Assembly: GCA_001794755.1 (NCBI GenBank)
Contig: MGKT01000002.1
Coordinates: 65,130 to 122,024, forward strand
Direction: 5' to 3'
DNA: 56,895 nucleotides
From: Candidatus Yanofskybacteria bacterium RIFCSPLOWO2_02_FULL_44_18
GTDB taxonomy: Bacteria > Patescibacteriota > Minisyncoccia > 2-02-FULL-40-12 > GWA2-44-9
How positions within the stretch are numbered: the stretch's first letter is position 1; the number at the start of each line of letters is the position of its first letter. Positions 1 to 56,895 of this stretch are shown in pieces. The notes below the pieces were generated by a model. The model was given only the letters and a program-made list of their open reading frames with translations. It had not been told where the DNA came from and searched no databases. A program made the position numbers and the translations under genes.

Positions 1-89
1 TGCCCACTCTCGTTCTGGTCCTGACAATGGTGTCGGGTTCAGAACACGGAGTGGTTCTTTTCAATATTGTGTATGGAGGCACGCATCGC

Positions 90-1232
90 ATGGCCGACTT
101 ACTTCTCATTCGCGCCCACAATGGCGATGGCCTGACGTGGAAGTTTGTCGACCAGACGATGGTTGGCTACAAGATCGTGCTCGATCAGCCACCGACGATC
201 GCCATCTCCGATGGCGATATCTGGCAGGTCGAGCTGGTCAATACTTCCAGCGTCAAGGGCAAACGGCAAAAGATTGCCACCGTCCGGCTCGTGGCCAAGG
301 TGCAGCAGCTGAAAGCCTGGGAGAAGATAGCTGAACTGCCGGATCATTGGATTGATCCGGTTGATCTGAAGTGTATTCTCACATGGCTGCACAGCGGCAC
401 CGACATCATCCTGATCGGACCCAAGGGCAGCGGCAAGACAAGCCTCGGGTTCGTCATCGCGCGCACCCTCGGCTGGCAGGATCCGTACAAGGTCGACGTC
501 TACACGATCAAGCGGACGACCGACCTCTTCGGCACCGACGCCGCTCACCAAGGTTCGACGCTGTTCGTCCGGTCGGGACTACTCGATTACATCGAGCGGG
601 CCCAGATCGCGCTCGAGAGCGGCCTGGATACCCATTTCCTGGTCATCCTCGACGAGATCAACCGCGTCCATGCCAAGGTCAACGAGAGTCTTCACGGACT
701 TTTCGATGACACGCGACAGGTGACGGTGGTCACGACCGAAGGATCGAAGACGATCAAGCTGCCGCCGAACCTTCACGTTGTCGGGACCATGAACATGGGC
801 GCTGAATATCTCGGCGTTCATGGTCTGGACGAGGCACTGAAGGATCGGTTTGCGCCGGTGAAAGTCCGGCCGATGCCTGTCGACTACGAAGTGACAAAAC
901 TGGTGCGCGAGACGAAAGTCCTCGAACAGCAGGCGTTGGCAGTCGTGAAGGTCGCTCAGGCGTTGCGCGAATCAGCGACCGGCGGACAGATCTCGTTCGC
1001 GCCCAGTTACCGGGCTTGTCGGAATGTGGCGCGGCTCCTGAATCACGGCCTGGACCTCAAGACGGCAATCATCAAGGGGTTCCTGGGCTGGTATGAGGGA
1101 GAACTCGCGCTCGATCCGCGAGGCGAGGTGGCGCAACCGAACACTGAAATGGCGAAGGCCTATTCGGCGTTGCGGATGCGCGGCGTGGCTCAGGCCAAAG
1201 ACCTGATCCAGGTCGCGGCTCGTGAAATGTAG
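90..1232 (+). CDS. MoxR/CbbQ/NirQ-like AAA+ ATPase (AAA_5 type)
   Basis: Walker A GPKGSGKT, Walker B ILDEINR, sensor GTMN, LDEALKDRF arginine-finger motif; GGAGG SD before ATG at 90 (the ORF track starts at 27). Confidence 0.85.
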   Translation: MADLLLIRAHNGDGLTWKFVDQTMVGYKIVLDQPPTIAISDGDIWQVELVNTSSVKGKRQKIATVRLVAKVQQLKAWEKIAELPDHWIDPVDLKCILTWLHSGTDIILIGPKGSGKTSLGFVIARTLGWQDPYKVDVYTIKRTTDLFGTDAAHQGSTLFVRSGLLDYIERAQIALESGLDTHFLVILDEINRVHAKVNESLHGLFDDTRQVTVVTTEGSKTIKLPPNLHVVGTMNMGAEYLGVHGLDEALKDRFAPVKVRPMPVDYEVTKLVRETKVLEQQALAVVKVAQALRESATGGQISFAPSYRACRNVARLLNHGLDLKTAIIKGFLGWYEGELALDPRGEVAQPNTEMAKAYSALRMRGVAQAKDLIQVAAREM

Positions 1233-1895
1233 TGCGTTTGCTTGTCAGCCGAGAAGATCTTTGGTTTAAATCGGCTAAATGCGACCAGCGTTCGCTTTAC
1301 GCGGGGCTTCCGACTATTACCGATCTGGTAATAGTACGGCCTTGGTCCACAGACCTTGCCAGGGCTCGGCGCGGTAGCCGACAAGTGACACACCGTTACG
1401 GACTCCCTCCGGGGAGCTTCGGGGCTTCGCCCTCCGTAACGGTGCCGGTCCTTACGGACCTTGTCACTTGTATCGCTTCTATCCATACGCATTACTCGGG
1501 GACGTGTGATTCATGCGTCCCCACCCTTTCCAAGTATTTTTTAGAAAAATTTTTGGAAAGGGTGTTTCCTTGACTGGCTCTGTATCAGAGCGCACAGCTG
1601 TGCAGGATCGGTATTCCACCGTTTCACGCACTGCGTGGTCGTTTGAACTGATTTTGATTCAAGATCAGTGAGACCGCGGTCCGGAGAGATTGCTTGAAGG
1701 GTCTTGCTTACGCAAGGCATGTTCCGTGCCAGCTCTCGCAAGAGCGAGACCACTACGTTTCCGGCACGGAACCTGCAACAACTTCAGCTGCAACCCTCTC
1801 AGTCGAAACCCCCTTGTCCTCTGTAGCTTTGGCGAAGGAGGGTTGCTCGCTGTTTCAGCGAGCTCACCTTAACAATTTTCTCAACAAGGAGGCCT
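1233..1895 (+). ncRNA. candidate large structured RNA between the AAA+ and vWA genes
   Basis: Many perfect helices, e.g. 1381-1390/1462-1471, 1391-1402/1433-1444, 1522-1533/1553-1564, 1721-1730/1763-1772; no convincing ORF. Confidence 0.45.
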
Positions 1896-3578
1896 ATGGC
1901 CAACGTAATTCCGCTACACAACATGCGGGAAACAGGCGATGACCTCTTTGAGAGTTCAACGCCTGACGAAGAAGCGGCACGAATCCTGGAACGTGAATTG
2001 CCCCACCTCTGCAACGACATGGGTATGCTCATCAGTCGGCCGTTCCGGCTTGTCTGGGATCCCAGTGTCCAAACGGCCTCGACCGATTGCATCGCCGAGG
2101 TCCGAATTGCACCCCAGCCGTTCCTCGAAGGACGGCGGGACATCGGCTACGGCACGGCCTATCACGAAACCGGACACATCCGATATTCGGGGTACGGCCA
2201 GTGGCTACTCCGACGGGCAGACGAAGAAGGCGGACAGGTTCTGCGCGATTTGACCAACATCATCCTCGACCGAAAGGACGACATGTTGTTGGCCGATGAT
2301 GCGCCGGGATTCGCCGAGACGCTGCGTAAGCGGCTTCTATATATCTGCACCATGGGCCAGCGCAAGCGCTATGCCCGATTCAAAGGCAACATGAGTGAAG
2401 AGAACTTCGAAGGATTCTTGCGGCACATTCGGCCGCGTGATCCCTATGAGGATTTCTTCCTCGCCGCCAAGTGGCACCGGACGCCGCGTTTCAAATCGAC
2501 GGCTCGAGCGATGCGCTATGTTCGGCAGAATCGACTTCGCAAGGCTTCGCCGCAAGAGCTTCTCTGGATTGCCAAACGGGTCCAGGAAATCTTAGGCGAT
2601 TTGCCGGAGAAGGAAAAAGAGGACGCCGAACAGAAATTCACGCGGTTGTACGGCCTCATGGCGGGAATCGAATGCAATGTGCCCGGTCATTCACTGGATC
2701 CAAAGCTCGATCGAGCTTTGAAGAAGGTGATGGCCAGGTACGTGGCTTCGCTCCGGCAAGGCGGCCTACGGCAGCTGTTGAATCAGCTCAAAGCGGTCGG
2801 GGTTGTTTGGCCCGGTCCGTTATCCGTTGGTTTGGAAGATCGTGTTCCGGTCCGAAAAGTTCTCCCGGACGCTGATTGTCGCGGGCTGTATCAGCAATTC
2901 CTCGGTCCGCTCCAGCAGTACGTGGACGGGCTGAAGAAGCGACTGAAACAACTGGGTAATCCATCAGAGTTCGAGCTGTACGGCCGTGATGAAGGCGATC
3001 TCGATCTTTCAGAGAGCGCTCGCATCGCAACCGGCCTCTCGGGCTACTACATGGAAACCGTGGTCGAGCGGGACATTGATGCCGAAATACATCTGGCAAT
3101 CGACGCCAGCGGTTCAATGGCCAACAAGAAGATCGCAATCGCGAAGGGGATTGCAACCGTCTTTTCAGAGGCGATTCTGGCAATCCATCCGGCCTGTGAA
3201 GGTCGGATCTGGAGCTTTAACAGCGACGAGATCTGTGATTACGGCCCGGTCAGTCAAAGCTCTGCGTTCGTCCGAGCTGAAGGCCACAACGGCAACTCCG
3301 ATACCCATATGCTCAATGTGGTGGGCAAGGAGTTGGCTCATTCACGCAAGCGACGAAAAGTTCTGATCGTGCTGTGCGATGACGGTCCGGATGACATCGA
3401 AATGGTCAAACGGCTTTCGCGCCAGCTTGTTGCTCGAGGTATCATCGTGGTCCATCTCTTGGTTGGAGTGCATGGCACGCCGGACATCTATCCGGTGGAG
3501 CTCCTCTACACATCGATGCAGGAGTGCCTTGATGAGTTCGCTGATCTCCTGATGACCATCGTCGGTCATCTTAAGTAG
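1896..3578 (+). CDS. vWA (MIDAS) domain protein with N-terminal HExxH metallopeptidase-like domain (CobT/NorD-like MoxR partner)
   Basis: HETGH motif; MIDAS DASGS and LCDDG; AAGGAGG SD; adjacent to a MoxR-like ATPase. Confidence 0.8.
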   Translation: MANVIPLHNMRETGDDLFESSTPDEEAARILERELPHLCNDMGMLISRPFRLVWDPSVQTASTDCIAEVRIAPQPFLEGRRDIGYGTAYHETGHIRYSGYGQWLLRRADEEGGQVLRDLTNIILDRKDDMLLADDAPGFAETLRKRLLYICTMGQRKRYARFKGNMSEENFEGFLRHIRPRDPYEDFFLAAKWHRTPRFKSTARAMRYVRQNRLRKASPQELLWIAKRVQEILGDLPEKEKEDAEQKFTRLYGLMAGIECNVPGHSLDPKLDRALKKVMARYVASLRQGGLRQLLNQLKAVGVVWPGPLSVGLEDRVPVRKVLPDADCRGLYQQFLGPLQQYVDGLKKRLKQLGNPSEFELYGRDEGDLDLSESARIATGLSGYYMETVVERDIDAEIHLAIDASGSMANKKIAIAKGIATVFSEAILAIHPACEGRIWSFNSDEICDYGPVSQSSAFVRAEGHNGNSDTHMLNVVGKELAHSRKRRKVLIVLCDDGPDDIEMVKRLSRQLVARGIIVVHLLVGVHGTPDIYPVELLYTSMQECLDEFADLLMTIVGHLK

Positions 3579-3599
3579 CAGATAGATTTAGTTCTTTGC

Positions 3600-3638
3600 G
3601 AGGGTGCTTGACCAACGCGGTCGGGCACCCTCTTTTTT
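3600..3638 (+). terminator. intrinsic terminator (copy 1 of a shared terminator)
   Basis: GAGGGTGCTTGACC-AACGC-GGTCGGGCACCCTC followed by T6. Confidence 0.8.
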
Positions 3639-3655
3639 AGTGTCAAAATTGGCTA

Positions 3656-3685
3656 TTGACAGAGGGCCATAGAGTGTGCTATAAT
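3656..3685 (+). promoter_or_regulatory. sigma70-type promoter
   Basis: TTGACA-N18-TATAAT with extended -10 TG. Confidence 0.75.
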
Positions 3686-3716
3686 ATAGATATACTGCAT
3701 ATTCAAGGAGCCGCAG

Positions 3717-4001
3717 ATGATACGATTGATGGACGAGAAGCCGGATTCGTTCGGGAGGGTGCGGGTCGAGGTCGTGGCAGATGGCGCCAAGAGGGTGTCG
3801 TTCGCCCGGCTGGGCGCGCTCGTCGCGAATCACGCGACGGGCTTCTACGACCGGGTGCTCATCGGCGCGCCGCGCCTGTGCGAGGTCAAGAGCGGCGACG
3901 TCGTGACGCGACGAGAAGTCGCGCAGACGTACGTCGTGCCGACGACGATCAGCATCCGGTCATCCGCGAGCAAGGCGCCGGCCATCCGCCGCGCGGCGTA
4001 G
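3717..4001 (+). CDS. small hypothetical protein
   Basis: 94-aa ORF with AAGGAG SD directly after a consensus promoter; GC-rich third positions. Confidence 0.55.
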   Translation: MIRLMDEKPDSFGRVRVEVVADGAKRVSFARLGALVANHATGFYDRVLIGAPRLCEVKSGDVVTRREVAQTYVVPTTISIRSSASKAPAIRRAA

Positions 4002-4190
4002 TAGTTTGAAACGCCCCGCGTTTGGCGGGGCCCGTAAACCACGGCGTCGGCCATAGCCGCCGCCTTCCTTGGGAAAGGTATTTGTAGATGAAGATATAGA
4101 CCAGTCGTCGAGCGGGAGTCTCGGCTCACACGGCTAAGGGTTTGCCGACCCGGGGGATACAGCCTGAACCAACCCCCAAACAAACTCCCT

Positions 4191-4216
4191 GGAGCGTCAC
4201 CGACGCTCCTTTTTTA
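4191..4216 (+). terminator. intrinsic terminator
   Basis: GGAGCGTC-ACC-GACGCTCC plus T tract. Confidence 0.75.
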
Positions 4217-4244
4217 TTTGTAATTGATTTTATTTTGATGTTTA

Positions 4245-4787
4245 ATGATTCCAATGAGGAGATCCTATGAAAAATCCGGAATGACCGGAAAAATAGTTGA
4301 GCAAGAACTGTTCGGGAAAAGTCTGTATGAACGTGAAACAAAAGAATTATTTCCCGATTATTCTTACGCTGACAAGTTAAGGTGTCTTGATATTATTAAA
4401 AAACACCAACCTTCGAGCCCCACAAATCCACAAAGAGAATTTGCCCACCATGTCCGGTCCCGCGTCTGCATTTTATTAGGTGTCGATCAGAAAATTGTCA
4501 GGTTTTATACGGCAGTTGACTCGCCCTTGGATCAATTTCATCAAGTTGATGGCTGGTTTGAGATCAAATTTAGGGGCGTTAATATTTTGGTCACCGTTGA
4601 TTTAACCTCAAGGCCCGAAAAAGACAAAACCAGATCGGATATAATTTTTCACGTCCCTATTGAAGGGCTTTCGAGCGCTGTTGACGAAACAGAGTTTTTG
4701 AGTTATGCTAATGATATGTCAGAGCAAGTAGTGCTGGAATTTCAAAGACAGGGAATTCCGTCACGGAAAGGAAGCCATCATGGCTGA
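4245..4787 (+). CDS. hypothetical protein
   Basis: 180-aa ORF overlapping the next gene; start uncertain. Confidence 0.6.
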   Translation: MIPMRRSYEKSGMTGKIVEQELFGKSLYERETKELFPDYSYADKLRCLDIIKKHQPSSPTNPQREFAHHVRSRVCILLGVDQKIVRFYTAVDSPLDQFHQVDGWFEIKFRGVNILVTVDLTSRPEKDKTRSDIIFHVPIEGLSSAVDETEFLSYANDMSEQVVLEFQRQGIPSRKGSHHG

Positions 4788-5097
4788 CGAAACCAACAAC
4801 CGAAAGCTTTTCGGAAATATCACAGGGCCCAAGAAATCGGGCGGCCACACGCCGTCTCATGGAGAGCTTGTCAGACTTCTTAGTGGCCCAGACTCGGAAT
4901 TTCCATCTGAGGTTGCCAATGTTTACTGCGCGGGTTGTGGCGAAATTCAAGGCGTGAACACTGATGGCGCGGCGGAACTTTCAAAAAGGGCCGGCGTGCC
5001 GAGGCCAGAGGATTTTCAAAAAAAGTACTTCGAAGTTCAGGGCTGCATTTTTTGCAGCGATAACTTCGAGGAAGTGGTGCTTAAACGAGTCATCTGA
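4780..5097 (+). CDS. small protein with two CxxC pairs (possible zinc ribbon)
   Basis: CAGC...CIFC; AGGA SD; terminator at about 5101-5129. Confidence 0.6.
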   Translation: MADETNNRKLFGNITGPKKSGGHTPSHGELVRLLSGPDSEFPSEVANVYCAGCGEIQGVNTDGAAELSKRAGVPRPEDFQKKYFEVQGCIFCSDNFEEVVLKRVI

Positions 5098-5183
5098 CAC
5101 GGAGCGGTTCAAACAATCGCTCCTTTTTTATTTCTAAAGTCCGTCAAGTTGCTATTTTGTTGAATATTTCAGATAATTAATCC

Positions 5184-7409
5184 ATGGGTAGACACAAAAA
5201 AAGTCGAGACAGGTTTGATAAAAGAGATTACGAAAAAAAGCCGAAATTCGACATATCGCAGGAAACCAAAAACAGCATTTGGGGCATAGCCAGTTTTATA
5301 TTCTCCGTCCTCACGGTTCTCTCGTTCCTGGGCCGAGCCGGCCGGGCCGGAGATATTTTTAACCTATTCGCCCGCATGCTTTTCGGTTGGGGCTTTTTCA
5401 TAATTCCGATAGCTTTTCTTCTTCTGGGCTTCTCATTCTTTAAATCAGTAACAAGAAGAATATATTTCAGCGCCGTATTCGGTACCACGTTGTTTACTCT
5501 GGCTTTCCTGGCCATTCTTTACATATTCGGAAACGGAGATTTTTCACGCCGAATCATTCAAGGCGGATATCTCGGAGCGATACTGGGTCTGCCTCTTTTA
5601 ACGTCAGTCGGGTTTACGGCGGCGATAATAATACTTGTGGCGGCTTTGGCCGTATCGGTTCTGGTTTCTCTGGATATTTCAATTCCGAATTTGATATGGG
5701 GCAAAAAAGAGGAACTAGAGAAGGACAAGCCGATGGAGGCTATGGTTGTGAAGAGGAACAATGAAATAGTGTCAGATAAAAGGGAAACTTCCGCCAAATC
5801 GGTTCCCGCCGCCGTACCGATTAAAACCGATAGCGGAGAATTTGTTATCAAGAATTTAAAACATGGCAAATGGATATTGCCGCCTTTGAATTTGGTAAAT
5901 GACGATCAGGAAACGGCGACGACGGGGGACATAAACGCCAACGCCCTGGTAATAAAAAGAACTCTTCAGAATTTTGGCATTGACGTCGAGATGGGGGAGG
6001 TGGCCATCGGCCCGACTGTAACCCAGTTCACGATGCGGCCGGCCGTCGGGGTAAAGCTTTCCCGAATAACGGCCCTAAATTCCGATCTTTCTTTGGCCTT
6101 GGCCTCTCATCCAATTCGTATTGAAGCGCCGATTCCAGGCAAAGCCCTTGTCGGCATTGAAGTGCCTAACAGAAAAGTGGCCATAATCGGATTGAGAAAT
6201 CTTCTCGAAGAAGAAGATTTCGGCAAGTCTAAATATTTCCTACCCTTAGCCTTGGGCCGGGATGTTTCCGGTTCTCCCGTATTCGCGGGATTGGATAAAA
6301 TGCCCCACCTCTTAATTGCCGGTGCCACCGGGACGGGCAAATCGGTGATGATAAACACGATTCTGCTTTCGATGCTGTACAAACATTCTCCGGAAATGCT
6401 CAAGCTGATATTAATCGATCCGAAGCGAGTCGAGCTTTCTTTGTATAACGGAATTCCCCATTTGATAACGCCGGTTATTACCGACAACAAAAAAGTTCTG
6501 GGAGCTTTAAAATGGACGGTTAACGAAATGGAGCATCGTTACGAGCAGCTGTTAAAAGGGGGATCTAGAGATATCATGTCGTACAATACGCATATGGCTG
6601 AATCAAAAGAACCTGTTATGCCGTATATTATAGTGGTTATAGACGAGTTGGCGGACTTGATGGCTTCATACGGCCGGGATGTGGAGGCGGCGATTGTGCG
6701 TCTGGCCCAGATGTCTCGGGCCGTCGGCATCCACCTGATAGTCTCCACGCAAAGGCCTTCCGTCGAGGTGATAACCGGCCTCATTAAAGCCAACATCACA
6801 TCTCGTATAGGGCTGCAAGTTGCCAGCCAGATTGATTCAAGAACGATATTAGACATGGCCGGAGCGGAAAAACTTTTGGGCAAAGGCGACATGCTTTTCC
6901 TGTCCGGCGACTCATCTAAACCCAGAAGATTGCAAAGCCCTCTGGTATCGGAAAAAGAAGTTAAAGATGTCGTCAAATTCCTCGCGACTCAAGCCGAGAA
7001 AGCTCAAATGCAGGAAGAAACCGGACTATCAATTGATTTTGATGCCGGTGTTCCGTCGGGCGGAAGATTTGCAAATGAGGATGAAGATGCTGATGACGAT
7101 ATGTACAAAGAAGCGAAGGATGTTGTTATTCTGGCAGGCAAAGCCTCGGCATCATTGCTGCAAAGACGTTTACGCGTCGGTTACGCTCGCGCCGCGCGAT
7201 TGCTGGACATACTTGAAGAAAACGGCGTCATTGGGCCTGGCGACGGAGCAAAGCCGAGGGAAGTGTATTTGAAACCGGCCGGCATAGCCGATAGCTTGCC
7301 TGAAATTGAACCATATTCGGAACCCGATGAAATGGTCCCGGAGACAGCCTCGGCAACGATAAATTCCCCGGTTCCCAATTCCGATGATCTTGAAAAAGAA
7401 AATAAGTAG
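5184..7409 (+). CDS. ftsK: DNA translocase FtsK/SpoIIIE
   Basis: N-terminal TM helices, RIEAPIPGK, PHLLIAGATGTGKS, IDELADLM, STQRPSV, gamma domain SLLQRRLRVGYARAARLLD. Confidence 0.97.
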   Translation: MGRHKKSRDRFDKRDYEKKPKFDISQETKNSIWGIASFIFSVLTVLSFLGRAGRAGDIFNLFARMLFGWGFFIIPIAFLLLGFSFFKSVTRRIYFSAVFGTTLFTLAFLAILYIFGNGDFSRRIIQGGYLGAILGLPLLTSVGFTAAIIILVAALAVSVLVSLDISIPNLIWGKKEELEKDKPMEAMVVKRNNEIVSDKRETSAKSVPAAVPIKTDSGEFVIKNLKHGKWILPPLNLVNDDQETATTGDINANALVIKRTLQNFGIDVEMGEVAIGPTVTQFTMRPAVGVKLSRITALNSDLSLALASHPIRIEAPIPGKALVGIEVPNRKVAIIGLRNLLEEEDFGKSKYFLPLALGRDVSGSPVFAGLDKMPHLLIAGATGTGKSVMINTILLSMLYKHSPEMLKLILIDPKRVELSLYNGIPHLITPVITDNKKVLGALKWTVNEMEHRYEQLLKGGSRDIMSYNTHMAESKEPVMPYIIVVIDELADLMASYGRDVEAAIVRLAQMSRAVGIHLIVSTQRPSVEVITGLIKANITSRIGLQVASQIDSRTILDMAGAEKLLGKGDMLFLSGDSSKPRRLQSPLVSEKEVKDVVKFLATQAEKAQMQEETGLSIDFDAGVPSGGRFANEDEDADDDMYKEAKDVVILAGKASASLLQRRLRVGYARAARLLDILEENGVIGPGDGAKPREVYLKPAGIADSLPEIEPYSEPDEMVPETASATINSPVPNSDDLEKENK

Positions 7410-7450
7410 CGCCGCCTTGCTTTTTAAATTACGTTTTGTAAACTAGGCCC

Positions 7451-8473
7451 ATGGCAAAAAAATCTCAAACGTCCGGAAACGGAACCAGTGATTCCAAATC
7501 AAAACAAGTCGAACTGACAGTGAAACAGCTCCAGGAAAAATACGGGGAGGGTTCGATTATGAGACTTGGGGATGTGGGAAAGGTTGATGTGGATGTCATA
7601 CCCACCGGATCAATTTCCTTGGATCTTGCTTTGGGCGTCGGTGGAATACCGAGGGGGAGAGTCGTGGAAGTATACGGACCGGAGAGTTCGGGCAAAACAA
7701 CGCTTTGTCTGCATATTGTGGCTGAAGCCCAAAAGATGGGCGGCGTGGCAGCGTATATAGACGCGGAACACGCGCTTGATCCCGATTATGCCAAGAAGAT
7801 AGGGGTCAAAATTGAGGATCTTCTGATTTCCCAGCCCGACACCGGAGAGCAGGCGCTGGATATATTGGAAAGTTTGGTTAAGTCCGGTAGTGTCGACGTT
7901 GTCGTTATCGACTCCGTGGCGGCTTTGACGCCAAGAGCTGAAATTGAGGGGGAAATGGATCAGCAGCATGTCGGTCTGCAGGCTCGCCTGATGTCTCATG
8001 CCTTGCGAAAACTCACAGCTATAGTCGCCAAGACCAAGACCACAGTTATTTTTATAAATCAGCTGCGCATGAAAATCGGTGTGATGTTTGGAAATCCGGA
8101 AACAACGACCGGCGGGATGGCGCTTAAATTCTATTCTTCCATTAGAATCGAAATTCGACGGGCGGCCCAGATTCAGGCGTCGGAAAAAATTGTCGGAAAC
8201 AGGGTAAAGGTTAAGATTGTAAAAAATAAAGTAGCGCCGCCGTTCAGAACGTGTGAATTTGATATCTTGTACAATGAGGGCATTTCCAGATATTCCGATG
8301 TTGTAAATTCAGGTGTTCAGTACGCGGTCTTAACCAAGGCCGGAAGCTGGTATAACTACGGAAGCCATAAATTAGGGCAAGGAATTGAAGGATCAAGGCA
8401 GTTTTTGAAAGAAAATCCCAAGATTGAAAAAGAAATTGTCGACAAGATTCGGCTGGCCGCACTGGCCCAATAA
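7451..8473 (+). CDS. recA: recombinase RecA
   Basis: [48 protein letters not shown]. Confidence 0.99.
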
Positions 8474-8525
8474 TTTTTAGAATAAATAAAAACCGCCCCG
8501 AGCTTTGTCGAAGGGCGATTTTTGT

Positions 8526-8735
8526 TTATTTAACGGTCTGATTTCTGGTAAATGGCATGAGAGCCATGTATCTTGCGAGTTTAACCGCGTTGGCCAGTTT
8601 TCTCTGATGCTTGTCGCACAATCTGTTCCTCTTGCTGGATGCAATCTTAAACTGGGAAGTAACAAACTTCCTTAAGAATCTTGTATCTTTGTAATCGACA
8701 TGATTTATTCCTTCTTGGCAAAAATGGCATTCCAT
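8526..8735 (-). CDS. rpsR: 30S ribosomal protein S18 (zinc-motif form)
   Basis: CHFC...VDYKD...C.KHQRKLANAVKLARYMALMP; in rpsF-ssb-rpsR order. Confidence 0.95.
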   Translation of the reverse strand: MECHFCQEGINHVDYKDTRFLRKFVTSQFKIASSKRNRLCDKHQRKLANAVKLARYMALMPFTRNQTVK

Positions 8736-8738
8736 ATA

Positions 8739-9242
8739 TTAAAAAGGCAAATCTTCTTCTTTTATTTTTGTTTCATCTTCCTCGACCATCATTGGCGGGT
8801 TGACCGGCTCATCGGCGTTTATTATCGGTATTTCCGGTTCTTGAGGCTTATCCGGCGCGCTGTTGAATGATTGTTTCGGCTTAATGTCGCTGATGGGTTC
8901 TTGGCTGTATCCGGCCGGTCTTGGCCCAAGCTGCAGATTTTCGGCGATGATTTCGGTAAAATATCTTTTAACATTATCGTTTCCCGTCCAGCTTCGGGTT
9001 TGAATGCGGCCTTCAATTAAAACTAACCCACCTTTTCTCAAATATTTGGCGGCAATCTCACCGAGTCTTTGCCAGGCGATGACGGTATGATATTCGACGC
9101 TTTCCTTCCTCTGGCCACTGGCATCGTTCCATGTTCTATTTGTTGCTAATCTAAGCGTGGTAACGCTTTGTCCGGCCGGCGTGGCTCTTGTTTCCGGGTC
9201 TTGGGTTAATCTTCCGATTATATATACTTTATTTAAATTCAT
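8739..9242 (-). CDS. ssb: single-stranded DNA-binding protein
   Basis: NLNKVYIIGRLTQDPE, LVLIEGRIQTRSW, C-terminal EEDLPF. Confidence 0.97.
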   Translation of the reverse strand: MNLNKVYIIGRLTQDPETRATPAGQSVTTLRLATNRTWNDASGQRKESVEYHTVIAWQRLGEIAAKYLRKGGLVLIEGRIQTRSWTGNDNVKRYFTEIIAENLQLGPRPAGYSQEPISDIKPKQSFNSAPDKPQEPEIPIINADEPVNPPMMVEEDETKIKEEDLPF

Positions 9243-9245
9243 ATT

Positions 9246-9406
9246 TTAACTTGCCGATCGCTCTGCTGTCTCGCTTCGCTCGACTAAGCAGTACGCTCTT
9301 GGCCAATTTCTTCGTTAAAGTTTTCGCTTGCTCGTCACCATATCATATATATGGTTCCTCGCATTGCTCGACTTTGCCTCGAACTTGGCCAAGTCGGCTA
9401 CGTTAA
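9246..9406 (-). repeat. long imperfect palindromic element between rpsF and ssb
   Basis: Nested arms TTGGCCAA 9299-9306/9385-9392 and ACCATAT/ATATGGT 9337-9355; outer TTAAC..GCCGA / TCGGC..GTTAA. Confidence 0.55.
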
Positions 9407-9435
9407 TATTTTATACAGTTTAGTTCTACTTAGTT

Positions 9436-9873
9436 CTACAACTTTTCGATAACATCTTCAAGTTGTTTTTCCATTTCTTTTGTTTCCTGCTCCGTCGCCT
9501 TGGGCACCGGTTTTTTATCCAATCTGTCGTGGGGCCGGTATTGTCGGGATTGGGCTTTCCTTTTGGCGGCATCGGATGGGAGCTTCAAAATCAGATATCT
9601 CATCACTTCCGGCATGAGTTTTATCTGGCCGTCGAGGGAATTGAGACCTTCGCCGTTTTGGAGAGTGAAATTGAAATATCCAAAGAAGCTGGACTGGGAA
9701 TGTCCAATCGGATACGAAAGGCGAGTCTTCTCGGGTTCTTTCGTGAACGTAATTACAGCGCCAATGCCGTTTAAATCTCTCTCCAAATGTTGTCTGGCCG
9801 CTGTTAAACTCGCTTCATCCGTGTCGGGATTGATGTGATACGCGAGTTCATAATTGTGGCTTCTGTCCGCCAT
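9436..9873 (-). CDS. rpsF: 30S ribosomal protein S6
   Basis: YELAYHINP...RLSYPI...EVMRYLILK; operon context. Confidence 0.9.
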   Translation of the reverse strand: MADRSHNYELAYHINPDTDEASLTAARQHLERDLNGIGAVITFTKEPEKTRLSYPIGHSQSSFFGYFNFTLQNGEGLNSLDGQIKLMPEVMRYLILKLPSDAAKRKAQSRQYRPHDRLDKKPVPKATEQETKEMEKQLEDVIEKL

Positions 9874-9878
9874 GCGTT

Positions 9879-9950
9879 AGATTGAATTTGATTTCGCCGA
9901 TAGTGCGCCGGAAGCGGACTAATGGGTGCTCTGCGAATTCAAAGCAATCT
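9879..9950 (-). promoter_or_regulatory. structured rpsF leader, possible S6:S18 autoregulatory element
   Basis: Arms 9879-9897 and 9933-9950 pair and enclose CCG-containing loops next to the start codon; promoter TTGACA-N17-TAATAT just upstream. Confidence 0.4.
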
Positions 9951-10006
9951 TTATTTAATCTGCTGGATATTATCACTATTTAATTTATCTGTCAACATTT
10001 TCGCTC

Positions 10007-10972
10007 TTAAATCTTAATCTCCACGACGTCTCCTTCTTGGATGACGTAGTCGCGGCCCACCGTTTTAATCATGCCTTTCGATTTGGCATCAATCCAGCCA
10101 CCGATTTCCAGAAGAGTTTTCCAGTTGATTACATCGGCCCGTATGAATAATTTTTCAAAATCAGTATGAATAGCTCGGGCGGCCTTGGGAATCAGGTCTC
10201 CGATTCGGGCTGTCCAGGCCCGGGTTTCGTCTTCGCCGGTAGTCAAGAATGTCAGCAAGCCGAGAGTATGATAGCTCTTTTTAATCAGAGCATCCAATCC
10301 GCTTTCCTTTATATTAAATTCGGCCAGATATTCTTTTTTCTCGTCCTGCGTTGACTCGGAAAGTAAAAGTTCAAATGGCGTGGAAAGAATGATGTAATCG
10401 GCGCTGCCGATTGCGGATTTTAATTTTTCATCCGGCTGCCAATTTTCCGATAGCTGTTTTTCCGAAACGTTAAAAACATATATCACTTTTTTATCCGATA
10501 ACAGGTTAAGGGGCGGCAAATCCTTGCCCCTGTTTGATTTATCAGCCCGCTTTTCTTTAGATTCCAAATCCGCCAGTTCAAGCTCTGTATTTATAATTGA
10601 AATATCGTCCGTTGGGTCCACTCGGTTATGAACGTGAGTAATGCCATTATCGGGGAACACGCGGACGACATGGGCGATAGCATCCACTTCTCTGATATTC
10701 GCCAGAAATTTATTACCCAAGCCTTCTCCCTGCGACGCGCCCTTGACCAGTCCGGCAATATCAAAAAATTCAATCGTCGTATAAATCTTCCGAGCGGAAT
10801 CCGAAAGCATGGCCAAGGCATCCACTCTCTCATCGGGTACGGCAACGACACCCACATTTGGCTCGATAGTGGTAAATGGATAATTCTGGATATCAACCTG
10901 CTTATTCGTGATAGCCTTAAAAAGCGTGGATTTTCCCACATTCGGCAATCCGACAATTCCGAGTTTGAGCAT
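10007..10972 (-). CDS. ychF: redox-regulated ATPase YchF (Obg family), short form
   Basis: [47 protein letters not shown] domain. Confidence 0.95.
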
Positions 10973-11025
10973 CTTTGGATTGTAGCAAATAGGCGCACTT
11001 TAAGCCAGTTATCAATAACGGAAGA

Positions 11026-11055
11026 TTGACAATATGTCTTGAGTGATGTTATAAT
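11026..11055 (+). promoter_or_regulatory. sigma70-type promoter
   Basis: TTGACA-N18-TATAAT with extended -10. Confidence 0.7.
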
Positions 11056-11092
11056 CATAAGTCAGGTCTTTTACAATGAGGAGGCGCAGGCG

Positions 11093-12907
11093 ATGAAATT
11101 TCATCGACAGTTTTTGCGACAGGCATGGGCCATATTCGGGCCCCTGAAGTGGCGGATGCTACTTGTTCTGGGAGTGATCTCCCTGATTCAAGGGATGTCG
11201 TTGATCGGGCCGTATATCCAAGGCACGATCCTCGACAACATCAGTCACGGCAAGGCGATGGCCCAGACCTACTGGCTCATTGCTCTGGCCGGAACTGTTT
11301 GGCTCGTCAGCCACTGGGTGCTCCAATTCCCACGAGAGATGTACGAGGTGCAGAAAGTGGACTTCGACATCGACGAGCGGGCGTCGGATCAGACAATGGT
11401 GCAGATGACAAGTCTCTCAGTGGGGCAACACAATACGTTGCACTCGGGGATGAAGCAGAGCATCATCAACCGCGGCCAGACTTCTATGACGGCGTTAGTG
11501 AACATGTTCGTTTATGAGATCGTGCCAACGATCAGTCGAGCGTTCATCATGACAATGGCGATGTGCTGGCTGTCCATGGCAATGGGTCTCATCGTGTTCT
11601 CGGCGATTGCCTTATTTGTCTGGCTGACGCTTTGGATGAACCACACTTTCAAGGGCGACCTCAAGAAGCTCGAGAAGATGTGGAATCAGGAATCCAAGTT
11701 CCGAAGCGAGATCATTCAGCACATCAGCCACGTGCTCGTAAACGCACAAGAGAAGAAAGCTCGGGCTGAAGCCGACGCCAAGTACGCGGAGACCGTGGCC
11801 TTTGCCAAACCTCTCTGGCGTCGATTCCTGGTCTTTGCCTACATGAAATCAATGGTCATTATCGTCGCGAGAGTGGCGGTCATGGCCCTTGGTGCCCACT
11901 ACATTTACAGTGGCCGACACACGTTCGGTACCATCGTAGTGTTCTGGGCGTGGTCCAACAACGCGTTGGACAGTGTCTGGAATGTGGGCAGTCTGCAACG
12001 GCAGATCATCAGGATGTGGACGTCGATCAGGCGTTACTGCGAGTTCCTGAACATGGAGACCGATGTCAAAATCATCTCCAATCCAGTCGTACTGGACCCT
12101 GTTCGGGGTCGCATCGAAGTTCGCAACCTATCCTTCATGTACGATAGCCGTATGGCTATGTCGCAAGACGAAGAGGACGAGGAAAAGCCGAAAGAAGTCG
12201 AGAAGTCGAAGCGGCCAGCCCTCATCGATGTGTCGTTCGTCATCGAGCCCGGAGAGACAGTGGCCATCGTCGGCGAGTCTGGTTCAGGCAAAACCACACT
12301 GGCAAACATGCTGGTGCGGTCCAGTGATCCGACATCGGGTCAGATCCTCATCGACGGGCAGGACCTTCGGGTTCTGGATCTGCGGAAGTTCAGGTCAAAG
12401 GTTGGTATCGTCGAACAAAACGTGCCACTCTTCGACCGAAGCATTCGTGAAAACATTCTCTACGGTCTCAATGGGAAAGCCAAGGACGTGACCGAAGAGG
12501 AGTTGCAACGGATCGCTCAGATCTCGCAGATCAGCAGGTTCTCGCACAAGCTCGAAAAAGGGTTCGATACCCTGATCGGCGAGCGCGGAATCAAGCTCTC
12601 CGGCGGTGAACGCCAGCGAGTCGGGATTGCCCGAGCACTCATCAAGGACCCCGCGATCATCATCTTCGACGAGGCGACCAGCAGTCTGGACGCCGCCGTG
12701 GAAGCCGAGATCCGGGACGCAATCAACGAAGCGTCAAAGGGACGGACCACTGTCCTCATTGCTCACCGGTTCTCGACCATCCGATATGCCAACCGCATCA
12801 TCGTGATGGAAGAAGGCCGAGTGGCTGGCGAAGGAAAGCACGAAGATCTGTACAAGTCGTGCCCGCCCTATCGTCGGCTCGTCGATCATCAGGTAGCTAC
12901 GATCTGA
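11093..12907 (+). CDS. ABC exporter, fused permease and ATPase (MsbA/ABCB-like)
   Basis: TM region, GESGSGKT, LSGGERQR, IIIFDEATSSLD, AHR; GAGGAGG SD before ATG 11093. Confidence 0.93.
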   Translation: MKFHRQFLRQAWAIFGPLKWRMLLVLGVISLIQGMSLIGPYIQGTILDNISHGKAMAQTYWLIALAGTVWLVSHWVLQFPREMYEVQKVDFDIDERASDQTMVQMTSLSVGQHNTLHSGMKQSIINRGQTSMTALVNMFVYEIVPTISRAFIMTMAMCWLSMAMGLIVFSAIALFVWLTLWMNHTFKGDLKKLEKMWNQESKFRSEIIQHISHVLVNAQEKKARAEADAKYAETVAFAKPLWRRFLVFAYMKSMVIIVARVAVMALGAHYIYSGRHTFGTIVVFWAWSNNALDSVWNVGSLQRQIIRMWTSIRRYCEFLNMETDVKIISNPVVLDPVRGRIEVRNLSFMYDSRMAMSQDEEDEEKPKEVEKSKRPALIDVSFVIEPGETVAIVGESGSGKTTLANMLVRSSDPTSGQILIDGQDLRVLDLRKFRSKVGIVEQNVPLFDRSIRENILYGLNGKAKDVTEEELQRIAQISQISRFSHKLEKGFDTLIGERGIKLSGGERQRVGIARALIKDPAIIIFDEATSSLDAAVEAEIRDAINEASKGRTTVLIAHRFSTIRYANRIIVMEEGRVAGEGKHEDLYKSCPPYRRLVDHQVATI

Positions 12908-12924
12908 AAGTAGAGGAAAGTATG

Positions 12925-12962
12925 GGGGTGTCTGACCAACGCGGTCGGGCACCCTCTTTTTA
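12925..12962 (+). terminator. intrinsic terminator (copy 2 of the shared terminator)
   Basis: 29 bp (12933-12961) identical to 3609-3637. Confidence 0.8.
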
Positions 12963-13222
12963 ATTTTTATAAAATAGTTTACCCGACTTGTCGCTCTAAT
13001 CTTTATTTATTGGAGCAGTAGAGTGAAGTATTCTACCTTGCTGGTTTCTTTCTAATATTAGTCTCTCATAGCAAGGTGGAGGAAGTTTTATCGTGAAATG
13101 AAATGGTATGTATTTAACGCTGTTATCGCTAATGTCAGGTCGTATTGTGTTTATATCGTACCGATACTTAGTTTTGAAACAGACATATAAAAACTTAGTA
13201 AAATTATAGACTTTTAAACTCA

Positions 13223-13316
13223 TTGACTTTTCACTATGGCCTGATATATAATGATTGTATCACGACGAAAGAGCACTTCTGTGGGTTTCGTTCCATAGCG
13301 GTGCTTTTTCATTTTT
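13223..13316 (+). ncRNA. candidate promoter plus small RNA of about 55 nt, convergent on the NYN gene
   Basis: TTGACT-N18-TATAAT (13223-13252), then a hairpin with G-U pairs that form on the + strand, then a T tract. Confidence 0.4.
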
Positions 13317-13806
13317 GGTTAGTTTTATACTCCAGTTTACTTTTAAGGTTATCCATATAATCAATCTTCTCCCGAGCTTTTTTCTGGAGCAAGATAGAGC
13401 ACTTTTTCTTATGAGAAGCTAATACAATTTTTAACTTATTTTTTGAGTAGAGATATTCAACTAAGGAATAAAAATCTCCATCACTGGTTACGATAACAGC
13501 CTTGTCATAATTTTTATATTCAATCATCGTGTGGAGAACTAAGTCTGCGTCGACATTTCCCTTTGGTTCTCTAATTTTTGAAACAAGGATCGGTTTAAAT
13601 ATGAGAATATAGCCATATTCTTGAAGAGATATGTAAAGTTCTTGGTTCTCAGGAATTAAACCGATAAACAGATATGCTTTTGAAACTTTGTATTTATCAT
13701 TTAAATAAACTCGAAATCTTTTGTAATTTAGCTTCCAACCCAAACCCTGAACCCCAAGGTATAAATTCTGACCATCAATAAAAGCGTAATTATTCTCTTG
13801 TTTCAT
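13309..13806 (-). CDS. NYN domain (LabA/DUF88, PIN-like) ribonuclease
   Basis: AFIDGQNL, KGNVDADL, VTSDGDF motifs. Confidence 0.9.
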   Translation of the reverse strand: MKQENNYAFIDGQNLYLGVQGLGWKLNYKRFRVYLNDKYKVSKAYLFIGLIPENQELYISLQEYGYILIFKPILVSKIREPKGNVDADLVLHTMIEYKNYDKAVIVTSDGDFYSLVEYLYSKNKLKIVLASHKKKCSILLQKKAREKIDYMDNLKSKLEYKTNQK

Positions 13807-13851
13807 CTGGTTTTATCGTAACAAAAAGGCCATAAATAAGCTAGATTTCGG

Positions 13852-13881
13852 CTTGACTTTTTGTGTGAAAAGGAGTATAAT
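13852..13881 (+). promoter_or_regulatory. sigma70-type promoter (near-duplicate of 15052-15081)
   Basis: TTGACT-N17-TATAAT. Confidence 0.75.
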
Positions 13882-13999
13882 TGATATGTTAAGGGTGGAT
13901 AGCGATTTGGGGCTAAAAAGGCCATAAATCGCTGTTCACTCAGGAAAGTTCGTCGACAATCAATCATTCACTCACTCGTTCAATCAAGGAGATGCGACC

Positions 14000-14953
14000 A
14001 TGAAGATCGTGCGTGCGTTGGTGTCGGTGTTGGTGGTCATGGGGATTGCGGCGTCCGTTTCGGCGGCGCCGAAGAAGGCGTCGCGATCGCAGCAGTCGAA
14101 GCACGAGCATCGGTACAGTACGGCTGCGGATCCCCAAGGGATCGACCTCGTCAAGTATCCGAAGGACGAGAAGGCTCCCATGTCCATCAAGCGTCAGATG
14201 GAGCTCGGCCTCAAGGTCGCGCAGCTCCGCTACGATTGGTGGGGTCTCAACTGGCATCGCGAGATCGAGGGGGGCCGCTGGCTTTGGGAAAAGATCCCGG
14301 CCGGCAAGATCGTCCTCGTCGACAAGAACGGCAACCAGATCTACAAGGCGGATTGCGTGAATCGCCTTGTGTGGATGCCTCGGAACCCGTTTACGGGCCT
14401 GCCGTGTCCGAAGTGTCCACCGGTTGCCGGCGGAGGCAACGGACGTGGGGGTGCGCAGGATGGTGGGTCGGGATTCTTTCAGCGTTTGGCTGACGGAATC
14501 AAGTCGCTGGCCCTGACTCTTTTCCGAGGCTTCGGCCACGGATTGAGGGCCGTGGGTTGGATATTGGCGGCGCTCGGCGCGCTGCTGCTCAACATCTTGC
14601 CTTGGCTGCTCTTGGCTCTTGTCCTGTACTTGCTCTACCGCTTGATTCGTTGGATCGCGGAAGCGATTCGCGACTGGCGGCAGGGGCGACAGGCGCGAGT
14701 GGGCGGACAACCGGGCGGACAACCGGGCGCCCTGATTGGTCCGGCAGCGGTTCCGGCCGGTGGCGCCGGTCAAGCGGGAGCGGCGGGTGGTGCGGCACCG
14801 ATTGCCGGCGGTGGTCAAGGCGCTAATGCCGGCCGCCGGTTCGTATCGCATGATGTGGATCTTCCCGCCGAGAGGCTCCAGTATGAGGGGTACTCCCGTG
14901 TCCACATGGAATACATGGGGGACGGGACCACATATATCCGCATGGTTCGGTAG
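14000..14953 (+). CDS. hypothetical exported/membrane protein with Gly-rich linkers
   Basis: Signal peptide (..ASVSA-AP), internal TM helices, AAGGAG SD, terminator at about 14976-15011. Confidence 0.7.
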   Translation: MKIVRALVSVLVVMGIAASVSAAPKKASRSQQSKHEHRYSTAADPQGIDLVKYPKDEKAPMSIKRQMELGLKVAQLRYDWWGLNWHREIEGGRWLWEKIPAGKIVLVDKNGNQIYKADCVNRLVWMPRNPFTGLPCPKCPPVAGGGNGRGGAQDGGSGFFQRLADGIKSLALTLFRGFGHGLRAVGWILAALGALLLNILPWLLLALVLYLLYRLIRWIAEAIRDWRQGRQARVGGQPGGQPGALIGPAAVPAGGAGQAGAAGGAAPIAGGGQGANAGRRFVSHDVDLPAERLQYEGYSRVHMEYMGDGTTYIRMVR

Positions 14954-15051
14954 ATCACTCACTCGTGGGGCAAGTCCCCGGAGGCGTTCATCGCTTCCGG
15001 GGAATTTTTTTATTTGGAATATAGTTTTTTGACAAAATTCCATGACAAAGC

Positions 15052-15081
15052 CTTGACTTTTTGGTTAAAAAGGCGTATAAA
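15052..15081 (+). promoter_or_regulatory. sigma70-type promoter
   Basis: TTGACT-N17-TATAAT; 26/30 identical to 13852-13881. Confidence 0.75.
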
Positions 15082-15122
15082 TAATAATACAGATCCTCGA
15101 CAATTCAATACCAAGAAAGGGG

Positions 15123-16667
15123 ATGGAAATGATAGGACTGATCATTCAGGCGGTACTAATCGCCGCTATCGTGGGGATCGTGGCCAAATTGATACTTGAT
15201 TATGTACGCCACGAGATGGAGATCACCTGGGGTGAGTACGGGCTGGGTTTGACAGTCATCAGTTTTGTACTCGTGCCTTTGGTGGTCTGGGCCGGATGGT
15301 CCACCGCCAAGGGGAGTAACCTCTCGTTCAACGAATTCAAGAACGGGTGGGAGCTCGAAGCTGTCAGACAGCCGATTATCTGCACGCGCGACGGCCCATG
15401 CTGGTACGAGTACGATTGTGACCCGTACCTTGTCGCTTACAGCTGTAACTGTAAGACAGACAAGAACGGATCAACCGACTGCGATACTTGTTACCGGACC
15501 GAGTACCATTCGTGTCCCTACGTCACGGTGGAGAACAACTTTGTGGTGCGGACCACATTGGGAAACTTCACGATTGCTAGGCATCGATTTCCCGATGACC
15601 CCCATCGTAACAGGTGGGAACCCTATCGGAGAGAGCGATTGCCTCAGAGTGTCATCGATCGGGCAGGAGTGGGTGCGCCCGTGTTTTGGCAGCAGGCCTC
15701 AGCGCGGGTAAAGGCCGGGCGGCCTGGTCCGGTGACCATGCGCTCGACTTACGACAACTACATATTGGCAAGTGACTCAACCATTCTGACGCAATACTCA
15801 GGCGTGGTTGACAATCTAAAAGCCAAGAACATGCTGCCGCCCGTGTCAAAAGAGATCTACGGCCACTACAGCGAACGGAAAGCTTATCGGGTTGGGTCTA
15901 TTCCCAACATCAATATCGATCCTTGGATCGATAAGCTCTCCTACGCTAACGCGGCCCTGGGCTCTGAGATGCAGGGTGACATGCATGTCGTTCTCGTTTT
16001 TGACCCCGACTTGAGAAAGGCCGGGTCAAACCCCGATGAGTACGCTCTGGCGCTGAAGGCTTACTGGCAAAATCCCAAGAACTTTAGGGATGATACCTTG
16101 AGCAAGAATGCCATCGTCGTAATCATCGGTACCGAGGACGGAAGAGTTGTCAGCTGGGCTAGGGCATTTACCGGTATGCCTCTTGGCAACGAGCGGATGA
16201 CTACGGAAGTCAGGAATGGCTTAACCGGAGCGTCGTTCTCGTCGGAGGAAATTATCGGTAACATCCGGGCGTACTTTGAGGTGTACGCTCAAAGCGTCAA
16301 AAGCGACCATGAACGAAGAGGTCGCTTGGGTTCTATCGTCTGGGGTCTTGCTGATCCGGTGAGCAGATTTAAGAGGATTAGCATGACTGCCAACGATAGT
16401 TCAGATACCGGTCAGGGGTTTACATATCTCGCGAACGAGATAACCTTGACCGGTTTCCAGAGGGGCATGATTTTGACCTTTGCCTTTCTGGGATGCGCAG
16501 CGGTGTGGTTTGTAGCGGCGGCTAACGGAATCAGAGACAGACGCAGTTATTCCGGGCCGTTCGACTTCAACCACATCGAAGCGTACTGGCGTAACCAGTG
16601 GACTTGCACGAAAGTGTGGGTTTCGTCAACAATCGCGAACATCAGACAAGGAAGGACACGATCATGA
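15123..16667 (+). CDS. membrane protein with Cys-rich extracellular segment and possible TPM-like domain
   Basis: Two N-terminal and one C-terminal TM helix; CDPY..CNC..CDTC..CPY cluster; KNAIVVIIG strand. Confidence 0.7.
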   Translation: MEMIGLIIQAVLIAAIVGIVAKLILDYVRHEMEITWGEYGLGLTVISFVLVPLVVWAGWSTAKGSNLSFNEFKNGWELEAVRQPIICTRDGPCWYEYDCDPYLVAYSCNCKTDKNGSTDCDTCYRTEYHSCPYVTVENNFVVRTTLGNFTIARHRFPDDPHRNRWEPYRRERLPQSVIDRAGVGAPVFWQQASARVKAGRPGPVTMRSTYDNYILASDSTILTQYSGVVDNLKAKNMLPPVSKEIYGHYSERKAYRVGSIPNINIDPWIDKLSYANAALGSEMQGDMHVVLVFDPDLRKAGSNPDEYALALKAYWQNPKNFRDDTLSKNAIVVIIGTEDGRVVSWARAFTGMPLGNERMTTEVRNGLTGASFSSEEIIGNIRAYFEVYAQSVKSDHERRGRLGSIVWGLADPVSRFKRISMTANDSSDTGQGFTYLANEITLTGFQRGMILTFAFLGCAAVWFVAAANGIRDRRSYSGPFDFNHIEAYWRNQWTCTKVWVSSTIANIRQGRTRS

Positions 16668-17320
16668 GAAGAGAGAATGGCACAGTTCCGGTTCTGCTGC
16701 TCGTCGCGGGGGCTCTGCTCGGAGGGGTGTTCATCGTTGGAATCTCCGTCTATGGATATTTCAACGGAGTGCGTAACGAGCTGGTTCGTCAGGAAACTGC
16801 TCTCAATGGGCAGTATCAGGACAACCAGAACGAGCTCTCGTCCTACGAGGTCTCGTTCTATGAACAGACCGGGTTGGCCAACCTCAAGTCCGAGAAGATG
16901 GACAAGATTATTACCGACGCCATCAAGGGTCGGTATGAAGGCAAGGACGGCCAGCCGGTGGAGCGGGGACAGGGCGGAGCATTTTTCTCCGCTATCGTTG
17001 AGGCTTACCCCGGCGTGGAAGGCCTCAACGTCTACGACAAGATCATCAGCTTCGTGGCTGCCGGCCGTGAGGCCTACAAGTCCAAGCAGTCAAAGCTGCT
17101 GGACATGCTCCGAGCCTATGAGAGCTATCGGGCAACGAACTATATCCGAAGCTTCTTCGTGGGCCAGCTGGGCTTCCCGGCCCTGCGGGCTCAGATCGGG
17201 ACGCGGGTTGTCCGTGGCCAAGAAGCCCTCGATCAGATGATGCTGATCGTGACGACCGAAGGAGGGCAGAAGTCGTATCAGACCGGTACGATGAAGCCCC
17301 TCTCGGTGAACGAGAAGTAA
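16664..17320 (+). CDS. single-pass membrane protein, LemA-like helical bundle (tentative)
   Basis: ATGA overlap with the upstream stop; TM helix followed by YFNGVRNELVRQE..LNGQY, resembling a LemA N-terminus; terminator at about 17342-17369. Confidence 0.6.
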   Translation: MRRENGTVPVLLLVAGALLGGVFIVGISVYGYFNGVRNELVRQETALNGQYQDNQNELSSYEVSFYEQTGLANLKSEKMDKIITDAIKGRYEGKDGQPVERGQGGAFFSAIVEAYPGVEGLNVYDKIISFVAAGREAYKSKQSKLLDMLRAYESYRATNYIRSFFVGQLGFPALRAQIGTRVVRGQEALDQMMLIVTTEGGQKSYQTGTMKPLSVNEK

Positions 17321-17485
17321 CATTGTTCTGAAAGGAATTTGCCGGCGGGTAACAACCGCCGGTTTTTTTATCCGGAAAATAGAGTTTTGATAAAATTCCA
17401 TGATTTGACCAGTCACCAATTTCATGTATAATTATGCCAGTACTCGGCGTTCGGAAACTCGGGACTCGACTCGTCGAAAGGGGGG

Positions 17486-17692
17486 ATGGCCATGACGAGC
17501 CCAGAAGTCGCACCGCTCGCCATCAAGTGCGTCGTGAAAGACGTGCTTGAGCTGGCGGGTGAGTTCGAGTCGAAACTGGAGCCGGTGAAACTGGCCAAGT
17601 TGCGGATCGTGCACGGCAGTCTCGTGGACGAGGCGGCCAAAGTCGCGGCGGAAATTCAGCGGCGCGAATTGCTGCTGAAGGAGGTGGAGTAG
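17486..17692 (+). CDS. small hypothetical protein
   Basis: 68 aa; promoter TTGACC-N16-TATAAT at 17405-17432; G-rich SD. Confidence 0.45.
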   Translation: MAMTSPEVAPLAIKCVVKDVLELAGEFESKLEPVKLAKLRIVHGSLVDEAAKVAAEIQRRELLLKEVE

Positions 17693-17808
17693 GGCCCTCG
17701 ACCGCATAAGGGGAGGCCACGATGACAACGTCGGCGTTCGTTCGGTAAAGCGCCTACTCGGGTATACCGCAGAGGCGCTTTTTTGATTCTTTTGGTATAA
17801 TAATATCA

Positions 17809-18948
17809 ATGCGAATACTAATAATCGGCGGGGGAATTGCCGGTCCCAGTCTAGTAACACAGCTCAAGAAGCACAATGTTAAGTGCGATGTGACTCTCGT
17901 CGAGCAAGCCCCTGAATTTAGAAACATAGGATATGGAATAGCTTTATGGGGCAATGGCCGGAGGACATTAAAAGAAGCTGGGATTGACGACCATATAATC
18001 GATAAAGAGGGATATGAAGTGCCTTGGGAAGCTTTTGAAACTACCCGGAGGAAAATTTTAAAATCTTTCGTTTTTAATAACTTCAAGTCTTTGGGCGGCC
18101 CGATTTTTATTCCAAGAGCGCTACTGCATAAAACGATTGTCGATCGGCTTAATCCTGCGATTATCAGGCACAATATAAAACCTGTAGCCATAAGGAATTT
18201 TCCTGAAACAAAAATAGCAGCCGTTGAATTTAGCGACGGATCGAAAGGGGAATATGATTTAGTTGTCGGAGCGGATGGCGTGAATTCATGGACGAGAGAA
18301 CACGTCTTCGGCTCCGGCCTGAAGAAATATTACAGCCGGTCACTATGGATAATGTGGATAGACAAAAAATTTACTTTATCCAAAGGCGCCGTTGCAATTG
18401 CCGGCGGCGGCAAATTAGCACTACTCCTTCCCCTGAAAGACAAATGCCAGCTTAGCTTATACGCCAGTCGTACGCCGGGCATTCAAGGAGATGTCGCGAC
18501 TAGAAAAAGGGATTTGAAAGATTTATTCTATGAATTCGGAGACGCGATTCGGCATATGATTATGTCAGTACCGAGCGGACAAGACATATTGTTTAACGAT
18601 GCCGCATATATTTCCATGAAACATTGGTATAAAAACCGCGTCGTGCTGATTGGGGACGCACAGCATGCCATGTCGCCGATGATGGGCATGGGAGCTTCGT
18701 TGGCAATTGAGGATTCGTGCGTACTTGCCCAAGAAATAGCCAATGAAGAAAATGTAGATGAAGCTCTGAAAAAATTTGAACACAGAAGAAACAAAAGGTT
18801 GAATATATACAAAAAACAAGCGCATATTATCGAGGATATAATTATGGCAGATGGGCTGATGGCGAGGGCGAGAGAGCTGTTTATGCCGTTAATGCCGAAT
18901 GCAATCAGCATGAATCCCCTAAAAAGACTTCTGGAAGAGGAAATTTAA
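17809..18948 (+). CDS. FAD-dependent monooxygenase (UbiH/salicylate hydroxylase-like)
   Basis: IIGGGIAG, DLVVGADG, VVLIGDAQHAMSP..GMGASLAIED. Confidence 0.9.
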   Translation: MRILIIGGGIAGPSLVTQLKKHNVKCDVTLVEQAPEFRNIGYGIALWGNGRRTLKEAGIDDHIIDKEGYEVPWEAFETTRRKILKSFVFNNFKSLGGPIFIPRALLHKTIVDRLNPAIIRHNIKPVAIRNFPETKIAAVEFSDGSKGEYDLVVGADGVNSWTREHVFGSGLKKYYSRSLWIMWIDKKFTLSKGAVAIAGGGKLALLLPLKDKCQLSLYASRTPGIQGDVATRKRDLKDLFYEFGDAIRHMIMSVPSGQDILFNDAAYISMKHWYKNRVVLIGDAQHAMSPMMGMGASLAIEDSCVLAQEIANEENVDEALKKFEHRRNKRLNIYKKQAHIIEDIIMADGLMARARELFMPLMPNAISMNPLKRLLEEEI

Positions 18949-18981
18949 AAATATGATATACTTCAGCAGTGAGTAACTACA

Positions 18982-19641
18982 ATGGTTCAGTATAAAATCA
19001 ACCAAAAGAAGAATATGGCCATCAGTCTCCGTCGGGGTGGATATTCTTATTCCGAAATTCAAAAAATGGTTCCGGTCGCGAAGGCAACATTGTCCCTGTG
19101 GTTAAAAAATGAAAAAATGAGCGAACCCCAGATAAAAAGACTTTTCCAAAAGAAACAGGAAGCTATGTCTCGGGGACTGAAGACAAGAAAACAAAACGTA
19201 CGCAACGCAATTGAAAAAATTCGAGAGAGCTCTGCAAAAGAAATCGGCTCATTGTCCAAGCGGGACGTTTGGCTGCTAGGGCTGGCCGTATATTGGCGGG
19301 AAAGATTTCTTAATAAAAGCGACGAGGACTTAATAAAGGGAGTCAGGTTTACAAGCTCCGATCCAAGCCTGATAAAATTATTTTTGAAGTGGCTTCGGGA
19401 AATTGGAGGGCTATCCAATGAGGAAATTGTATTTGACCTTTTTGTTAAAAATCGGAAAGCGAGGGCTGATTGCGTGAAGTATTGGGCAGCCATAACCAGC
19501 TATCCCGCGGAGGACTTTACGAGGGTCTATGTTCAAAAAATGAAAGCCAAATTCGGTCTCCTACGTGTTCGCGTTAGAGCGAGCTCAATGCTTGCTAGAC
19601 AGGTATCAGGTTGGATACATGGTATTGAAAAAGAATTATAA
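18982..19641 (+). CDS. hypothetical protein with N-terminal HTH
   Basis: AISLRRGGYSYSEIQK..VAKATLSLWLK HTH pattern. Confidence 0.7.
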   Translation: MVQYKINQKKNMAISLRRGGYSYSEIQKMVPVAKATLSLWLKNEKMSEPQIKRLFQKKQEAMSRGLKTRKQNVRNAIEKIRESSAKEIGSLSKRDVWLLGLAVYWRERFLNKSDEDLIKGVRFTSSDPSLIKLFLKWLREIGGLSNEEIVFDLFVKNRKARADCVKYWAAITSYPAEDFTRVYVQKMKAKFGLLRVRVRASSMLARQVSGWIHGIEKEL

Positions 19642-19732
19642 ACATTAATATTATAATATTAATGTTTATGAATGTTATTGTTCATGCTCACTATTATAAT
19701 GTAAGAATATCACCGCGGGTACGTCTGTAATT

Positions 19733-20245
19733 ATGTCAGACAACATTCTCATAGAACAAAAATTTCTTAAAGCGTATGATGAGTATTCTGACGCAATTTT
19801 CCGACATTGCTATTTTCGCGTGTCGGATCGTGAAAAGGCAAAGGATTTGACCCAAGATACTTTCACCAAGACCTGGGAGTATGTGTTGAAAAACGGCGAA
19901 GTCACCGACCTTAGAGCTTTTTTATATAAGGTGGCCAATAATCTCATCATAGATACATATCGAAAAAAGAAGGAGGATTCATTGGATGATATGATGGAAA
20001 ATAGCAGTTTCGATATAGGCGAAGACGAAACGGAACAGCTTTTCAATTCAATAACCGTCAATCAGATTCAGGGCCTTTTTGCAAAACTGGACGACATATA
20101 CAAGGACGCGATTGTAATGAGATATATAGATGACGCATCGCCAAAAGAAATAGCCCGAGCTTTAAATGTTTCCGAAAATGTCGTTTCAGTGAGAATTTAC
20201 CGGGGCTTAAAAAAATTAAGAGAATTACTAAAACATGACGAATAA
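19733..20245 (+). CDS. ECF (sigma-24 type) RNA polymerase sigma factor
   Basis: AKDLTQDTF region 2, FLYKVANNLIID, region 4 SPKEIARALNVSENVVSVRIYRG. Confidence 0.92.
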   Translation: MSDNILIEQKFLKAYDEYSDAIFRHCYFRVSDREKAKDLTQDTFTKTWEYVLKNGEVTDLRAFLYKVANNLIIDTYRKKKEDSLDDMMENSSFDIGEDETEQLFNSITVNQIQGLFAKLDDIYKDAIVMRYIDDASPKEIARALNVSENVVSVRIYRGLKKLRELLKHDE

Positions 20246-21302
20246 AATATTCAAAGAAATCTATAAGATAAAGCTGGAAGGCTCGGAGAAAGCCCGTATT
20301 AAGATGGGGATTGTTAATTTCATGGTAAGAAATCAGGCCCCCAATCGTTATCAATCGCATAGGTCGAACATATTAACATTATTTAAATTTAACCAAATAA
20401 AAAACATGCCAATATTACTTGCATTAGCAATTTTGCTTTCCGGCGGTACTTCAGTTGCCGCTCAAAGTTCCTTGCCGGGCGATCCGTTGTATCCGGTAAA
20501 AATCAACTTCAACGAGGAAGTCCGTTCATGGTTTGCTATTTCTAAGAAAGCCAAGGCGAACTTCAACACGGAGCTTGCCGCGGCCAGACTAGAAGAAGCG
20601 TCCCAATTGGCAGCCGAAAACAAACTCGATGCCAAAACAGCCGCTGAAGTTAAAGCCAATTTCAAGGCTCGAACCGACGCGGCCAACAGATTCATAATTG
20701 AATTGAAAACTGACGGCGATACGCAAGCGGCCGCCGAAGCATTAGCCGATCTCGGTTCAGCTTTGGAAGCGCATGCCCAGGTTCTGGCTCAATTGAGCGC
20801 CAGCGGCGCCACTAAAGCGGAAATAAAGCAGAAGGTTGAAGAAATTCGAACTGAAATCCGAAAGGAAATCAATGCGAATAATTCAGTCAATGCCGACGTA
20901 AAAATCAAAATTTCTGCCGATAACAGCGCTGATATGCAGACAGCGGTTGAAAACAAAATAGCATCGGTTGAGAATAAGATAGAGGGAGTCAGTGCGTTCA
21001 TTGAGGCAAAAGAGGAAAATGTTGAAGCATCGGTAATTGCAAATGCCAATGCCAAACTGGATGCCGCCAGCGCCTTGATTATTCAAGCCGAAGCTGACAT
21101 AGCAGCCAAGGATTACGGCAAGGCATTCGTCAAAGCCCAGGAAGCCATGAAAATGGCCCAGGAGGCAAAACTTATTGTCGCGACAAATAACAAGATTGAA
21201 CTGAAATTAAGAACAGAGATGAATAAGGGCGACGAAAATAGAGCCAGTGCCAGCTTCGACGCAAAGACCAGGACAAATATCAAATTAGATCTCGGACTGT
21301 AA
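20235..21302 (+). CDS. DUF5667-like membrane-anchored helical protein (candidate anti-sigma)
   Basis: Overlaps the sigma gene; TM helix followed by SLPGDPLYPVK; Ala-rich helices; terminator at about 21317-21347. Confidence 0.65.
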   Translation: MTNKIFKEIYKIKLEGSEKARIKMGIVNFMVRNQAPNRYQSHRSNILTLFKFNQIKNMPILLALAILLSGGTSVAAQSSLPGDPLYPVKINFNEEVRSWFAISKKAKANFNTELAAARLEEASQLAAENKLDAKTAAEVKANFKARTDAANRFIIELKTDGDTQAAAEALADLGSALEAHAQVLAQLSASGATKAEIKQKVEEIRTEIRKEINANNSVNADVKIKISADNSADMQTAVENKIASVENKIEGVSAFIEAKEENVEASVIANANAKLDAASALIIQAEADIAAKDYGKAFVKAQEAMKMAQEAKLIVATNNKIELKLRTEMNKGDENRASASFDAKTRTNIKLDLGL

Positions 21303-21362
21303 CATATCGCTGTCCAAAAACTCCGCCTTCACAAAAGGCGGAGTTTTGATATTATTAATTCA

Positions 21363-22751
21363 ATGAAAACAGATAAGACTGAAAACAAAAAAATTACTCC
21401 GCGGTCGGAAGATTTTTCGCAATGGTATCTAGATGTCATTCAAGCGGCCGGGCTAGCCGAACATGCTCCCGTCAAAGGCTGTATGATTATAAAACCCAAC
21501 GGCTACGCTATATGGGAAAATATCCAGGCCAATCTGGACGCGGAATTCAAAAAGAAGGGCGTACGCAACGCTTATTTCCCCCTTCTAATCCCGGAAAAAT
21601 TTCTGCGCAAAGAAGCCCAGCATGTCAAAGGTTTCGCGCCCGAGGTCGCGGTGGTGACCCATGCCGGCGGGAAGAAACTTGAAGAGCCTTATGTAATCCG
21701 GCCGACATCAGAGACGATAATAAACGATTCTTTCGCGAAATGGATTCAATCTCACCGCGATTTGCCCCTGCTCATCAATCAGTGGTGCAACGTAGTGCGC
21801 TGGGAGCTGCGGCCCCGCCTTTTCCTGCGCACGACAGAATTTTTGTGGCAGGAAGGGCATACGGCTCATGCCACGGAGGCGGAGGCCGACGATTTTGCCA
21901 ACCAAATGCTCGAAGTTTATAAAAATTTCGTCCAAGACATTTTGGCGATTCCGGTTTACGCCGGTTTAAAAACGGAATCGGAGAAATTCGCCGGAGCCGA
22001 CAAAACATACACCATAGAAGCCATGACCCAGGACGGCAAAGCTCTGCAGATGGCCACATCCCACAATCTCGGCCAGAATTTCGCGAAAGCTTTTGATATC
22101 CAATACATGGATGAAAACAATTCGCCCCAATACGTATGGCAGACAAGTTGGGGTCTTTCGACTCGCACCATCGGCGGCATGATTATGGTTCACAGCGACG
22201 ACACCGGTCTCATATTACCTCCGCGGATTGCACCTCTGAAAGTAATAATTATTCCGATATGGAAAAATGATGCCGAGAAAGATAGTGTAATCGGTCAGGC
22301 TGGCAAGCTGGCTGAAGGCATAAAAGAGGCAAATATTTCCGTCAAGGTTGACGAAACCGACGGCCGGCCCGGCGAAAAATATTTCAATTGGGAAAGACAG
22401 GGCGTGCCGTTGAGAATAGAACTGGGACCGAAAGAAATTTCCGACAGCTCCGCGGTTTTAGTCCGCCGCGACACGGGGGCCAAGGAAACCGTAAAGACAG
22501 ATTCTCTGATTAAGGCTCTAGCCGCCGCGCTTGATTCGATTCAGTCGAATTTACTGGAAAGAGCCAGATTGTATTTTGACTCCAACACGATTGACGCGGA
22601 CAATATGGCTGATTTGAAAAAAGCAATCGGAAGTGGTAATTTCGCCAGAATGAAGCGGGACTTGCTTGACGAGAAAGAAATAAAAGAAATCAGTGCGACG
22701 GTAAGATGCGTGCTGGCGGACGGAAACGTGATTGTGGCAAAAGCATACTAA
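21363..22751 (+). CDS. proS: proline--tRNA ligase (archaeal/eukaryotic-like type)
   Basis: DFSQWY, RPTSET, QWCNVVRWE, FLRTTEFLWQEGHT, QTSWGLSTR, C-terminal AKAY. Confidence 0.96.
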   Translation: MKTDKTENKKITPRSEDFSQWYLDVIQAAGLAEHAPVKGCMIIKPNGYAIWENIQANLDAEFKKKGVRNAYFPLLIPEKFLRKEAQHVKGFAPEVAVVTHAGGKKLEEPYVIRPTSETIINDSFAKWIQSHRDLPLLINQWCNVVRWELRPRLFLRTTEFLWQEGHTAHATEAEADDFANQMLEVYKNFVQDILAIPVYAGLKTESEKFAGADKTYTIEAMTQDGKALQMATSHNLGQNFAKAFDIQYMDENNSPQYVWQTSWGLSTRTIGGMIMVHSDDTGLILPPRIAPLKVIIIPIWKNDAEKDSVIGQAGKLAEGIKEANISVKVDETDGRPGEKYFNWERQGVPLRIELGPKEISDSSAVLVRRDTGAKETVKTDSLIKALAAALDSIQSNLLERARLYFDSNTIDADNMADLKKAIGSGNFARMKRDLLDEKEIKEISATVRCVLADGNVIVAKAY

Positions 22752-22819
22752 ATTAAAAAACCGAGACCGAGGGGCTGAAGCCAGAATATTCTTGCTTTAA
22801 CTTGCAGGCTCGGAACAAG

Positions 22820-23377
22820 ATGATGACTCGCAAATGGTGGATTATCGTCGGAATCATAGTACTAGCCGCTTTGTGGTTGGGCGGAACATATAACGGGCTG
22901 GTAAAAAGAAATGAAGCCATAAACGGGCAGTGGGCCCAGGTTGAAACCCAGTATCAGAGGCGGTTTGATTTGATTCCCAATCTGGTCAATTCCGTGAAAG
23001 GAATAATGGCCCAAGAGCAGAAAGTTTTCGGCGATTTGGCCGAAGCCCGAACCCGCTACGCGGGCGCATCATCGCCGGAGGCCAAAGTCAGGGCGGCAAA
23101 CGATGTTGAAAGCGCGTTGGGGAGATTGCTGGTGATAGTCGAAAACTATCCGCAGTTGAGATCGTCAGAAACGGTTCAGACCCTGATGATTCAATTGGAG
23201 GGGACGGAGAACAGGATTAGCGTGGAAAGAGGCAGATACAACGATGCCGTTAAAGACTATACCGTCCGGATAAAAAGATTTCCAACAAATATTGTCGCCG
23301 GTCTCTTTGGTTTTGACGAGCGGTCATATTTCCAATCTCAATCAGGCGCCGAGAATGCTCCGACAGTAACATTTTAA
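22820..23377 (+). CDS. lemA: LemA family protein
   Basis: YNGLV..WAQVETQYQRRFDLIPNLV, ENYPQL, LEGTENRISVER..YN, FPTNIVA; start placed at ATG 22820. Confidence 0.93.
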   Translation: MMTRKWWIIVGIIVLAALWLGGTYNGLVKRNEAINGQWAQVETQYQRRFDLIPNLVNSVKGIMAQEQKVFGDLAEARTRYAGASSPEAKVRAANDVESALGRLLVIVENYPQLRSSETVQTLMIQLEGTENRISVERGRYNDAVKDYTVRIKRFPTNIVAGLFGFDERSYFQSQSGAENAPTVTF

Positions 23378-23382
23378 AAATC

Positions 23383-24201
23383 ATGAAACTTGTGACTTCT
23401 GCCACAATAATGCTGGCAGCGGCTTTGCCGGTTTTCGGGTACTACAATCTCGGCCAGCCGGCCGGGTTCGTTAACGACTTTGCCCAAATGATTTCCGACG
23501 AGCAGAAGCAGAATCTGGAAATAAAACTTCAGAATTTTGAAAAAGAAACTAGTAATGAATTATCGGTCGTTACCATCAATAGTCTTCAAGGTGATACAAT
23601 TGAAAATTTTGCTGAAAAACTTTTCAAAGATTGGGGAATAGGGAAGGAAGATAAAGATAACGGCGTATTACTATTGATATCTTTGGAAGACAAGAAGATG
23701 AGAATAGAAACGGGCTACGGTCTGGAAGGGGCCCTTACGGACGCCCAGAGCTTTATAATCATCGATTCGATATTAAAGCCGGCATTTCGCCTCGGCAACT
23801 ACTATGACGGAATTGACCGGGCGACGAATGCCATTATTGACGGCACTAAGGGAGAGTATCAGCCTCAAGCGTCGAAAAAATCGATATCCAACTATCTGGA
23901 TTGGTCATACGTGTTCATCTTGGCATTTGTGTGGCTGGCCAGTATTCTGGGCCGATCAAAATCATGGTGGCTGGGCGGAGTTATAGGGGGAATTATGGGT
24001 TTGATTATATGGAGTATTATGTGGGCCGCCAGCCTTATTATATTCGGCCTTATCTTCGATTTCATCGTCTCAAGAGCGTATCATCGGGGCCGTCAAACCG
24101 GACATTACCCATGGTGGATCGGAGGCGGAAAGTCCGGCGGGGGATTTGGCGGCTTTGGGGGCGGTCTTTCCGGCGGTGGCGGCGCGTCCGGGGATTGGTA
24201 A
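23383..24201 (+). CDS. TPM domain protein (YgcG-like)
   Basis: VNDFAQMI, WGIGKEDKDNGVLLLI, RIETGYGLEG, C-terminal GGFGGGLSGGGGASGDW. Confidence 0.92.
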   Translation: MKLVTSATIMLAAALPVFGYYNLGQPAGFVNDFAQMISDEQKQNLEIKLQNFEKETSNELSVVTINSLQGDTIENFAEKLFKDWGIGKEDKDNGVLLLISLEDKKMRIETGYGLEGALTDAQSFIIIDSILKPAFRLGNYYDGIDRATNAIIDGTKGEYQPQASKKSISNYLDWSYVFILAFVWLASILGRSKSWWLGGVIGGIMGLIIWSIMWAASLIIFGLIFDFIVSRAYHRGRQTGHYPWWIGGGKSGGGFGGFGGGLSGGGGASGDW

Positions 24202-24231
24202 TATCGAACGCCCGGCGCGCCCGTTCTCAGT

Positions 24232-24495
24232 CTAAATTGATTTCGGTCCTCTGAAGGCCCGGCTGATGGCGATAAGGATTATGCCGCCGATGACAGCGAC
24301 AACTATGCTGTATAAATTAAAACCGGTGATGCCGGACTGACCGAGAGCGGTCATGACCCAGCCGCCCAGGAAAGCGCCGACAATCCCCAAAACGATGTCA
24401 AGCAATAATCCGTCCTGAGCCCCCATAATCAGGGAGGCGAGCCAGCCGGCAATGGCGCCGAATATTATCCAAGCAAGAATACTCAAATAACCCAC
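24232..24495 (-). CDS. GlsB/YeaQ/YmgE family (transglycosylase-associated) membrane protein
   Basis: WIIFGAIAGWLAS..IVLGIVGAFLGG..GFNLYSIVVAVIG; true start may be the TTG at 24486. Confidence 0.88.
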   Translation of the reverse strand: MGYLSILAWIIFGAIAGWLASLIMGAQDGLLLDIVLGIVGAFLGGWVMTALGQSGITGFNLYSIVVAVIGGIILIAISRAFRGPKSI

Positions 24496-24632
24496 CTCCT
24501 TAGCCGTAATTTATATAAAATCATAGATTTAATCTTTAATCGGAGAAATGAATATGGAATGAAACTGTTGAAAACTAATTCGGCACGCTTGATATAATGA
24601 AAGTGGAAATGAAAATACGAAGATGAAAGGAG

Positions 24633-24848
24633 GTGCGGAAATTGAATAAATTAACAGGCTTGGATTGGCTGGCTTTGGTGCTTTTAATAGTTGGCGGCTT
24701 GAATTGGGGTTTTATCGGTCTTTGGGATATGAATGTGGTAATGAATATTCTCGGCTCGGGAACCCTAACCAATATCGTTTATGATTTAGTCGGGTTGGCG
24801 GCTATTTACGCCATTTGGGCGTCTATGAAATGGGGGCGCAAGATGTAA
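24633..24848 (+). CDS. DUF378 family small membrane protein
   Basis: LLIVGGLNWGFIG..IVYDLVGLAA; bidirectional terminator at about 24861-24892. Confidence 0.85.
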   Translation: MRKLNKLTGLDWLALVLLIVGGLNWGFIGLWDMNVVMNILGSGTLTNIVYDLVGLAAIYAIWASMKWGRKM

Positions 24849-24896
24849 TTTGATCTCATATTAAAAAGACCGGGTACGCCCGGTCTTTTTAATCGT

Positions 24897-25217
24897 TTAT
24901 CTTATTTCCGCTCCTGGACTGATGTCGCGCATCGTGGTCAGGACGGAAATTTCATTTCCGTCGCTGGCCGCTAAAACCATGCCCTGGCTTTCCAAGCCCA
25001 TCATCATTCTGGGTTCCAGATTGGCGACTATCACGATGTTTTTCCCCACCAATTCTTCCGGTTCATATTGTTTGGAAATCCCGGCCAGAATTTGCCTTTC
25101 TTCCGCTCCCAAAGAAACTTTTAATTTCAATAATTTCTCCGATCCTTCAATTCTTTCGGCCATTATAACTCTGGCCGTCTTTAATTCTATTTTTTTAAAA
25201 TCATCTATCGTTATCAT
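24897..25217 (-). CDS. stand-alone tRNA-binding OB domain (MetRS C-terminal/Trbp111-like)
   Basis: ITIDDFKKIELK, KLLKLKV, VANLEPR, ESQGMVLAA. Confidence 0.9.
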   Translation of the reverse strand: MITIDDFKKIELKTARVIMAERIEGSEKLLKLKVSLGAEERQILAGISKQYEPEELVGKNIVIVANLEPRMMMGLESQGMVLAASDGNEISVLTTMRDISPGAEIR

Positions 25218-26476
25218 ATTATTTTATATATTTCGGTTATGACATCAGAATCAGAGATTTCATTTTGCTCCTTGGTTTTTAGATTTTTAATCTGGACGGT
25301 ATTCTTGTCGACTTCATCTGCCCCGATAATTACAGCCGCCGAAAACCCTTTTTTGACGGCGTATGTCAATTGGCCGGTCAGGCTTGTTTCCGATCCTTGG
25401 TACAGCTCAACGGATATATTATTGTTTCTAAGGGAGCTCGATACGGACAAGCATTTGGGCAGGGATTGCTCGTCGAAATTCAACACGATGACTTTGGCGA
25501 TGCTGGCAGTCGCATTAACCAGCCCCAGTTCGGATAAAGCGGCATAAAGCCGATCAATTCCGAATGATGTTCCCGTGGCCGGAAGGGAATCGCCGCCAAA
25601 GCGAGCCGTCAAACCGTCATATCGGCCGCCGGAACACACGCTGCCAATAGAAGGTAAATCAGTAAGAATCGTTTCAAATACCGTCCCGGTGTAATAACCG
25701 AGGCCGCGGGCGACGGATAAGTCTATTTTCCAGGCCGAGCGGGGAATATCCATGGCGTCTAGATATGAGGCGATTTCATTTAGTTCCGGATCATCAGTTT
25801 CCGATTTTGACGTGAATTCTTTAATCAAAGAAATGCTTTTATCGGAGAGACCCTCGTTTTTCAATTCTTCTTCAACCTTTTGCCAGCCCTGCTTGTCTTT
25901 TTTATCCATGGCCCGAAGAACCATATTCGTTTTTTCTTTGTCGAAATCGGCAATGGCGTATAAATTATTTAATATTTTGCGATTATTTATTCTTATCTCA
26001 AAATTTTTAATTCCCAAGTCTTTCATGGCCGTATATATGATGGCGATTATTTCCGCGTCCGCCAGCATACTCTTTGCGCCCACAATATCAGCGTCGCATT
26101 GGACAAATTCTCGGTAGCGGCCGGCTTGGGGCCGCTCGCCCCGCCAGACCTTTCCTATTTGATATCTTCGGAAGGGCTTTTTCAATTCCGGGTTGCCGGC
26201 CATAACGCGGGCCAGGGGCACGGTCAAATCGAACCGCAAAGCCATGTCTTCTCCGGATTCATTTATCCGAGCCTTGAAAATATTCATCTTAAAATCGGGG
26301 TCTCCGCCGGTTAATATTTCTTCTTTTTCCAATCCCGGCGTATCGAGGGGGGCATATCCGAAGCGTTCGAAAACTGCCCGGATGGTGTCGAGCATTTTCT
26401 GGCGCGGAATCATCTCGTCGGGCAGATAATCTTTGAATCCGCTGGCTAACGCCGGTTTTATGGTGTCTTTAGTCAT
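25214..26476 (-). CDS. hisS: histidine--tRNA ligase
   Basis: LRFDLTVP, WRGERPQAGRYREFVQCD, ARGLGYYTG, SGGRYD; start moved to ATG 26476, 7 nt after TATAAT. Confidence 0.96.
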   Translation of the reverse strand: MTKDTIKPALASGFKDYLPDEMIPRQKMLDTIRAVFERFGYAPLDTPGLEKEEILTGGDPDFKMNIFKARINESGEDMALRFDLTVPLARVMAGNPELKKPFRRYQIGKVWRGERPQAGRYREFVQCDADIVGAKSMLADAEIIAIIYTAMKDLGIKNFEIRINNRKILNNLYAIADFDKEKTNMVLRAMDKKDKQGWQKVEEELKNEGLSDKSISLIKEFTSKSETDDPELNEIASYLDAMDIPRSAWKIDLSVARGLGYYTGTVFETILTDLPSIGSVCSGGRYDGLTARFGGDSLPATGTSFGIDRLYAALSELGLVNATASIAKVIVLNFDEQSLPKCLSVSSSLRNNNISVELYQGSETSLTGQLTYAVKKGFSAAVIIGADEVDKNTVQIKNLKTKEQNEISDSDVITEIYKII

Positions 26477-26570
26477 CTTCGTAATTATATCCAAAAGCTA
26501 TCCATAATACCACAATTTCATGAAAAATAAAACGCCCGGATGGGCGTTGCCGACAGGTCTTGCCTGTCGG

Positions 26571-28040
26571 TCAGGATTTGAATTTGATTTGAGATCCCGA
26601 TTTAATAACGATGAATTTTCTATTGGTTGCGCTGTGCCGGGCGACCAAGATTCCGCTCGAGCCGCCAATGATGATACCGATGGCAGCTCCTTTTTTGCCA
26701 GCAATCATACCGCCGATTACAGCTCCGCCGACCGCGCCAGCCAGGCCTCGCCAGAAGCCGGTCTTTAAGCTGTCGCCGTCAGTTTCGAATTTCTTAATTA
26801 CGGGCGAAAGGCGACTGGAGCCTATTTCGTCGAGAGAAAGCGCCAGCACCACTTCCTGCTTTTCAAGGGAATTTTCCCTGATTGAAATTACGACAGGCGT
26901 ATTTGCGGAAAAAGCTTTGCCGTTCTTCAAAGAAATGCGTTTGGCCAAACTGGCCGGAATCCTGTCGCCGACGCGTGCGTCGAACGAATAGATATCGGCG
27001 GCAGGGCTCACGCTGAATTCCACCCCTTTTTCTACCGAAACAAATTCAGTAACGGATTGTTCCGGATAGGTGAAAAGAGGAGGCGCAATATCAGATTTTT
27101 CGGATATCGGGATATTCTCGGCTTCAACTGTTGGTTCCGGTGCCGGTTCTTTCGATTTTGCTTCCGGTTCTGGAATCACTGAAGCCTTTAGTTCTTTAAT
27201 AATGTCATCTTCCAGATCATAAGAGAAAGGTTTCAGTTCTTCTGGGCAGTACGGATTTTGTCCGGGATTGTCGAACAGGCGATATGCGCCGTCGCATTTC
27301 CCGTACCAGTACAGATTCTTGCCAGTGTTAGGATTGTAGAGCTTCAACCGATTGCCCATGTCCGGCCCATATTTGCAAAGATGCCGTCCGTCGGAGCAAA
27401 CTACAACATTAACTTCTCTGGCTGTTACGCCGAATACCTCCAAAGCGGTATCCGACATCACGGCGCTTGCTTTGGGGAAAATCTTTTCGGACACAATTTT
27501 CGGCATGAATACCATCGGCGGCACGATGAAAATCGTGATTGCGGCGGTGGCGATGAAAGGTTTCTGGGTAAATGAGTTTCTCTCTTGGAAGAAGATTGTT
27601 GTTGTCGCGGCAATGACAACAGCGAAAATCAAAATGTTCAGTAAAATAGGCGAGACAACCGCTAAGTGAGAAATGTACACGTAAAACGCAAGACACATGC
27701 CGTAGACGAGGACAATTGCCATCGCCCGCAAGACATTGGCCAGTGGTTTGTATTTGGCCGCAACTTGGACAATAACAAGAAGGGGAATTGCCACTCCCAT
27801 CCAAAACAGAATAACGGACATTCCAAGAAGTACTCCCGCGACGGAAATGAAATTGAAACCCGTCCATGAGCCGAGCTTGATTATGCCCAGAGAAACAAAT
27901 AATGCGATGAATGCTCCCAATGTAACTTGGGCGAATCTTACAAGGTAATAGGCGACGGATTCATAAGCGACTTTTCCAACATTTTCGCCGAATTCAAGGG
28001 CTTGTCTCATAAATGCCTCGATGGCCGGCCACGTCGCCAC
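26571..28040 (-). CDS. multi-pass membrane protein with C-terminal glycine zipper
   Basis: About 5 N-terminal TM helices; GLAGAVGGAVIGGMIAGKKGAAIG. Confidence 0.65.
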   Translation of the reverse strand: MATWPAIEAFMRQALEFGENVGKVAYESVAYYLVRFAQVTLGAFIALFVSLGIIKLGSWTGFNFISVAGVLLGMSVILFWMGVAIPLLVIVQVAAKYKPLANVLRAMAIVLVYGMCLAFYVYISHLAVVSPILLNILIFAVVIAATTTIFFQERNSFTQKPFIATAAITIFIVPPMVFMPKIVSEKIFPKASAVMSDTALEVFGVTAREVNVVVCSDGRHLCKYGPDMGNRLKLYNPNTGKNLYWYGKCDGAYRLFDNPGQNPYCPEELKPFSYDLEDDIIKELKASVIPEPEAKSKEPAPEPTVEAENIPISEKSDIAPPLFTYPEQSVTEFVSVEKGVEFSVSPAADIYSFDARVGDRIPASLAKRISLKNGKAFSANTPVVISIRENSLEKQEVVLALSLDEIGSSRLSPVIKKFETDGDSLKTGFWRGLAGAVGGAVIGGMIAGKKGAAIGIIIGGSSGILVARHSATNRKFIVIKSGSQIKFKS

Positions 28041-28693
28041 TTGAACGGGAATATCCTTAAAGATTGCCGTTGCCGTTTAATGCGTTCGGCGGTATTCTTA
28101 AGTCCCTTGTTCTTCACTCCGAGGTAGTCCGATATTTCTTGAGTCCAATCTCGGAGTAATTCCCGAACTGTTCGATGATTTTCTTCGGCGAGAAGGGCCC
28201 GGCCTTCTGAATCAGAAGACATTACGCCAACAAATGTTCGGGCTGCGTCATTCAAAACTGCTCTCTTGAAGTCTACTCTCTCAATCGGCGACATATTCTT
28301 TACCAATGCGCCAAGAGTAATCATGTCGGAACTTGTAATTCTTTCAATATCAATGATTTCGGTGCGGCTAATTGGAATCGGCCCTCGCGGCTTTAAATTG
28401 CCAAGAATAAAATCTGGCGCGCTGCGGAAAATATCCTCGATAAAAGTCATCACCAAAAACATGGACGATTCGCCCATAAATCTGGAGAGCGGACCAAGCG
28501 GTTCCAGTTTCGGCCCAACAGCCCGCTCGAGGCGGCGTTTAGCGGTAATGGCTAGAACTCGAGCCAATCTCGACTGCCATTGAGTTTGAGAATCAAAACG
28601 GGTAGAAACTTGATCTTGATACGGATCACGCAACATAACGCTCCTTGTCAAAGACCTTGAGAATATATTGGCAAAATATGCCTTGCTAAGCAA
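28007..28693 (-). CDS. hypothetical protein
   Basis: 228-aa ORF overlapping both neighbours in the same direction; start uncertain. Confidence 0.5.
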   Translation of the reverse strand: MLSKAYFANIFSRSLTRSVMLRDPYQDQVSTRFDSQTQWQSRLARVLAITAKRRLERAVGPKLEPLGPLSRFMGESSMFLVMTFIEDIFRSAPDFILGNLKPRGPIPISRTEIIDIERITSSDMITLGALVKNMSPIERVDFKRAVLNDAARTFVGVMSSDSEGRALLAEENHRTVRELLRDWTQEISDYLGVKNKGLKNTAERIKRQRQSLRIFPFKWRRGRPSRHL

Positions 28694-29975
28694 GGGCGGA
28701 CCTGCGGTGGAGATATCGGTAGTAGCTTATCGCAAAGCGGTGGGCTTCGGCGTCAATGGCTAAAATCAGATTTTTCGCAGCCGGGTGAATTGCCTTTAGG
28801 GCAACGGATTTTTTGGGTGCGGTAGAGATAAAAATATGATTGCCTTTGTGCTTGGCATCTTTTGTTAGTGCCAGAACTGGAATATTCTCAACTAAATCAA
28901 ATTCCGCCATGACCGACTGGACCGCACTGATTTGGGCTTTGCCGCCGTCGATGACAACAAGGTCTGGGTATTTCCATTCGGTGTGCCGGAGCCGGCGGGT
29001 CAGAATTTCCTTAATCATGGCTGTGTCATCCGCGCCTTTGACGGTTCTTATTTTAAATCGGCGATATTCATTTTTATCAGCTAGTCCGTCTATGAAAACA
29101 GCCATTGAACCCGTTGCGTAGCGGCCTTGGATATTTGAAATGTCATAACATTCGATTCTGTTCAATCTCGGCAAATTCAAAAATTCTCGCAGTTTTTCTA
29201 TTCCGGGCGATTGGCGCTCATAGCGCTCATTCAGCCCTTGCAGAACTTTGGCGTTTGAAAAAATTTTTTCCAGAGAATCAATCTGTTCCCGAGTCCGAAT
29301 TGCCTTTTGAAAATCATGCGCCTTGCCAGCCGCCACCATTTCTTTTTTCATTTTCTTGATTAGCGTATCTTTTTTTCCGGTCAGCATATCTTTAATGGCA
29401 TTAATATTTTTCATGTACAATCTTCTGTCGGTTTTTTCCGGGTGTTTCAGACAGCAAAAACCGGGACATCTGTCGAGATGATAGTTGAGGCAGAAATTGT
29501 TGTGCTTCTGACGGCAGGTGCAATAGGGAAATGTCCGGCGCAGGAATTTTAATGTTTGCTTTAAGGTATAGCCTTCAGTAAAAGGCCCGACGGATTCAAT
29601 TTCAAAATTCTTGAATTTAGAGTGGGGCTGGTGGGTTATAAAAATTCGGGGAAATTCTTCCTGCGTGAAAGCGGCATACGAATATTGCTTGTCATCTCGC
29701 ATCAGAACGTTAAATTCCGGATGGTATTTTTTTATGTATTGAGATTCCAGTATCAAGGCCTCAATTTCGTTTCCGGCTGGCACACGAACAAGGCCGGAGG
29801 CCTTTTCCACCATAATTTTAATGCGAGCATCATCCGGCGCGATATATGATTTTAAACGGGCGCGCAAATTCCCAGCCTTACCGACATACAGTTTCTTTGC
29901 GCCCTTGAACCAGATGTAAATTCCGGCTTCTCGGGGCATCAATTTTATTTTATTCTTTAAAATATTTAGTTTCAT
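28686..29975 (-). CDS. uvrC: excinuclease ABC subunit C, shortened
   Basis: GIY...YVGKAGNLRAR (GIY-YIG), RIECYDISN, YRRFKI, PDLVVIDGG, DAEAHRFAISY; no C-terminal HhH. Confidence 0.92.
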   Translation of the reverse strand: MKLNILKNKIKLMPREAGIYIWFKGAKKLYVGKAGNLRARLKSYIAPDDARIKIMVEKASGLVRVPAGNEIEALILESQYIKKYHPEFNVLMRDDKQYSYAAFTQEEFPRIFITHQPHSKFKNFEIESVGPFTEGYTLKQTLKFLRRTFPYCTCRQKHNNFCLNYHLDRCPGFCCLKHPEKTDRRLYMKNINAIKDMLTGKKDTLIKKMKKEMVAAGKAHDFQKAIRTREQIDSLEKIFSNAKVLQGLNERYERQSPGIEKLREFLNLPRLNRIECYDISNIQGRYATGSMAVFIDGLADKNEYRRFKIRTVKGADDTAMIKEILTRRLRHTEWKYPDLVVIDGGKAQISAVQSVMAEFDLVENIPVLALTKDAKHKGNHIFISTAPKKSVALKAIHPAAKNLILAIDAEAHRFAISYYRYLHRRSALA

Positions 29976-30050
29976 TTTGGCGGATTATATCACAAAAAAC
30001 GGCCGCGGGTGCGGCCGGTGCCGAGAAGAAATCTCAGCAGCGAATGTGTT

Positions 30051-31268
30051 CTAGTACGCCATGGTCCGGATGAAGCGTGGTCGGACGAATGTCCAACCAG
30101 CATTGTTGGTGAGGCCGCCCAGTTCAACCTGGGTCTTGCCTTTATCCGGTGTATACCGGATACCAACACCGGCGTACCACGTCCACGGCTTGCCCTGCGT
30201 ACGGCGGGCGCCGACGTCAGGTGCGATTGACCACCGGGTCGATCCGATTTTGATATTCGGATTGGGGCCGATGGCGAAAGAGTGAATCGGCGGGCCATGA
30301 ACCTTGCGTTCCCAGCGCAAGACCGGCAGAGCGAAAAATCCGAACCGACCGGACCGGAAAATCTGGACTCCGGCTCCGATTCTCGCCCCCGCTCCGCTGG
30401 CATCTGTCCAGAGGACATCGGCCAGTACTTTTGTTTTGCCCGTGCCTGGGACCCAGAGGCCGGCGACGATATCGCTGGACCAGCTTCGATTCCGCGGATT
30501 GAACGTGGAAACCGTTTCCACGAGTCCTTTCCGTCGCGAGTTCGTCACGCGAACGAAGAGGCCGGGATTGGGCGGGCCCTCGCTCGTATAGAGCGAGACC
30601 CGGGCATCAATCTGAAGGGTTTGACCGGCTTTGTCTTTCTGCTTGTCGGACGCCGCCTTTTTCACGGTCTGGGCAACTGCTCCGCCGGCGACAGAAAGGA
30701 GGAAAGAGATTGTACAACCGCAGACGTAGACCAGCTTAGCCAGTCCCCAGAGTTTCATCAGGCCGGCGAGGCCGACCAGACAGAAAGCTAGGCAGAAGGG
30801 GAACATCTTGCCGGCGTGTTCTCGGAGTACGTTCCAATGCCACGTCGTCTCCGTCGGCTCTCTGAGTGTACGCCAGGCAGGATCGCTCTTCTGGAGGCTG
30901 TCGAGTTCCCACATCATGCGGCGGTATTCAGGATGGGATAAGTAGGCGTCCATGTTCATTTTCGCCAGCCGTCGAACAGGCTCCTGGGCCGCACCGATGG
31001 ACGCATTGCCGATGATCTCATTGACGAAGATCAGATTCCGGTGGACGGTAGCGATGTCGATGTTGCCCGTCATGTTCACCAGTTGGACTATTCGGCTCGA
31101 GGCCTCCTTCCTCGCGGTCTCATCTGTCCATCGGGGATGACCGTAGGTGAAGATCTTGACCGTCCGAGCCTCGGTCCATGTCCGGGCGTTCCATGGGATG
31201 AGCACGGCGATTGCGGCCGTGAAGGTCGCGACGACGACTGCATAACCGAACGCGCGGTCGAATTTCAT
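30051..31268 (-). CDS. hypothetical membrane protein with beta-strand-rich C-terminal domain
   Basis: TM helices followed by amphipathic strands; own promoter TTGACG-N17-TATAAT (31341-31313) and SD-like AAGGG. Confidence 0.65.
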   Translation of the reverse strand: MKFDRAFGYAVVVATFTAAIAVLIPWNARTWTEARTVKIFTYGHPRWTDETARKEASSRIVQLVNMTGNIDIATVHRNLIFVNEIIGNASIGAAQEPVRRLAKMNMDAYLSHPEYRRMMWELDSLQKSDPAWRTLREPTETTWHWNVLREHAGKMFPFCLAFCLVGLAGLMKLWGLAKLVYVCGCTISFLLSVAGGAVAQTVKKAASDKQKDKAGQTLQIDARVSLYTSEGPPNPGLFVRVTNSRRKGLVETVSTFNPRNRSWSSDIVAGLWVPGTGKTKVLADVLWTDASGAGARIGAGVQIFRSGRFGFFALPVLRWERKVHGPPIHSFAIGPNPNIKIGSTRWSIAPDVGARRTQGKPWTWYAGVGIRYTPDKGKTQVELGGLTNNAGWTFVRPRFIRTMAY

Positions 31269-31381
31269 GTCTACCCTTTTAAAGTGCTGCAGGGGAAATA
31301 CCCTGATACCTAATTATATCATGATAATACTAAAACGTCAATATTTAAAGCAGTGCTGAATTTTAATAGCATTGCAGAAAC

Positions 31382-32401
31382 ATGACATCTCTACGGAACG
31401 CAATTTTGGCGACAATTACTTACTACGACATTTTGGAGATGCCTTTGACTTTGCTTGAAGTCCACTCTTACCTTATCAATCCGGCCCGCTTCCTGGTTCG
31501 CAAGAGAGCAATCGGAGATATTTCCATATTCCAAATCGCCAAAGAAATGGAACAGCTTTGCCGGATAAATATTCTCGAAGAAATAAACGGCATGTATTGC
31601 CTGTCCGGCCGCCGGCATATATACAAATTAAGGATTGGGAGACAGCTTTTAGCCGCGAAAAAATGGAAAAAATTTTTAAGATATGTTTCCTGGCTTAGCC
31701 TGGTCCCGTATGTGCGAGGCGTATTCGCGAGCGGATCTATGGCGTTAAATAACACGAATCTTGAAAGCGATTTTGATGTTTTGGTCGTAATTCAGTCCGG
31801 CCGATTGTATAGCGGCCGCCTCATATTATCGGCCTGGACATCTCTTTTGGGCATACGTCGGACCAAAGATGATTTAATTGCGCCCGACAAACTGTGCTTT
31901 AATCATTACATTACTGACGGCAATTTGAAAATAAATCATGAAAGCCTCTTTAACGCCTCGACATACGCCCGTCTGATTCCGGTGAAAGCGAGCAATCAGA
32001 TATATTTTTCATTTTATGACCGGAATGGCTGGATTAATCAATACGTCTACCATTTTAAGCCGGTGGCGCATTTTCCCAAAAGGCAGGCCAAAACATATTC
32101 TTGGATGGAAAAAATCGGAAGATTCGGCGAGTCAATTTTAGATACTTGGTTCGGAAATGTATTTGAATACATATCCCGCTGGTATCAGCAAAAGAGAATA
32201 AGAGAAAATCCGGCCACATATGCCCAAGGCGGGAGAATCGTATTTAACGATTCGGAATTGGAATTTCACCCGTATTCTTTTGAAGCTTATTTAATCGGGA
32301 ACTATAACTCGGGATTGAAAAAGTTAGGCATAATGCCTTTCATTGAAGAAAGAGACTCCGGGCTTCTCGCCGGGCCGATCTCCATGATGATTGCGAATTG
32401 A
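31382..32401 (+). CDS. nucleotidyltransferase-domain protein (pol-beta fold)
   Basis: ASGSMA....ESDFDVLVV (GS..DxD) motif. Confidence 0.7.
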   Translation: MTSLRNAILATITYYDILEMPLTLLEVHSYLINPARFLVRKRAIGDISIFQIAKEMEQLCRINILEEINGMYCLSGRRHIYKLRIGRQLLAAKKWKKFLRYVSWLSLVPYVRGVFASGSMALNNTNLESDFDVLVVIQSGRLYSGRLILSAWTSLLGIRRTKDDLIAPDKLCFNHYITDGNLKINHESLFNASTYARLIPVKASNQIYFSFYDRNGWINQYVYHFKPVAHFPKRQAKTYSWMEKIGRFGESILDTWFGNVFEYISRWYQQKRIRENPATYAQGGRIVFNDSELEFHPYSFEAYLIGNYNSGLKKLGIMPFIEERDSGLLAGPISMMIAN

Positions 32402-32985
32402 TATTTCATTTAGTATATGCTAATCTGGGTCAGTTTTTTGGAGGCCTTGTGTTTAGAACACGAGTCATCTCTGATGATGTCCCTTACAATTCCATAGGAG
32501 AAGACGAGCAAGCCATTATTGAAAGAGCAATGCGATTCTTCTGCACCCAACACTACATTTTCTATCCATGTGAATTTTTCCATGACACCGCAAGTCTTCG
32601 GACTATATCTGAAATGCAATTCATTGAAGAATATCGATGTAACCTTCATTATCCTGATTTAAAAAAGCAGAAACACTTTCCGTCAGGCATAAAAATCATT
32701 GTTGCAAAAATTTCTTACGGATTCATTGATAGGGTAATTAACTCTATTCATGCGCCGGGGAAGGTGAGTGGTTACCACATATTATTTTGGCCGCTCAATG
32801 CGCACAATGCTCCGAGTATAACTGATTGGCGATTATCTTTTACAATTCACGAACTTGAATCAGCGATTAAGATCGGATTGCAGGATTTTATGACCAAGCG
32901 ATTGTTAGAAAAAATGGAAGATGCGCTGGAAGTTGAACATTTAATTTTAGAGTCTGCCTACGAACCCAGTCCAAGCACCGCATGA
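32398..32985 (+). CDS. hypothetical protein
   Basis: 195-aa ORF with TTGA overlap; no recognisable motif. Confidence 0.45.
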   Translation: MIFHLVYANLGQFFGGLVFRTRVISDDVPYNSIGEDEQAIIERAMRFFCTQHYIFYPCEFFHDTASLRTISEMQFIEEYRCNLHYPDLKKQKHFPSGIKIIVAKISYGFIDRVINSIHAPGKVSGYHILFWPLNAHNAPSITDWRLSFTIHELESAIKIGLQDFMTKRLLEKMEDALEVEHLILESAYEPSPSTA

Positions 32986-33008
32986 GGTGCTTTTTTGATT
33001 GGGGTCAC

Positions 33009-33046
33009 TTGACAGCAAATTAGCAGTCCGCTATCATGAGTGCCAG
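33009..33046 (+). promoter_or_regulatory. groESL promoter overlapped by a CIRCE (HrcA operator)
   Basis: TTGACA-N17-TATCAT; TTAGCAGTC-N9-GAGTGCCAG (33020-33046) versus consensus TTAGCACTC-N9-GAGTGCTAA. Confidence 0.85.
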
Positions 33047-33065
33047 AAAATAACCGTACACACAT

Positions 33066-34984
<1,919 letters not shown>

Positions 34985-35083
34985 ATGAGAAGGTCCCCAA
35001 AGGGGACTTTTTCATTGGGTTGACGTTTCAATATATCTTATGCATACTTGCGCCAAGAACTTTCACAACCGGAGGGAGGCAGC

Positions 35084-36055
35084 ATGGCTGACAAGCATCA
35101 TGCCAACAAATCTCCGGTTGTCCAACCGGAGAAAAGATGGCCCCCGAGGGCTTTCAAGGATTTCGGCCCCTGGCTTAATAAATTTCGTCTGCACGCTCCT
35201 GTTAAATCTGAATTGTTGGCGGGCATTGTTGGATATATTGAGAGATTCCACAGGAAAATGGAAGAATCAAAAGAACACGCAATTAAATTAATGGAAGAAA
35301 GCCACGCTCGAGCTATGGCAGAGAAGAACGAGCAAATAAGGATACTGGCTAAATTATACGAAAAAGCCCTGGAAGATATTTATGTCATCAGGAACACGGA
35401 GAGAATGACCCTTTTGCTCAATAGGGTCGGCTTTACCGAAAAAATCACCTCATATATTCAACACGCAAGACACGTTACATGCGTTTTGGGTTTTATCGAT
35501 GTTAATAGGTTTAAAGAAATTAATGATGCCTACGGGCATGCCACTGGAGATGCGGTCATCAGTTCATTGACCGATATAATTTCATCGACAATCAGAACCC
35601 AAGAGGCTCGCGGCAATTCAATGATGACTGATCTCCATGCGAGACTGGGCGGCGACGAATTTGCTTTTTTTATTCCCGATATTCCCGAACATGATGTAAC
35701 TCTTGCGCCGATTATCATCGAAAGACTGAACCACGCGATAGACGAATATCATTGGCAGCAGGTCGGAGTGCCCGATGTCTATATTTCAGTTGGTGTCGCG
35801 TGCATGATGATTGATGAAAATCAACTTAATGGTGATGACGCAAAAATCGTTGCGGCGGCGCTTTGCGCTGAAGCTGACAGGCTGATGTATCGCGCCAAGG
35901 CCGCTTCATCGAGTAATCAAGGCTTAACGAATGAATCGCGCACTGAACGATATATTTTGAAGGGAAACGTAGTTGCACCAGGCCCCCCTCTTCTATTAAA
36001 TACCGAAGATGATAGAAGGCGAATCCCCGACCGGCGGCAACATACCGAAGATTAG
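35084..36055 (+). CDS. diguanylate cyclase (GGDEF) with N-terminal coiled coil
   Basis: FIDVNRFKEINDAYGHATGD, ARLGGDEF, ADRLMYRAK; GGAGG SD before ATG 35084. Confidence 0.9.
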   Translation: MADKHHANKSPVVQPEKRWPPRAFKDFGPWLNKFRLHAPVKSELLAGIVGYIERFHRKMEESKEHAIKLMEESHARAMAEKNEQIRILAKLYEKALEDIYVIRNTERMTLLLNRVGFTEKITSYIQHARHVTCVLGFIDVNRFKEINDAYGHATGDAVISSLTDIISSTIRTQEARGNSMMTDLHARLGGDEFAFFIPDIPEHDVTLAPIIIERLNHAIDEYHWQQVGVPDVYISVGVACMMIDENQLNGDDAKIVAAALCAEADRLMYRAKAASSSNQGLTNESRTERYILKGNVVAPGPPLLLNTEDDRRRIPDRRQHTED

Positions 36056-36120
36056 GGCCACGAAGTGGCCCTTTAAATTGCCAGGCACATGTTTATTGGG
36101 TAAAATATTGTAAATTTAAC

Positions 36121-36207
36121 GGTGAGATGGCTGAGTGGTCTAAAGCACCACGTTGGAAACGTGGCGTAGGGGAAACTCTACCGTGAGTTCGAATCTCACT
36201 CTCACCG
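36121..36207 (+). tRNA. tRNA-Ser(GGA)
   Basis: Acceptor GGTGAGA/TCTCACC, anticodon arm CCACG-TTGGAAA-CGTGG, long variable arm, T-loop TTCGAAT; CCA not encoded. Confidence 0.95.
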
Positions 36208-36228
36208 CCTTCGATATTTCTTATCGGA

Positions 36229-36243
36229 AGACCCGAGTGCCTC
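36229..36243 (+). repeat. left copy of 15-bp direct repeat (candidate att core)
   Basis: Lies inside inverted arms TTATCGGA/TCCGATAA, about 20 nt after the tRNA. Confidence 0.5.
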
Positions 36244-36329
36244 CGATAAAGAATTATTCAAAAACAGCGTCTGATATGATGCTGTTTTTGATGCTTGGCA
36301 AATAAAGAATTTTTGCTTTTAATGGCTAT

Positions 36330-37043
36330 ATGGAATTTAAAGAAGCAACTAAAATTCTCGATGCCATCCTCTCCAAAAAAAATCCACCATATTTTAACAG
36401 CTCGTGGATTTTAAAAAATGCTCCAAAAGTTTATCGATTCATTTGGACAAATATCAGAACAGAAAATAGAGATATAGATTGGGATAAAGTAACTCGATCC
36501 CTTAATCACAGATTTTGGAAAAGATGGCAACATCCCAGGAAAAGACCAAAACAATACTGGGATAAAAAAGAAGTTCATCGAGTATTAAAGATATATAAAG
36601 ATAAGCTATATACATTTATAACTGCCCTAAATGACGAGGATAAATATCTTAGAGATATTATAAGCGTATCCCTGGTTAGACTAGCTCAAAATGGCAATAA
36701 ATCAGCCAGTAAAGAACTCTCTGAGTTATTACGATACACAATAGACCATTGGATAGAGTATTGCTGGAAACTCAATCGTTGGCGAGGATATGAAGACAAA
36801 ATTCAAGAAAAGATCGATTGCTGTATCCGTCGCTATCGATATACCGGATCTTTCATGGCTTATCTGTTTAAAACTCTAGAGTATTCAAGCTGGGGTTTCA
36901 GGCTATTACATAAACACTCTTTAGATGAATATATACCCGGAAGAACCGACAAAAGACGGATTGATAACGTAGTCCAAGATCCAGAAACAGGAGAAATTGG
37001 AATGTATGACAGGGCTAACCAATCTGGGATGCCGGATCTATAG
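36330..37043 (+). CDS. hypothetical basic protein, possibly sigma/regulator-like
   Basis: 237 aa; LVRLAQNGNKSASKEL resembles a sigma-factor N-terminal region. Confidence 0.6.
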   Translation: MEFKEATKILDAILSKKNPPYFNSSWILKNAPKVYRFIWTNIRTENRDIDWDKVTRSLNHRFWKRWQHPRKRPKQYWDKKEVHRVLKIYKDKLYTFITALNDEDKYLRDIISVSLVRLAQNGNKSASKELSELLRYTIDHWIEYCWKLNRWRGYEDKIQEKIDCCIRRYRYTGSFMAYLFKTLEYSSWGFRLLHKHSLDEYIPGRTDKRRIDNVVQDPETGEIGMYDRANQSGMPDL

Positions 37044-38358
37044 TAACAATTTTCTTAGTAAACTTTATCTTTGACTTGAAGCATCCCATCAATTCACGTT
37101 TCTCCTCATTAGCGCCTTCTTTGAGAATATATTTGGCATAAGTTTTTAAATCTATGTCTTTATGTTTTGTCTTCTTATCAGAAAATCCTAGAACTCCTTT
37201 TTGGAACTTATTAAATCTTTTAAGTTCATCCTCAAATTTAATCTGTATTCCGGAATTGTTAAAATCAATTTGGTCTAGGAGCTTAATTAGCTGATCTATC
37301 AAATCTTCTTCTCGCAGGTACTCGTTTTTACAATGTCTATCCTTAGATCTGCCACAGCCATAGTATATGTATTTAGCTGTAGTCCCATCCTTAAGCTGTT
37401 TATACTTCTCCTCGGCTGATATCATTGAGCTACATAAGCCGCAGACCATTAATTTGGTAAAGGCGAATTCATGGCTGGTCCTAATAATATTATCCCTTTT
37501 AAGCTGTTCTTGGACTTTATCAAATAGCTCTTTATCGATAACCGGTTCATGTTTACCCTGGTACCATTGATTACTCTTTTTAGGATATTCGAAGATTCCG
37601 TAATAGAAAGGATTTTGAAGCATCCTAAATATATTGCTTAGAGCCATATTATGGTTGCCCACCGATTTGAAGTTTAATTCAAACTTAAGCCAATGATGTA
37701 TCTTTCTGCCCGACCATTTCTCATGAGCCATTTTCTCAAATATCTTTTTAACAATCGGCGATCGATCAGGATCTAGGATCACCTGGCACTTTTTGTCCAT
37801 GTGCTTTTGATTTAAGTATCCTATTGGGGCCACTCCCGGCCAGAGGCCCATCTCAACTCTTGTCCGTAGTCCTCTCTTTACGTTAATACCCCGGTTATCG
37901 TTTTCTAATTTAGCTTGAGAGCCTAGTATCATAAGAAGGAACTTCTCATTTGGATTATTTGAGAATCTTTGACCATATGTTCTGATTTCTTTTAAGATCC
38001 CCGCATCCATAAGATCTACTATCTTTCCTAAGTCTCCTGCATTTCTAGATATACGATCTGGTGCCCAGGTTAATATGCCGTCAAACTTATTCTGCTGAAT
38101 ATCCAGTATTATCTCGTTGAAGATTGGTCTTTGGCCTGTTTCTTTAGCTGAATGAGACTCTCTTTTTACCGTAACGATCTCCAATTGCTCTCTTTCGGCC
38201 AAAAGGAGCATCTCCTTGATCTGACTATCAATAGAGAGTATTTGTTTTTCTTCTGATTCTGATGATTTCCTGGCATAGAGGCAATACCTTACCTTTGCTG
38301 GTATTGCCTGTGGCTGGGTCCCTGAAAGCCCTTGGATATTGTGATTATTCATATACAC
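37015..38358 (-). CDS. large serine recombinase (resolvase + recombinase + zinc ribbon)
   Basis: YCLYARKSSE..Q..SIDSQ, ESHSAK..RP, DRISRN, APIGY, NPFYYG, CGLC...YYGC. Confidence 0.93.
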   Translation of the reverse strand: MYMNNHNIQGLSGTQPQAIPAKVRYCLYARKSSESEEKQILSIDSQIKEMLLLAEREQLEIVTVKRESHSAKETGQRPIFNEIILDIQQNKFDGILTWAPDRISRNAGDLGKIVDLMDAGILKEIRTYGQRFSNNPNEKFLLMILGSQAKLENDNRGINVKRGLRTRVEMGLWPGVAPIGYLNQKHMDKKCQVILDPDRSPIVKKIFEKMAHEKWSGRKIHHWLKFELNFKSVGNHNMALSNIFRMLQNPFYYGIFEYPKKSNQWYQGKHEPVIDKELFDKVQEQLKRDNIIRTSHEFAFTKLMVCGLCSSMISAEEKYKQLKDGTTAKYIYYGCGRSKDRHCKNEYLREEDLIDQLIKLLDQIDFNNSGIQIKFEDELKRFNKFQKGVLGFSDKKTKHKDIDLKTYAKYILKEGANEEKRELMGCFKSKIKFTKKIVTIDPASQIG

Positions 38359-38449
38359 AAGGGATGACGTAATCCCCTAAAGGAGTCCAGAGCGTCCCAG
38401 TTGGTAAGTTAAAATTGGATTAATAGCCTTCTTTTTGTTAGAATTTTCT

Positions 38450-38594
38450 AACAACCTAATGACCTAAACCCGGTGACTTCATTGGGCATGGCACAAAACC
38501 ACCTGCATACCAAACTTGTCGTTTGGCTTCCACGCATGTGGTTATAGAGGAAACTCTATAAAAGAGCTTATGCTCTAAGCCAGGCGACTTTTTT
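38450..38594 (+). ncRNA. unidentified structured RNA, copy A
   Basis: Promoter TGGATT-N17-TAGAAT (38416-38444); helices covary with copy B; ends in a T tract at the RT stop. Confidence 0.65.
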
Positions 38595-39727
38595 TATTGT
38601 TTGTTTAGCCGAAAGAAGATCTGGTTTTCAAGGTCTTGTTGAAGAATAAAAGAATTACTATGGCTTAAGATCCCCAGATAAGAATGGATGGTATGGTCAA
38701 GTGAGTCATAAGACAATGATCCTTGATTATACGATTTAATTTTTTCGTAAATCTTGGCAAAAATTCTTTTCTCGGTTTTTATCCTTGGCAGTATGAAGTG
38801 TGGGAAACAAACATATCCAAGGAAATCAACGCCTTGGCTTAATTTTCGAACCGTAATTTTATTGGGATGTAATTCAAGTTTCAACCTATCTTTCAGAAAA
38901 TCTTTTATTAAATCCTGGATTTCAAAACAATGCTCTCTTTGAGGATGAAGTATCACAAAATCATCGGCGTAACGAATGTAATGTTTTTCGTGAAGTTCGT
39001 GCTTCATAAACTGGTCGAGCTCATTGAGATAAATATTGGCAAAAAGTTGCGAGGTCAGGTTGCCTATCGGCAATCCCTTAGGCTCACTGGGATCTACTGT
39101 ACGATCCGAACTAAAACTAGATATAACTTCCTCAAGAAGTCGTCGAGTGTGTATGCTCCTAATACGTCCGAAAATTATATCTATGAGAATTTTTTGATCA
39201 ACACTTGCAAAAAACTTTCTGATATCACATTTCAAAATCCAACATGGCTGAGTATTGTTTTTGCTGACTATTCTTGCGTATCGGATAAGTTGTTCCACAC
39301 CACGATGAGTTCCTTTATCTTTTCGACACGAATAGGAATCATGGATAAAAGTTTTATCAAAGATTGGATTAACATGCTTAACGATGGCGTGATGGAGTAC
39401 ACGATCTCTAACCAGGGCTTTGTGGATGTGGCGTAGTTTTGGGTCTTGCACGAAAAATGATGTATATCCGGAATGCTTGTAAGTTTTATCGGCCAGCTCT
39501 TGATGAAGCTCCCAAAGATTATCTTCTAAATTGCGTTCAAACTCTATAGTATCCAGCCGGTCCTTTTTGCCAATTCTAAATTCTTTCCAAGAGGTGATTA
39601 AATTATCGATCTTAACTATTTCGTCAAAAAGATTATGAACAACCATAAAAATACTGGACAGTTTAATTTGGAAACTCCGATCTTCAAAAAGACATACGAC
39701 TTTTTGAAAGAATTCTACATTTTTCAA
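38594..39727 (-). CDS. DGR reverse transcriptase
   Basis: PKLRHI, RDRVLHHA, SYSCRKDKGTH, KCDIRKFFAS, GLPIGNLTSQLFAN (DGR-type SQ), YIRYADDF, GVDFLGY; likely start ATG 39646. Confidence 0.96.
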   Translation of the reverse strand: MKNVEFFQKVVCLFEDRSFQIKLSSIFMVVHNLFDEIVKIDNLITSWKEFRIGKKDRLDTIEFERNLEDNLWELHQELADKTYKHSGYTSFFVQDPKLRHIHKALVRDRVLHHAIVKHVNPIFDKTFIHDSYSCRKDKGTHRGVEQLIRYARIVSKNNTQPCWILKCDIRKFFASVDQKILIDIIFGRIRSIHTRRLLEEVISSFSSDRTVDPSEPKGLPIGNLTSQLFANIYLNELDQFMKHELHEKHYIRYADDFVILHPQREHCFEIQDLIKDFLKDRLKLELHPNKITVRKLSQGVDFLGYVCFPHFILPRIKTEKRIFAKIYEKIKSYNQGSLSYDSLDHTIHSYLGILSHSNSFILQQDLENQIFFRLNKQ

Positions 39728-40015
39728 TTAGACTTTCCAAAGAAAGATCGCTACAGCCTGGGACAACGATGTGAGACTTATCTGCTCGGCGTACTTGAGG
39801 GTATCATGCTTGCCAGCCAGACGAGTAAAGATAGGAAATATCTTATTCTTCAGCAGGCCAGTGGCAAGTTAGATATGCTTAAGGTTTTCGTGAGATTAGC
39901 CGGGGACATCAAGATTCTCAGCGATAGCCGATACATAAAGTGTCAGAATCAAATTCAAGAAATCGGTAAGATGCTGGGTGGCTGGATGAAGTCTACCCAC
40001 GAAGATCAGTTTTAA
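39635..40015 (+). CDS. avd: DGR accessory variability determinant (four-helix bundle)
   Basis: PIFKKTYD..FPKKDRYSLGQR..EIGKMLGGW; lies between TR and RT. Confidence 0.88.
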   Translation: MNNHKNTGQFNLETPIFKKTYDFLKEFYIFQLDFPKKDRYSLGQRCETYLLGVLEGIMLASQTSKDRKYLILQQASGKLDMLKVFVRLAGDIKILSDSRYIKCQNQIQEIGKMLGGWMKSTHEDQF

Positions 40016-40054
40016 CTATCAGGCCTTCTCTAAGAGAAGGCCTGATAGTTAAAA
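40010..40054. repeat. perfect 21-bp inverted repeat just 3' of the TR
   Basis: TTTTAACTATCAGGCCTTCTC-TAA-GAGAAGGCCTGATAGTTAAAA. Confidence 0.9.
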
Positions 40055-40067
40055 AACGACGATACTG

Positions 40068-40184
40068 CCGAGAGGGGCAGACACCGAGATTCGAATTCGC
40101 ATTGTCGCGGGAATCGTTGTTCACGTTGAGACCGTCCGAGTCGAAGTTGCCAACGTTGACGGAGTTACCGTCGGAAGACTGCAC
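40068..40184 (-). ncRNA. DGR template repeat (TR), 117 nt
   Basis: Differs from the three VRs only at its adenines; 24 A in 15 codons, 9 of them AAY. Confidence 0.97.
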
Positions 40185-40565
40185 CGATATGTTTTATTCC
40201 CTCCATGAGCGCTCCATAGCCACTGGGGATTATCAAAAGATTCTCCCCTGAATTTTACCTGGTAGCAGTCCTTTGATTTACGCAGGACATCTACGCTGAA
40301 ATAAAACACGTAGTTTCGTAGTTTTTACTACTTTCCGGCCACGCCACTTCTTATAGCCAGGGCCATAAGAACTCCGGTGGATATCAAAAAGAGGAGGTTC
40401 GTAAGATTAAACTAGCCTGAGCCGAGCTTAATCTCTATTAACAAAGCTCAGTAATATTGTTGCATAAAATACCCGGTTATAAAAGGACTGGTAAAATTCT
40501 ATTTTTGACTGTATATTTATGTAATAAAGTTCCGACTACACCACTTGTGGTGAGTTTATTGAACC

Positions 40566-41393
40566 ATGCCATTTGAAGCCTACAAAATCTACGAAGAATA
40601 CGAGCCGGATAAGTTCAAAAACTCGACTCAGAAAAAAGTTGAGCAGGCTTTAGATACCGCTAAAAAAGAAGGGCTAGTACCCGAGGCTAAAGAAACCAAT
40701 ATCGAATTCGATGAAGCTCGAGAAATATTTGGCAAAGACTTCTTGGGGCCAGAAGCAATTCAAACCACTTTCGGCGTTGAATTAACCCCAGACGAACTCA
40801 AAGAAGTAGAAGATATTCCTTTTACCAGAGAAGAGCTGGAACAAGCCAAGCAATTGGGTATGATGTTGGTTCTAAGAGTGCCCAGACTCGGTGAAGGCAA
40901 AACAGAGCGTCCTCTAACAATTGATTCTGCCAGAGAACTATTTAACAAGGGCGATTCCCTTGGCGATCCTAAGAAAAAGAAACAAAAAGTATTTTATGGC
41001 AAAAAGGGCGAGAGCTGGTATGATAATGAAAAATTTGCGACCCAAGACACTCCTAAGCTTGGTTGGGGTTTAGTTATGAAATCGGTATTACCTGATTCAC
41101 TAAGTAAAAACTGGAACCAGCAAGAGGAAGTTCTTAAGAAATGGGCAAAGGATAACAACATAAACCCCAGTCTTGTTAAGAGAAGGACACCCGTAGAAAT
41201 TGCCTACGATACCCTGATATATTACGGTGAGAATAAGGAGTCATTGTTAGAGAATAGGTACGACTGGTCCGGCGTGCAGTCTTCCGACGGTGGCTCCGTC
41301 TACGTTGGCGGCTTCGACTCGGTCGGTCTCGGCGTGCGCTTCGATTCCCGCGACGGTGCGAGTTCGTATCTCGGTGTCTGCCCCTCTCGGTAG
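40566..41393 (+). CDS. DGR target protein 1 (CLec-like fold, C-terminal VR)
   Basis: VR at the 3' end; YDWS motif before the VR and terminal GVCPSR; paralogous to targets 2 and 3. Confidence 0.92.
   Translation: MPFEAYKIYEEYEPDKFKNSTQKKVEQALDTAKKEGLVPEAKETNIEFDEAREIFGKDFLGPEAIQTTFGVELTPDELKEVEDIPFTREELEQAKQLGMMLVLRVPRLGEGKTERPLTIDSARELFNKGDSLGDPKKKKQKVFYGKKGESWYDNEKFATQDTPKLGWGLVMKSVLPDSLSKNWNQQEEVLKKWAKDNNINPSLVKRRTPVEIAYDTLIYYGENKESLLENRYDWSGVQSSDGGSVYVGGFDSVGLGVRFDSRDGASSYLGVCPSR
41274..41390 (+). repeat. variable repeat VR1
   Basis: 16 mismatches to the TR, all at TR adenines. Confidence 0.97.
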
Positions 41394-41460
41394 TTTCGAG
41401 ATACTTGGGCACTTGGATTCCTTGATTCTTATTGGTTTCCTTGGGTATTCGAAAATTTTT
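41394..41460 (+). repeat. conserved post-VR element 1 (IMH-associated)
   Basis: TTTCG...(CTTGG/CTTGA units)...TTCGAAAA, shared with the elements after VR2 and VR3. Confidence 0.75.
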
Positions 41461-41502
41461 TGAGGGCTGGTAAAATACCATTTTTAATTGTAATATCCAT
41501 AT

Positions 41503-43176
41503 ATGTCTAAAGAGCAAATCCCACATATTCCCAATGTTCTAACTACTCCGGAAAGGGTAATGGAGGAACATGGGCTAGATGAGTCAAAAGAGAAGGTAAA
41601 ACTTTCTCCGGAACAGGTTGAAACTAATGTTAATGAGCTAACGGAGCTTTCTGCTTCTCGTGCCGAAGCTTCTAAGCATGTTCGTGAGTCATATGGCGGT
41701 TTAACCAAATCTGAACGGGAAGAACTTAAAGAAAAAGGAGAAGGTGCCGTGGTGGCCCAGCTCGATGCATTAAATATTGATCCAGAATTAGCCGAGTTTT
41801 CTGAGGGAGTTTTGGCTGACTATGATAAGAGGATTCAAGAATTGGGTAGTAACCCGAAAGTTCTAGAGGAATATAAGAAAAGATTCGAGAAACTTAAAGG
41901 AACCTTAGGTAATGTCGTGGCGTATGAGCATATTCAAGGTGAGCTAGATGCTGTTACTAAGAGCGAGCAAAAACTCCGATTGTTATATGAAAAAGTCGGC
42001 CGTGCACCTGGTCCGATTGAGAAGAAAAAACTAGCTGAACTAACAGAACACAAAAATACTCTTCAAGAACAATTAAATAAGTTTGAATTAGATCCGGCTT
42101 CTGTCGGCATGCTACGGCGTAGAGAAGTCAGAAAAATGCAACAAGATCTTGAACGATATAGTTTTGCCGAAACAGAGTCCCGAACCGAACTAATCAGAGA
42201 AGTTTTGCCCGACCTCATGCAGGGCGCCCCGATTCTTTTTCAAGGTGAAACTGGTTCCGGTAAATCTCAACTAGCAAAATATATTTCCGAACGATATCTG
42301 GGCAAAGAACCGGTTATTATTTCGGTCAGTGAACAGATCAAGGAATCACAGATTATGGGTACCCGCGGATTAGAAAACGGAGAGACTGTCTTCAACTATT
42401 CTGAGTTTATCAAAGCTCAACAAGATGGACGACCGGTAGTACTTGATGAGGTGAATCTTATGCCTCACGAATTCTCCGGTCTTTTGCACGATCTTTTGCA
42501 GAAAAGAGTCGGCGATGTCTGGACTCACCCTGTTACAGGAGAAGCAATCAAAATTACCGCCCCTATCATGGCTACTGCCAACCTTAAGTCAGAACGCTAC
42601 AAACAGCGTTATGAGTTAGACGTGGCAACTCTCCGAAGATTCATCGGCGGAGCCGGAGCAAGAGAAATCCATTATTTGGACTTAGGCGAGAAAGACAAGG
42701 AAGGTAATTATATCGCTCCCGAAACATTAAAAATCCTAGCTTCAGTAATAGCCGATAGAAATGGCAATATTTCTTGGAGCGTCGGGGAAGCTCCACAGAA
42801 AATGGAACAGCTCAAAAGATTCGTTCAGGCTTGCCGTAAAATTCAAGAAGATTTTACCTTGAGTGTTCGGGAAGGTGCTGAAGAATCGTTAGCCAAAAGT
42901 GACCGCCTAGCTTTTAGAGAGTTGGTCATCACTCTTAAGGATCAAATTGAGATTATGAAGGCCTGGAAAGCGTCTGGTTTTCAAGAACCTTTAGACCAAA
43001 TCGTCTTGAAGGAATTCTTCCGAAAAGCTGAAATAAGCGGACGGGCAGCCAAAGACAGAGAGAATATGGTCAAGGTATTCATGGCTAATAAGTTTTTCCA
43101 AGACACTAAACCTGAAGATTTTAATATCCAAGGCCTTTCGGCTAAAACAGTTCGCCAATGGCAAGGAAAAGAATAA
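41503..43176 (+). CDS. MoxR-like AAA+ ATPase (AAA_5 type) with N-terminal coiled coil
   Basis: GETGSGKS, VVLDEVN, ATANL, LDVATLRRF. Confidence 0.88.
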   Translation: MSKEQIPHIPNVLTTPERVMEEHGLDESKEKVKLSPEQVETNVNELTELSASRAEASKHVRESYGGLTKSEREELKEKGEGAVVAQLDALNIDPELAEFSEGVLADYDKRIQELGSNPKVLEEYKKRFEKLKGTLGNVVAYEHIQGELDAVTKSEQKLRLLYEKVGRAPGPIEKKKLAELTEHKNTLQEQLNKFELDPASVGMLRRREVRKMQQDLERYSFAETESRTELIREVLPDLMQGAPILFQGETGSGKSQLAKYISERYLGKEPVIISVSEQIKESQIMGTRGLENGETVFNYSEFIKAQQDGRPVVLDEVNLMPHEFSGLLHDLLQKRVGDVWTHPVTGEAIKITAPIMATANLKSERYKQRYELDVATLRRFIGGAGAREIHYLDLGEKDKEGNYIAPETLKILASVIADRNGNISWSVGEAPQKMEQLKRFVQACRKIQEDFTLSVREGAEESLAKSDRLAFRELVITLKDQIEIMKAWKASGFQEPLDQIVLKEFFRKAEISGRAAKDRENMVKVFMANKFFQDTKPEDFNIQGLSAKTVRQWQGKE

Positions 43177-43995
43177 ATGCCATTTGAAGCCTACAAAATA
43201 TACGAAGAATACGAGCCAGATAAGTTTAAGACCACTACTCAAAAGAAAGTTGAGCAAGCTCTCGATACTGCTAAGAAAGAAGGGCTAGTTCCCGAGGCAA
43301 AAGAGGCCCACGTTGAATTTGAAGAAGCCAAAGAAATATTTGGAGCAGATTTTCTCGGTCCCGAATCTGTCGGGACAACATTTGGCGTTGAATTTTCTCA
43401 AGAAGAACTTAATCAGATAGAAAATATCCCATTTACTCGTGAAGAATTAGAAAAAGCCAAAGAGCTTGGAATGATGCTGGTCTTACGCGTGCCAAGAGTT
43501 GGCAAGGATAAAACCGCCAAGCCACTTACGATCAAGCAAATGAGAGGCGTATTCAAGGGAGAAGATAAGCTCGGTGATCCTAAAAAGAAAAAATCTCAAA
43601 TCTTCTACGATCAGGATTGGTATAACAAAGAAGAATTCGCCACCAAAGACACGCCATCTCTTGGTTGGGGTCTTGTTATGAAGAAAATACTAGAAGAATC
43701 AAGAAGTAAAAACTGGGATCAGCAACAAGAAGTACTTAAAAAGTGGGCAGAGGAAAACGGCATTGACTCCACTTCAATTAAACGCCGAACTCCGGTTGAG
43801 ATAGCTTATGATACGCTTCTTTATTATGGCGCGAATAAAGAGTCCTTGTTATCAGATACTTGGGATTGGACTGGCGTGCAGTCTTCCGACGGTCACTCCG
43901 TCTACGTTGGCTTCTTCGGCTCGGTCGGTCTCGTCGTGTACAGCGGTTCCCGCGGCGGTGCGTATTCGAGTCTCGGTGTCTGCCCCTCTCGGTAG
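43177..43995 (+). CDS. DGR target protein 2
   Basis: Paralog of target 1; VR2 at the 3' end. Confidence 0.92.
   Translation: MPFEAYKIYEEYEPDKFKTTTQKKVEQALDTAKKEGLVPEAKEAHVEFEEAKEIFGADFLGPESVGTTFGVEFSQEELNQIENIPFTREELEKAKELGMMLVLRVPRVGKDKTAKPLTIKQMRGVFKGEDKLGDPKKKKSQIFYDQDWYNKEEFATKDTPSLGWGLVMKKILEESRSKNWDQQQEVLKKWAEENGIDSTSIKRRTPVEIAYDTLLYYGANKESLLSDTWDWTGVQSSDGHSVYVGFFGSVGLVVYSGSRGGAYSSLGVCPSR
43876..43992 (+). repeat. variable repeat VR2
   Basis: 16 mismatches to the TR, all at TR adenines. Confidence 0.97.
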
Positions 43996-44066
43996 TTTCG
44001 TAGGGTACTTGGGAGCTTGGACTCCTTGATTCTTATTGGTTCCCTTGGGTATTCGAAAAAAATTTT
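43996..44066 (+). repeat. conserved post-VR element 2
   Basis: Same CTTGG-unit element as after VR1. Confidence 0.75.
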
Positions 44067-44082
44067 ATATAACCACATCTAA

Positions 44083-46071
44083 ATGCCAGAATCATTTCCC
44101 ATAAATAGAATAGAAGCTCCTCAAGACGAACCTAAGCCAGAGGTTCCAAAACAGGAAAACGAGATTGACGCTCAAGCAGTTGAGGAATTTTTAAATAAGG
44201 AAACCGAAATATTAGGAGCCTATGGATTGCGAGGCGATATTACCTTAGAACGAGGTAACGGTGGCTGGGCATTTGATTTTCAAAACAGAAAACTCATCTA
44301 TGATCCAAAATTCTTCATAGAACGTGGCTATAGCCTCCAGGAAACTCTCTTTGCCACCACTCATGAACTCATGGCTCACTACGGTGAGCTAATGCGTGAT
44401 CCGGAGCTTGTTTTAAAGGAAGCCAAACGATATAGCGCCAAAGGCCACCTTCATCTTTTATACAATATCTTTGAAGATGTGCTGGGTAACAGACGTATAG
44501 TTGCCGAGCTACCGTTCTTAGAAGAAACCCGGGAGCAACTTTACCGAGAAAAGATGTTTCCACCGACTGACTACACCGACAAATCTTCCCACGTTCAATT
44601 TACTTACGGCTTTATCCGCCAGATGATGGTGCCCGGTGAAGCGGTACAGCTTGGTCCAGAAGCTCAGACCGCTTTGGATAAATTAAGAAGCTTTGGCTCA
44701 GATAAAATAGATATTCTCGATCTGGTCACTACTCCAACTATTGATCCTAAAGATCGCTTTCGAATCATGCGGACAATTGTTGAACCTATTTATCGAGAAC
44801 TTTATGAAAAAGATTTGGAAGAAGAGAAGAAAAGTGGCAAGAGCAAGGATCAGGGCGAAGGATCACCCACAGACACTAAAGTTTCTGACAAACCGCAACA
44901 AGGCCAAGGTTCAGGTCAAGAGAAGAAAAAATGGTGGCAAAGAAAAAAGGAAGAACCTCAAGAAGGAAAAGGTAAAGAGCAACAACCTGGTAAGGGCGGA
45001 GATAAGAAATCCAGCGAGCGAGCCGCTAGAGAAGCGGCTGAAAAGAAGTTTAAGAAAGAATATAAGACCTATCACGATGGTCATCCCGAACCCATAACAC
45101 ATGCAGAAGAAAAACAAATCAAGAAGTTGATGGAAGAAATAGTCGCTAAAAAGGGCGGACAACCTACTCTTGAACAAAACATTCTTGAGGAATGGGCCCG
45201 TGAGCATGGAGTCAGCGCTGAGGATGTTCTCGGCTATCGCAAAGAGTATGAAGAGATTGCTCCCCTGGTGGCCGAGCTAAGAGAAGTTTTTAAAAAGATA
45301 ATTGCTAGACGGTTAAAAGAACGCTGGCAATTTTCGCCTCAGCTTAAAACAGAAGGTGAGGAGCTAGCCGAGGATACATTAGTCGACTCTTCAATTGAAT
45401 CACGAGCTGGAGGCCAACCGAGAGCGTTTAGAGAGATTGAAAGGCACAAGAGAGAACAGGAAGGCTATGGCATGCTGGATATGTCTTTGGTTAATGATTT
45501 ATCCGGCTCGATGAATGAGGGTGGCAAACTTGAAATGGACCGTAAGAGTAAGCTGTTATTCTTAGAGTCTCTGGCTGATTTTCAAAAAGAAATAGAAGAA
45601 GCTGAATTTGAAAGTGGTGTTTCATTAGGCCTGCAAGTTAGAACCGAAACCAGAGCGTTTGGTGACTTTGGAGATGTAGAATTAAAATCGTTATCACCCG
45701 ATTTATCGGAGAAAGACAGGATTGGGATTTGGAAAAAAATGCATAAAGCCGGTGGCGGTACGCCAGATTATCTTTCTCTTGAAGAAGTTCTTAATTCAAT
45801 AACTCCAGAACAAGAAAAGGAGTTAAGAGATAAGTCAAGAAGAAAAGTTATCGTCGTACTTTCTGATGGTGAGAGTCAAGATTCAGGCAAAGTTCAAGCT
45901 GTTTTACTCCAGCTAAGAAATAGAGGGGTTATATGTTTAGGATTGGGCATGACTGAATCAGGTCAAGCCGTCAAAGAAACATACAAGCCGGATGCCGAAG
46001 TAATAACAGATATCAAAGAGTTGCCACAAGCAGTTCAAAAAGTTATTCTAAAATATACTCAAGATCTATAA
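44083..46071 (+). CDS. vWA (MIDAS) protein with N-terminal metallopeptidase-like domain and charged linker
   Basis: THELMAH and YNIFED; MIDAS NDLSGSM, GGGTPD, VVLSDGE. Confidence 0.85.
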   Translation: MPESFPINRIEAPQDEPKPEVPKQENEIDAQAVEEFLNKETEILGAYGLRGDITLERGNGGWAFDFQNRKLIYDPKFFIERGYSLQETLFATTHELMAHYGELMRDPELVLKEAKRYSAKGHLHLLYNIFEDVLGNRRIVAELPFLEETREQLYREKMFPPTDYTDKSSHVQFTYGFIRQMMVPGEAVQLGPEAQTALDKLRSFGSDKIDILDLVTTPTIDPKDRFRIMRTIVEPIYRELYEKDLEEEKKSGKSKDQGEGSPTDTKVSDKPQQGQGSGQEKKKWWQRKKEEPQEGKGKEQQPGKGGDKKSSERAAREAAEKKFKKEYKTYHDGHPEPITHAEEKQIKKLMEEIVAKKGGQPTLEQNILEEWAREHGVSAEDVLGYRKEYEEIAPLVAELREVFKKIIARRLKERWQFSPQLKTEGEELAEDTLVDSSIESRAGGQPRAFREIERHKREQEGYGMLDMSLVNDLSGSMNEGGKLEMDRKSKLLFLESLADFQKEIEEAEFESGVSLGLQVRTETRAFGDFGDVELKSLSPDLSEKDRIGIWKKMHKAGGGTPDYLSLEEVLNSITPEQEKELRDKSRRKVIVVLSDGESQDSGKVQAVLLQLRNRGVICLGLGMTESGQAVKETYKPDAEVITDIKELPQAVQKVILKYTQDL

Positions 46072-46072
46072 T

Positions 46073-46900
46073 ATGCCATTTGAAGCCTACAAAATCTACG
46101 AAGAATACGAGCCGGATAAGTTCAAAAACTCGACTCAGAAAAAAGTTGAGCAAGCTTTGGATACTGCTAAAAGAGAAGGTCTTGTGCCTGAAGCCAAAGA
46201 AGTAAACATTGAATTCGATGAAGCTAGAGAGATATTTGGTAAAGATTTCCTTGGTCCGGAAGCTATTAAAACAACATATGGTATCGAACTTACTCCAGAC
46301 AAGCTACAAGAAATTGAGAACATACCATTTACTAGAGAGGAATTAGAACAAGCAAAACAATTGGGAATGATGCTGGTACTTAGGGTGCCGAGTATTGGTG
46401 AGGGCAAGGAAGCTAAGCCCCTAACTATTGATCAAATACGAGAGAAGTTTTCAGGCGGAGATACGCTAGGTGATCCTAAGAAAAAGAAGAAGAAAATGTT
46501 TTATCGAAGCAAGGGTGATGGGTGGTTTGATACGGAAAAGTTTGCTCTCGAAGGAACTCCCAAACTTGGCTGGGGCCTAGTAATGAAATCTGTTTTGCCG
46601 GACTCATTGAGCAAGAATTGGGATCAACAAGAAGAAGTACTCAAAAACTGGGCTAAGCAAAATAACATTGATCCAACGTTAGTTAAACGCAGAACACCTG
46701 TAGAAATTGTCTATGATACTTTTCTCTACTACGGAGAAAATAAAGAAACTCTATTAGAAGATACCTGGGACTGGACAGGCGTGCGGTCTTCCGGCGGTTT
46801 CTCCGTCTACGTTGGCGGCTTCGACTCGGACGGTCTCGGCGTGGGCGGCGGTTCCCGCGGCCGTGCGGATTCGAATCTCGGTGTCTGCCCCTCTCGGTAG
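46073..46900 (+). CDS. DGR target protein 3
   Basis: Paralog of targets 1 and 2; VR3 at the 3' end. Confidence 0.92.
   Translation: MPFEAYKIYEEYEPDKFKNSTQKKVEQALDTAKREGLVPEAKEVNIEFDEAREIFGKDFLGPEAIKTTYGIELTPDKLQEIENIPFTREELEQAKQLGMMLVLRVPSIGEGKEAKPLTIDQIREKFSGGDTLGDPKKKKKKMFYRSKGDGWFDTEKFALEGTPKLGWGLVMKSVLPDSLSKNWDQQEEVLKNWAKQNNIDPTLVKRRTPVEIVYDTFLYYGENKETLLEDTWDWTGVRSSGGFSVYVGGFDSDGLGVGGGSRGRADSNLGVCPSR
46781..46897 (+). repeat. variable repeat VR3
   Basis: 18 mismatches to the TR, all at TR adenines. Confidence 0.97.
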
Positions 46901-46971
46901 TTTCATAGGGTGCTTGGGCACTTGGATTCCTTGATTCTTGTTGGTCCCCTTGGGTTTTCGAAAAAATTTTA
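46901..46971 (+). repeat. conserved post-VR element 3
   Basis: Same element as after VR1 and VR2. Confidence 0.75.
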
Positions 46972-47066
46972 TACTTCCCCTAATTAGTGAGTTGGCAACT
47001 TGCTTTACTTAGTTTTATGTCTAAGCTATGGTGGACGCCATGGTCGATATTTGATAAAATTCCCTT

Positions 47067-47222
47067 AACAATTCATTGCCTAACCCCATTGATACCCTCA
47101 GTGGATATGGCATAAAACCCACCTGCATACTGAACCCGTCGTTCAGCTCCATGCAGGTGGTCCATATCCGAAAGGGTATGGGAGGGCGCAAGCCCTCGGC
47201 TAGCGGCGGGCTTTGTGTTTTT
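47067..47222 (+). ncRNA. unidentified structured RNA, copy B
   Basis: Promoter TGGACG-N17-TAAAAT (47032-47060); GAAA and GCAA tetraloop hairpins; covaries with copy A. Confidence 0.65.
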
Positions 47223-47259
47223 ACAAAAAGCTCTCGCTGGATAAAACCCACCTGCACAA

Positions 47260-48045
47260 ATGAAAATAAAAATTATTGTACTTTATTTGTTTTTAGTTCT
47301 TTCAATTTTTGTAACTCAAAAGGTCGAAGCCGTTTCTGGCGCCTGCTCTTATCATGGCGGTGTAGATTGCGGTGCTGGCCCAGATTATGACGGTAGTGTT
47401 ATCTGCAACGATGGCTGGCGAGATAGCTCTGTGGGGTATTACGGAACTTCTATGTGTAGAAGTAGCGATATTCCGCTTTGTGTGTATCCTGTTGGAATTG
47501 GATGCACCGATGAATCATCTTATAACAGCATGAGAGCGATGTGGGCTCGCTCTGGATATCCGGATACGATGCTTTCAAATCTTCAAGAATGTCGTAATCA
47601 AATTGATGAATATAATAGATTAAAAGCTGAGTATGATTCCTGTCTATACAGAATGATGAATCCGACCCCGTATCCTACGCCGATACTTACTCCTCTCCCA
47701 ACAGCAACTCCATATTATGACCCATGTCCTGAAGGCTGGATAAATTTAAAAAGTTTAAATCTTTGCATTAAACCTGCAACTCCTACACCAATTCCTCTTG
47801 TTACGCCAACCCCGACACCGACAGAGTTATTCAAGGACTTATTTAAAAATTACTCATCCACACCTGCTCCAAAACCAAAAGTAACACCAAAGGTTACCCT
47901 TACTCCAAAAATAAGACCCACCATGTCCCCATCCATAAATCCGGAACCAACAGCAACCATAGAGGCCAGAAAAGAGGCATTAGTTTCAAACAATAATACC
48001 CTGACAAGAGTATTTAATTTATTTAAGAAAATTAAGTTCTGGTAA
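47260..48045 (+). CDS. secreted Cys-rich protein with Pro/Thr-rich stalk
   Basis: Signal peptide (..KVEA), ACSYHGGVDC..CNDGW motif, PTP repeats. Confidence 0.8.
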   Translation: MKIKIIVLYLFLVLSIFVTQKVEAVSGACSYHGGVDCGAGPDYDGSVICNDGWRDSSVGYYGTSMCRSSDIPLCVYPVGIGCTDESSYNSMRAMWARSGYPDTMLSNLQECRNQIDEYNRLKAEYDSCLYRMMNPTPYPTPILTPLPTATPYYDPCPEGWINLKSLNLCIKPATPTPIPLVTPTPTPTELFKDLFKNYSSTPAPKPKVTPKVTLTPKIRPTMSPSINPEPTATIEARKEALVSNNNTLTRVFNLFKKIKFW

Positions 48046-48046
48046 T

Positions 48047-50152
48047 CTACTCATCATAACTACGCGCGCCGCCTTCGTATTCACATCTTGCGACATACAG
48101 AGGTTGAACATATGGTCTTCTAAGCTCAATCTCACGTTCACGGCTAAATGTTAACGCCAAAGCATCAATGGCATCTGGCGAAGAGAGGCCGTCATGCATC
48201 ATCTCATCTCTTGTCTTTACCCCAATCTTTTTATCCCCATGTACCTTATACTGCACCTGAGATAGTTGATTAAAAGCATTGTTTTCCAGAAGAACCAGAT
48301 TTTTTTCAATCCAGTTTTTGAGACGCCAACAACTTTGGGATCGAAGATTAATGAAATTCTTGCCATCATTTTCTGGAAACTCAGGTTCACTGCCCGGTTT
48401 AACTGCCACTACTTTCTGGGCTATATACCAGTTGTGGTTATCCAGCTGATTACGAAGCAACTCATACACTTCTTCACCAAGACCAAAAGTCTCCACAAAT
48501 ATATTCGATGGCTTAATATTAAATCGTTTTACGAGTTCAATAACTTGGTCGGCAATGACCGTAGGGTTAGCATGAGCATCCTGATACATAACCTGACCAC
48601 TGATAGCGGCTTTAAGCACGATCGTAGAAAACATACGTCCAGCACCTGTCGTGACCACTCCAATACGGAATGGCTCTGTCCATCGTTCCATCTTTGATAT
48701 GTATGCTTGCTCCATCCGTTCCTTAGTTAGCAGATATGAGTATTCATCAATGGCAGTATCTTTTTCAAATACTTTAATAACGAGTGTGGTAAACGCGTCG
48801 ATAAGATCGTCGTGTCGTTCTCTACCAAAGCCTAAGATCTGGTTGATGAGAATTTCGGCCCCTTGTCTAGGAAAGAGTACCTTAGCAGATTGAATAGCCG
48901 GAGCAGTCATGATCAATCGGGTCCGCTTATCATTCCCTCCAATTTTGAACTCCTCGGCTGGGAAGCCTTCGTCTCTTAACTGCTGAAAAAATGCCGATTG
49001 ATATGCAACCGATTCAATAAATAAATGGGCATATTCCATACTTCTTGATAGCTGCTTAGCTTGTTGAAGAGCAGTCGGAAAATCAAAGCGTTTATTAATA
49101 GGATTCGGCAAGATATATATCTTGAGATTATCTCGGGTGCCATACACTCGGGCAGAAATCATGGCCGTGAAATCAGCACTATTAGATTCACTGATTGCTA
49201 GATCAATACCAATACCGGTAAAGCGATAATCCAACGAACCAACATCCGGTAGGGTATCGTAATACTGAATCCATTCAGGATGGATAACCTGGTCATCATC
49301 CGGCAGAATATTGAGCATGAATTCTCGCTGAAAGGCACGTTCATCCATGGTGCGCTTAAGATCATCAATACTTTTATGATTTGGAAACTTTCCCGGCCAA
49401 GTGACTTGCTCGTTCTCATCAATCAAGGGATACCTTCGATATATGCCATCAAACTTTTTGCTTTTGATGTTCTGGATGAGTTTCATTAGAAGTGAGTCAT
49501 TATGGAGAAGATTGCCGATGATGATAATCCGAGTATGTAAATCACCGGCTGGAATGACATCGCCATTGAACCAAGCGAATAGCTTGTCCCGAGATTCCTG
49601 TGTTTTAACTGACTCAAGATCTTCTAAGTCATCTCCAATAATGAGGTCGGGGCGGTATTGGCCATGCCGGATACCGCGGATACTTTGCTCGGTAGAAGAA
49701 GCAAGGATCTTTGCACCATAGCGTGGGATGACTAACGCAAGCGAGCCCCACTCGTCCGTTTCTTCTTTGAACGGTCCCAAATCCATTTTTAGGAGGATAT
49801 TAGTTTCCAACTCTTTCTTGATATTTAATAGATGTTGACGAGCTTGGCGTTGGGTCTGGCTGGCAATGACGATTAATTTTTTTTGCTGATCACCAAGTAT
49901 CGCCCACAGCGGATACGACAAATTGAATATGGTGGACTTTGCCGAATTACGGAATGCAATGATGACCGCATTCTTGATCTTGGCGTTTTCAGTAATACGA
50001 AAGAAGTCCGTATGGAATGGCGCCGCTCGACTTTTGATATAGTGATTTAGATAGATAGCGAAAAACCATTCATGACTTTGACGAGCTATATCTCTCCGGA
50101 CTTTTCTATCATGAATGATTTTATTAACTAATTTTTTTGATGGTTTTTTCAT
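48047..50152 (-). CDS. phage terminase large subunit-like protein
   Basis: AFRNSAKST, IRGIRHGQYRPDLIIGDDLED, IIGN, FQREFM, IGIDLA, HDDLIDA. Confidence 0.85.
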   Translation of the reverse strand: MKKPSKKLVNKIIHDRKVRRDIARQSHEWFFAIYLNHYIKSRAAPFHTDFFRITENAKIKNAVIIAFRNSAKSTIFNLSYPLWAILGDQQKKLIVIASQTQRQARQHLLNIKKELETNILLKMDLGPFKEETDEWGSLALVIPRYGAKILASSTEQSIRGIRHGQYRPDLIIGDDLEDLESVKTQESRDKLFAWFNGDVIPAGDLHTRIIIIGNLLHNDSLLMKLIQNIKSKKFDGIYRRYPLIDENEQVTWPGKFPNHKSIDDLKRTMDERAFQREFMLNILPDDDQVIHPEWIQYYDTLPDVGSLDYRFTGIGIDLAISESNSADFTAMISARVYGTRDNLKIYILPNPINKRFDFPTALQQAKQLSRSMEYAHLFIESVAYQSAFFQQLRDEGFPAEEFKIGGNDKRTRLIMTAPAIQSAKVLFPRQGAEILINQILGFGRERHDDLIDAFTTLVIKVFEKDTAIDEYSYLLTKERMEQAYISKMERWTEPFRIGVVTTGAGRMFSTIVLKAAISGQVMYQDAHANPTVIADQVIELVKRFNIKPSNIFVETFGLGEEVYELLRNQLDNHNWYIAQKVVAVKPGSEPEFPENDGKNFINLRSQSCWRLKNWIEKNLVLLENNAFNQLSQVQYKVHGDKKIGVKTRDEMMHDGLSSPDAIDALALTFSREREIELRRPYVQPLYVARCEYEGGARSYDE

Positions 50153-50537
50153 GTTTATTTTTAGGCGATGAAGATACTAATCTCAAGGCCTGTTTAATGA
50201 GAGCTTCTTGCTCTGGGGTTAATTTTTCGGATGAATGTTTAAGGTGACCGCTAATTTCTAAGCGATCTGTATAGGTAGTATGATGGTTCTTGAGCCAGTA
50301 TATGACAGCAGTCATATTTTTGTCTCTGATTGCAGAAATAAGCTGGGACTCGGCCATATCATTTATCAGAAGAGATCCTTCGCTTAAAGCTTCGTCCGAA
50401 GCTTTCGCAAATTCTGTATCGCTTTTTCGCCAACGATAATATGTCATGCGACTGATACCAAGTTTTTCACAAGCTATTTGTACAATGGGAGTCTTTTTAA
50501 GTTGTTCGAGCAATAATGCTTTTTGATCTTTTTTCAT
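50124..50537 (-). CDS. HTH protein, probable terminase small subunit
   Basis: IVQIACEKLGISRMTYYRWRKSD, AESQL..AVIYWLK; directly upstream of TerL. Confidence 0.75.
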   Translation of the reverse strand: MKKDQKALLLEQLKKTPIVQIACEKLGISRMTYYRWRKSDTEFAKASDEALSEGSLLINDMAESQLISAIRDKNMTAVIYWLKNHHTTYTDRLEISGHLKHSSEKLTPEQEALIKQALRLVSSSPKNKHEKTIKKIS

Positions 50538-51295
50538 GATATTTTATTAGCCTTCATGCCGGTTAACTTTTCCCATCTCTGAATGGCAGTAAGGCAATAT
50601 TCGGAATCGATCTCTACTGCAAAGCATCTCCTTTTTGTTTGTTCACATGCCAGTAGTGTGGTTCCGCTACCCAAGAAGCCATCGTAGACAATTTCGCCAA
50701 TTTCAGAGCTATTGAGAATGAGTCGTCGTATAAGGCCAATGGGTTTAGTTGTCGGATGAAGTTTACTCTTTGATGGTCGTGGATAAAATATGACACTTTT
50801 ATCTTTCGAGTGACGGAATCGGTGAATACCATACCAGCCGTATAAAATAAGTTCGTGTTGGGGTGCGTAATCAAGGCGGCCTATTACTGCTTGCGATTTA
50901 ATCCATACCAGGAGTTGTGCAATTTTAAATCCAGCATCAATCATGCCTTCTCGTAGGGACCAGACCATTTTATCAGCGTTAAATATATATGCGGTATTCT
51001 TTTTGGTTAGAAATGGAACAACCACCTCAAGCCATGCTCGACTGAATACTCGGTAATCATTATTTGATTGTAAGTGGTCATTAAAGATCTCCTTGTCTTT
51101 TGATAGCATTAAAAACCCACGCTTTGATTCTACTACCGCCACACCGTATGGCGGATCGCAACAAATAAGGCTAATCTTTTCTTGCCCAACAAGATGTTTA
51201 AGAAGTTTTTGATCCCGGCAGTCACCATATGTGAGACGATGTACTCCTAACTGCCACATAGATCCGTATTTAATTGATTTTTCTTGATTTTTCAT
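50534..51295 (-). CDS. site-specific DNA methyltransferase (N6/N4 family)
   Basis: CDPPYG, HPTTKP, VYDGFLGSGTT; likely start ATG 51295. Confidence 0.9.
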   Translation of the reverse strand: MKNQEKSIKYGSMWQLGVHRLTYGDCRDQKLLKHLVGQEKISLICCDPPYGVAVVESKRGFLMLSKDKEIFNDHLQSNNDYRVFSRAWLEVVVPFLTKKNTAYIFNADKMVWSLREGMIDAGFKIAQLLVWIKSQAVIGRLDYAPQHELILYGWYGIHRFRHSKDKSVIFYPRPSKSKLHPTTKPIGLIRRLILNSSEIGEIVYDGFLGSGTTLLACEQTKRRCFAVEIDSEYCLTAIQRWEKLTGMKANKIS

Positions 51296-52553
51296 TGGTA
51301 AGTTTTTCGTACCTATTAATCGCCAGCTGAACAAATACTGGCTCCTGTTCGATCATATATGCAGAACGTTTCAATTGTTGGCACGCAACCATAAGACTTG
51401 CCGAGCCAGAAAAAAGATCAAGTATAATATCGTTCTGCTTAGTACATCGTCGAAGTGGCCGTTCGTGAAGACTTGGGGGCTTTTCCGTAGGATGCTCGTA
51501 TTTAGAGCCACCAAGTCGTTTTACAAGCCAGATATCAATAAGATCGTAGATGTCATCAATGGTGCGATTACCGCTTCCCACTTCACGATTTAGAATTTCC
51601 GATAAATTTAAAACCCGATTGGATAGATAGGGTTTTCCAATAACGCCATATATGCACGGCTCATATTGCTTATTAAAGGCAACCTTAGGTGTGGGCATGC
51701 TGTTATTCTTTATCCACAAACACGTCCGCTTGTAGGTTATGCCTAAGTCCCTATAAAGGTTCTGGAGAAGCCAGGCATAGCGTTGGTCGCAATAAGTGAA
51801 GATGTGAGAATCTTTAGCACAAACTGACAAACCATTTTTAAGGGACTCCCGAAGAAACATTTCGTAATCACTGTCCGACTTTGCGTCATTAATCTTGCCG
51901 CCATAATTTCCATTACCACCGATGCCTTTGTCATAGGAAAGACCGATATTAAAGGGCGGATCAGTTAATATGACATTGGCTCGTTTGCCAGCCATAAGTT
52001 TGTGTATTGATTCGGGATCTGCACTATTGGCACAGAGGATACGATGTGACCCAAGTTGATATAAATTGCCCGGCTTAACAGATGTCTTTCTAATTTTCTT
52101 TGTTTCTTTTTCTACATTGAACTCATCGTCTTCAACTGTCAGATCGTCAAATATTAGCGATAAATCAGAATCTTCAAAGCCACTTGCCAAAATAGTCTCA
52201 ATATCAAAGTTTTCCGCCAGTTTATCCCAGTCAAAATCTCCATGTAGACGATTGCTTGTAAGCAAGTATTGATTGTATTCTCTCTCTGTAAGCTTGCGAT
52301 TTGGAATACGAACTGGGATTGATTCATTTTCACGGCCAATCAACCGTAATGCCAAGAGCCTCTGATGCCCAGCAATTACCCGGTTGCCGAGATCAACAAT
52401 TGGGATTTCAACTAAGCCAAATTTCCGGAGGCTCTTTTTCAAGTCATTGAGTTGCTTTGGACTGATAACCCGAGGATTCTTGGAATTCGGTACTAATTCT
52501 GCAACCACACGTTCCTCCGTATGCCATTGTAACTTTGCTTTTATTTTGGTCAT
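51270..52553 (-). CDS. ParB-like domain fused to DNA methyltransferase (N6/N4 family)
   Basis: NPRVIS..IAGHQRL (ParB-like), TDPPFN, HPTEKP, LDLFSGSAS. Confidence 0.9.
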   Translation of the reverse strand: MTKIKAKLQWHTEERVVAELVPNSKNPRVISPKQLNDLKKSLRKFGLVEIPIVDLGNRVIAGHQRLLALRLIGRENESIPVRIPNRKLTEREYNQYLLTSNRLHGDFDWDKLAENFDIETILASGFEDSDLSLIFDDLTVEDDEFNVEKETKKIRKTSVKPGNLYQLGSHRILCANSADPESIHKLMAGKRANVILTDPPFNIGLSYDKGIGGNGNYGGKINDAKSDSDYEMFLRESLKNGLSVCAKDSHIFTYCDQRYAWLLQNLYRDLGITYKRTCLWIKNNSMPTPKVAFNKQYEPCIYGVIGKPYLSNRVLNLSEILNREVGSGNRTIDDIYDLIDIWLVKRLGGSKYEHPTEKPPSLHERPLRRCTKQNDIILDLFSGSASLMVACQQLKRSAYMIEQEPVFVQLAINRYEKLTNEKSRKIN

Positions 52554-52555
52554 AA

Positions 52556-52714
52556 AATAAAACGTCCCGAAATTAGGACCCGTCTTATCTAAAAGACAGA
52601 GACTAATTTCGGGACTTGTTTACCGACATGAGTAGCAGTCAGCTATTCATGGCACGCAATAATGCGTTAACTATTCAATTAATTTAATTATACAACATAT
52701 CCTGGGAGGGTCAA
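52556..52714 (-). promoter_or_regulatory. promoter and structured leader with terminator-like hairpin before the methylase/terminase operon
   Basis: TTGACC-N16-TATAAT near 52714-52686; 13-bp stem 52564-52576/52603-52615 followed by TTTTATTTT and then ATG. Confidence 0.55.
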
Positions 52715-52730
52715 ATAAAACTGTGGATAT

Positions 52731-53462
52731 CTATTTCTGGTCAGATCTTTTTAATGCTTTCAACTCTTCTATTCTCTTGTCCCAGGCCGATAAAGGCAAG
52801 AGATCAAGCTGCTTTTGCACTTTTTGTGCCATTATCTCATGCTTATCATTTCTTTCATGTATAAATTTTTCTTCTTCATCTAAGAGCTTTGTATATTTTT
52901 CGGTATCGGCGTATATATTCTTTATCTCCTGCACGCCCAGCTCTTTTTTAAGATGTTTTAGGCGAGATAAGGCCTTAAATTTATATGCCATTGAAGCTAA
53001 GATTAGAAATTGAATTTGGCATTCAAATTTATCAAGTCTCCAAGTTCTTATAAATTCTGCGTAGACCATGGCTAAGTTCTTATTACTATCATCTGTCATT
53101 ATTTTGTATATTTTTCTCTGATTTTCCGATAAGGTTTCTAAGAATTTTAATTTCTCTCTTTGGGTTAATCTCGGTATATTGCTGAACCTAAAATCAAAAT
53201 AATCAAGTTTATCGGCATTTAATCTGGCCATGATTTTGTCCTGTCGCTTTAAAATATCGTCCAGAAGACTAGATTCAAATTCATTATCTTGTTTACATCC
53301 AGGACATTTTGCTTGTATTTGATCAAAAGTAATATCAATTTCAGTCTGATCCTTTTTAGAGCGTATTCTTATGCCGGAGCCGGATATAAGATCAATATCA
53401 AAGCGGTAGCCACATGGACAGTATAGTTTGCCATCTTCGACAATTGATTTTACGGGAAACAT
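52731..53462 (-). CDS. hypothetical protein with zinc-ribbon N-terminus
   Basis: CPCG...CPGC; helical C-terminus. Confidence 0.65.
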   Translation of the reverse strand: MFPVKSIVEDGKLYCPCGYRFDIDLISGSGIRIRSKKDQTEIDITFDQIQAKCPGCKQDNEFESSLLDDILKRQDKIMARLNADKLDYFDFRFSNIPRLTQREKLKFLETLSENQRKIYKIMTDDSNKNLAMVYAEFIRTWRLDKFECQIQFLILASMAYKFKALSRLKHLKKELGVQEIKNIYADTEKYTKLLDEEEKFIHERNDKHEIMAQKVQKQLDLLPLSAWDKRIEELKALKRSDQK

Positions 53463-53475
53463 TTAAATATTTATC

Positions 53476-56079
53476 TTAAATTGGTAACCATTTTTTAGTT
53501 TTTCTTGTTTCTTTTTTTCTAGGCTCTAGTAATCCTATAAGCTGAGTGATGAGGGCTTTATTCTGTTCATCTACCGTTTTATCTTCGATATTTTTAATCT
53601 CCCTTAGCAGGGTGCTTCTAGTTCGTTGACTTGAAACTATGTAGTCAACTGATTTAATGAGTTCTTCTAATTTTGAAAGGATATAAAAACGTCTTTGTTC
53701 ATTCCCTGAACCTAGTTGTTTGGCCAAGCTTTCTAAAAAGGGAATCAATCTATCCCCGAACTCTTTTTTCATATCTGGGTGGAATATGGCATTAACAATT
53801 TGATCAAGATCAGCATCACTGGCTTTTTTGGCATTATCAATATAAATTTCTACAAACTTATTAAAATCAATGTCTGGGAGATTGACTCTTGACTGTATCA
53901 TACCTGCCACAAAGACTTGGTCAGCCACATTCGTGCCACTGGCAATAGTAAACAATGCAGCCTCAATCTCGTTAATTCTTGCTGAAGTAATATTACCTCG
54001 AAACTGGTTAATCAAGTCTATCACTAGCTCTTTTTGATTGTTGGCCTTATTCTTTAGTGCTTCGACAAGATTGTGTTGGATGGTCTCAGATTCAGTGAAT
54101 CTCTCTGGAAACAACTTCTTTATAAAACCTAGTGCAGCATCAAAGTCTTCGTCAGACCCTGTCAGTTTTTCTGCTATCAAGTTTTCGAATCCCTCAGCGA
54201 TTTCGGGAGTTAAAGACTTTTGCTCAGCGATAAATGCATTTATAATCTGGCTTCTTGTGGGAGCATCGATGAACGGAGGTTCTTTTACTAAGACGTCAGC
54301 TGATTCTTTATCAATAAAAGGTAGTATCTTTTCGATATCTATAGACTGTAAAGCTGCCAATTCTGTAGCGTACTTTTGTCGCGAGATAACCAATAACTCT
54401 TTTATTCTCTGAAGACGTAGTCGTGGTTCTTCCAATAGAGATACTGCGTGAAATAAGCTTCTTATGATGTTAATTTTTTCTGGTGCTTGAGTTTGTACTA
54501 AATCATACTCAGCTTTGATGCCTTCTATGTAAGAGTTCCTGGGAAGATCGGTCAGTCCTGTAATAATTTTTGTCAGATTTTCGATGTCACCATTTTTGGC
54601 CAGTGCCTTTATCTCTGTCGGATCAACTGTTCTAGTCTCCGTAAATCCGGTTGATCCAGAAAAGTGTAGGAAATAATAGGGATCAATTGTTTTTTCTTCT
54701 TCAGATCGGTTTATCGAATTAAAGAATTTCGGCTCTTGGGCTATGAGCTTTTGTAGATCCTTATCTTCTGCTATCTCGCCGCTCTCATATCCCTGAAGAA
54801 GCTTTGGCTCGTTGGGTAATTTTTCATAGAAATCTGGAAAGCGATCTTGAATAATCAATATCTTGCCTAACAACTCCGGAGAGTTTTTAACTTTAACTAG
54901 ATTTGTATATTCTTGACTATTCTTGTTTGCGATACTATTCAGCTTTCCTTGGACAGCTTCTAGCTGGAAAAACAGGGTTCTAAGAAAATGCTTTATCTTT
55001 CTCGGATTACTATCAAAATTATTTAGTGCCAAGTCGATAAGATACTCCTTGGCGTATGGATGAGTAAAATTGAGAACTGACGTTGCATCGATCATCTGAT
55101 TTACCCATGGCCCTAAGACATCCTTTGTAGCTTTTGGCAGAATAAAGTTAATCTGAAATATCTTTTTTAAATACTCGGTTGCTTCCTTCTGTTTGACCTC
55201 GGTAGTTTTCTTTATATCCACTAACCCCGTAGTGTCGTTAAGCTCAGGATCAAGATTCAGAAAATTACTAATATAGCGACGAATTACTGTATGGTCAGCA
55301 GTAATCACATACACGCAATGAGGATTATTGAAAAACGTAAATAGAGCTGTAAGTATCTGCTCGACTTCTTTGTGATTACAACGATCAAGATCGTCCACAA
55401 AGATAACTATCCGTTTGGGCGGATTCCCCGACGCCATCAGTTCTTCAACGACCTCATTAAATTTATCTTCGAACTGCTCGGCCGATTCTATTTTAGGGAT
55501 TATCTGTTTGACCTTTATTTCTGTGACCTTTTGTATTACTGGTATAAAAGCAAGGAAAATAGGAAGTAAAAGATTATTAAGAAGAGTTTGAGTTACATTG
55601 AGGCGTACTCCCAATATATGTTTTAGTGACCATACAACAACTACAAATCCCATACCCAAGAGAAAGGCGTGCTTTAGAAAGATATTTATTTGTCGTGTAA
55701 ATATGTCATCATACTCTTCTTTTGTTAAATCCTTATCTTTCTGGATTTCGGCATAAAATTCTCCGTGATCAATTTTCTTATCGAGTTGAGAGTATATGTC
55801 AATAATAAATTTTCTTTTTATAGAGATTTCATCTTGTGTGTATTTCCACGGCTCAAACTTAAGAACTTTATAATTTAGAGCTTCTAGCTTTGGTTGGAGT
55901 TGCTGCAATATGGATGACTTGCCCTCGCCCCATCTTGCTGATATTCCGAAGTTGAAACCTTCATCAGAGTCTTCGATTGTTTTAACAATGGCGTCTACAA
56001 ACGGCTCTCTACCAAAGAGATCATTTTTTGCTGGGTTATCCCACTTGCTTACACCGTGAGTTTTATCGGACTGTATCAT
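53476..56079 (-). CDS. KAP family P-loop NTPase
   Basis: DLFGR, ARWGEGKS, FEPWKY, two TM helices inserted in the NTPase, IFVDDLDRC, EYLKKIFQINFILP, NPRKIK. Confidence 0.9.
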   Translation of the reverse strand: MIQSDKTHGVSKWDNPAKNDLFGREPFVDAIVKTIEDSDEGFNFGISARWGEGKSSILQQLQPKLEALNYKVLKFEPWKYTQDEISIKRKFIIDIYSQLDKKIDHGEFYAEIQKDKDLTKEEYDDIFTRQINIFLKHAFLLGMGFVVVVWSLKHILGVRLNVTQTLLNNLLLPIFLAFIPVIQKVTEIKVKQIIPKIESAEQFEDKFNEVVEELMASGNPPKRIVIFVDDLDRCNHKEVEQILTALFTFFNNPHCVYVITADHTVIRRYISNFLNLDPELNDTTGLVDIKKTTEVKQKEATEYLKKIFQINFILPKATKDVLGPWVNQMIDATSVLNFTHPYAKEYLIDLALNNFDSNPRKIKHFLRTLFFQLEAVQGKLNSIANKNSQEYTNLVKVKNSPELLGKILIIQDRFPDFYEKLPNEPKLLQGYESGEIAEDKDLQKLIAQEPKFFNSINRSEEEKTIDPYYFLHFSGSTGFTETRTVDPTEIKALAKNGDIENLTKIITGLTDLPRNSYIEGIKAEYDLVQTQAPEKINIIRSLFHAVSLLEEPRLRLQRIKELLVISRQKYATELAALQSIDIEKILPFIDKESADVLVKEPPFIDAPTRSQIINAFIAEQKSLTPEIAEGFENLIAEKLTGSDEDFDAALGFIKKLFPERFTESETIQHNLVEALKNKANNQKELVIDLINQFRGNITSARINEIEAALFTIASGTNVADQVFVAGMIQSRVNLPDIDFNKFVEIYIDNAKKASDADLDQIVNAIFHPDMKKEFGDRLIPFLESLAKQLGSGNEQRRFYILSKLEELIKSVDYIVSSQRTRSTLLREIKNIEDKTVDEQNKALITQLIGLLEPRKKETRKTKKWLPI

Positions 56080-56092
56080 ATTAGATCAAAGA

Positions 56093-56617
56093 TTATTCAA
56101 GAGTAGTATGAACATGAAATCCACATGCTCGACAGATCCCATTCATGTTCGTATCCCCATTAACTGCGAATTCGAATCGGCTTTCTTGGCAAACAGGACA
56201 TTGAACTGAACCCCATTTTCTTTCGTGAGCTTCTACTCTTCTGATAACCTCTCTGACATTTTTAACATACCCATCGACTTCGGGTTTGTTATCAAGATAG
56301 CCTTGAATCCATAGGTCAGTAGTAATTCTGCCGGCAGATGTTTCCTTGTATAGAATCTTTCCTTCATTCAAAAGTTTTTCCCAGTACTGTCGGGACTTAC
56401 CATATTTATCTGCGATATCTCGAGAAGACATGACCTGAGCATTGAAGGGAATATACCCCGACTGCTCCATACTTTCATAGCAAGCCCTTATAGCGTCTGC
56501 AATTATTCGCTCTTTTTCGCTTTTACTAAATTTGCCAGTGAGGTCCACACCTAAACTAAGAGTGCCGCCACTACTAGTATTTGCATGCCAATAAAATTTT
56601 CGATCATCAGTATCCAT
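56093..56617 (-). CDS. HTH plus zinc-ribbon protein
   Basis: MSSRDIADKYGKSRQYWEKLLNEGKI (excisionase/MerR-like HTH); CPVC...CRAC. Confidence 0.65.
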   Translation of the reverse strand: MDTDDRKFYWHANTSSGGTLSLGVDLTGKFSKSEKERIIADAIRACYESMEQSGYIPFNAQVMSSRDIADKYGKSRQYWEKLLNEGKILYKETSAGRITTDLWIQGYLDNKPEVDGYVKNVREVIRRVEAHERKWGSVQCPVCQESRFEFAVNGDTNMNGICRACGFHVHTTLE

Positions 56618-56726
56618 AATCCCAGCCTACTATACTTGGTTTCTTTTGGCAACCTGTTATTGTGGATAGTGACACGTCTATATCCTTTTATGGTGTAACA
56701 TTTGTAACATTTTGATTCCTGGACCT

Positions 56727-56741
56727 AGACCCGAGTGCCTC
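56727..56741 (+). repeat. right copy of 15-bp direct repeat (candidate att core)
   Basis: AGACCCGAGTGCCTC, identical to 36229-36243. Confidence 0.5.
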
Positions 56742-56895
56742 AAAAGCAGCCCTTTTCAGACCACTCAGAAACCCTTATACTGCCTTATACCCACTGGTAC
56801 TTAACCCGAGTGGCCCGCCATGGGTATTGCATTCGCTTTTCTTGCTCTTATTTTTTGGGGGATTGGGGATTTTTTAATTCAGCGAAGCGTCCGAA

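Follow-up and report, generated by a model that had tools for sequence, protein, structure and literature searches.

Both structured RNAs beside the DGR of this window (the whole 56,895-nt stretch of DNA analysed) are LOOT RNA, Rfam family RF03000, and with a probability of roughly 0.6 we read LOOT as a cis-acting leader or switch that would control the gene behind it and would not be a part of the DGR. An Rfam covariance-model scan scored copy B at 83.9 bits and copy A at 51.2 bits (gathering threshold 46.4), a covariance-model search of the whole genome returned the same RF03000 result for both, and all model positions (1-121) were covered by both copies in the Infernal alignment. The two copies share six nested helices and the conserved loops with the family, and nothing sets them apart from it. 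The sequence-only reading had proposed an unidentified, new class of ncRNA; since both copies lie above the curated LOOT threshold, the claimed novelty is removed, and the Rfam comparison it had suggested as a check gave a strong match to a known family, the outcome it had itself named as removing that novelty. Beyond the Rfam model, these loci appear to offer a promoter signature, a P1 loop of the receptor type, a 3' tail that covaries in a pseudoknot beyond the 121 modelled positions, and their genomic setting, in CPR islands with serine recombinases and ahead of genes for hydrophobic proteins. The LOOT motif originates in the Weinberg/Breaker ZWD collection. In the Rfam 14 paper (PMC7779021) it figures as a "metagenomic-based RNA", and the 2017 survey (PMC5737381) is silent on it in its main text. 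A structure-prediction paper mentions cross-covariations of LOOT, and the literature searched by motif name yielded no functional study.

The island, the DGR and the neighbouring genes are arranged as follows (window coordinates):

36121-36209, plus strand: tRNA-Ser (GGA), just beyond the integrase end of the island
37015-38358, minus strand: large serine recombinase/integrase (Pfam Resolvase, Recombinase and Zn_ribbon_recom; phrog_95 integrase, E 2.8e-64)
38461-38577, plus strand: LOOT copy A core per Rfam RF03000 (P1 with receptor-like loop, P2, P3, P4-GAAA, P5)
38594-39727, minus strand: DGR reverse transcriptase (RT), convergent with copy A (Pfam RVT_1)
39635-40015, plus strand: bAvd-like accessory protein (PF22296, E 2.2e-20)
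40059-40184, minus strand: DGR template repeat (TR), with inverted repeats I1-I3 and adenine-specific mismatches
40566-41393, 43177-43995 and 46073-46900, plus strand: three paralogous DGR target genes, each with a 3'-terminal VR
41503-43176, plus strand: AAA_5 ATPase, interleaved among the target genes
44083-46071, plus strand: VWA protein, interleaved among the target genes
47077-47197, plus strand: LOOT copy B core per Rfam RF03000
47260-48045, plus strand: 261-aa ORF behind copy B, with an N-terminal signal-like hydrophobic segment, a Cys-rich part and a Pro/Thr-rich part
48047-50152, minus strand: terminase large subunit, convergent with the copy B unit (phrog_38, E 1.7e-80; Terminase_6C)
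50124-50537, minus strand: terminase small subunit, convergent with the copy B unit (terminase small subunit families)

The window thus carries an integrase and both terminase subunits. The best matches of the RT include homologues that are 44-52% identical across most of their own length, and the mismatches between VRs and TR fall at TR adenines in 17/19, 17/18 and 19/21 positions for the three VRs. The earlier statement that the copies flank the DGR module is correct, with the TR and all three VRs lying between them; they lie as direct copies around an 8.6-kb cassette, and what they have in common is limited to 34 nt at 79% identity. Copy B is best read as the putative leader of the ORF at 47260-48045, which matched no Pfam or PHROG family and would encode a secreted or membrane-type protein. 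Copy A starts (Rfam boundary) 103 nt from the divergent serine recombinase gene and is an orphan facing the RT 3' end, its core features kept and its co-oriented gene lost or never present. Its tail overlaps the RT stop codon (38594-38596, minus strand), and read-through would therefore be antisense to RT.

Within and around the two copies, the elements on the plus strand are:

38415-38444: copy A promoter-like site, TTGGAT (38415-38420), 18 nt, TG-n-TAGAAT, read from the sequence
38450-38460: copy A 5' leader, with the AACAA start motif at 38450-38454
38463-38468: copy A CCTAAA, followed by the 5' hairpin
38487-38491: copy A CATGG
38499-38507: copy A CCACCTGCA
38510-38526: copy A inner hairpin, CCAAAC/ttgtc/GTTTGG
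38534-38541: copy A GCATGTGG
38543-38560: copy A TATAGAG-GAAA-CTCTATA stem
38563-38576: copy A AGAGC-ttat-GCTCT stem
38577-38595: copy A tail, with GGCGAC and T7
38578-38596: copy A 3' tail, in which AGCCAGGCGAC pairs with the P3 region and is followed by T7
47032-47060: copy B promoter-like site, TGGACG, 17 nt, TG-n-TAAAAT, from a simple promoter scan
47198-47222: copy B 3' tail, in which GGCTAGCGGCGGGCTTTGTGT pairs with 47127-47148 (junction and P3) and is followed by a T run
47223-47240: copy B anti-tail, an alternative partner of the tail in place of P3 (RNAfold of 47070-47285; own-versus-foreign test)
47241-47256: exact 16-nt copy of the A-rich linker and P2 5' strand (47112-47127), 3 nt 5' of the ATG

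Every sequence element that the sequence-only reading had listed for the two copies was found where it had been placed, and copy B, from 47032 to 47222, repeats the element order of copy A. Folding stability was high in both (RNAfold z-scores -4.68 for A and -5.40 for B; 0/200 shuffles as stable). The arms in which the two copies diverge, those of the 5' hairpin, the inner hairpin, the GAAA stem and the last stem, show compensating changes in an alignment of 29 relatives as well, where 93.6% of cells were paired versus 73.3% in shuffles and 31/35 pairs showed changes on both sides, with 0/500 shuffles reaching any of these measures. All columns of P1, P1a, P4 and P5 covary. P2 and P3 were judged on the Rfam alignment, P2 not being counted on our own because MAFFT loses its register; in copy A, the Rfam alignment gives P2 several non-standard pairs.

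The sequence-only reading had also let the 3' GGCGA/GGCGGG pair with the inner loop. This proposal is supported, and the helix proved longer than claimed: the pseudoknot between the tail and the P3 region comprises 15 pairs, 12 of them changed on both sides, with 95.6% of cells paired among the 29 relatives. LOOT tails paired better with their own RNA than with foreign ones in two sets (-26.7 vs -17.1 and -26.8 vs -17.5 kcal/mol), an advantage matched in 0/20000 permutations in each. Three pseudoknot pairs are U-G wobbles in 18, 22 and 27 of the 29 sequences. On steric reasoning, P2 and the full-length tail helix may be incompatible. The anti-tail also favoured its own tail (-11.74 vs -9.98 kcal/mol for foreign pairs; 0/20000 permutations). 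An anti-tail terminator was recovered in just 2/69 copies, so most copies carry no recognisable expression platform.

Promoters had been reported ahead of both copies. The one before copy B was recovered by a simple scan and is 94% identical to the LOOT promoter of another locus (L041); the one before copy A was not called by the simple consensus scan, and a -10-like hexamer at its spacing is a feature of the LOOT family. Across the family, a -10 hexamer together with an ACAA start motif lies directly upstream of 41/75 copies, versus 0 to 3/75 in six control windows. Covariation, stability and these promoter counts together bear out the earlier description of a conserved, structured and pseudoknotted RNA with its own promoter signature. 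A simple scan for local hairpin terminators gave 0 sites in 38300-38750 and 0 in 46900-47350; the helix preceding the T run is a long-range one, formed by the tail with the P3 region, and not a local hairpin.

The internal loop of P1 resembles the 11-nt GAAA receptor, whose canonical form is given as UAUGG:CCUAAG in the relevant part of the source (PMC10004510). Copy B matches 10/11 receptor letters (CCUAAC:UAUGG) and copy A 9/11 (CCUAAA:CAUGG), and among 75 copies CCUAAA occurs with CAUGG in 38 and CCUAAC with UAUGG in 20. The likeness extends to the partner, GAAA being present in P4 of 74/75 family members. The sixth letter differs, being C or A in LOOT (G in one family member) and G in the canonical receptor, and in LOOT it covaries with the first letter of the opposite strand. 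From these letters, the P4 GAAA loop probably docks into the P1 loop.

LOOT is not confined to this locus. The 0.63-Mb genome holds a third copy elsewhere, and LOOT was detected in 20/61 related genomes and, in an even sample of the phylum, in 30/151; this genome is counted in both figures, and the related genomes do not amount to independent samples. A pattern search of IMG/VR matched 6 contigs, 6/6 of them LOOT; among the genome-collection matches listed, 66/80 carried CPR labels and 18/18 tested were LOOT. Carrying genomes have 1 to 4 diverged copies each. Two sub-threshold candidates were left out (L029 in the related genomes and G135:C2 in the phylum sample), and 40/41 phylum copies were analysed, omitting one supra-threshold copy (G077:C1:348159, 49 bits). 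LOOT is a widespread orphan RNA, found in about one-fifth to one-third of the sampled Patescibacteria genomes and often in several copies.

We considered the genes around 69 LOOT copies. The nearest downstream ORF is co-oriented in 66/69, within 400 nt in 64 of these, and copy A is one of only 3/69 without such a gene. A hydrophobic 19-aa segment was found in 51/64 of the next ORFs, compared with 217/786 size-matched neighbouring ORFs and 5/69 upstream neighbours; this bias holds in both sets (20/27 and 31/37) and is strongest at the first gene (51/64 vs 35/68 at the second). In 51/69, the upstream neighbour is encoded on the opposite strand. No protein family is shared on either side, as 17 Pfam families were hit among 24 downstream ORFs and 4 among 16 upstream ORFs, each family in 1 member, and BLAST links among the LOOT-neighbouring ORFs were few. 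LOOT differs in this respect from classical metabolite riboswitches, its downstream proteins sharing hydrophobicity and no family.

A second link to the downstream gene is the copy of the P2 5' strand at the start codon. In copy B it matches at 16/16 nt and is complementary to the P2 3' strand (47151-47160). Such downstream copies, at a score of at least 10, were present in 17/69 own pairs versus 119/4688 foreign pairs; 15/17 begin 32-51 nt past the Rfam end, and an ATG lies within 4 nt in 14/15. In the other 52/69 copies, the P2 3' strand was hardly more complementary to its own downstream leader than in foreign pairs, an unconvincing difference (-12.66 vs -12.14 kcal/mol for foreign pairs; 987/20000 permutations).

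These features suggest the following working model. LOOT would be transcribed from its own promoter as a cis-acting 5' leader whose core folds compactly and whose P4 GAAA loop can dock into the 11-nt-receptor-like P1 loop. Two of its strands have look-alikes farther along the same transcript, so that the 3' tail may pair either with the P3 region, giving the pseudoknot, or with the anti-tail just downstream, and the P2 3' strand may stay with the P2 5' strand or, in copies that have one, pair instead with the start-codon copy of that strand. A folded core would leave the start site free and the gene on; an unfolded core would leave the start site covered and the gene off. Candidate triggers are ions, ligands, proteins and temperature. 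Among the three roles raised by the sequence-only reading (sRNA, switch or ribozyme), the switch is the likeliest, while neither the new class nor the tie to the DGR was upheld. Several observations weigh against the leader reading: the start-codon copy occurs in 17/69 only, the tail helix and U run would also fit an RNA that simply ends there (as its filing under "sRNA" in Rfam implies), copy A lacks a co-oriented downstream gene, and the downstream proteins are heterogeneous.

In the add adenine riboswitch, one core-helix strand has the translation start region as an alternative partner, and the start site is freed once the core folds. The strand-swap logic proposed for LOOT would be that of an add-type translational ON riboswitch, with the differences that the LOOT platform is present in 17/69 only, that its partner is a literal copy of a core strand, and that the downstream genes share a physical property and no family. 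A more far-reaching picture, which we hold tentatively and consider possible rather than probable, is that LOOT is a CPR-wide sensor of a new riboswitch-like class, its folded core held together by the tetraloop-receptor contact and the long 3' pseudoknot, which uses the strand decoys as its platform and switches on the first gene of integrase-borne, phage-derived islands, for a membrane or secreted protein, and that copy A might also gate antisense transcription into RT. CPR bacteria live attached to other cells, and an RNA device controlling acquired surface proteins would therefore be biologically relevant. Handles for testing include the 3' pseudoknot absent from the public model, the probable GAAA-receptor clamp, the fixed place between promoter and membrane- or secreted-protein genes beside serine-integrase modules, and the helix-strand decoy over the start codon in a quarter of cases.

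A doubtful but better-surviving alternative is that LOOT is a free trans-acting sRNA of about 165 nt, transcribed from a promoter of its own as far as the U run and directed at other transcripts of the island or the host, for example as an RNA of the phage immunity type. The conserved promoter signature, the strong helix and U run closing the RNA, the orphan state of copy A and the several diverged copies per genome would all suit it, and the start-codon copy might just as well be a target recognised in trans. Such an RNA would not account for the close, co-oriented next gene or for the strong bias in the type of protein that this gene encodes, the P2 3' strand that would have to reach a target is buried in LOOT's own helix, and the simple scan called a local hairpin terminator at neither copy. 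The CI RNA of temperate phage P4 and the c4 RNA of P1/P7 have exposed loops and are processed from a transcript. As with LOOT, these are RNAs of prophage-like elements with complementary sites near a start codon in the same unit; in LOOT, the complementary strand lies inside a helix. Segments of LOOT copied on either strand in the upstream 300 nt were no more frequent in own than in foreign pairs (score of at least 11 in 2/29 vs 33/808), and an opposite-strand upstream copy, also counting against a free sRNA, was seen in 1/29 loci only. The single clear case of an upstream segment copy is the third genomic copy (L004).

Processive antitermination is known from the put RNAs of phage HK022 and from the EAR element, and LOOT might likewise modify RNA polymerase in cis where the rightward operon of the island begins. 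It sits right behind a promoter, heads a same-strand run that diverges from the integrase-side operon, has a compact, tertiary-looking fold and precedes heterogeneous genes. We nevertheless judge this role improbable, because it leaves the start-codon copy and the anti-tail unexplained and because the protein bias peaks at the first gene. Less probable again is that LOOT has catalytic activity, such as self-cleavage. Unpaired positions that are conserved, a pseudoknot and a contact of the tetraloop-receptor type characterise ribozymes and aptamers alike, and LOOT does sit on mobile elements, but no Rfam ribozyme family was matched at the gathering threshold, the conserved unpaired letters belong mostly to the receptor motif and the A-rich linker, and no cleavage-site signature was identified.

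The sequence-only reading had tied the RNA to the DGR, and its idea of a DGR partner (a primer, a template-handling RNA or a retrohoming regulator), to which we give very little probability, is largely refuted by counts. Within 10 kb of the 69 copies, a DGR-type RT was found in 8/69 and a relative of this DGR's target protein in 6/69, as against a large serine recombinase in 48/69. The recombinase is upstream in 36 copies, always on the opposite strand, at gene distances of 0.1 to 7.9 kb. These counts show that LOOT is a resident of integrase-bearing, phage-derived islands in Patescibacteria (CPR) and no component of the DGR, which is itself one cargo module among several on islands of this kind; the association between DGR and LOOT is a by-product of shared residence on the same kind of mobile island. 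In favour of a partnership, 8/69 is about ten times the random rate (a rough estimate from RT density), read-through from copy A would run antisense to RT, and the bracketing of the DGR by two LOOT copies seen here is repeated in locus L044. With 80-91% identity to the window, L044 is one and the same composite, so it does not count as independent, and it retains both LOOT copies despite having its RT, avd and TR deleted. In the phylum sample, only about 5 of the RT places lay within 10 kb of a LOOT copy when coordinates were compared by hand. Both copies are also on the plus strand and outside the minus-strand TR-RT unit (38594-40184), which is not the arrangement of a DGR accessory RNA. The RT-associated motif RT-10, by the account in part of the 2017 survey (PMC5737381), is located between the TR and RT of the BPP-1 DGR. 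Like LOOT, RT-10 is a structured RNA adjoining a DGR reverse transcriptase gene; LOOT differs in that it falls beyond the TR-RT interval, is encoded on the opposite strand and mostly has no DGR-type RT within 10 kb (61/69).

Finally, it is scarcely probable that the element acts as DNA, whether as a serine recombinase attachment site or as a boundary repeat of the DGR cassette, since its closeness to serine recombinase genes and its direct copies around the cassette are offset by the variable recombinase distance, by the short stretch that the copies share, by the conservation of GNRA loops and an RNA receptor motif, and by the retention of pairs as G-U wobbles, whose counterparts in the complementary strand would be mismatched C-A.

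Matching the whole window against Rfam 15 returned three hits above the gathering score, one tRNA and two copies of LOOT RNA (RF03000), the latter lying on the plus strand on either side of a diversity-generating retroelement (DGR). A sequence-only reading had described these two copies as an unidentified RNA class; since both (83.9 and 51.2 bits) exceed the family's gathering score of 46.4 bits, that claim falls on the ground the reading itself had named, a match to a known Rfam family. Its list of shared elements was recovered completely, in the same order in both stretches, and both fold more stably than their shuffled versions (z = -4.68 and -5.40; none of 200 shuffles equally stable). We therefore retain a real, pseudoknotted, promoter-bearing RNA, probably of the switch type, and discard its novelty and its membership of the DGR. 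The features concerned are as follows.

Features around the two LOOT copies (window positions, left to right)
Further left, past the serine recombinase: tRNA-Ser
37015-38358, minus strand: large serine recombinase, left of copy A (phrog_95 integrase, E 2.8e-64)
38461-38577, plus strand: LOOT copy A (RF03000, 51.2 bits, model positions 1-121)
38463-38468 with 38487-38491: receptor-like loop of copy A
38594-39727, minus strand: DGR reverse transcriptase (RT)
39635-40015, plus strand: accessory gene bAvd
40059-40184, minus strand: template repeat (TR)
47077-47197, plus strand: LOOT copy B (RF03000, 83.9 bits, model positions 1-121)
47079-47084 with 47106-47110: receptor-like loop of copy B
Right of copy B, in order: a 261-aa ORF, genes for the terminase large and small subunits, two DNA methylases, a KAP NTPase

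A figure of the Rfam 14 paper presents LOOT as a 'metagenomic-based RNA' from the Weinberg/Breaker collection (PMC7779021), the 2017 survey of 224 motifs has no discussion of it in the main text (PMC5737381), and one paper only mentions unusual cross-covariation in this RNA of six helices and about 43 base pairs. A literature search for LOOT RNA or LOOT motif found no functional study. The family counts below yield testable predictions about its function. These counts come from 29 copies in 61 related genomes, 20 of them LOOT-bearing (related set), and from 40 of the 41 supra-threshold copies in 150 further genomes sampled evenly across the phylum (phylum set). With the window's own genome included, LOOT was present in 30 of 151 genomes of the phylum sample; none was found in 14 control genomes.

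Applied to a MAFFT alignment made without structural guidance, RNAalifold picked a helix between the junction plus P3, a strand that starts just after the P2 5' strand, and the tail past Rfam model position 121. This pseudoknot comprises 15 pairs, which, counted per pair, are 95.6% paired, and 12 of them have changes on both sides. The whole structure did better than every one of the 500 shuffles and every slid control, a comparison favoured by the structure having been derived from the same alignment. The same result was obtained independently of that structure by pairing tails with their own or foreign P3 strands (-26.7 vs -17.1 kcal/mol in the related set and -26.8 vs -17.5 kcal/mol in the phylum set; 0 of 20,000 permutations in each), which bears out the pseudoknot proposed earlier. 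Frequent U-G pairs within it fix the strand and argue for an RNA.

The P1 loop resembles the classical GAAA receptor, UAUGG:CCUAAG (PMC10004510), but mostly reads CCUAAC:UAUGG or CCUAAA:CAUGG, with paired versions in 58 of 75 sequences and the canonical letters in one. Given this loop and the GAAA that caps P4 in 74 of 75 sequences, we consider it a reasonable inference that P4 docks onto P1. The sixth letter of CCUAAN covaries with the first of NAUGG in a non-Watson-Crick manner (A with C in 38 sequences, C with U in 20). The family also shows a promoter signature: directly upstream, a -10-like hexamer followed 9-20 nt on by (A/T)ACAA occurs in 41 of 75 copies, compared with 0-3 of 75 in six control windows, and good -10 hexamers peak 16-30 nt ahead of the Rfam start.

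The nearest downstream ORF is co-oriented with LOOT in 66 of 69 copies, 64 of these within 400 nt, and the nearest upstream ORF lies on the opposite strand in 51 of 69. No common protein family was found among the first downstream ORFs; a hydrophobic 19-residue segment occurs in 51 of 64. The corresponding counts are 35 of 68 for second ORFs, 5 of 69 for ORFs upstream and 217 of 786 for ORFs of matching size at the same loci. This bias is present in both sets, and restricting the first ORFs to 76-300 aa gives 43 of 52 vs 217 of 786 (odds ratio 12.5). Downstream of copy B, the ORF opens with a signal-like segment followed by Cys-rich and Pro/Thr-rich stretches, and the ORF behind the third copy of the genome encodes a membrane helix at the N-terminus.

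In copy B, the 16 nt ATAAAACCCACCTGCA at 47112-47127, covering the linker and the P2 5' strand, are repeated exactly at 47241-47256, three bases ahead of an ATG at 47260. Copies of a locus's own P2 scoring at least 10 were found at 17 of 69 loci (10 of 40 when the phylum set is taken by itself) vs 119 of 4688 foreign pairs; 15 of the 17 begin 32-51 nt past the Rfam end, and 14 of those 15 have an ATG within 4 nt. Since P2 varies between loci, the match of the downstream copy to each locus's own P2 implies that the two co-evolved. No convincing equivalent was found at the other 52 loci. Between the tail and the start-codon copy lies an anti-tail segment that can pair with the tail (RNAfold, copy B), and across the family own tail-anti-tail pairs are on average more stable than foreign ones (-11.74 vs -9.98 kcal/mol; 0 of 20,000 permutations); a terminator on the anti-tail was seen at 2 of 69 loci. 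Together, the start-codon P2 copy and the anti-tail suggest a two-state leader. With P2 and the tail-P3 helix formed, the start site would be free; with the tail-anti-tail helix and the pairing of the P2 3' strand with the start-codon copy formed, it would be covered.

Copy B fully fits this putative leader model. In copy A the receptor, GAAA, the pseudoknot and the promoter-like site are retained; its score is low, its P2 contains non-standard pairs, its P5 loop is not of the GNRA type, and it is one of only three copies lacking a co-oriented gene. Because the T run of copy A and the RT stop codon overlap, transcripts reading through would be antisense to RT. We take this arrangement for a chance product of module shuffling that is unlikely to matter.

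The DGR itself is real: its targets are three paralogous genes, each with a variable repeat (VR) at its end, and VR/TR mismatches fall at TR adenines in 17 of 19, 17 of 18 and 19 of 21 cases. The sequence-only reading had tied the RNA to this element. Within about 10 kb on each side of the 69 copies, searched with profiles from the window's proteins and their relatives, a DGR-type RT was found near 8 copies and a relative of the DGR target protein near 6, against a serine recombinase near 48 (21 of 29 related, 27 of 40 phylum). The recombinase lies upstream in 36 copies, always (36 of 36) on the opposite strand. Such genes are common, with about 100 matches in the 61 related genomes; their frequency is too low to explain the 70% proximity by chance. 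In the phylum sample, 50 of 151 genomes have a DGR-type RT, and 5 of 40 phylum-set copies lie near one, by rough arithmetic about tenfold above random positions. This excess is consistent with two passengers sharing the same islands rather than with two partners. Only one other locus (L044, from contig C3 of genome G038; locus positions 6422-13627) has two LOOT copies bracketing the target cassette. It is 80-91% identical to the window except for a 1.5-kb deletion of most of RT, avd and TR, and has kept both LOOT copies without this engine. We count it not as an independent case but as the window's LOOT-DGR-LOOT composite, transferred between genomes of different families. What remains there is three targets with VRs but no local template or enzyme.

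The integrase, terminase and methylase setting identifies the region as a phage-derived integrative island. In the same genome (631 kb, 9 contigs, rated 100% complete), the third LOOT copy lies on another contig, C4 (positions 9949-10066 of locus L004, 72.3 bits). It adjoins another large serine recombinase and a D12 methylase, with no DGR in the 20 kb retrieved. An opposite-strand copy of its own 3' tail lies about 30-55 nt upstream (9905-9920 of the locus, score 14.5), the sole clear case among 29 loci. About 14 kb from this third copy is a second DGR-type RT (C4, 39867-40973, minus strand), 47% identical to the window's RT and carrying two in-frame stops (one TGA, one TAA). Elsewhere, one short contig (L131) bears two facing LOOT copies about 560 nt apart (3618-3738, plus; 4295-4412, minus).

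For a wider search we used one degenerate pattern, which recovers 13 of the 29 related-set copies. It matched six IMG/VR contigs, all LOOT (72-94 bits), and at least 119 stretches in a species-representative genome collection. Among the 80 matches listed, judged by their titles, 66 were labelled Patescibacteria/CPR (Parcubacteria/Paceibacterota, Saccharibacteria, Nomurabacteria, Magasanikbacteria and others), eight were unlabelled and six had other labels; all 18 matches tested were LOOT, including those six. The latter (L139, L178, L198, L181, L183 and L191; 70-90 bits) are titled Gammaproteobacteria (three), Lutibacter, Bdellovibrionales and Nanoarchaeia, and may be CPR or phage contigs that were binned wrongly, or may reflect genuine spread beyond the phylum.

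Several further features of the island were observed. The plus-strand avd is sandwiched by the minus-strand TR and RT (39635-40184), an unusual DGR gene order; at 39635-39727 the start of avd and the 5' end of the RT ORF overlap. After each VR stands a 58-nt element ending in a T/A run (41404-41461, 44008-44065 and 46913-46970; 88-90% identity between copies), possibly the hairpin or target-recognition element of the DGR, or else a terminator common to the three. No signal peptide is apparent in the three target proteins, and an AAA_5 (MoxR-like) ATPase and a VWA-domain protein are encoded between them (40566-46900). This points to a diversified system of an intracellular or assembly type, instead of a receptor-binding protein at the surface as is usual. 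On the far side of the terminase/methylase block, the 867-aa KAP-family P-loop NTPase (53476-56079, minus strand) is likely a defence-type cargo gene of the island.

Follow-up and report, generated by a model that had tools for sequence, protein, structure and literature searches.

A complete diversity-generating retroelement with one template repeat and three paralogous target genes in Candidatus Yanofskybacteria

In Candidatus Yanofskybacteria bacterium RIFCSPLOWO2_02_FULL_44_18 we identified a complete and intact diversity-generating retroelement (DGR) of the CPR (Patescibacteria) type, in which one template repeat (TR) is shared by three paralogous target genes, T1–T3. The locus lies within a stretch of 56,895 nt of contig MGKT01000002.1 (hereafter the window, the positions of which are used throughout; Table 1). 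A preliminary description, made from the letters of the window, had proposed a complete DGR with a reverse transcriptase (RT) gene, avd and a 117-nt TR containing 24 adenines, serving three paralogous genes; each of these components was recovered in our analysis, with all defining parts present and intact. We call the DGR complete because an RT, Avd, a lectin-fold target and a difference between IMH and IMH* are all present. That this is a genuine DGR, and that it has recently acted on T1, T2 and T3 alike, we regard as very likely. As a DGR it is nothing new in kind: ultra-small bacteria of groundwater are already known to have the type commonly, and its layout, its multiple targets and its ATPase-linked targets have already been published for CPR bacteria, in which, according to that work, this layout and multi-target DGRs are common.

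Table 1. Features of the DGR cassette and its surroundings (window positions)
Feature	Position	Strand	Remarks
tRNA-Ser (GGA)	36121–36209	plus	ARAGORN; Rfam tRNA 61.8 bits
Large serine recombinase/integrase	37015–38358	minus	Pfam Resolvase, Recombinase, Zn_ribbon_recom; phrog_95 E 2.8e-64
LOOT RNA copy 1	38461–38577	plus	Rfam RF03000 51.2 bits; 17 nt from RT stop codon
DGR reverse transcriptase	38594–39727	minus	ORF allows 377 aa
avd accessory gene	39635–40015	plus	Start overlaps 5' end of RT gene
Long hairpin directly 3' of TR	40014–40050	minus	Overlaps avd stop codon
IMH*-like TR flank	40061–40067	minus	CAGTATC; differs from TAGTTTC after all three VRs
Template repeat (TR)	40184–40068	minus	117 nt, 24 A
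TR RNA leader	40189–40319	minus	Conserved, folded (predicted)
Target T1	40566–41393	plus	275 aa; VR1 at 3' end
VR1	41274–41390	plus	Last 39 codons of T1; IMH 41391–41397
Conserved element 3' of VR1	41404–41461	plus	CTTGG-type direct repeats, then TTCGAAAA(T)n; repeat family D4
MoxR-like AAA+ ATPase	41503–43176	plus	557 aa; stop codon abuts T2 start codon
Target T2	43177–43995	plus	272 aa; VR2 at 3' end
VR2	43876–43992	plus	Last 39 codons of T2
Conserved element 3' of VR2	44008–44065	plus	
vWA protein	44083–46071	plus	662 aa; stop codon 1 nt before T3 start
Target T3	46073–46900	plus	275 aa; VR3 at 3' end
VR3	46781–46897	plus	Last 39 codons of T3
Conserved element 3' of VR3	46913–46970	plus	
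LOOT RNA copy 2	47077–47197	plus	Rfam RF03000 83.9 bits
Terminase large and small subunit genes	48047–50537	minus	phrog_38 E 1.7e-80; small-terminase PHROGs

The RT likely starts at the ATG at 39646, giving a protein of 350 aa, and the ORF of its paralogue on another contig of the assembly (C4) is also 350 aa long. The protein matched RVT_1 (Pfam; E 5e-24) and phrog_1423 (E 4.9e-108), and the best of its solved relatives was 8ub7_A, a 328-aa reverse transcriptase that we take to be that of phage BPP-1 (E 6.7e-45), with group II intron RTs at 1.5e-18. DGR RTs are marked by the motif [ILV]GxxxSQ, which here reads IGNLTSQ (residues 221–227), with YADD at residue 253; together with the phrog_1423 and 8ub7_A matches, these motifs place the enzyme in the DGR clade. 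Avd was recognized by the NCBIfam model DivGenRetAVD (88.2 bits; cut-off 80), by Pfam bAvd (E 2.2e-20, 73.6 bits; cut-off 40) and by phrog_3206.

The TR and the gene for the RT are on the minus strand, whilst the plus strand carries avd and all three targets, such that the order is TR–avd–RT with an inverted avd in the middle. This is the CPR architecture B3, TR-(avd)-RT, where we read the bracket notation in the Figure 5 legend of Wu et al. 2018 (PMC5758913) as opposite orientation; in that paper avd sits between TR and RT in B3, which makes up 90 % of its CPR set. As far as B3 DGRs are described there, no essential difference exists between them and ours: TR is followed by avd and then RT, and the targets, like T1–T3, are without a recognizable domain or transmembrane segment, the present copy having three targets interleaved with an ATPase gene and a vWA gene. 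A preprint by Roux et al. (10.1101/2020.04.01.020958) assigns CPR DGRs to DGR clade 2. Within the bacterial family a B3-like layout was found at 21 of 22 further RT loci, the remaining one being truncated at its contig end, and the same layout is seen in a second, separate DGR on contig C4 of this genome. The DGR of BPP-1 (mtd-VR, avd, TR, brt) shares with ours the adenine-specific TR/VR differences, the AAY codons, the A-free 3' tract, the IMH/IMH* difference, Avd and a lectin-fold target; here, in contrast, an inverted avd separates TR from RT, three targets, probably cytoplasmic, take the place of one tail-fibre protein, and the IMH is followed by a direct-repeat element, not by a GC-rich hairpin.

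Compared with the TR, the variable repeats VR1, VR2 and VR3 carry 16, 16 and 18 mismatches, respectively, and all 50 are located at TR adenines; the chance of every mismatch falling on the 24 adenines amongst 117 sites is 3.7e-14, 3.7e-14 and 2.0e-16 (hypergeometric). At the non-A sites, no difference between the TR and the three VRs was found (0/279, i.e. 3 × 93). All 24 TR adenines occupy codon position 1 or 2, in nine AAY codons and six codons with a single A, which gives each target a capacity of 4^24 = 2.8e14 DNA variants, or 15^9 × 4^6 = 1.6e14 protein variants, and makes a stop codon impossible at any A-templated VR codon. The final 21 nt of the TR are without A and are followed by CAGTATC, compared with TAGTTTC after each VR; we assigned IMH* and IMH by sequence, as the bases after the TR and the VRs, and their role in homing is putative. 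The mismatch counts, codon positions, number of DNA variants, A-free tract and flank difference were thus all as originally described. The preliminary description had also called for a search for remote VRs, and this returned no further VR of this TR in the 631-kb assembly. The only other TR-like match in the assembly, on contig C4, proved to be the TR of the second DGR rather than a remote VR.

In the predicted fold of the TR RNA leader, an upstream box pairs both with the bases directly 5' of the TR and with the region of the IMH*. In the leader, 17 pairs had changes on either side, against 7.8 ± 1.7 in shuffles (none of 500 reaching 17) and 1–4 in slid controls, the structure having been predicted from the same five sequences. 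For helix 13, within the 3' hairpin, 4 of 16 pairs were changed on both sides in five genomes that were also used for the prediction, and helix 1 has one position that is unpaired in this genome and in that of a relative, G005. By analogy, the 3' hairpin may correspond to the stem-loop that Avd binds in the BPP-1 DGR RNA, for which a preprint (10.1101/2023.10.23.563531) likewise describes a stem-loop 3' of the TR and upstream sequence pairing with downstream sequence. Scans for promoters (22 hits versus 14.6 ± 3.9 in shuffles) and terminators (9 versus 7.8 ± 2.6) were uninformative, because both counts were close to those of shuffles.

A hairpin or cruciform after the IMH is known from BPP-1 and Legionella. 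No such structure was found after the IMH here, where folds of the three VR flanks were not more stable than those of shuffles (z +0.3 to +1.7). Instead, the CTTGG-repeat element, which itself gives no stable hairpin, was conserved after 13 of 13 VRs in five genomes and never occurred after the TR; a literature search at the level of titles and abstracts gave no match for direct repeats after VRs. The signal by which CPR DGRs recognize their targets may be this element, a candidate that can be tested. We propose that the TR would be transcribed on the minus strand within a structured RNA consisting of the conserved leader, the TR and the long 3' hairpin, that RT and Avd would turn the TR RNA into cDNA with random incorporation opposite adenines, and that this cDNA would then replace VR1, VR2 or VR3 and so rewrite the binding tip of the protein. 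The A-free 3' tract that TR and VRs share would, with the IMH, guide homing, possibly aided by the CTTGG-repeat element that is present only after VRs, and each target could in this manner assume ∼1.6e14 protein forms, never with a stop codon.

The preliminary description had further suggested recent activity at all three targets, and sequence comparison supports recent rewriting of each of them, in that the 93 non-A sites are identical in all VRs and a private variant is shared with the TR: position 17 is T in the TR of this genome and in all three VRs, and C in the six other TRs compared (from four related genomes and two metagenome contigs). Amongst T1–T3, identity is 70–74 % in the scaffolds, 100 % at non-A VR sites and 33–42 % at VR A sites; in 39 proteins of 275 aa mean entropy was 2.31 bits at A-templated codons versus 0.22 at other VR codons. 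In five genomes, the VRs of each mostly carry the non-A variants of its own TR, with exceptions in four relatives. G005 has a near-identical TR, yet 3–4 non-A mismatches in each of three VRs, whilst G021 has one such mismatch in each of two VRs, G003 has one in a single VR and one VR of G057 also differs from its TR at the first four positions. The VRs of G005 therefore show what stale VRs look like, and that cassettes of this type can be stale.

It might be argued that the present DGR, too, worked until recently and is now silent, its three VRs being frozen alleles. The non-A mismatches in G005, G021 and G003 do indicate that such cassettes lose step, and contigs from sequencing run X5 were identical to the window over VR1, VR2 and VR3, although these, as for all four runs compared (X5, X8, X11 and X12), are assembled contigs that give no allele frequencies. 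We nevertheless consider silence quite unlikely, as RT, avd and the three targets are all open and full length, not one of the 279 non-A sites differs, and the T at position 17, found in no other TR compared, is present in all three VRs. A hint in the same direction, and only that, is that contigs of X8, X11 and X12 start at 41369–41371, 1–3 nt past the last A-templated site of VR1 (41368), which fits assembly-graph branching at variable sites. Scanning metagenome contigs with the A-free tract plus IMH/IMH* yielded five loci (two TRs, two whole VRs and one cut VR), too few for population analysis.

Identical non-A sites could also stem from ordinary gene conversion between the paralogs instead of retrohoming. 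Paralogs do recombine (G021 is without the ATPase gene and T2, and in contigs of X11 and X12 position 40542 is joined to 43177, with T1 and the ATPase gene left out), and the 5' 135 nt of the three target genes are near-identical as well; conversion, however, would have homogenized the A sites too, and the homogenized block stops exactly at the end of the TR homology, making this explanation extremely improbable. It is also scarcely credible that the three-copy layout is an artefact of a repeat that was collapsed or expanded in assembly. Whilst the target genes have conserved 5' and 3' ends in common, and some contigs of other runs join paralogs, the independent genomes G005 and G003 keep the order T1–ATPase–T2–vWA–T3 with one-to-one orthologues (T1 84–89 %, T2 72–92 % and T3 83–93 % identical), and in the contigs of X5 each VR is connected with its own unique scaffold, with 0 differences. 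Recent retrohoming into three real targets thus remains our preferred reading.

The three target proteins have in common a near-identical N-terminus of 45 residues, which is acidic. The structure model of T1 (pLDDT 86.9) was most similar to TvpA of Treponema denticola (PDB 2y3c; VIA-align Z 9.1, rmsd 3.3 Å over 147 residues, 17 % identity), followed by Mtd (Z 6.8) and TaqVP (Z 5.6); when the PDB was searched with T1 by Foldseek, no row reached E ≤ 0.001, lectin-fold rows being weak (best E 0.08). The three paralogous proteins T1–T3 have a predicted C-type-lectin/FGE-like fold, with the VR at the C-terminus. TvpA is the closest fold to T1, but the sequences are too dissimilar for any family model to match, and searches with T1–T3 against Pfam, PHROGs, NCBIfam and PADLOC gave no match. 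TvpA is reported to be a lipoprotein; in contrast, T1–T3 lack a hydrophobic N-terminal segment, and no hydrophobic segment was detected in them at all by Kyte–Doolittle analysis (maximal 19-residue mean ≤ 1.06).

In the cassette, the targets alternate with two partner genes in the order T1–ATPase–T2–vWA–T3, which is the same in G005 and G003. The ATPase matched Pfam AAA_5 (E 6.3e-16, 59.1 bits; cut-off 22) and has a Walker A motif (GETGSGKS at 248) and a Walker B motif (VVLDE at 312). The vWA protein (Pfam VWA 26.9 bits; cut-off 23.8) combines an N-terminal HExxxH domain, with the motif HELMAH, and a C-terminal MIDAS domain, with the motif DLSGS. In 44 sequences H94, E95, H99, D472, S474 and S476 never vary, and the MIDAS residues D472, S474, S476, T560 and D595 are invariant or almost so. 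By Foldseek, the vWA domain matched the MIDAS domain of Rea1/MDN1 and NorD (of NorQ–NorD) with E-values of 2.6e-6 to 5e-5, whilst we read the N-terminal domain as metallopeptidase-like on the basis of the invariant HExxxH and an Atlas feature hit of 0.94.

Three fused proteins of 887–923 aa align to the ATPase and then to the target from T1 residue 45–49 onward; amongst 89 vWA homologues (364–1159 aa) no vWA–target fusion was found. Prediction of a vWA–T3 complex gave a score of 0.52 (runs 0.52, 0.54 and 0.45; best control 0.00), with at least 31 % of contacts agreeing between runs and a partner pLDDT of at least 80. This lends weak support, since 58 of 80 solved complexes and 2 of 110 mismatched pairs attained the mark applied to such scores, and those that did so at a score of 0.60 or under were only 7 of the 80 solved complexes and both mismatched pairs. 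Given the alternation with ATPase and vWA genes, the shared 45-residue N-terminus and the fusions, together with this one complex score, the targets probably serve as exchangeable subunits for recognition in a cytoplasmic ATPase/vWA machine, and are probably detachable, because fused ATPase–target relatives exist. The machine itself is possibly a conflict or sensor system, and we offer this functional reading tentatively, as a plausible one that falls short of being probable.

For cellular DGR targets a part in attachment is the usual suggestion, and CPR bacteria are regarded as living on the surface of hosts. T1–T3 might accordingly be secreted or surface adhesins for host-cell attachment, with the ATPase and vWA genes as unrelated neighbours, and the ligand-binding nature of the lectin fold would suit such a function. 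We find this unlikely given the acidic N-terminus and missing hydrophobic segment, the stop and start codons that abut at ATPase/T2 and vWA/T3, the existence of ATPase–target fusion proteins and the gene order kept in G005 and G003.

ATPase–target fusion DGR proteins from 2017 work, as cited by Dore et al. 2024 (PMC10907252), share with our cassette both the family of the ATPase and the domain of the target; here, by contrast, the genes are separate and the free target is present three times, with an additional 45 N-terminal residues absent from the fusions. DGR-associated vWA–MoxR(–VMAP) ternary conflict systems are described for cyanobacteria and gammaproteobacteria by Kaur et al. 2020 (PMC7159879) and Dore et al. 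2024 (PMC10907252). Our cassette likewise encodes an AAA+ ATPase that is MoxR-like and a vWA protein that has a MIDAS motif, its only other genes besides these two being the three targets. Unlike those systems as portrayed there, no VMAP component or known effector domain was found in the cassette proteins (Pfam, E ≤ 0.01, a search that could miss a remote homologue), the variable domain and the vWA protein are separate, the RT is one of the CPR group and not of clade 5, and the host is an ultra-small bacterium rather than a multicellular one.

Separately, we observed that the DGR cassette is carried on what is probably a mobile island, comprising the cassette region and serine-integrase and terminase genes at tRNA-Ser (GGA). 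This tRNA gene is the likely integration site, although a search of the assembly gave no further copy of its 3' end. Beyond the terminase genes follow two genes for DNA methylases and one for a KAP NTPase (Pfam), up to the contig end at window position 56895, which precedes the right end of the island; the island gene set includes ParB-methylase, terL, terS and the large serine recombinase. As the vWA protein and the ATPase are 97 % and 95.5 % identical to those of G005, but GroEL only 80–81 % and RecA 82–83 %, we conclude that the cassette moves between genera.

The cassette is bracketed by two LOOT RNA genes, both of which exceed the gathering score of RF03000 (46.4) and match the full model (positions 1–121). 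LOOT RNA as a component of the DGR was ruled out by the distribution of 24 above-cut-off copies in 62 genomes of the family: four have a DGR-type RT within 5 kb and a fifth has one at 14 kb, whilst the other 19 have no DGR-type RT on their contig (E ≤ 1e-30), seven of them being in six genomes without any RT match. A serine recombinase homologue was present within 8 kb of 16 of 20 further LOOT loci of the family. We found no paper on CPR serine-integrase/terminase islands with LOOT RNA, and in the main text of PMC5737381 Loot occurs only as an author name in the reference list.

Taken together, these observations allow a wider, admittedly speculative reading, which as a whole we think rather doubtful. 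The locus could be a mobile, self-diversifying system for intracellular recognition, in which T1–T3 dock by their 45-residue N-terminal tag on the ATPase and the metallopeptidase-like vWA protein; this recognition set could travel as LOOT-bracketed cargo of a serine-integrase/terminase island; and the CTTGG-type direct-repeat array after each VR could direct homing, replacing the hairpin/cruciform of BPP-1 and Legionella.

The locus provides a clean, intact example of a DGR with three targets in step with one template, in which a private TR variant dates the last rewriting of the VRs. In other genera, sister cassettes have partly lost step, so that a comparison of the set is well suited to asking how often elements of this kind fire. 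Finally, if the targets are indeed subunits of a cytoplasmic machine, DGR diversification would serve intracellular recognition rather than attachment.

The locus is a real and complete diversity-generating retroelement (DGR) serving three targets, as the preliminary description had claimed: a reverse transcriptase (RT), Avd, a single template repeat (TR) and three paralogous target genes, whose variable repeats (VR1–VR3) differ from the TR at adenines only, are all present. Read as the reverse complement of the plus strand, the TR aligns without gaps to each paralog over the 117 nt that immediately precede its stop codon, with 16 mismatches in VR1, 16 in VR2 and 18 in VR3. All of these (50/50) fall at TR adenines, and the 93 non-A sites match the TR in all three VRs; the probability that every mismatch would lie on the 24 A sites of the 117 is 2 × 10^-16 to 4 × 10^-14 per VR. 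The TR adenines are without exception (24/24) at codon position 1 or 2, in nine AAY and six single-A codons, which permits 4^24 = 2.8 × 10^14 variants at the DNA level and 15^9 × 4^6 = 1.6 × 10^14 at the protein level, and makes a stop codon impossible. Across the 72 A-templated cells of the three VRs we counted 32 G, 22 A, 15 T and 3 C. The final 21 nt of the repeat are A-free and are followed by CAGTATC at the TR (IMH*) and by TAGTTTC at all three VRs (IMH). Each number originally put forward for mismatches, adenines, codon positions, the A-free tract and the IMH/IMH* difference was reproduced.

Features of the DGR region, with related loci of the same genome (window coordinates unless another contig is named)
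Feature	Coordinates	Strand	Remarks
MoxR-type ATPase gene	27-1232		AAA_5/AAA_3
tRNA-Ser	36121-36209		
LOOT RNA, first copy	38461-38577		Rfam RF03000
RT ORF	38594-39727	minus	
avd ORF	39635-40015	plus	126 aa
TR	40068-40184	minus	117 nt
Target ORF T1 (VR1)	40566-41393	plus	
58-nt element after VR1	41404-41461		
Target ORF T2 (VR2)	43177-43995	plus	
58-nt element after VR2	44008-44065		
vWA protein gene	44083-46071		662 aa
Target ORF T3 (VR3)	46073-46900	plus	
58-nt element after VR3	46913-46970		
LOOT RNA, second copy	47077-47197		Rfam RF03000
KAP-family P-loop NTPase gene	53476-56079	minus	867 aa
LOOT RNA, third copy	G000:C4:25848-25965		Rfam RF03000
Second DGR	G000:C4:39858-41960		L022 7859-10704

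The RT ORF matches RVT_1, as well as phrog_1423 (E-value 4.9 × 10^-108), and among solved structures the closest is the 328-aa reverse transcriptase 8ub7_A (6.7 × 10^-45), with the best group II intron RT at 1.5 × 10^-18. It contains the motifs IGNLTSQ and YADD, the former of a type that we take to be a mark of DGR RTs. The PHROG profile and 8ub7 both align from residues 27–31 onward, and the paralogue on another contig of this genome (C4) is 350 aa long; translation therefore probably starts at the ATG at 39646, which lies 12 nt within the opposite-strand avd. The 126-aa protein was identified as Avd using the NCBIfam model DivGenRetAVD (88.2 bits versus a cut-off of 80). The TR and RT share the minus strand, with avd between them on the plus strand; this TR-(avd)-RT order is architecture B3, to which Wu et al. 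(2018, PMC5758913) assign 90 % of their CPR (Patescibacteria) set, and the kind of DGR seen here is already published. In the bacterial family, a DGR-type RT (E-value ≤ 1 × 10^-30) is carried by 43 of 62 genomes. Beside the RT 5' end, avd is found on the opposite strand in 21 of 22 further loci, the 22nd being truncated by a contig end, so that the opposite-strand avd, odd at first look, is in fact the norm. The window's own genome (631 kb, nine contigs) contains a second, separate DGR of the same layout on C4, with an RT 47 % identical to that of the window, an inverted avd, a TR and a single 286-aa target; the 14 mismatches within its repeat are all A-only.

For the target protein T1, no family match was found in four libraries; homologues of the targets were assigned by source to Candidatus Yanofskybacteria, Parcubacteria and Patescibacteria. 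A confident predicted model of T1 (pLDDT 86.9, pTM 0.81) has as its top structural match the Treponema DGR variable protein TvpA (Z 9.1, rmsd 3.3 Å over 147 residues), followed by FGE-like domains, Mtd (Z 6.8) and TaqVP (Z 5.6); lectin-fold matches obtained with Foldseek were weak only.

Recent activity at the three targets had also been proposed, and the DGR has probably been active recently, given the identity of the VRs at non-A sites and a T shared by all of them at TR position 17. Between the paralogs, identity is 70–74 % in the scaffolds, 100 % over the 93 non-A sites of the VRs and 33–42 % over the 24 A sites. The same cassette is present in four related genomes (G003, G005, G021 and G057); the five TRs vary at 20 positions and, with few exceptions, the VRs of each genome carry the non-A state of their own TR. 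At position 17 the TR of the window genome and its three VRs have T, where the four other genomes and two metagenome TRs have C, which implies that every VR has been rewritten since this TR mutation arose. The exceptions include G005, whose TR is nearly identical, yet each of its three VRs has 3 or 4 non-A mismatches; there is also one in each of two VRs of G021 and one in a single VR of G003, and one G057 VR deviates at its first four positions as well. Judging from these sequences, cassettes of this type can go out of step with the TR, perhaps following exchange of the TR module. When T1 was aligned with those of the 120 homologues listed that are likewise exactly 275 aa long (38 proteins), mean entropy was 2.31 bits at the 15 A-templated codons, 0.22 at the other 24 VR codons and 0.41 in the scaffold. 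Contigs of the metagenome run X5 (assembled contigs, not reads) span T1 with VR1, T2 with VR2 and T3 with VR3 at zero differences from the window, thereby supporting the assembly and displaying no variation. In three other runs (X8, X11 and X12) a contig starts at 41369–41371, 1–3 nt past the last A-templated site of VR1, which is expected from graph branching at variable sites and hints at variation there. The comparative evidence for activity is stronger than that from contigs.

Features of a template RNA were sought by aligning the TRs of the five genomes together with 160 nt of upstream and 100 nt of downstream sequence. A strongly conserved box ∼135 nt upstream of the TR is predicted to pair with two segments, the IMH* region and the stretch immediately preceding the TR, and immediately 3' of the TR is a 16–21-bp hairpin that compensatory changes maintain. 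Pairs changed on both sides numbered 17, versus 7.8 ± 1.7 in shuffles (0/500 reached 17) and 1–4 in slid controls, in a test on five sequences only, the same from which the structure was predicted. The predicted 3' stem-loop and upstream/downstream pairing resemble the BPP-1 DGR RNA, for which a preprint (10.1101/2023.10.23.563531) describes a stem-loop just downstream of the TR and a duplex of distal upstream and downstream sequences. At many other TRs of the family (L051, L055, L056, L058, L061 and L039) a short GC-rich hairpin and a T run lie 3' of the TR and look like an intrinsic terminator; unlike these, the long hairpin of the window DGR has T before it and A after.

Each VR is followed by a 58-nt element that is 88–90 % identical among its three copies, above the coding scaffolds, and conserved after 13/13 VRs in the five genomes. 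It carries CTTGG-type direct repeats, four or five in number, with TTCGAAAA(T)n at its end; it folds no better than shuffled sequences and is absent after the TR. The element also follows VRs in the loci L018–L022 and L051–L069. A further 19 TR/VR pairs from the family were examined, chosen beforehand for having ≥ 80 % of their mismatches at A; the 80 nt following the VRs contain CTTG 44 times in total, and those following the TRs 5 times (background 0.36 per 80 nt). Of 22 VRs, 11 have some 4-mer present at least four times in the 60 nt that follow (the three window VRs being mutually non-independent), compared with 1 TR of 20 and 6.2 % of random windows. We therefore regard the CTTGG-type repeat element as a candidate that may be a target-site signal of CPR DGRs; at the level of titles and abstracts, no account of direct repeats after VRs was found in the literature.

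The first 36 kb of the window carry housekeeping genes (e.g. ftsK, recA and groEL). After the tRNA-Ser gene come a large serine recombinase, a LOOT RNA, the DGR cassette, a second LOOT RNA and terL with terS, and then, to the contig end, two DNA methylases (one fused to ParB) and a KAP NTPase. The two LOOT copies flanking the cassette are on the same strand; in G003, terL, terS and the methylases are on the RT side of the cassette, separated from the RT by a LOOT RNA. LOOT was considered as a part of the DGR and rejected: of 24 copies above cut-off in the 62 genomes, four have a DGR-type RT at less than 5 kb, one has it at 14 kb, and the remaining 19 have none on their own contig. A serine recombinase homologue lies within 8 kb at 16 of 20 further LOOT loci, and this 631-kb genome has two such genes only. 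LOOT in the family is also often accompanied by terS, terL or methylase genes. Identity to G005 is 97 % for the vWA protein, 95.5 % for the ATPase and 97.6 % for Avd, and housekeeping identity to G003, G005 and G021 is 80–81 % for GroEL and 82–83 % for RecA; these values indicate that the cassette moves between genera. In G021 a 97 % vWA protein is paired with a 68 % RT, and the ATPase and T2 are missing, indicating that cassette modules recombine. Contigs of X11 and X12 join 40542 to 43177, bypassing T1 and the ATPase gene; the shared ends of the paralogs evidently recombine. In PADLOC, the KAP NTPase close to the contig end is matched by the models PDC-S20, PifA and QatA (E-values 1 × 10^-19 to 1 × 10^-15) and is possibly a defence gene on the same island.

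The targets are interleaved with a 557-aa AAA_5 ATPase (Walker A GETGSGKS, Walker B VVLDE) and the vWA protein; the T2 start abuts the ATPase stop codon and that of T3 is 1 nt past the vWA stop codon. In its C-terminal half the vWA protein has a MIDAS motif (DLSGS), in a domain nearest to the MIDAS domains of Rea1/MDN1 and to NorD of NorQ–NorD complexes, and in its N-terminal half an invariant H94-E95-x3-H99. The latter lies in an N-terminal domain (residues 30–255) whose HExxxH is invariant across 44 homologues; by language-model features the first 330 residues fall mostly with viral clusters, with one named metallopeptidase domain (score 0.94), a lead towards this domain being a possible metallopeptidase. 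A transglutaminase-core domain is additionally present in the 892-aa homologue P0204. Another ATPase gene, of MoxR type, is located far from the DGR near the window start, and tblastn with the cassette ATPase gave no match to it. DGR-linked vWA-MoxR systems, as treated by Kaur et al. (2020, PMC7159879) and Dore et al. (2024, PMC10907252), represent a related theme, but no VMAP component was found in the window cassette.

Three fusion proteins (887–923 aa) combine an ATPase part, residues 95–555 in two and 201–456 in the third, with a target part that aligns from residue 45–49 onward, so that the first 45 residues, nearly identical in T1, T2 and T3, are missing. Complex prediction for the vWA protein with T3 gave weak support (score 0.52; best control 0.00), with contact agreement between runs of at least 31 % and a partner pLDDT of at least 80; this mark was reached by 58/80 solved complexes and 2/110 mismatched pairs, and at a score ≤ 0.60 by only 7/80 solved complexes and both of the mismatches. 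As no hydrophobic segment was found in the five proteins (T1–T3, ATPase and vWA), the targets are read as cytoplasmic, and we infer that they would be exchangeable recognition subunits of an ATPase/vWA machine.
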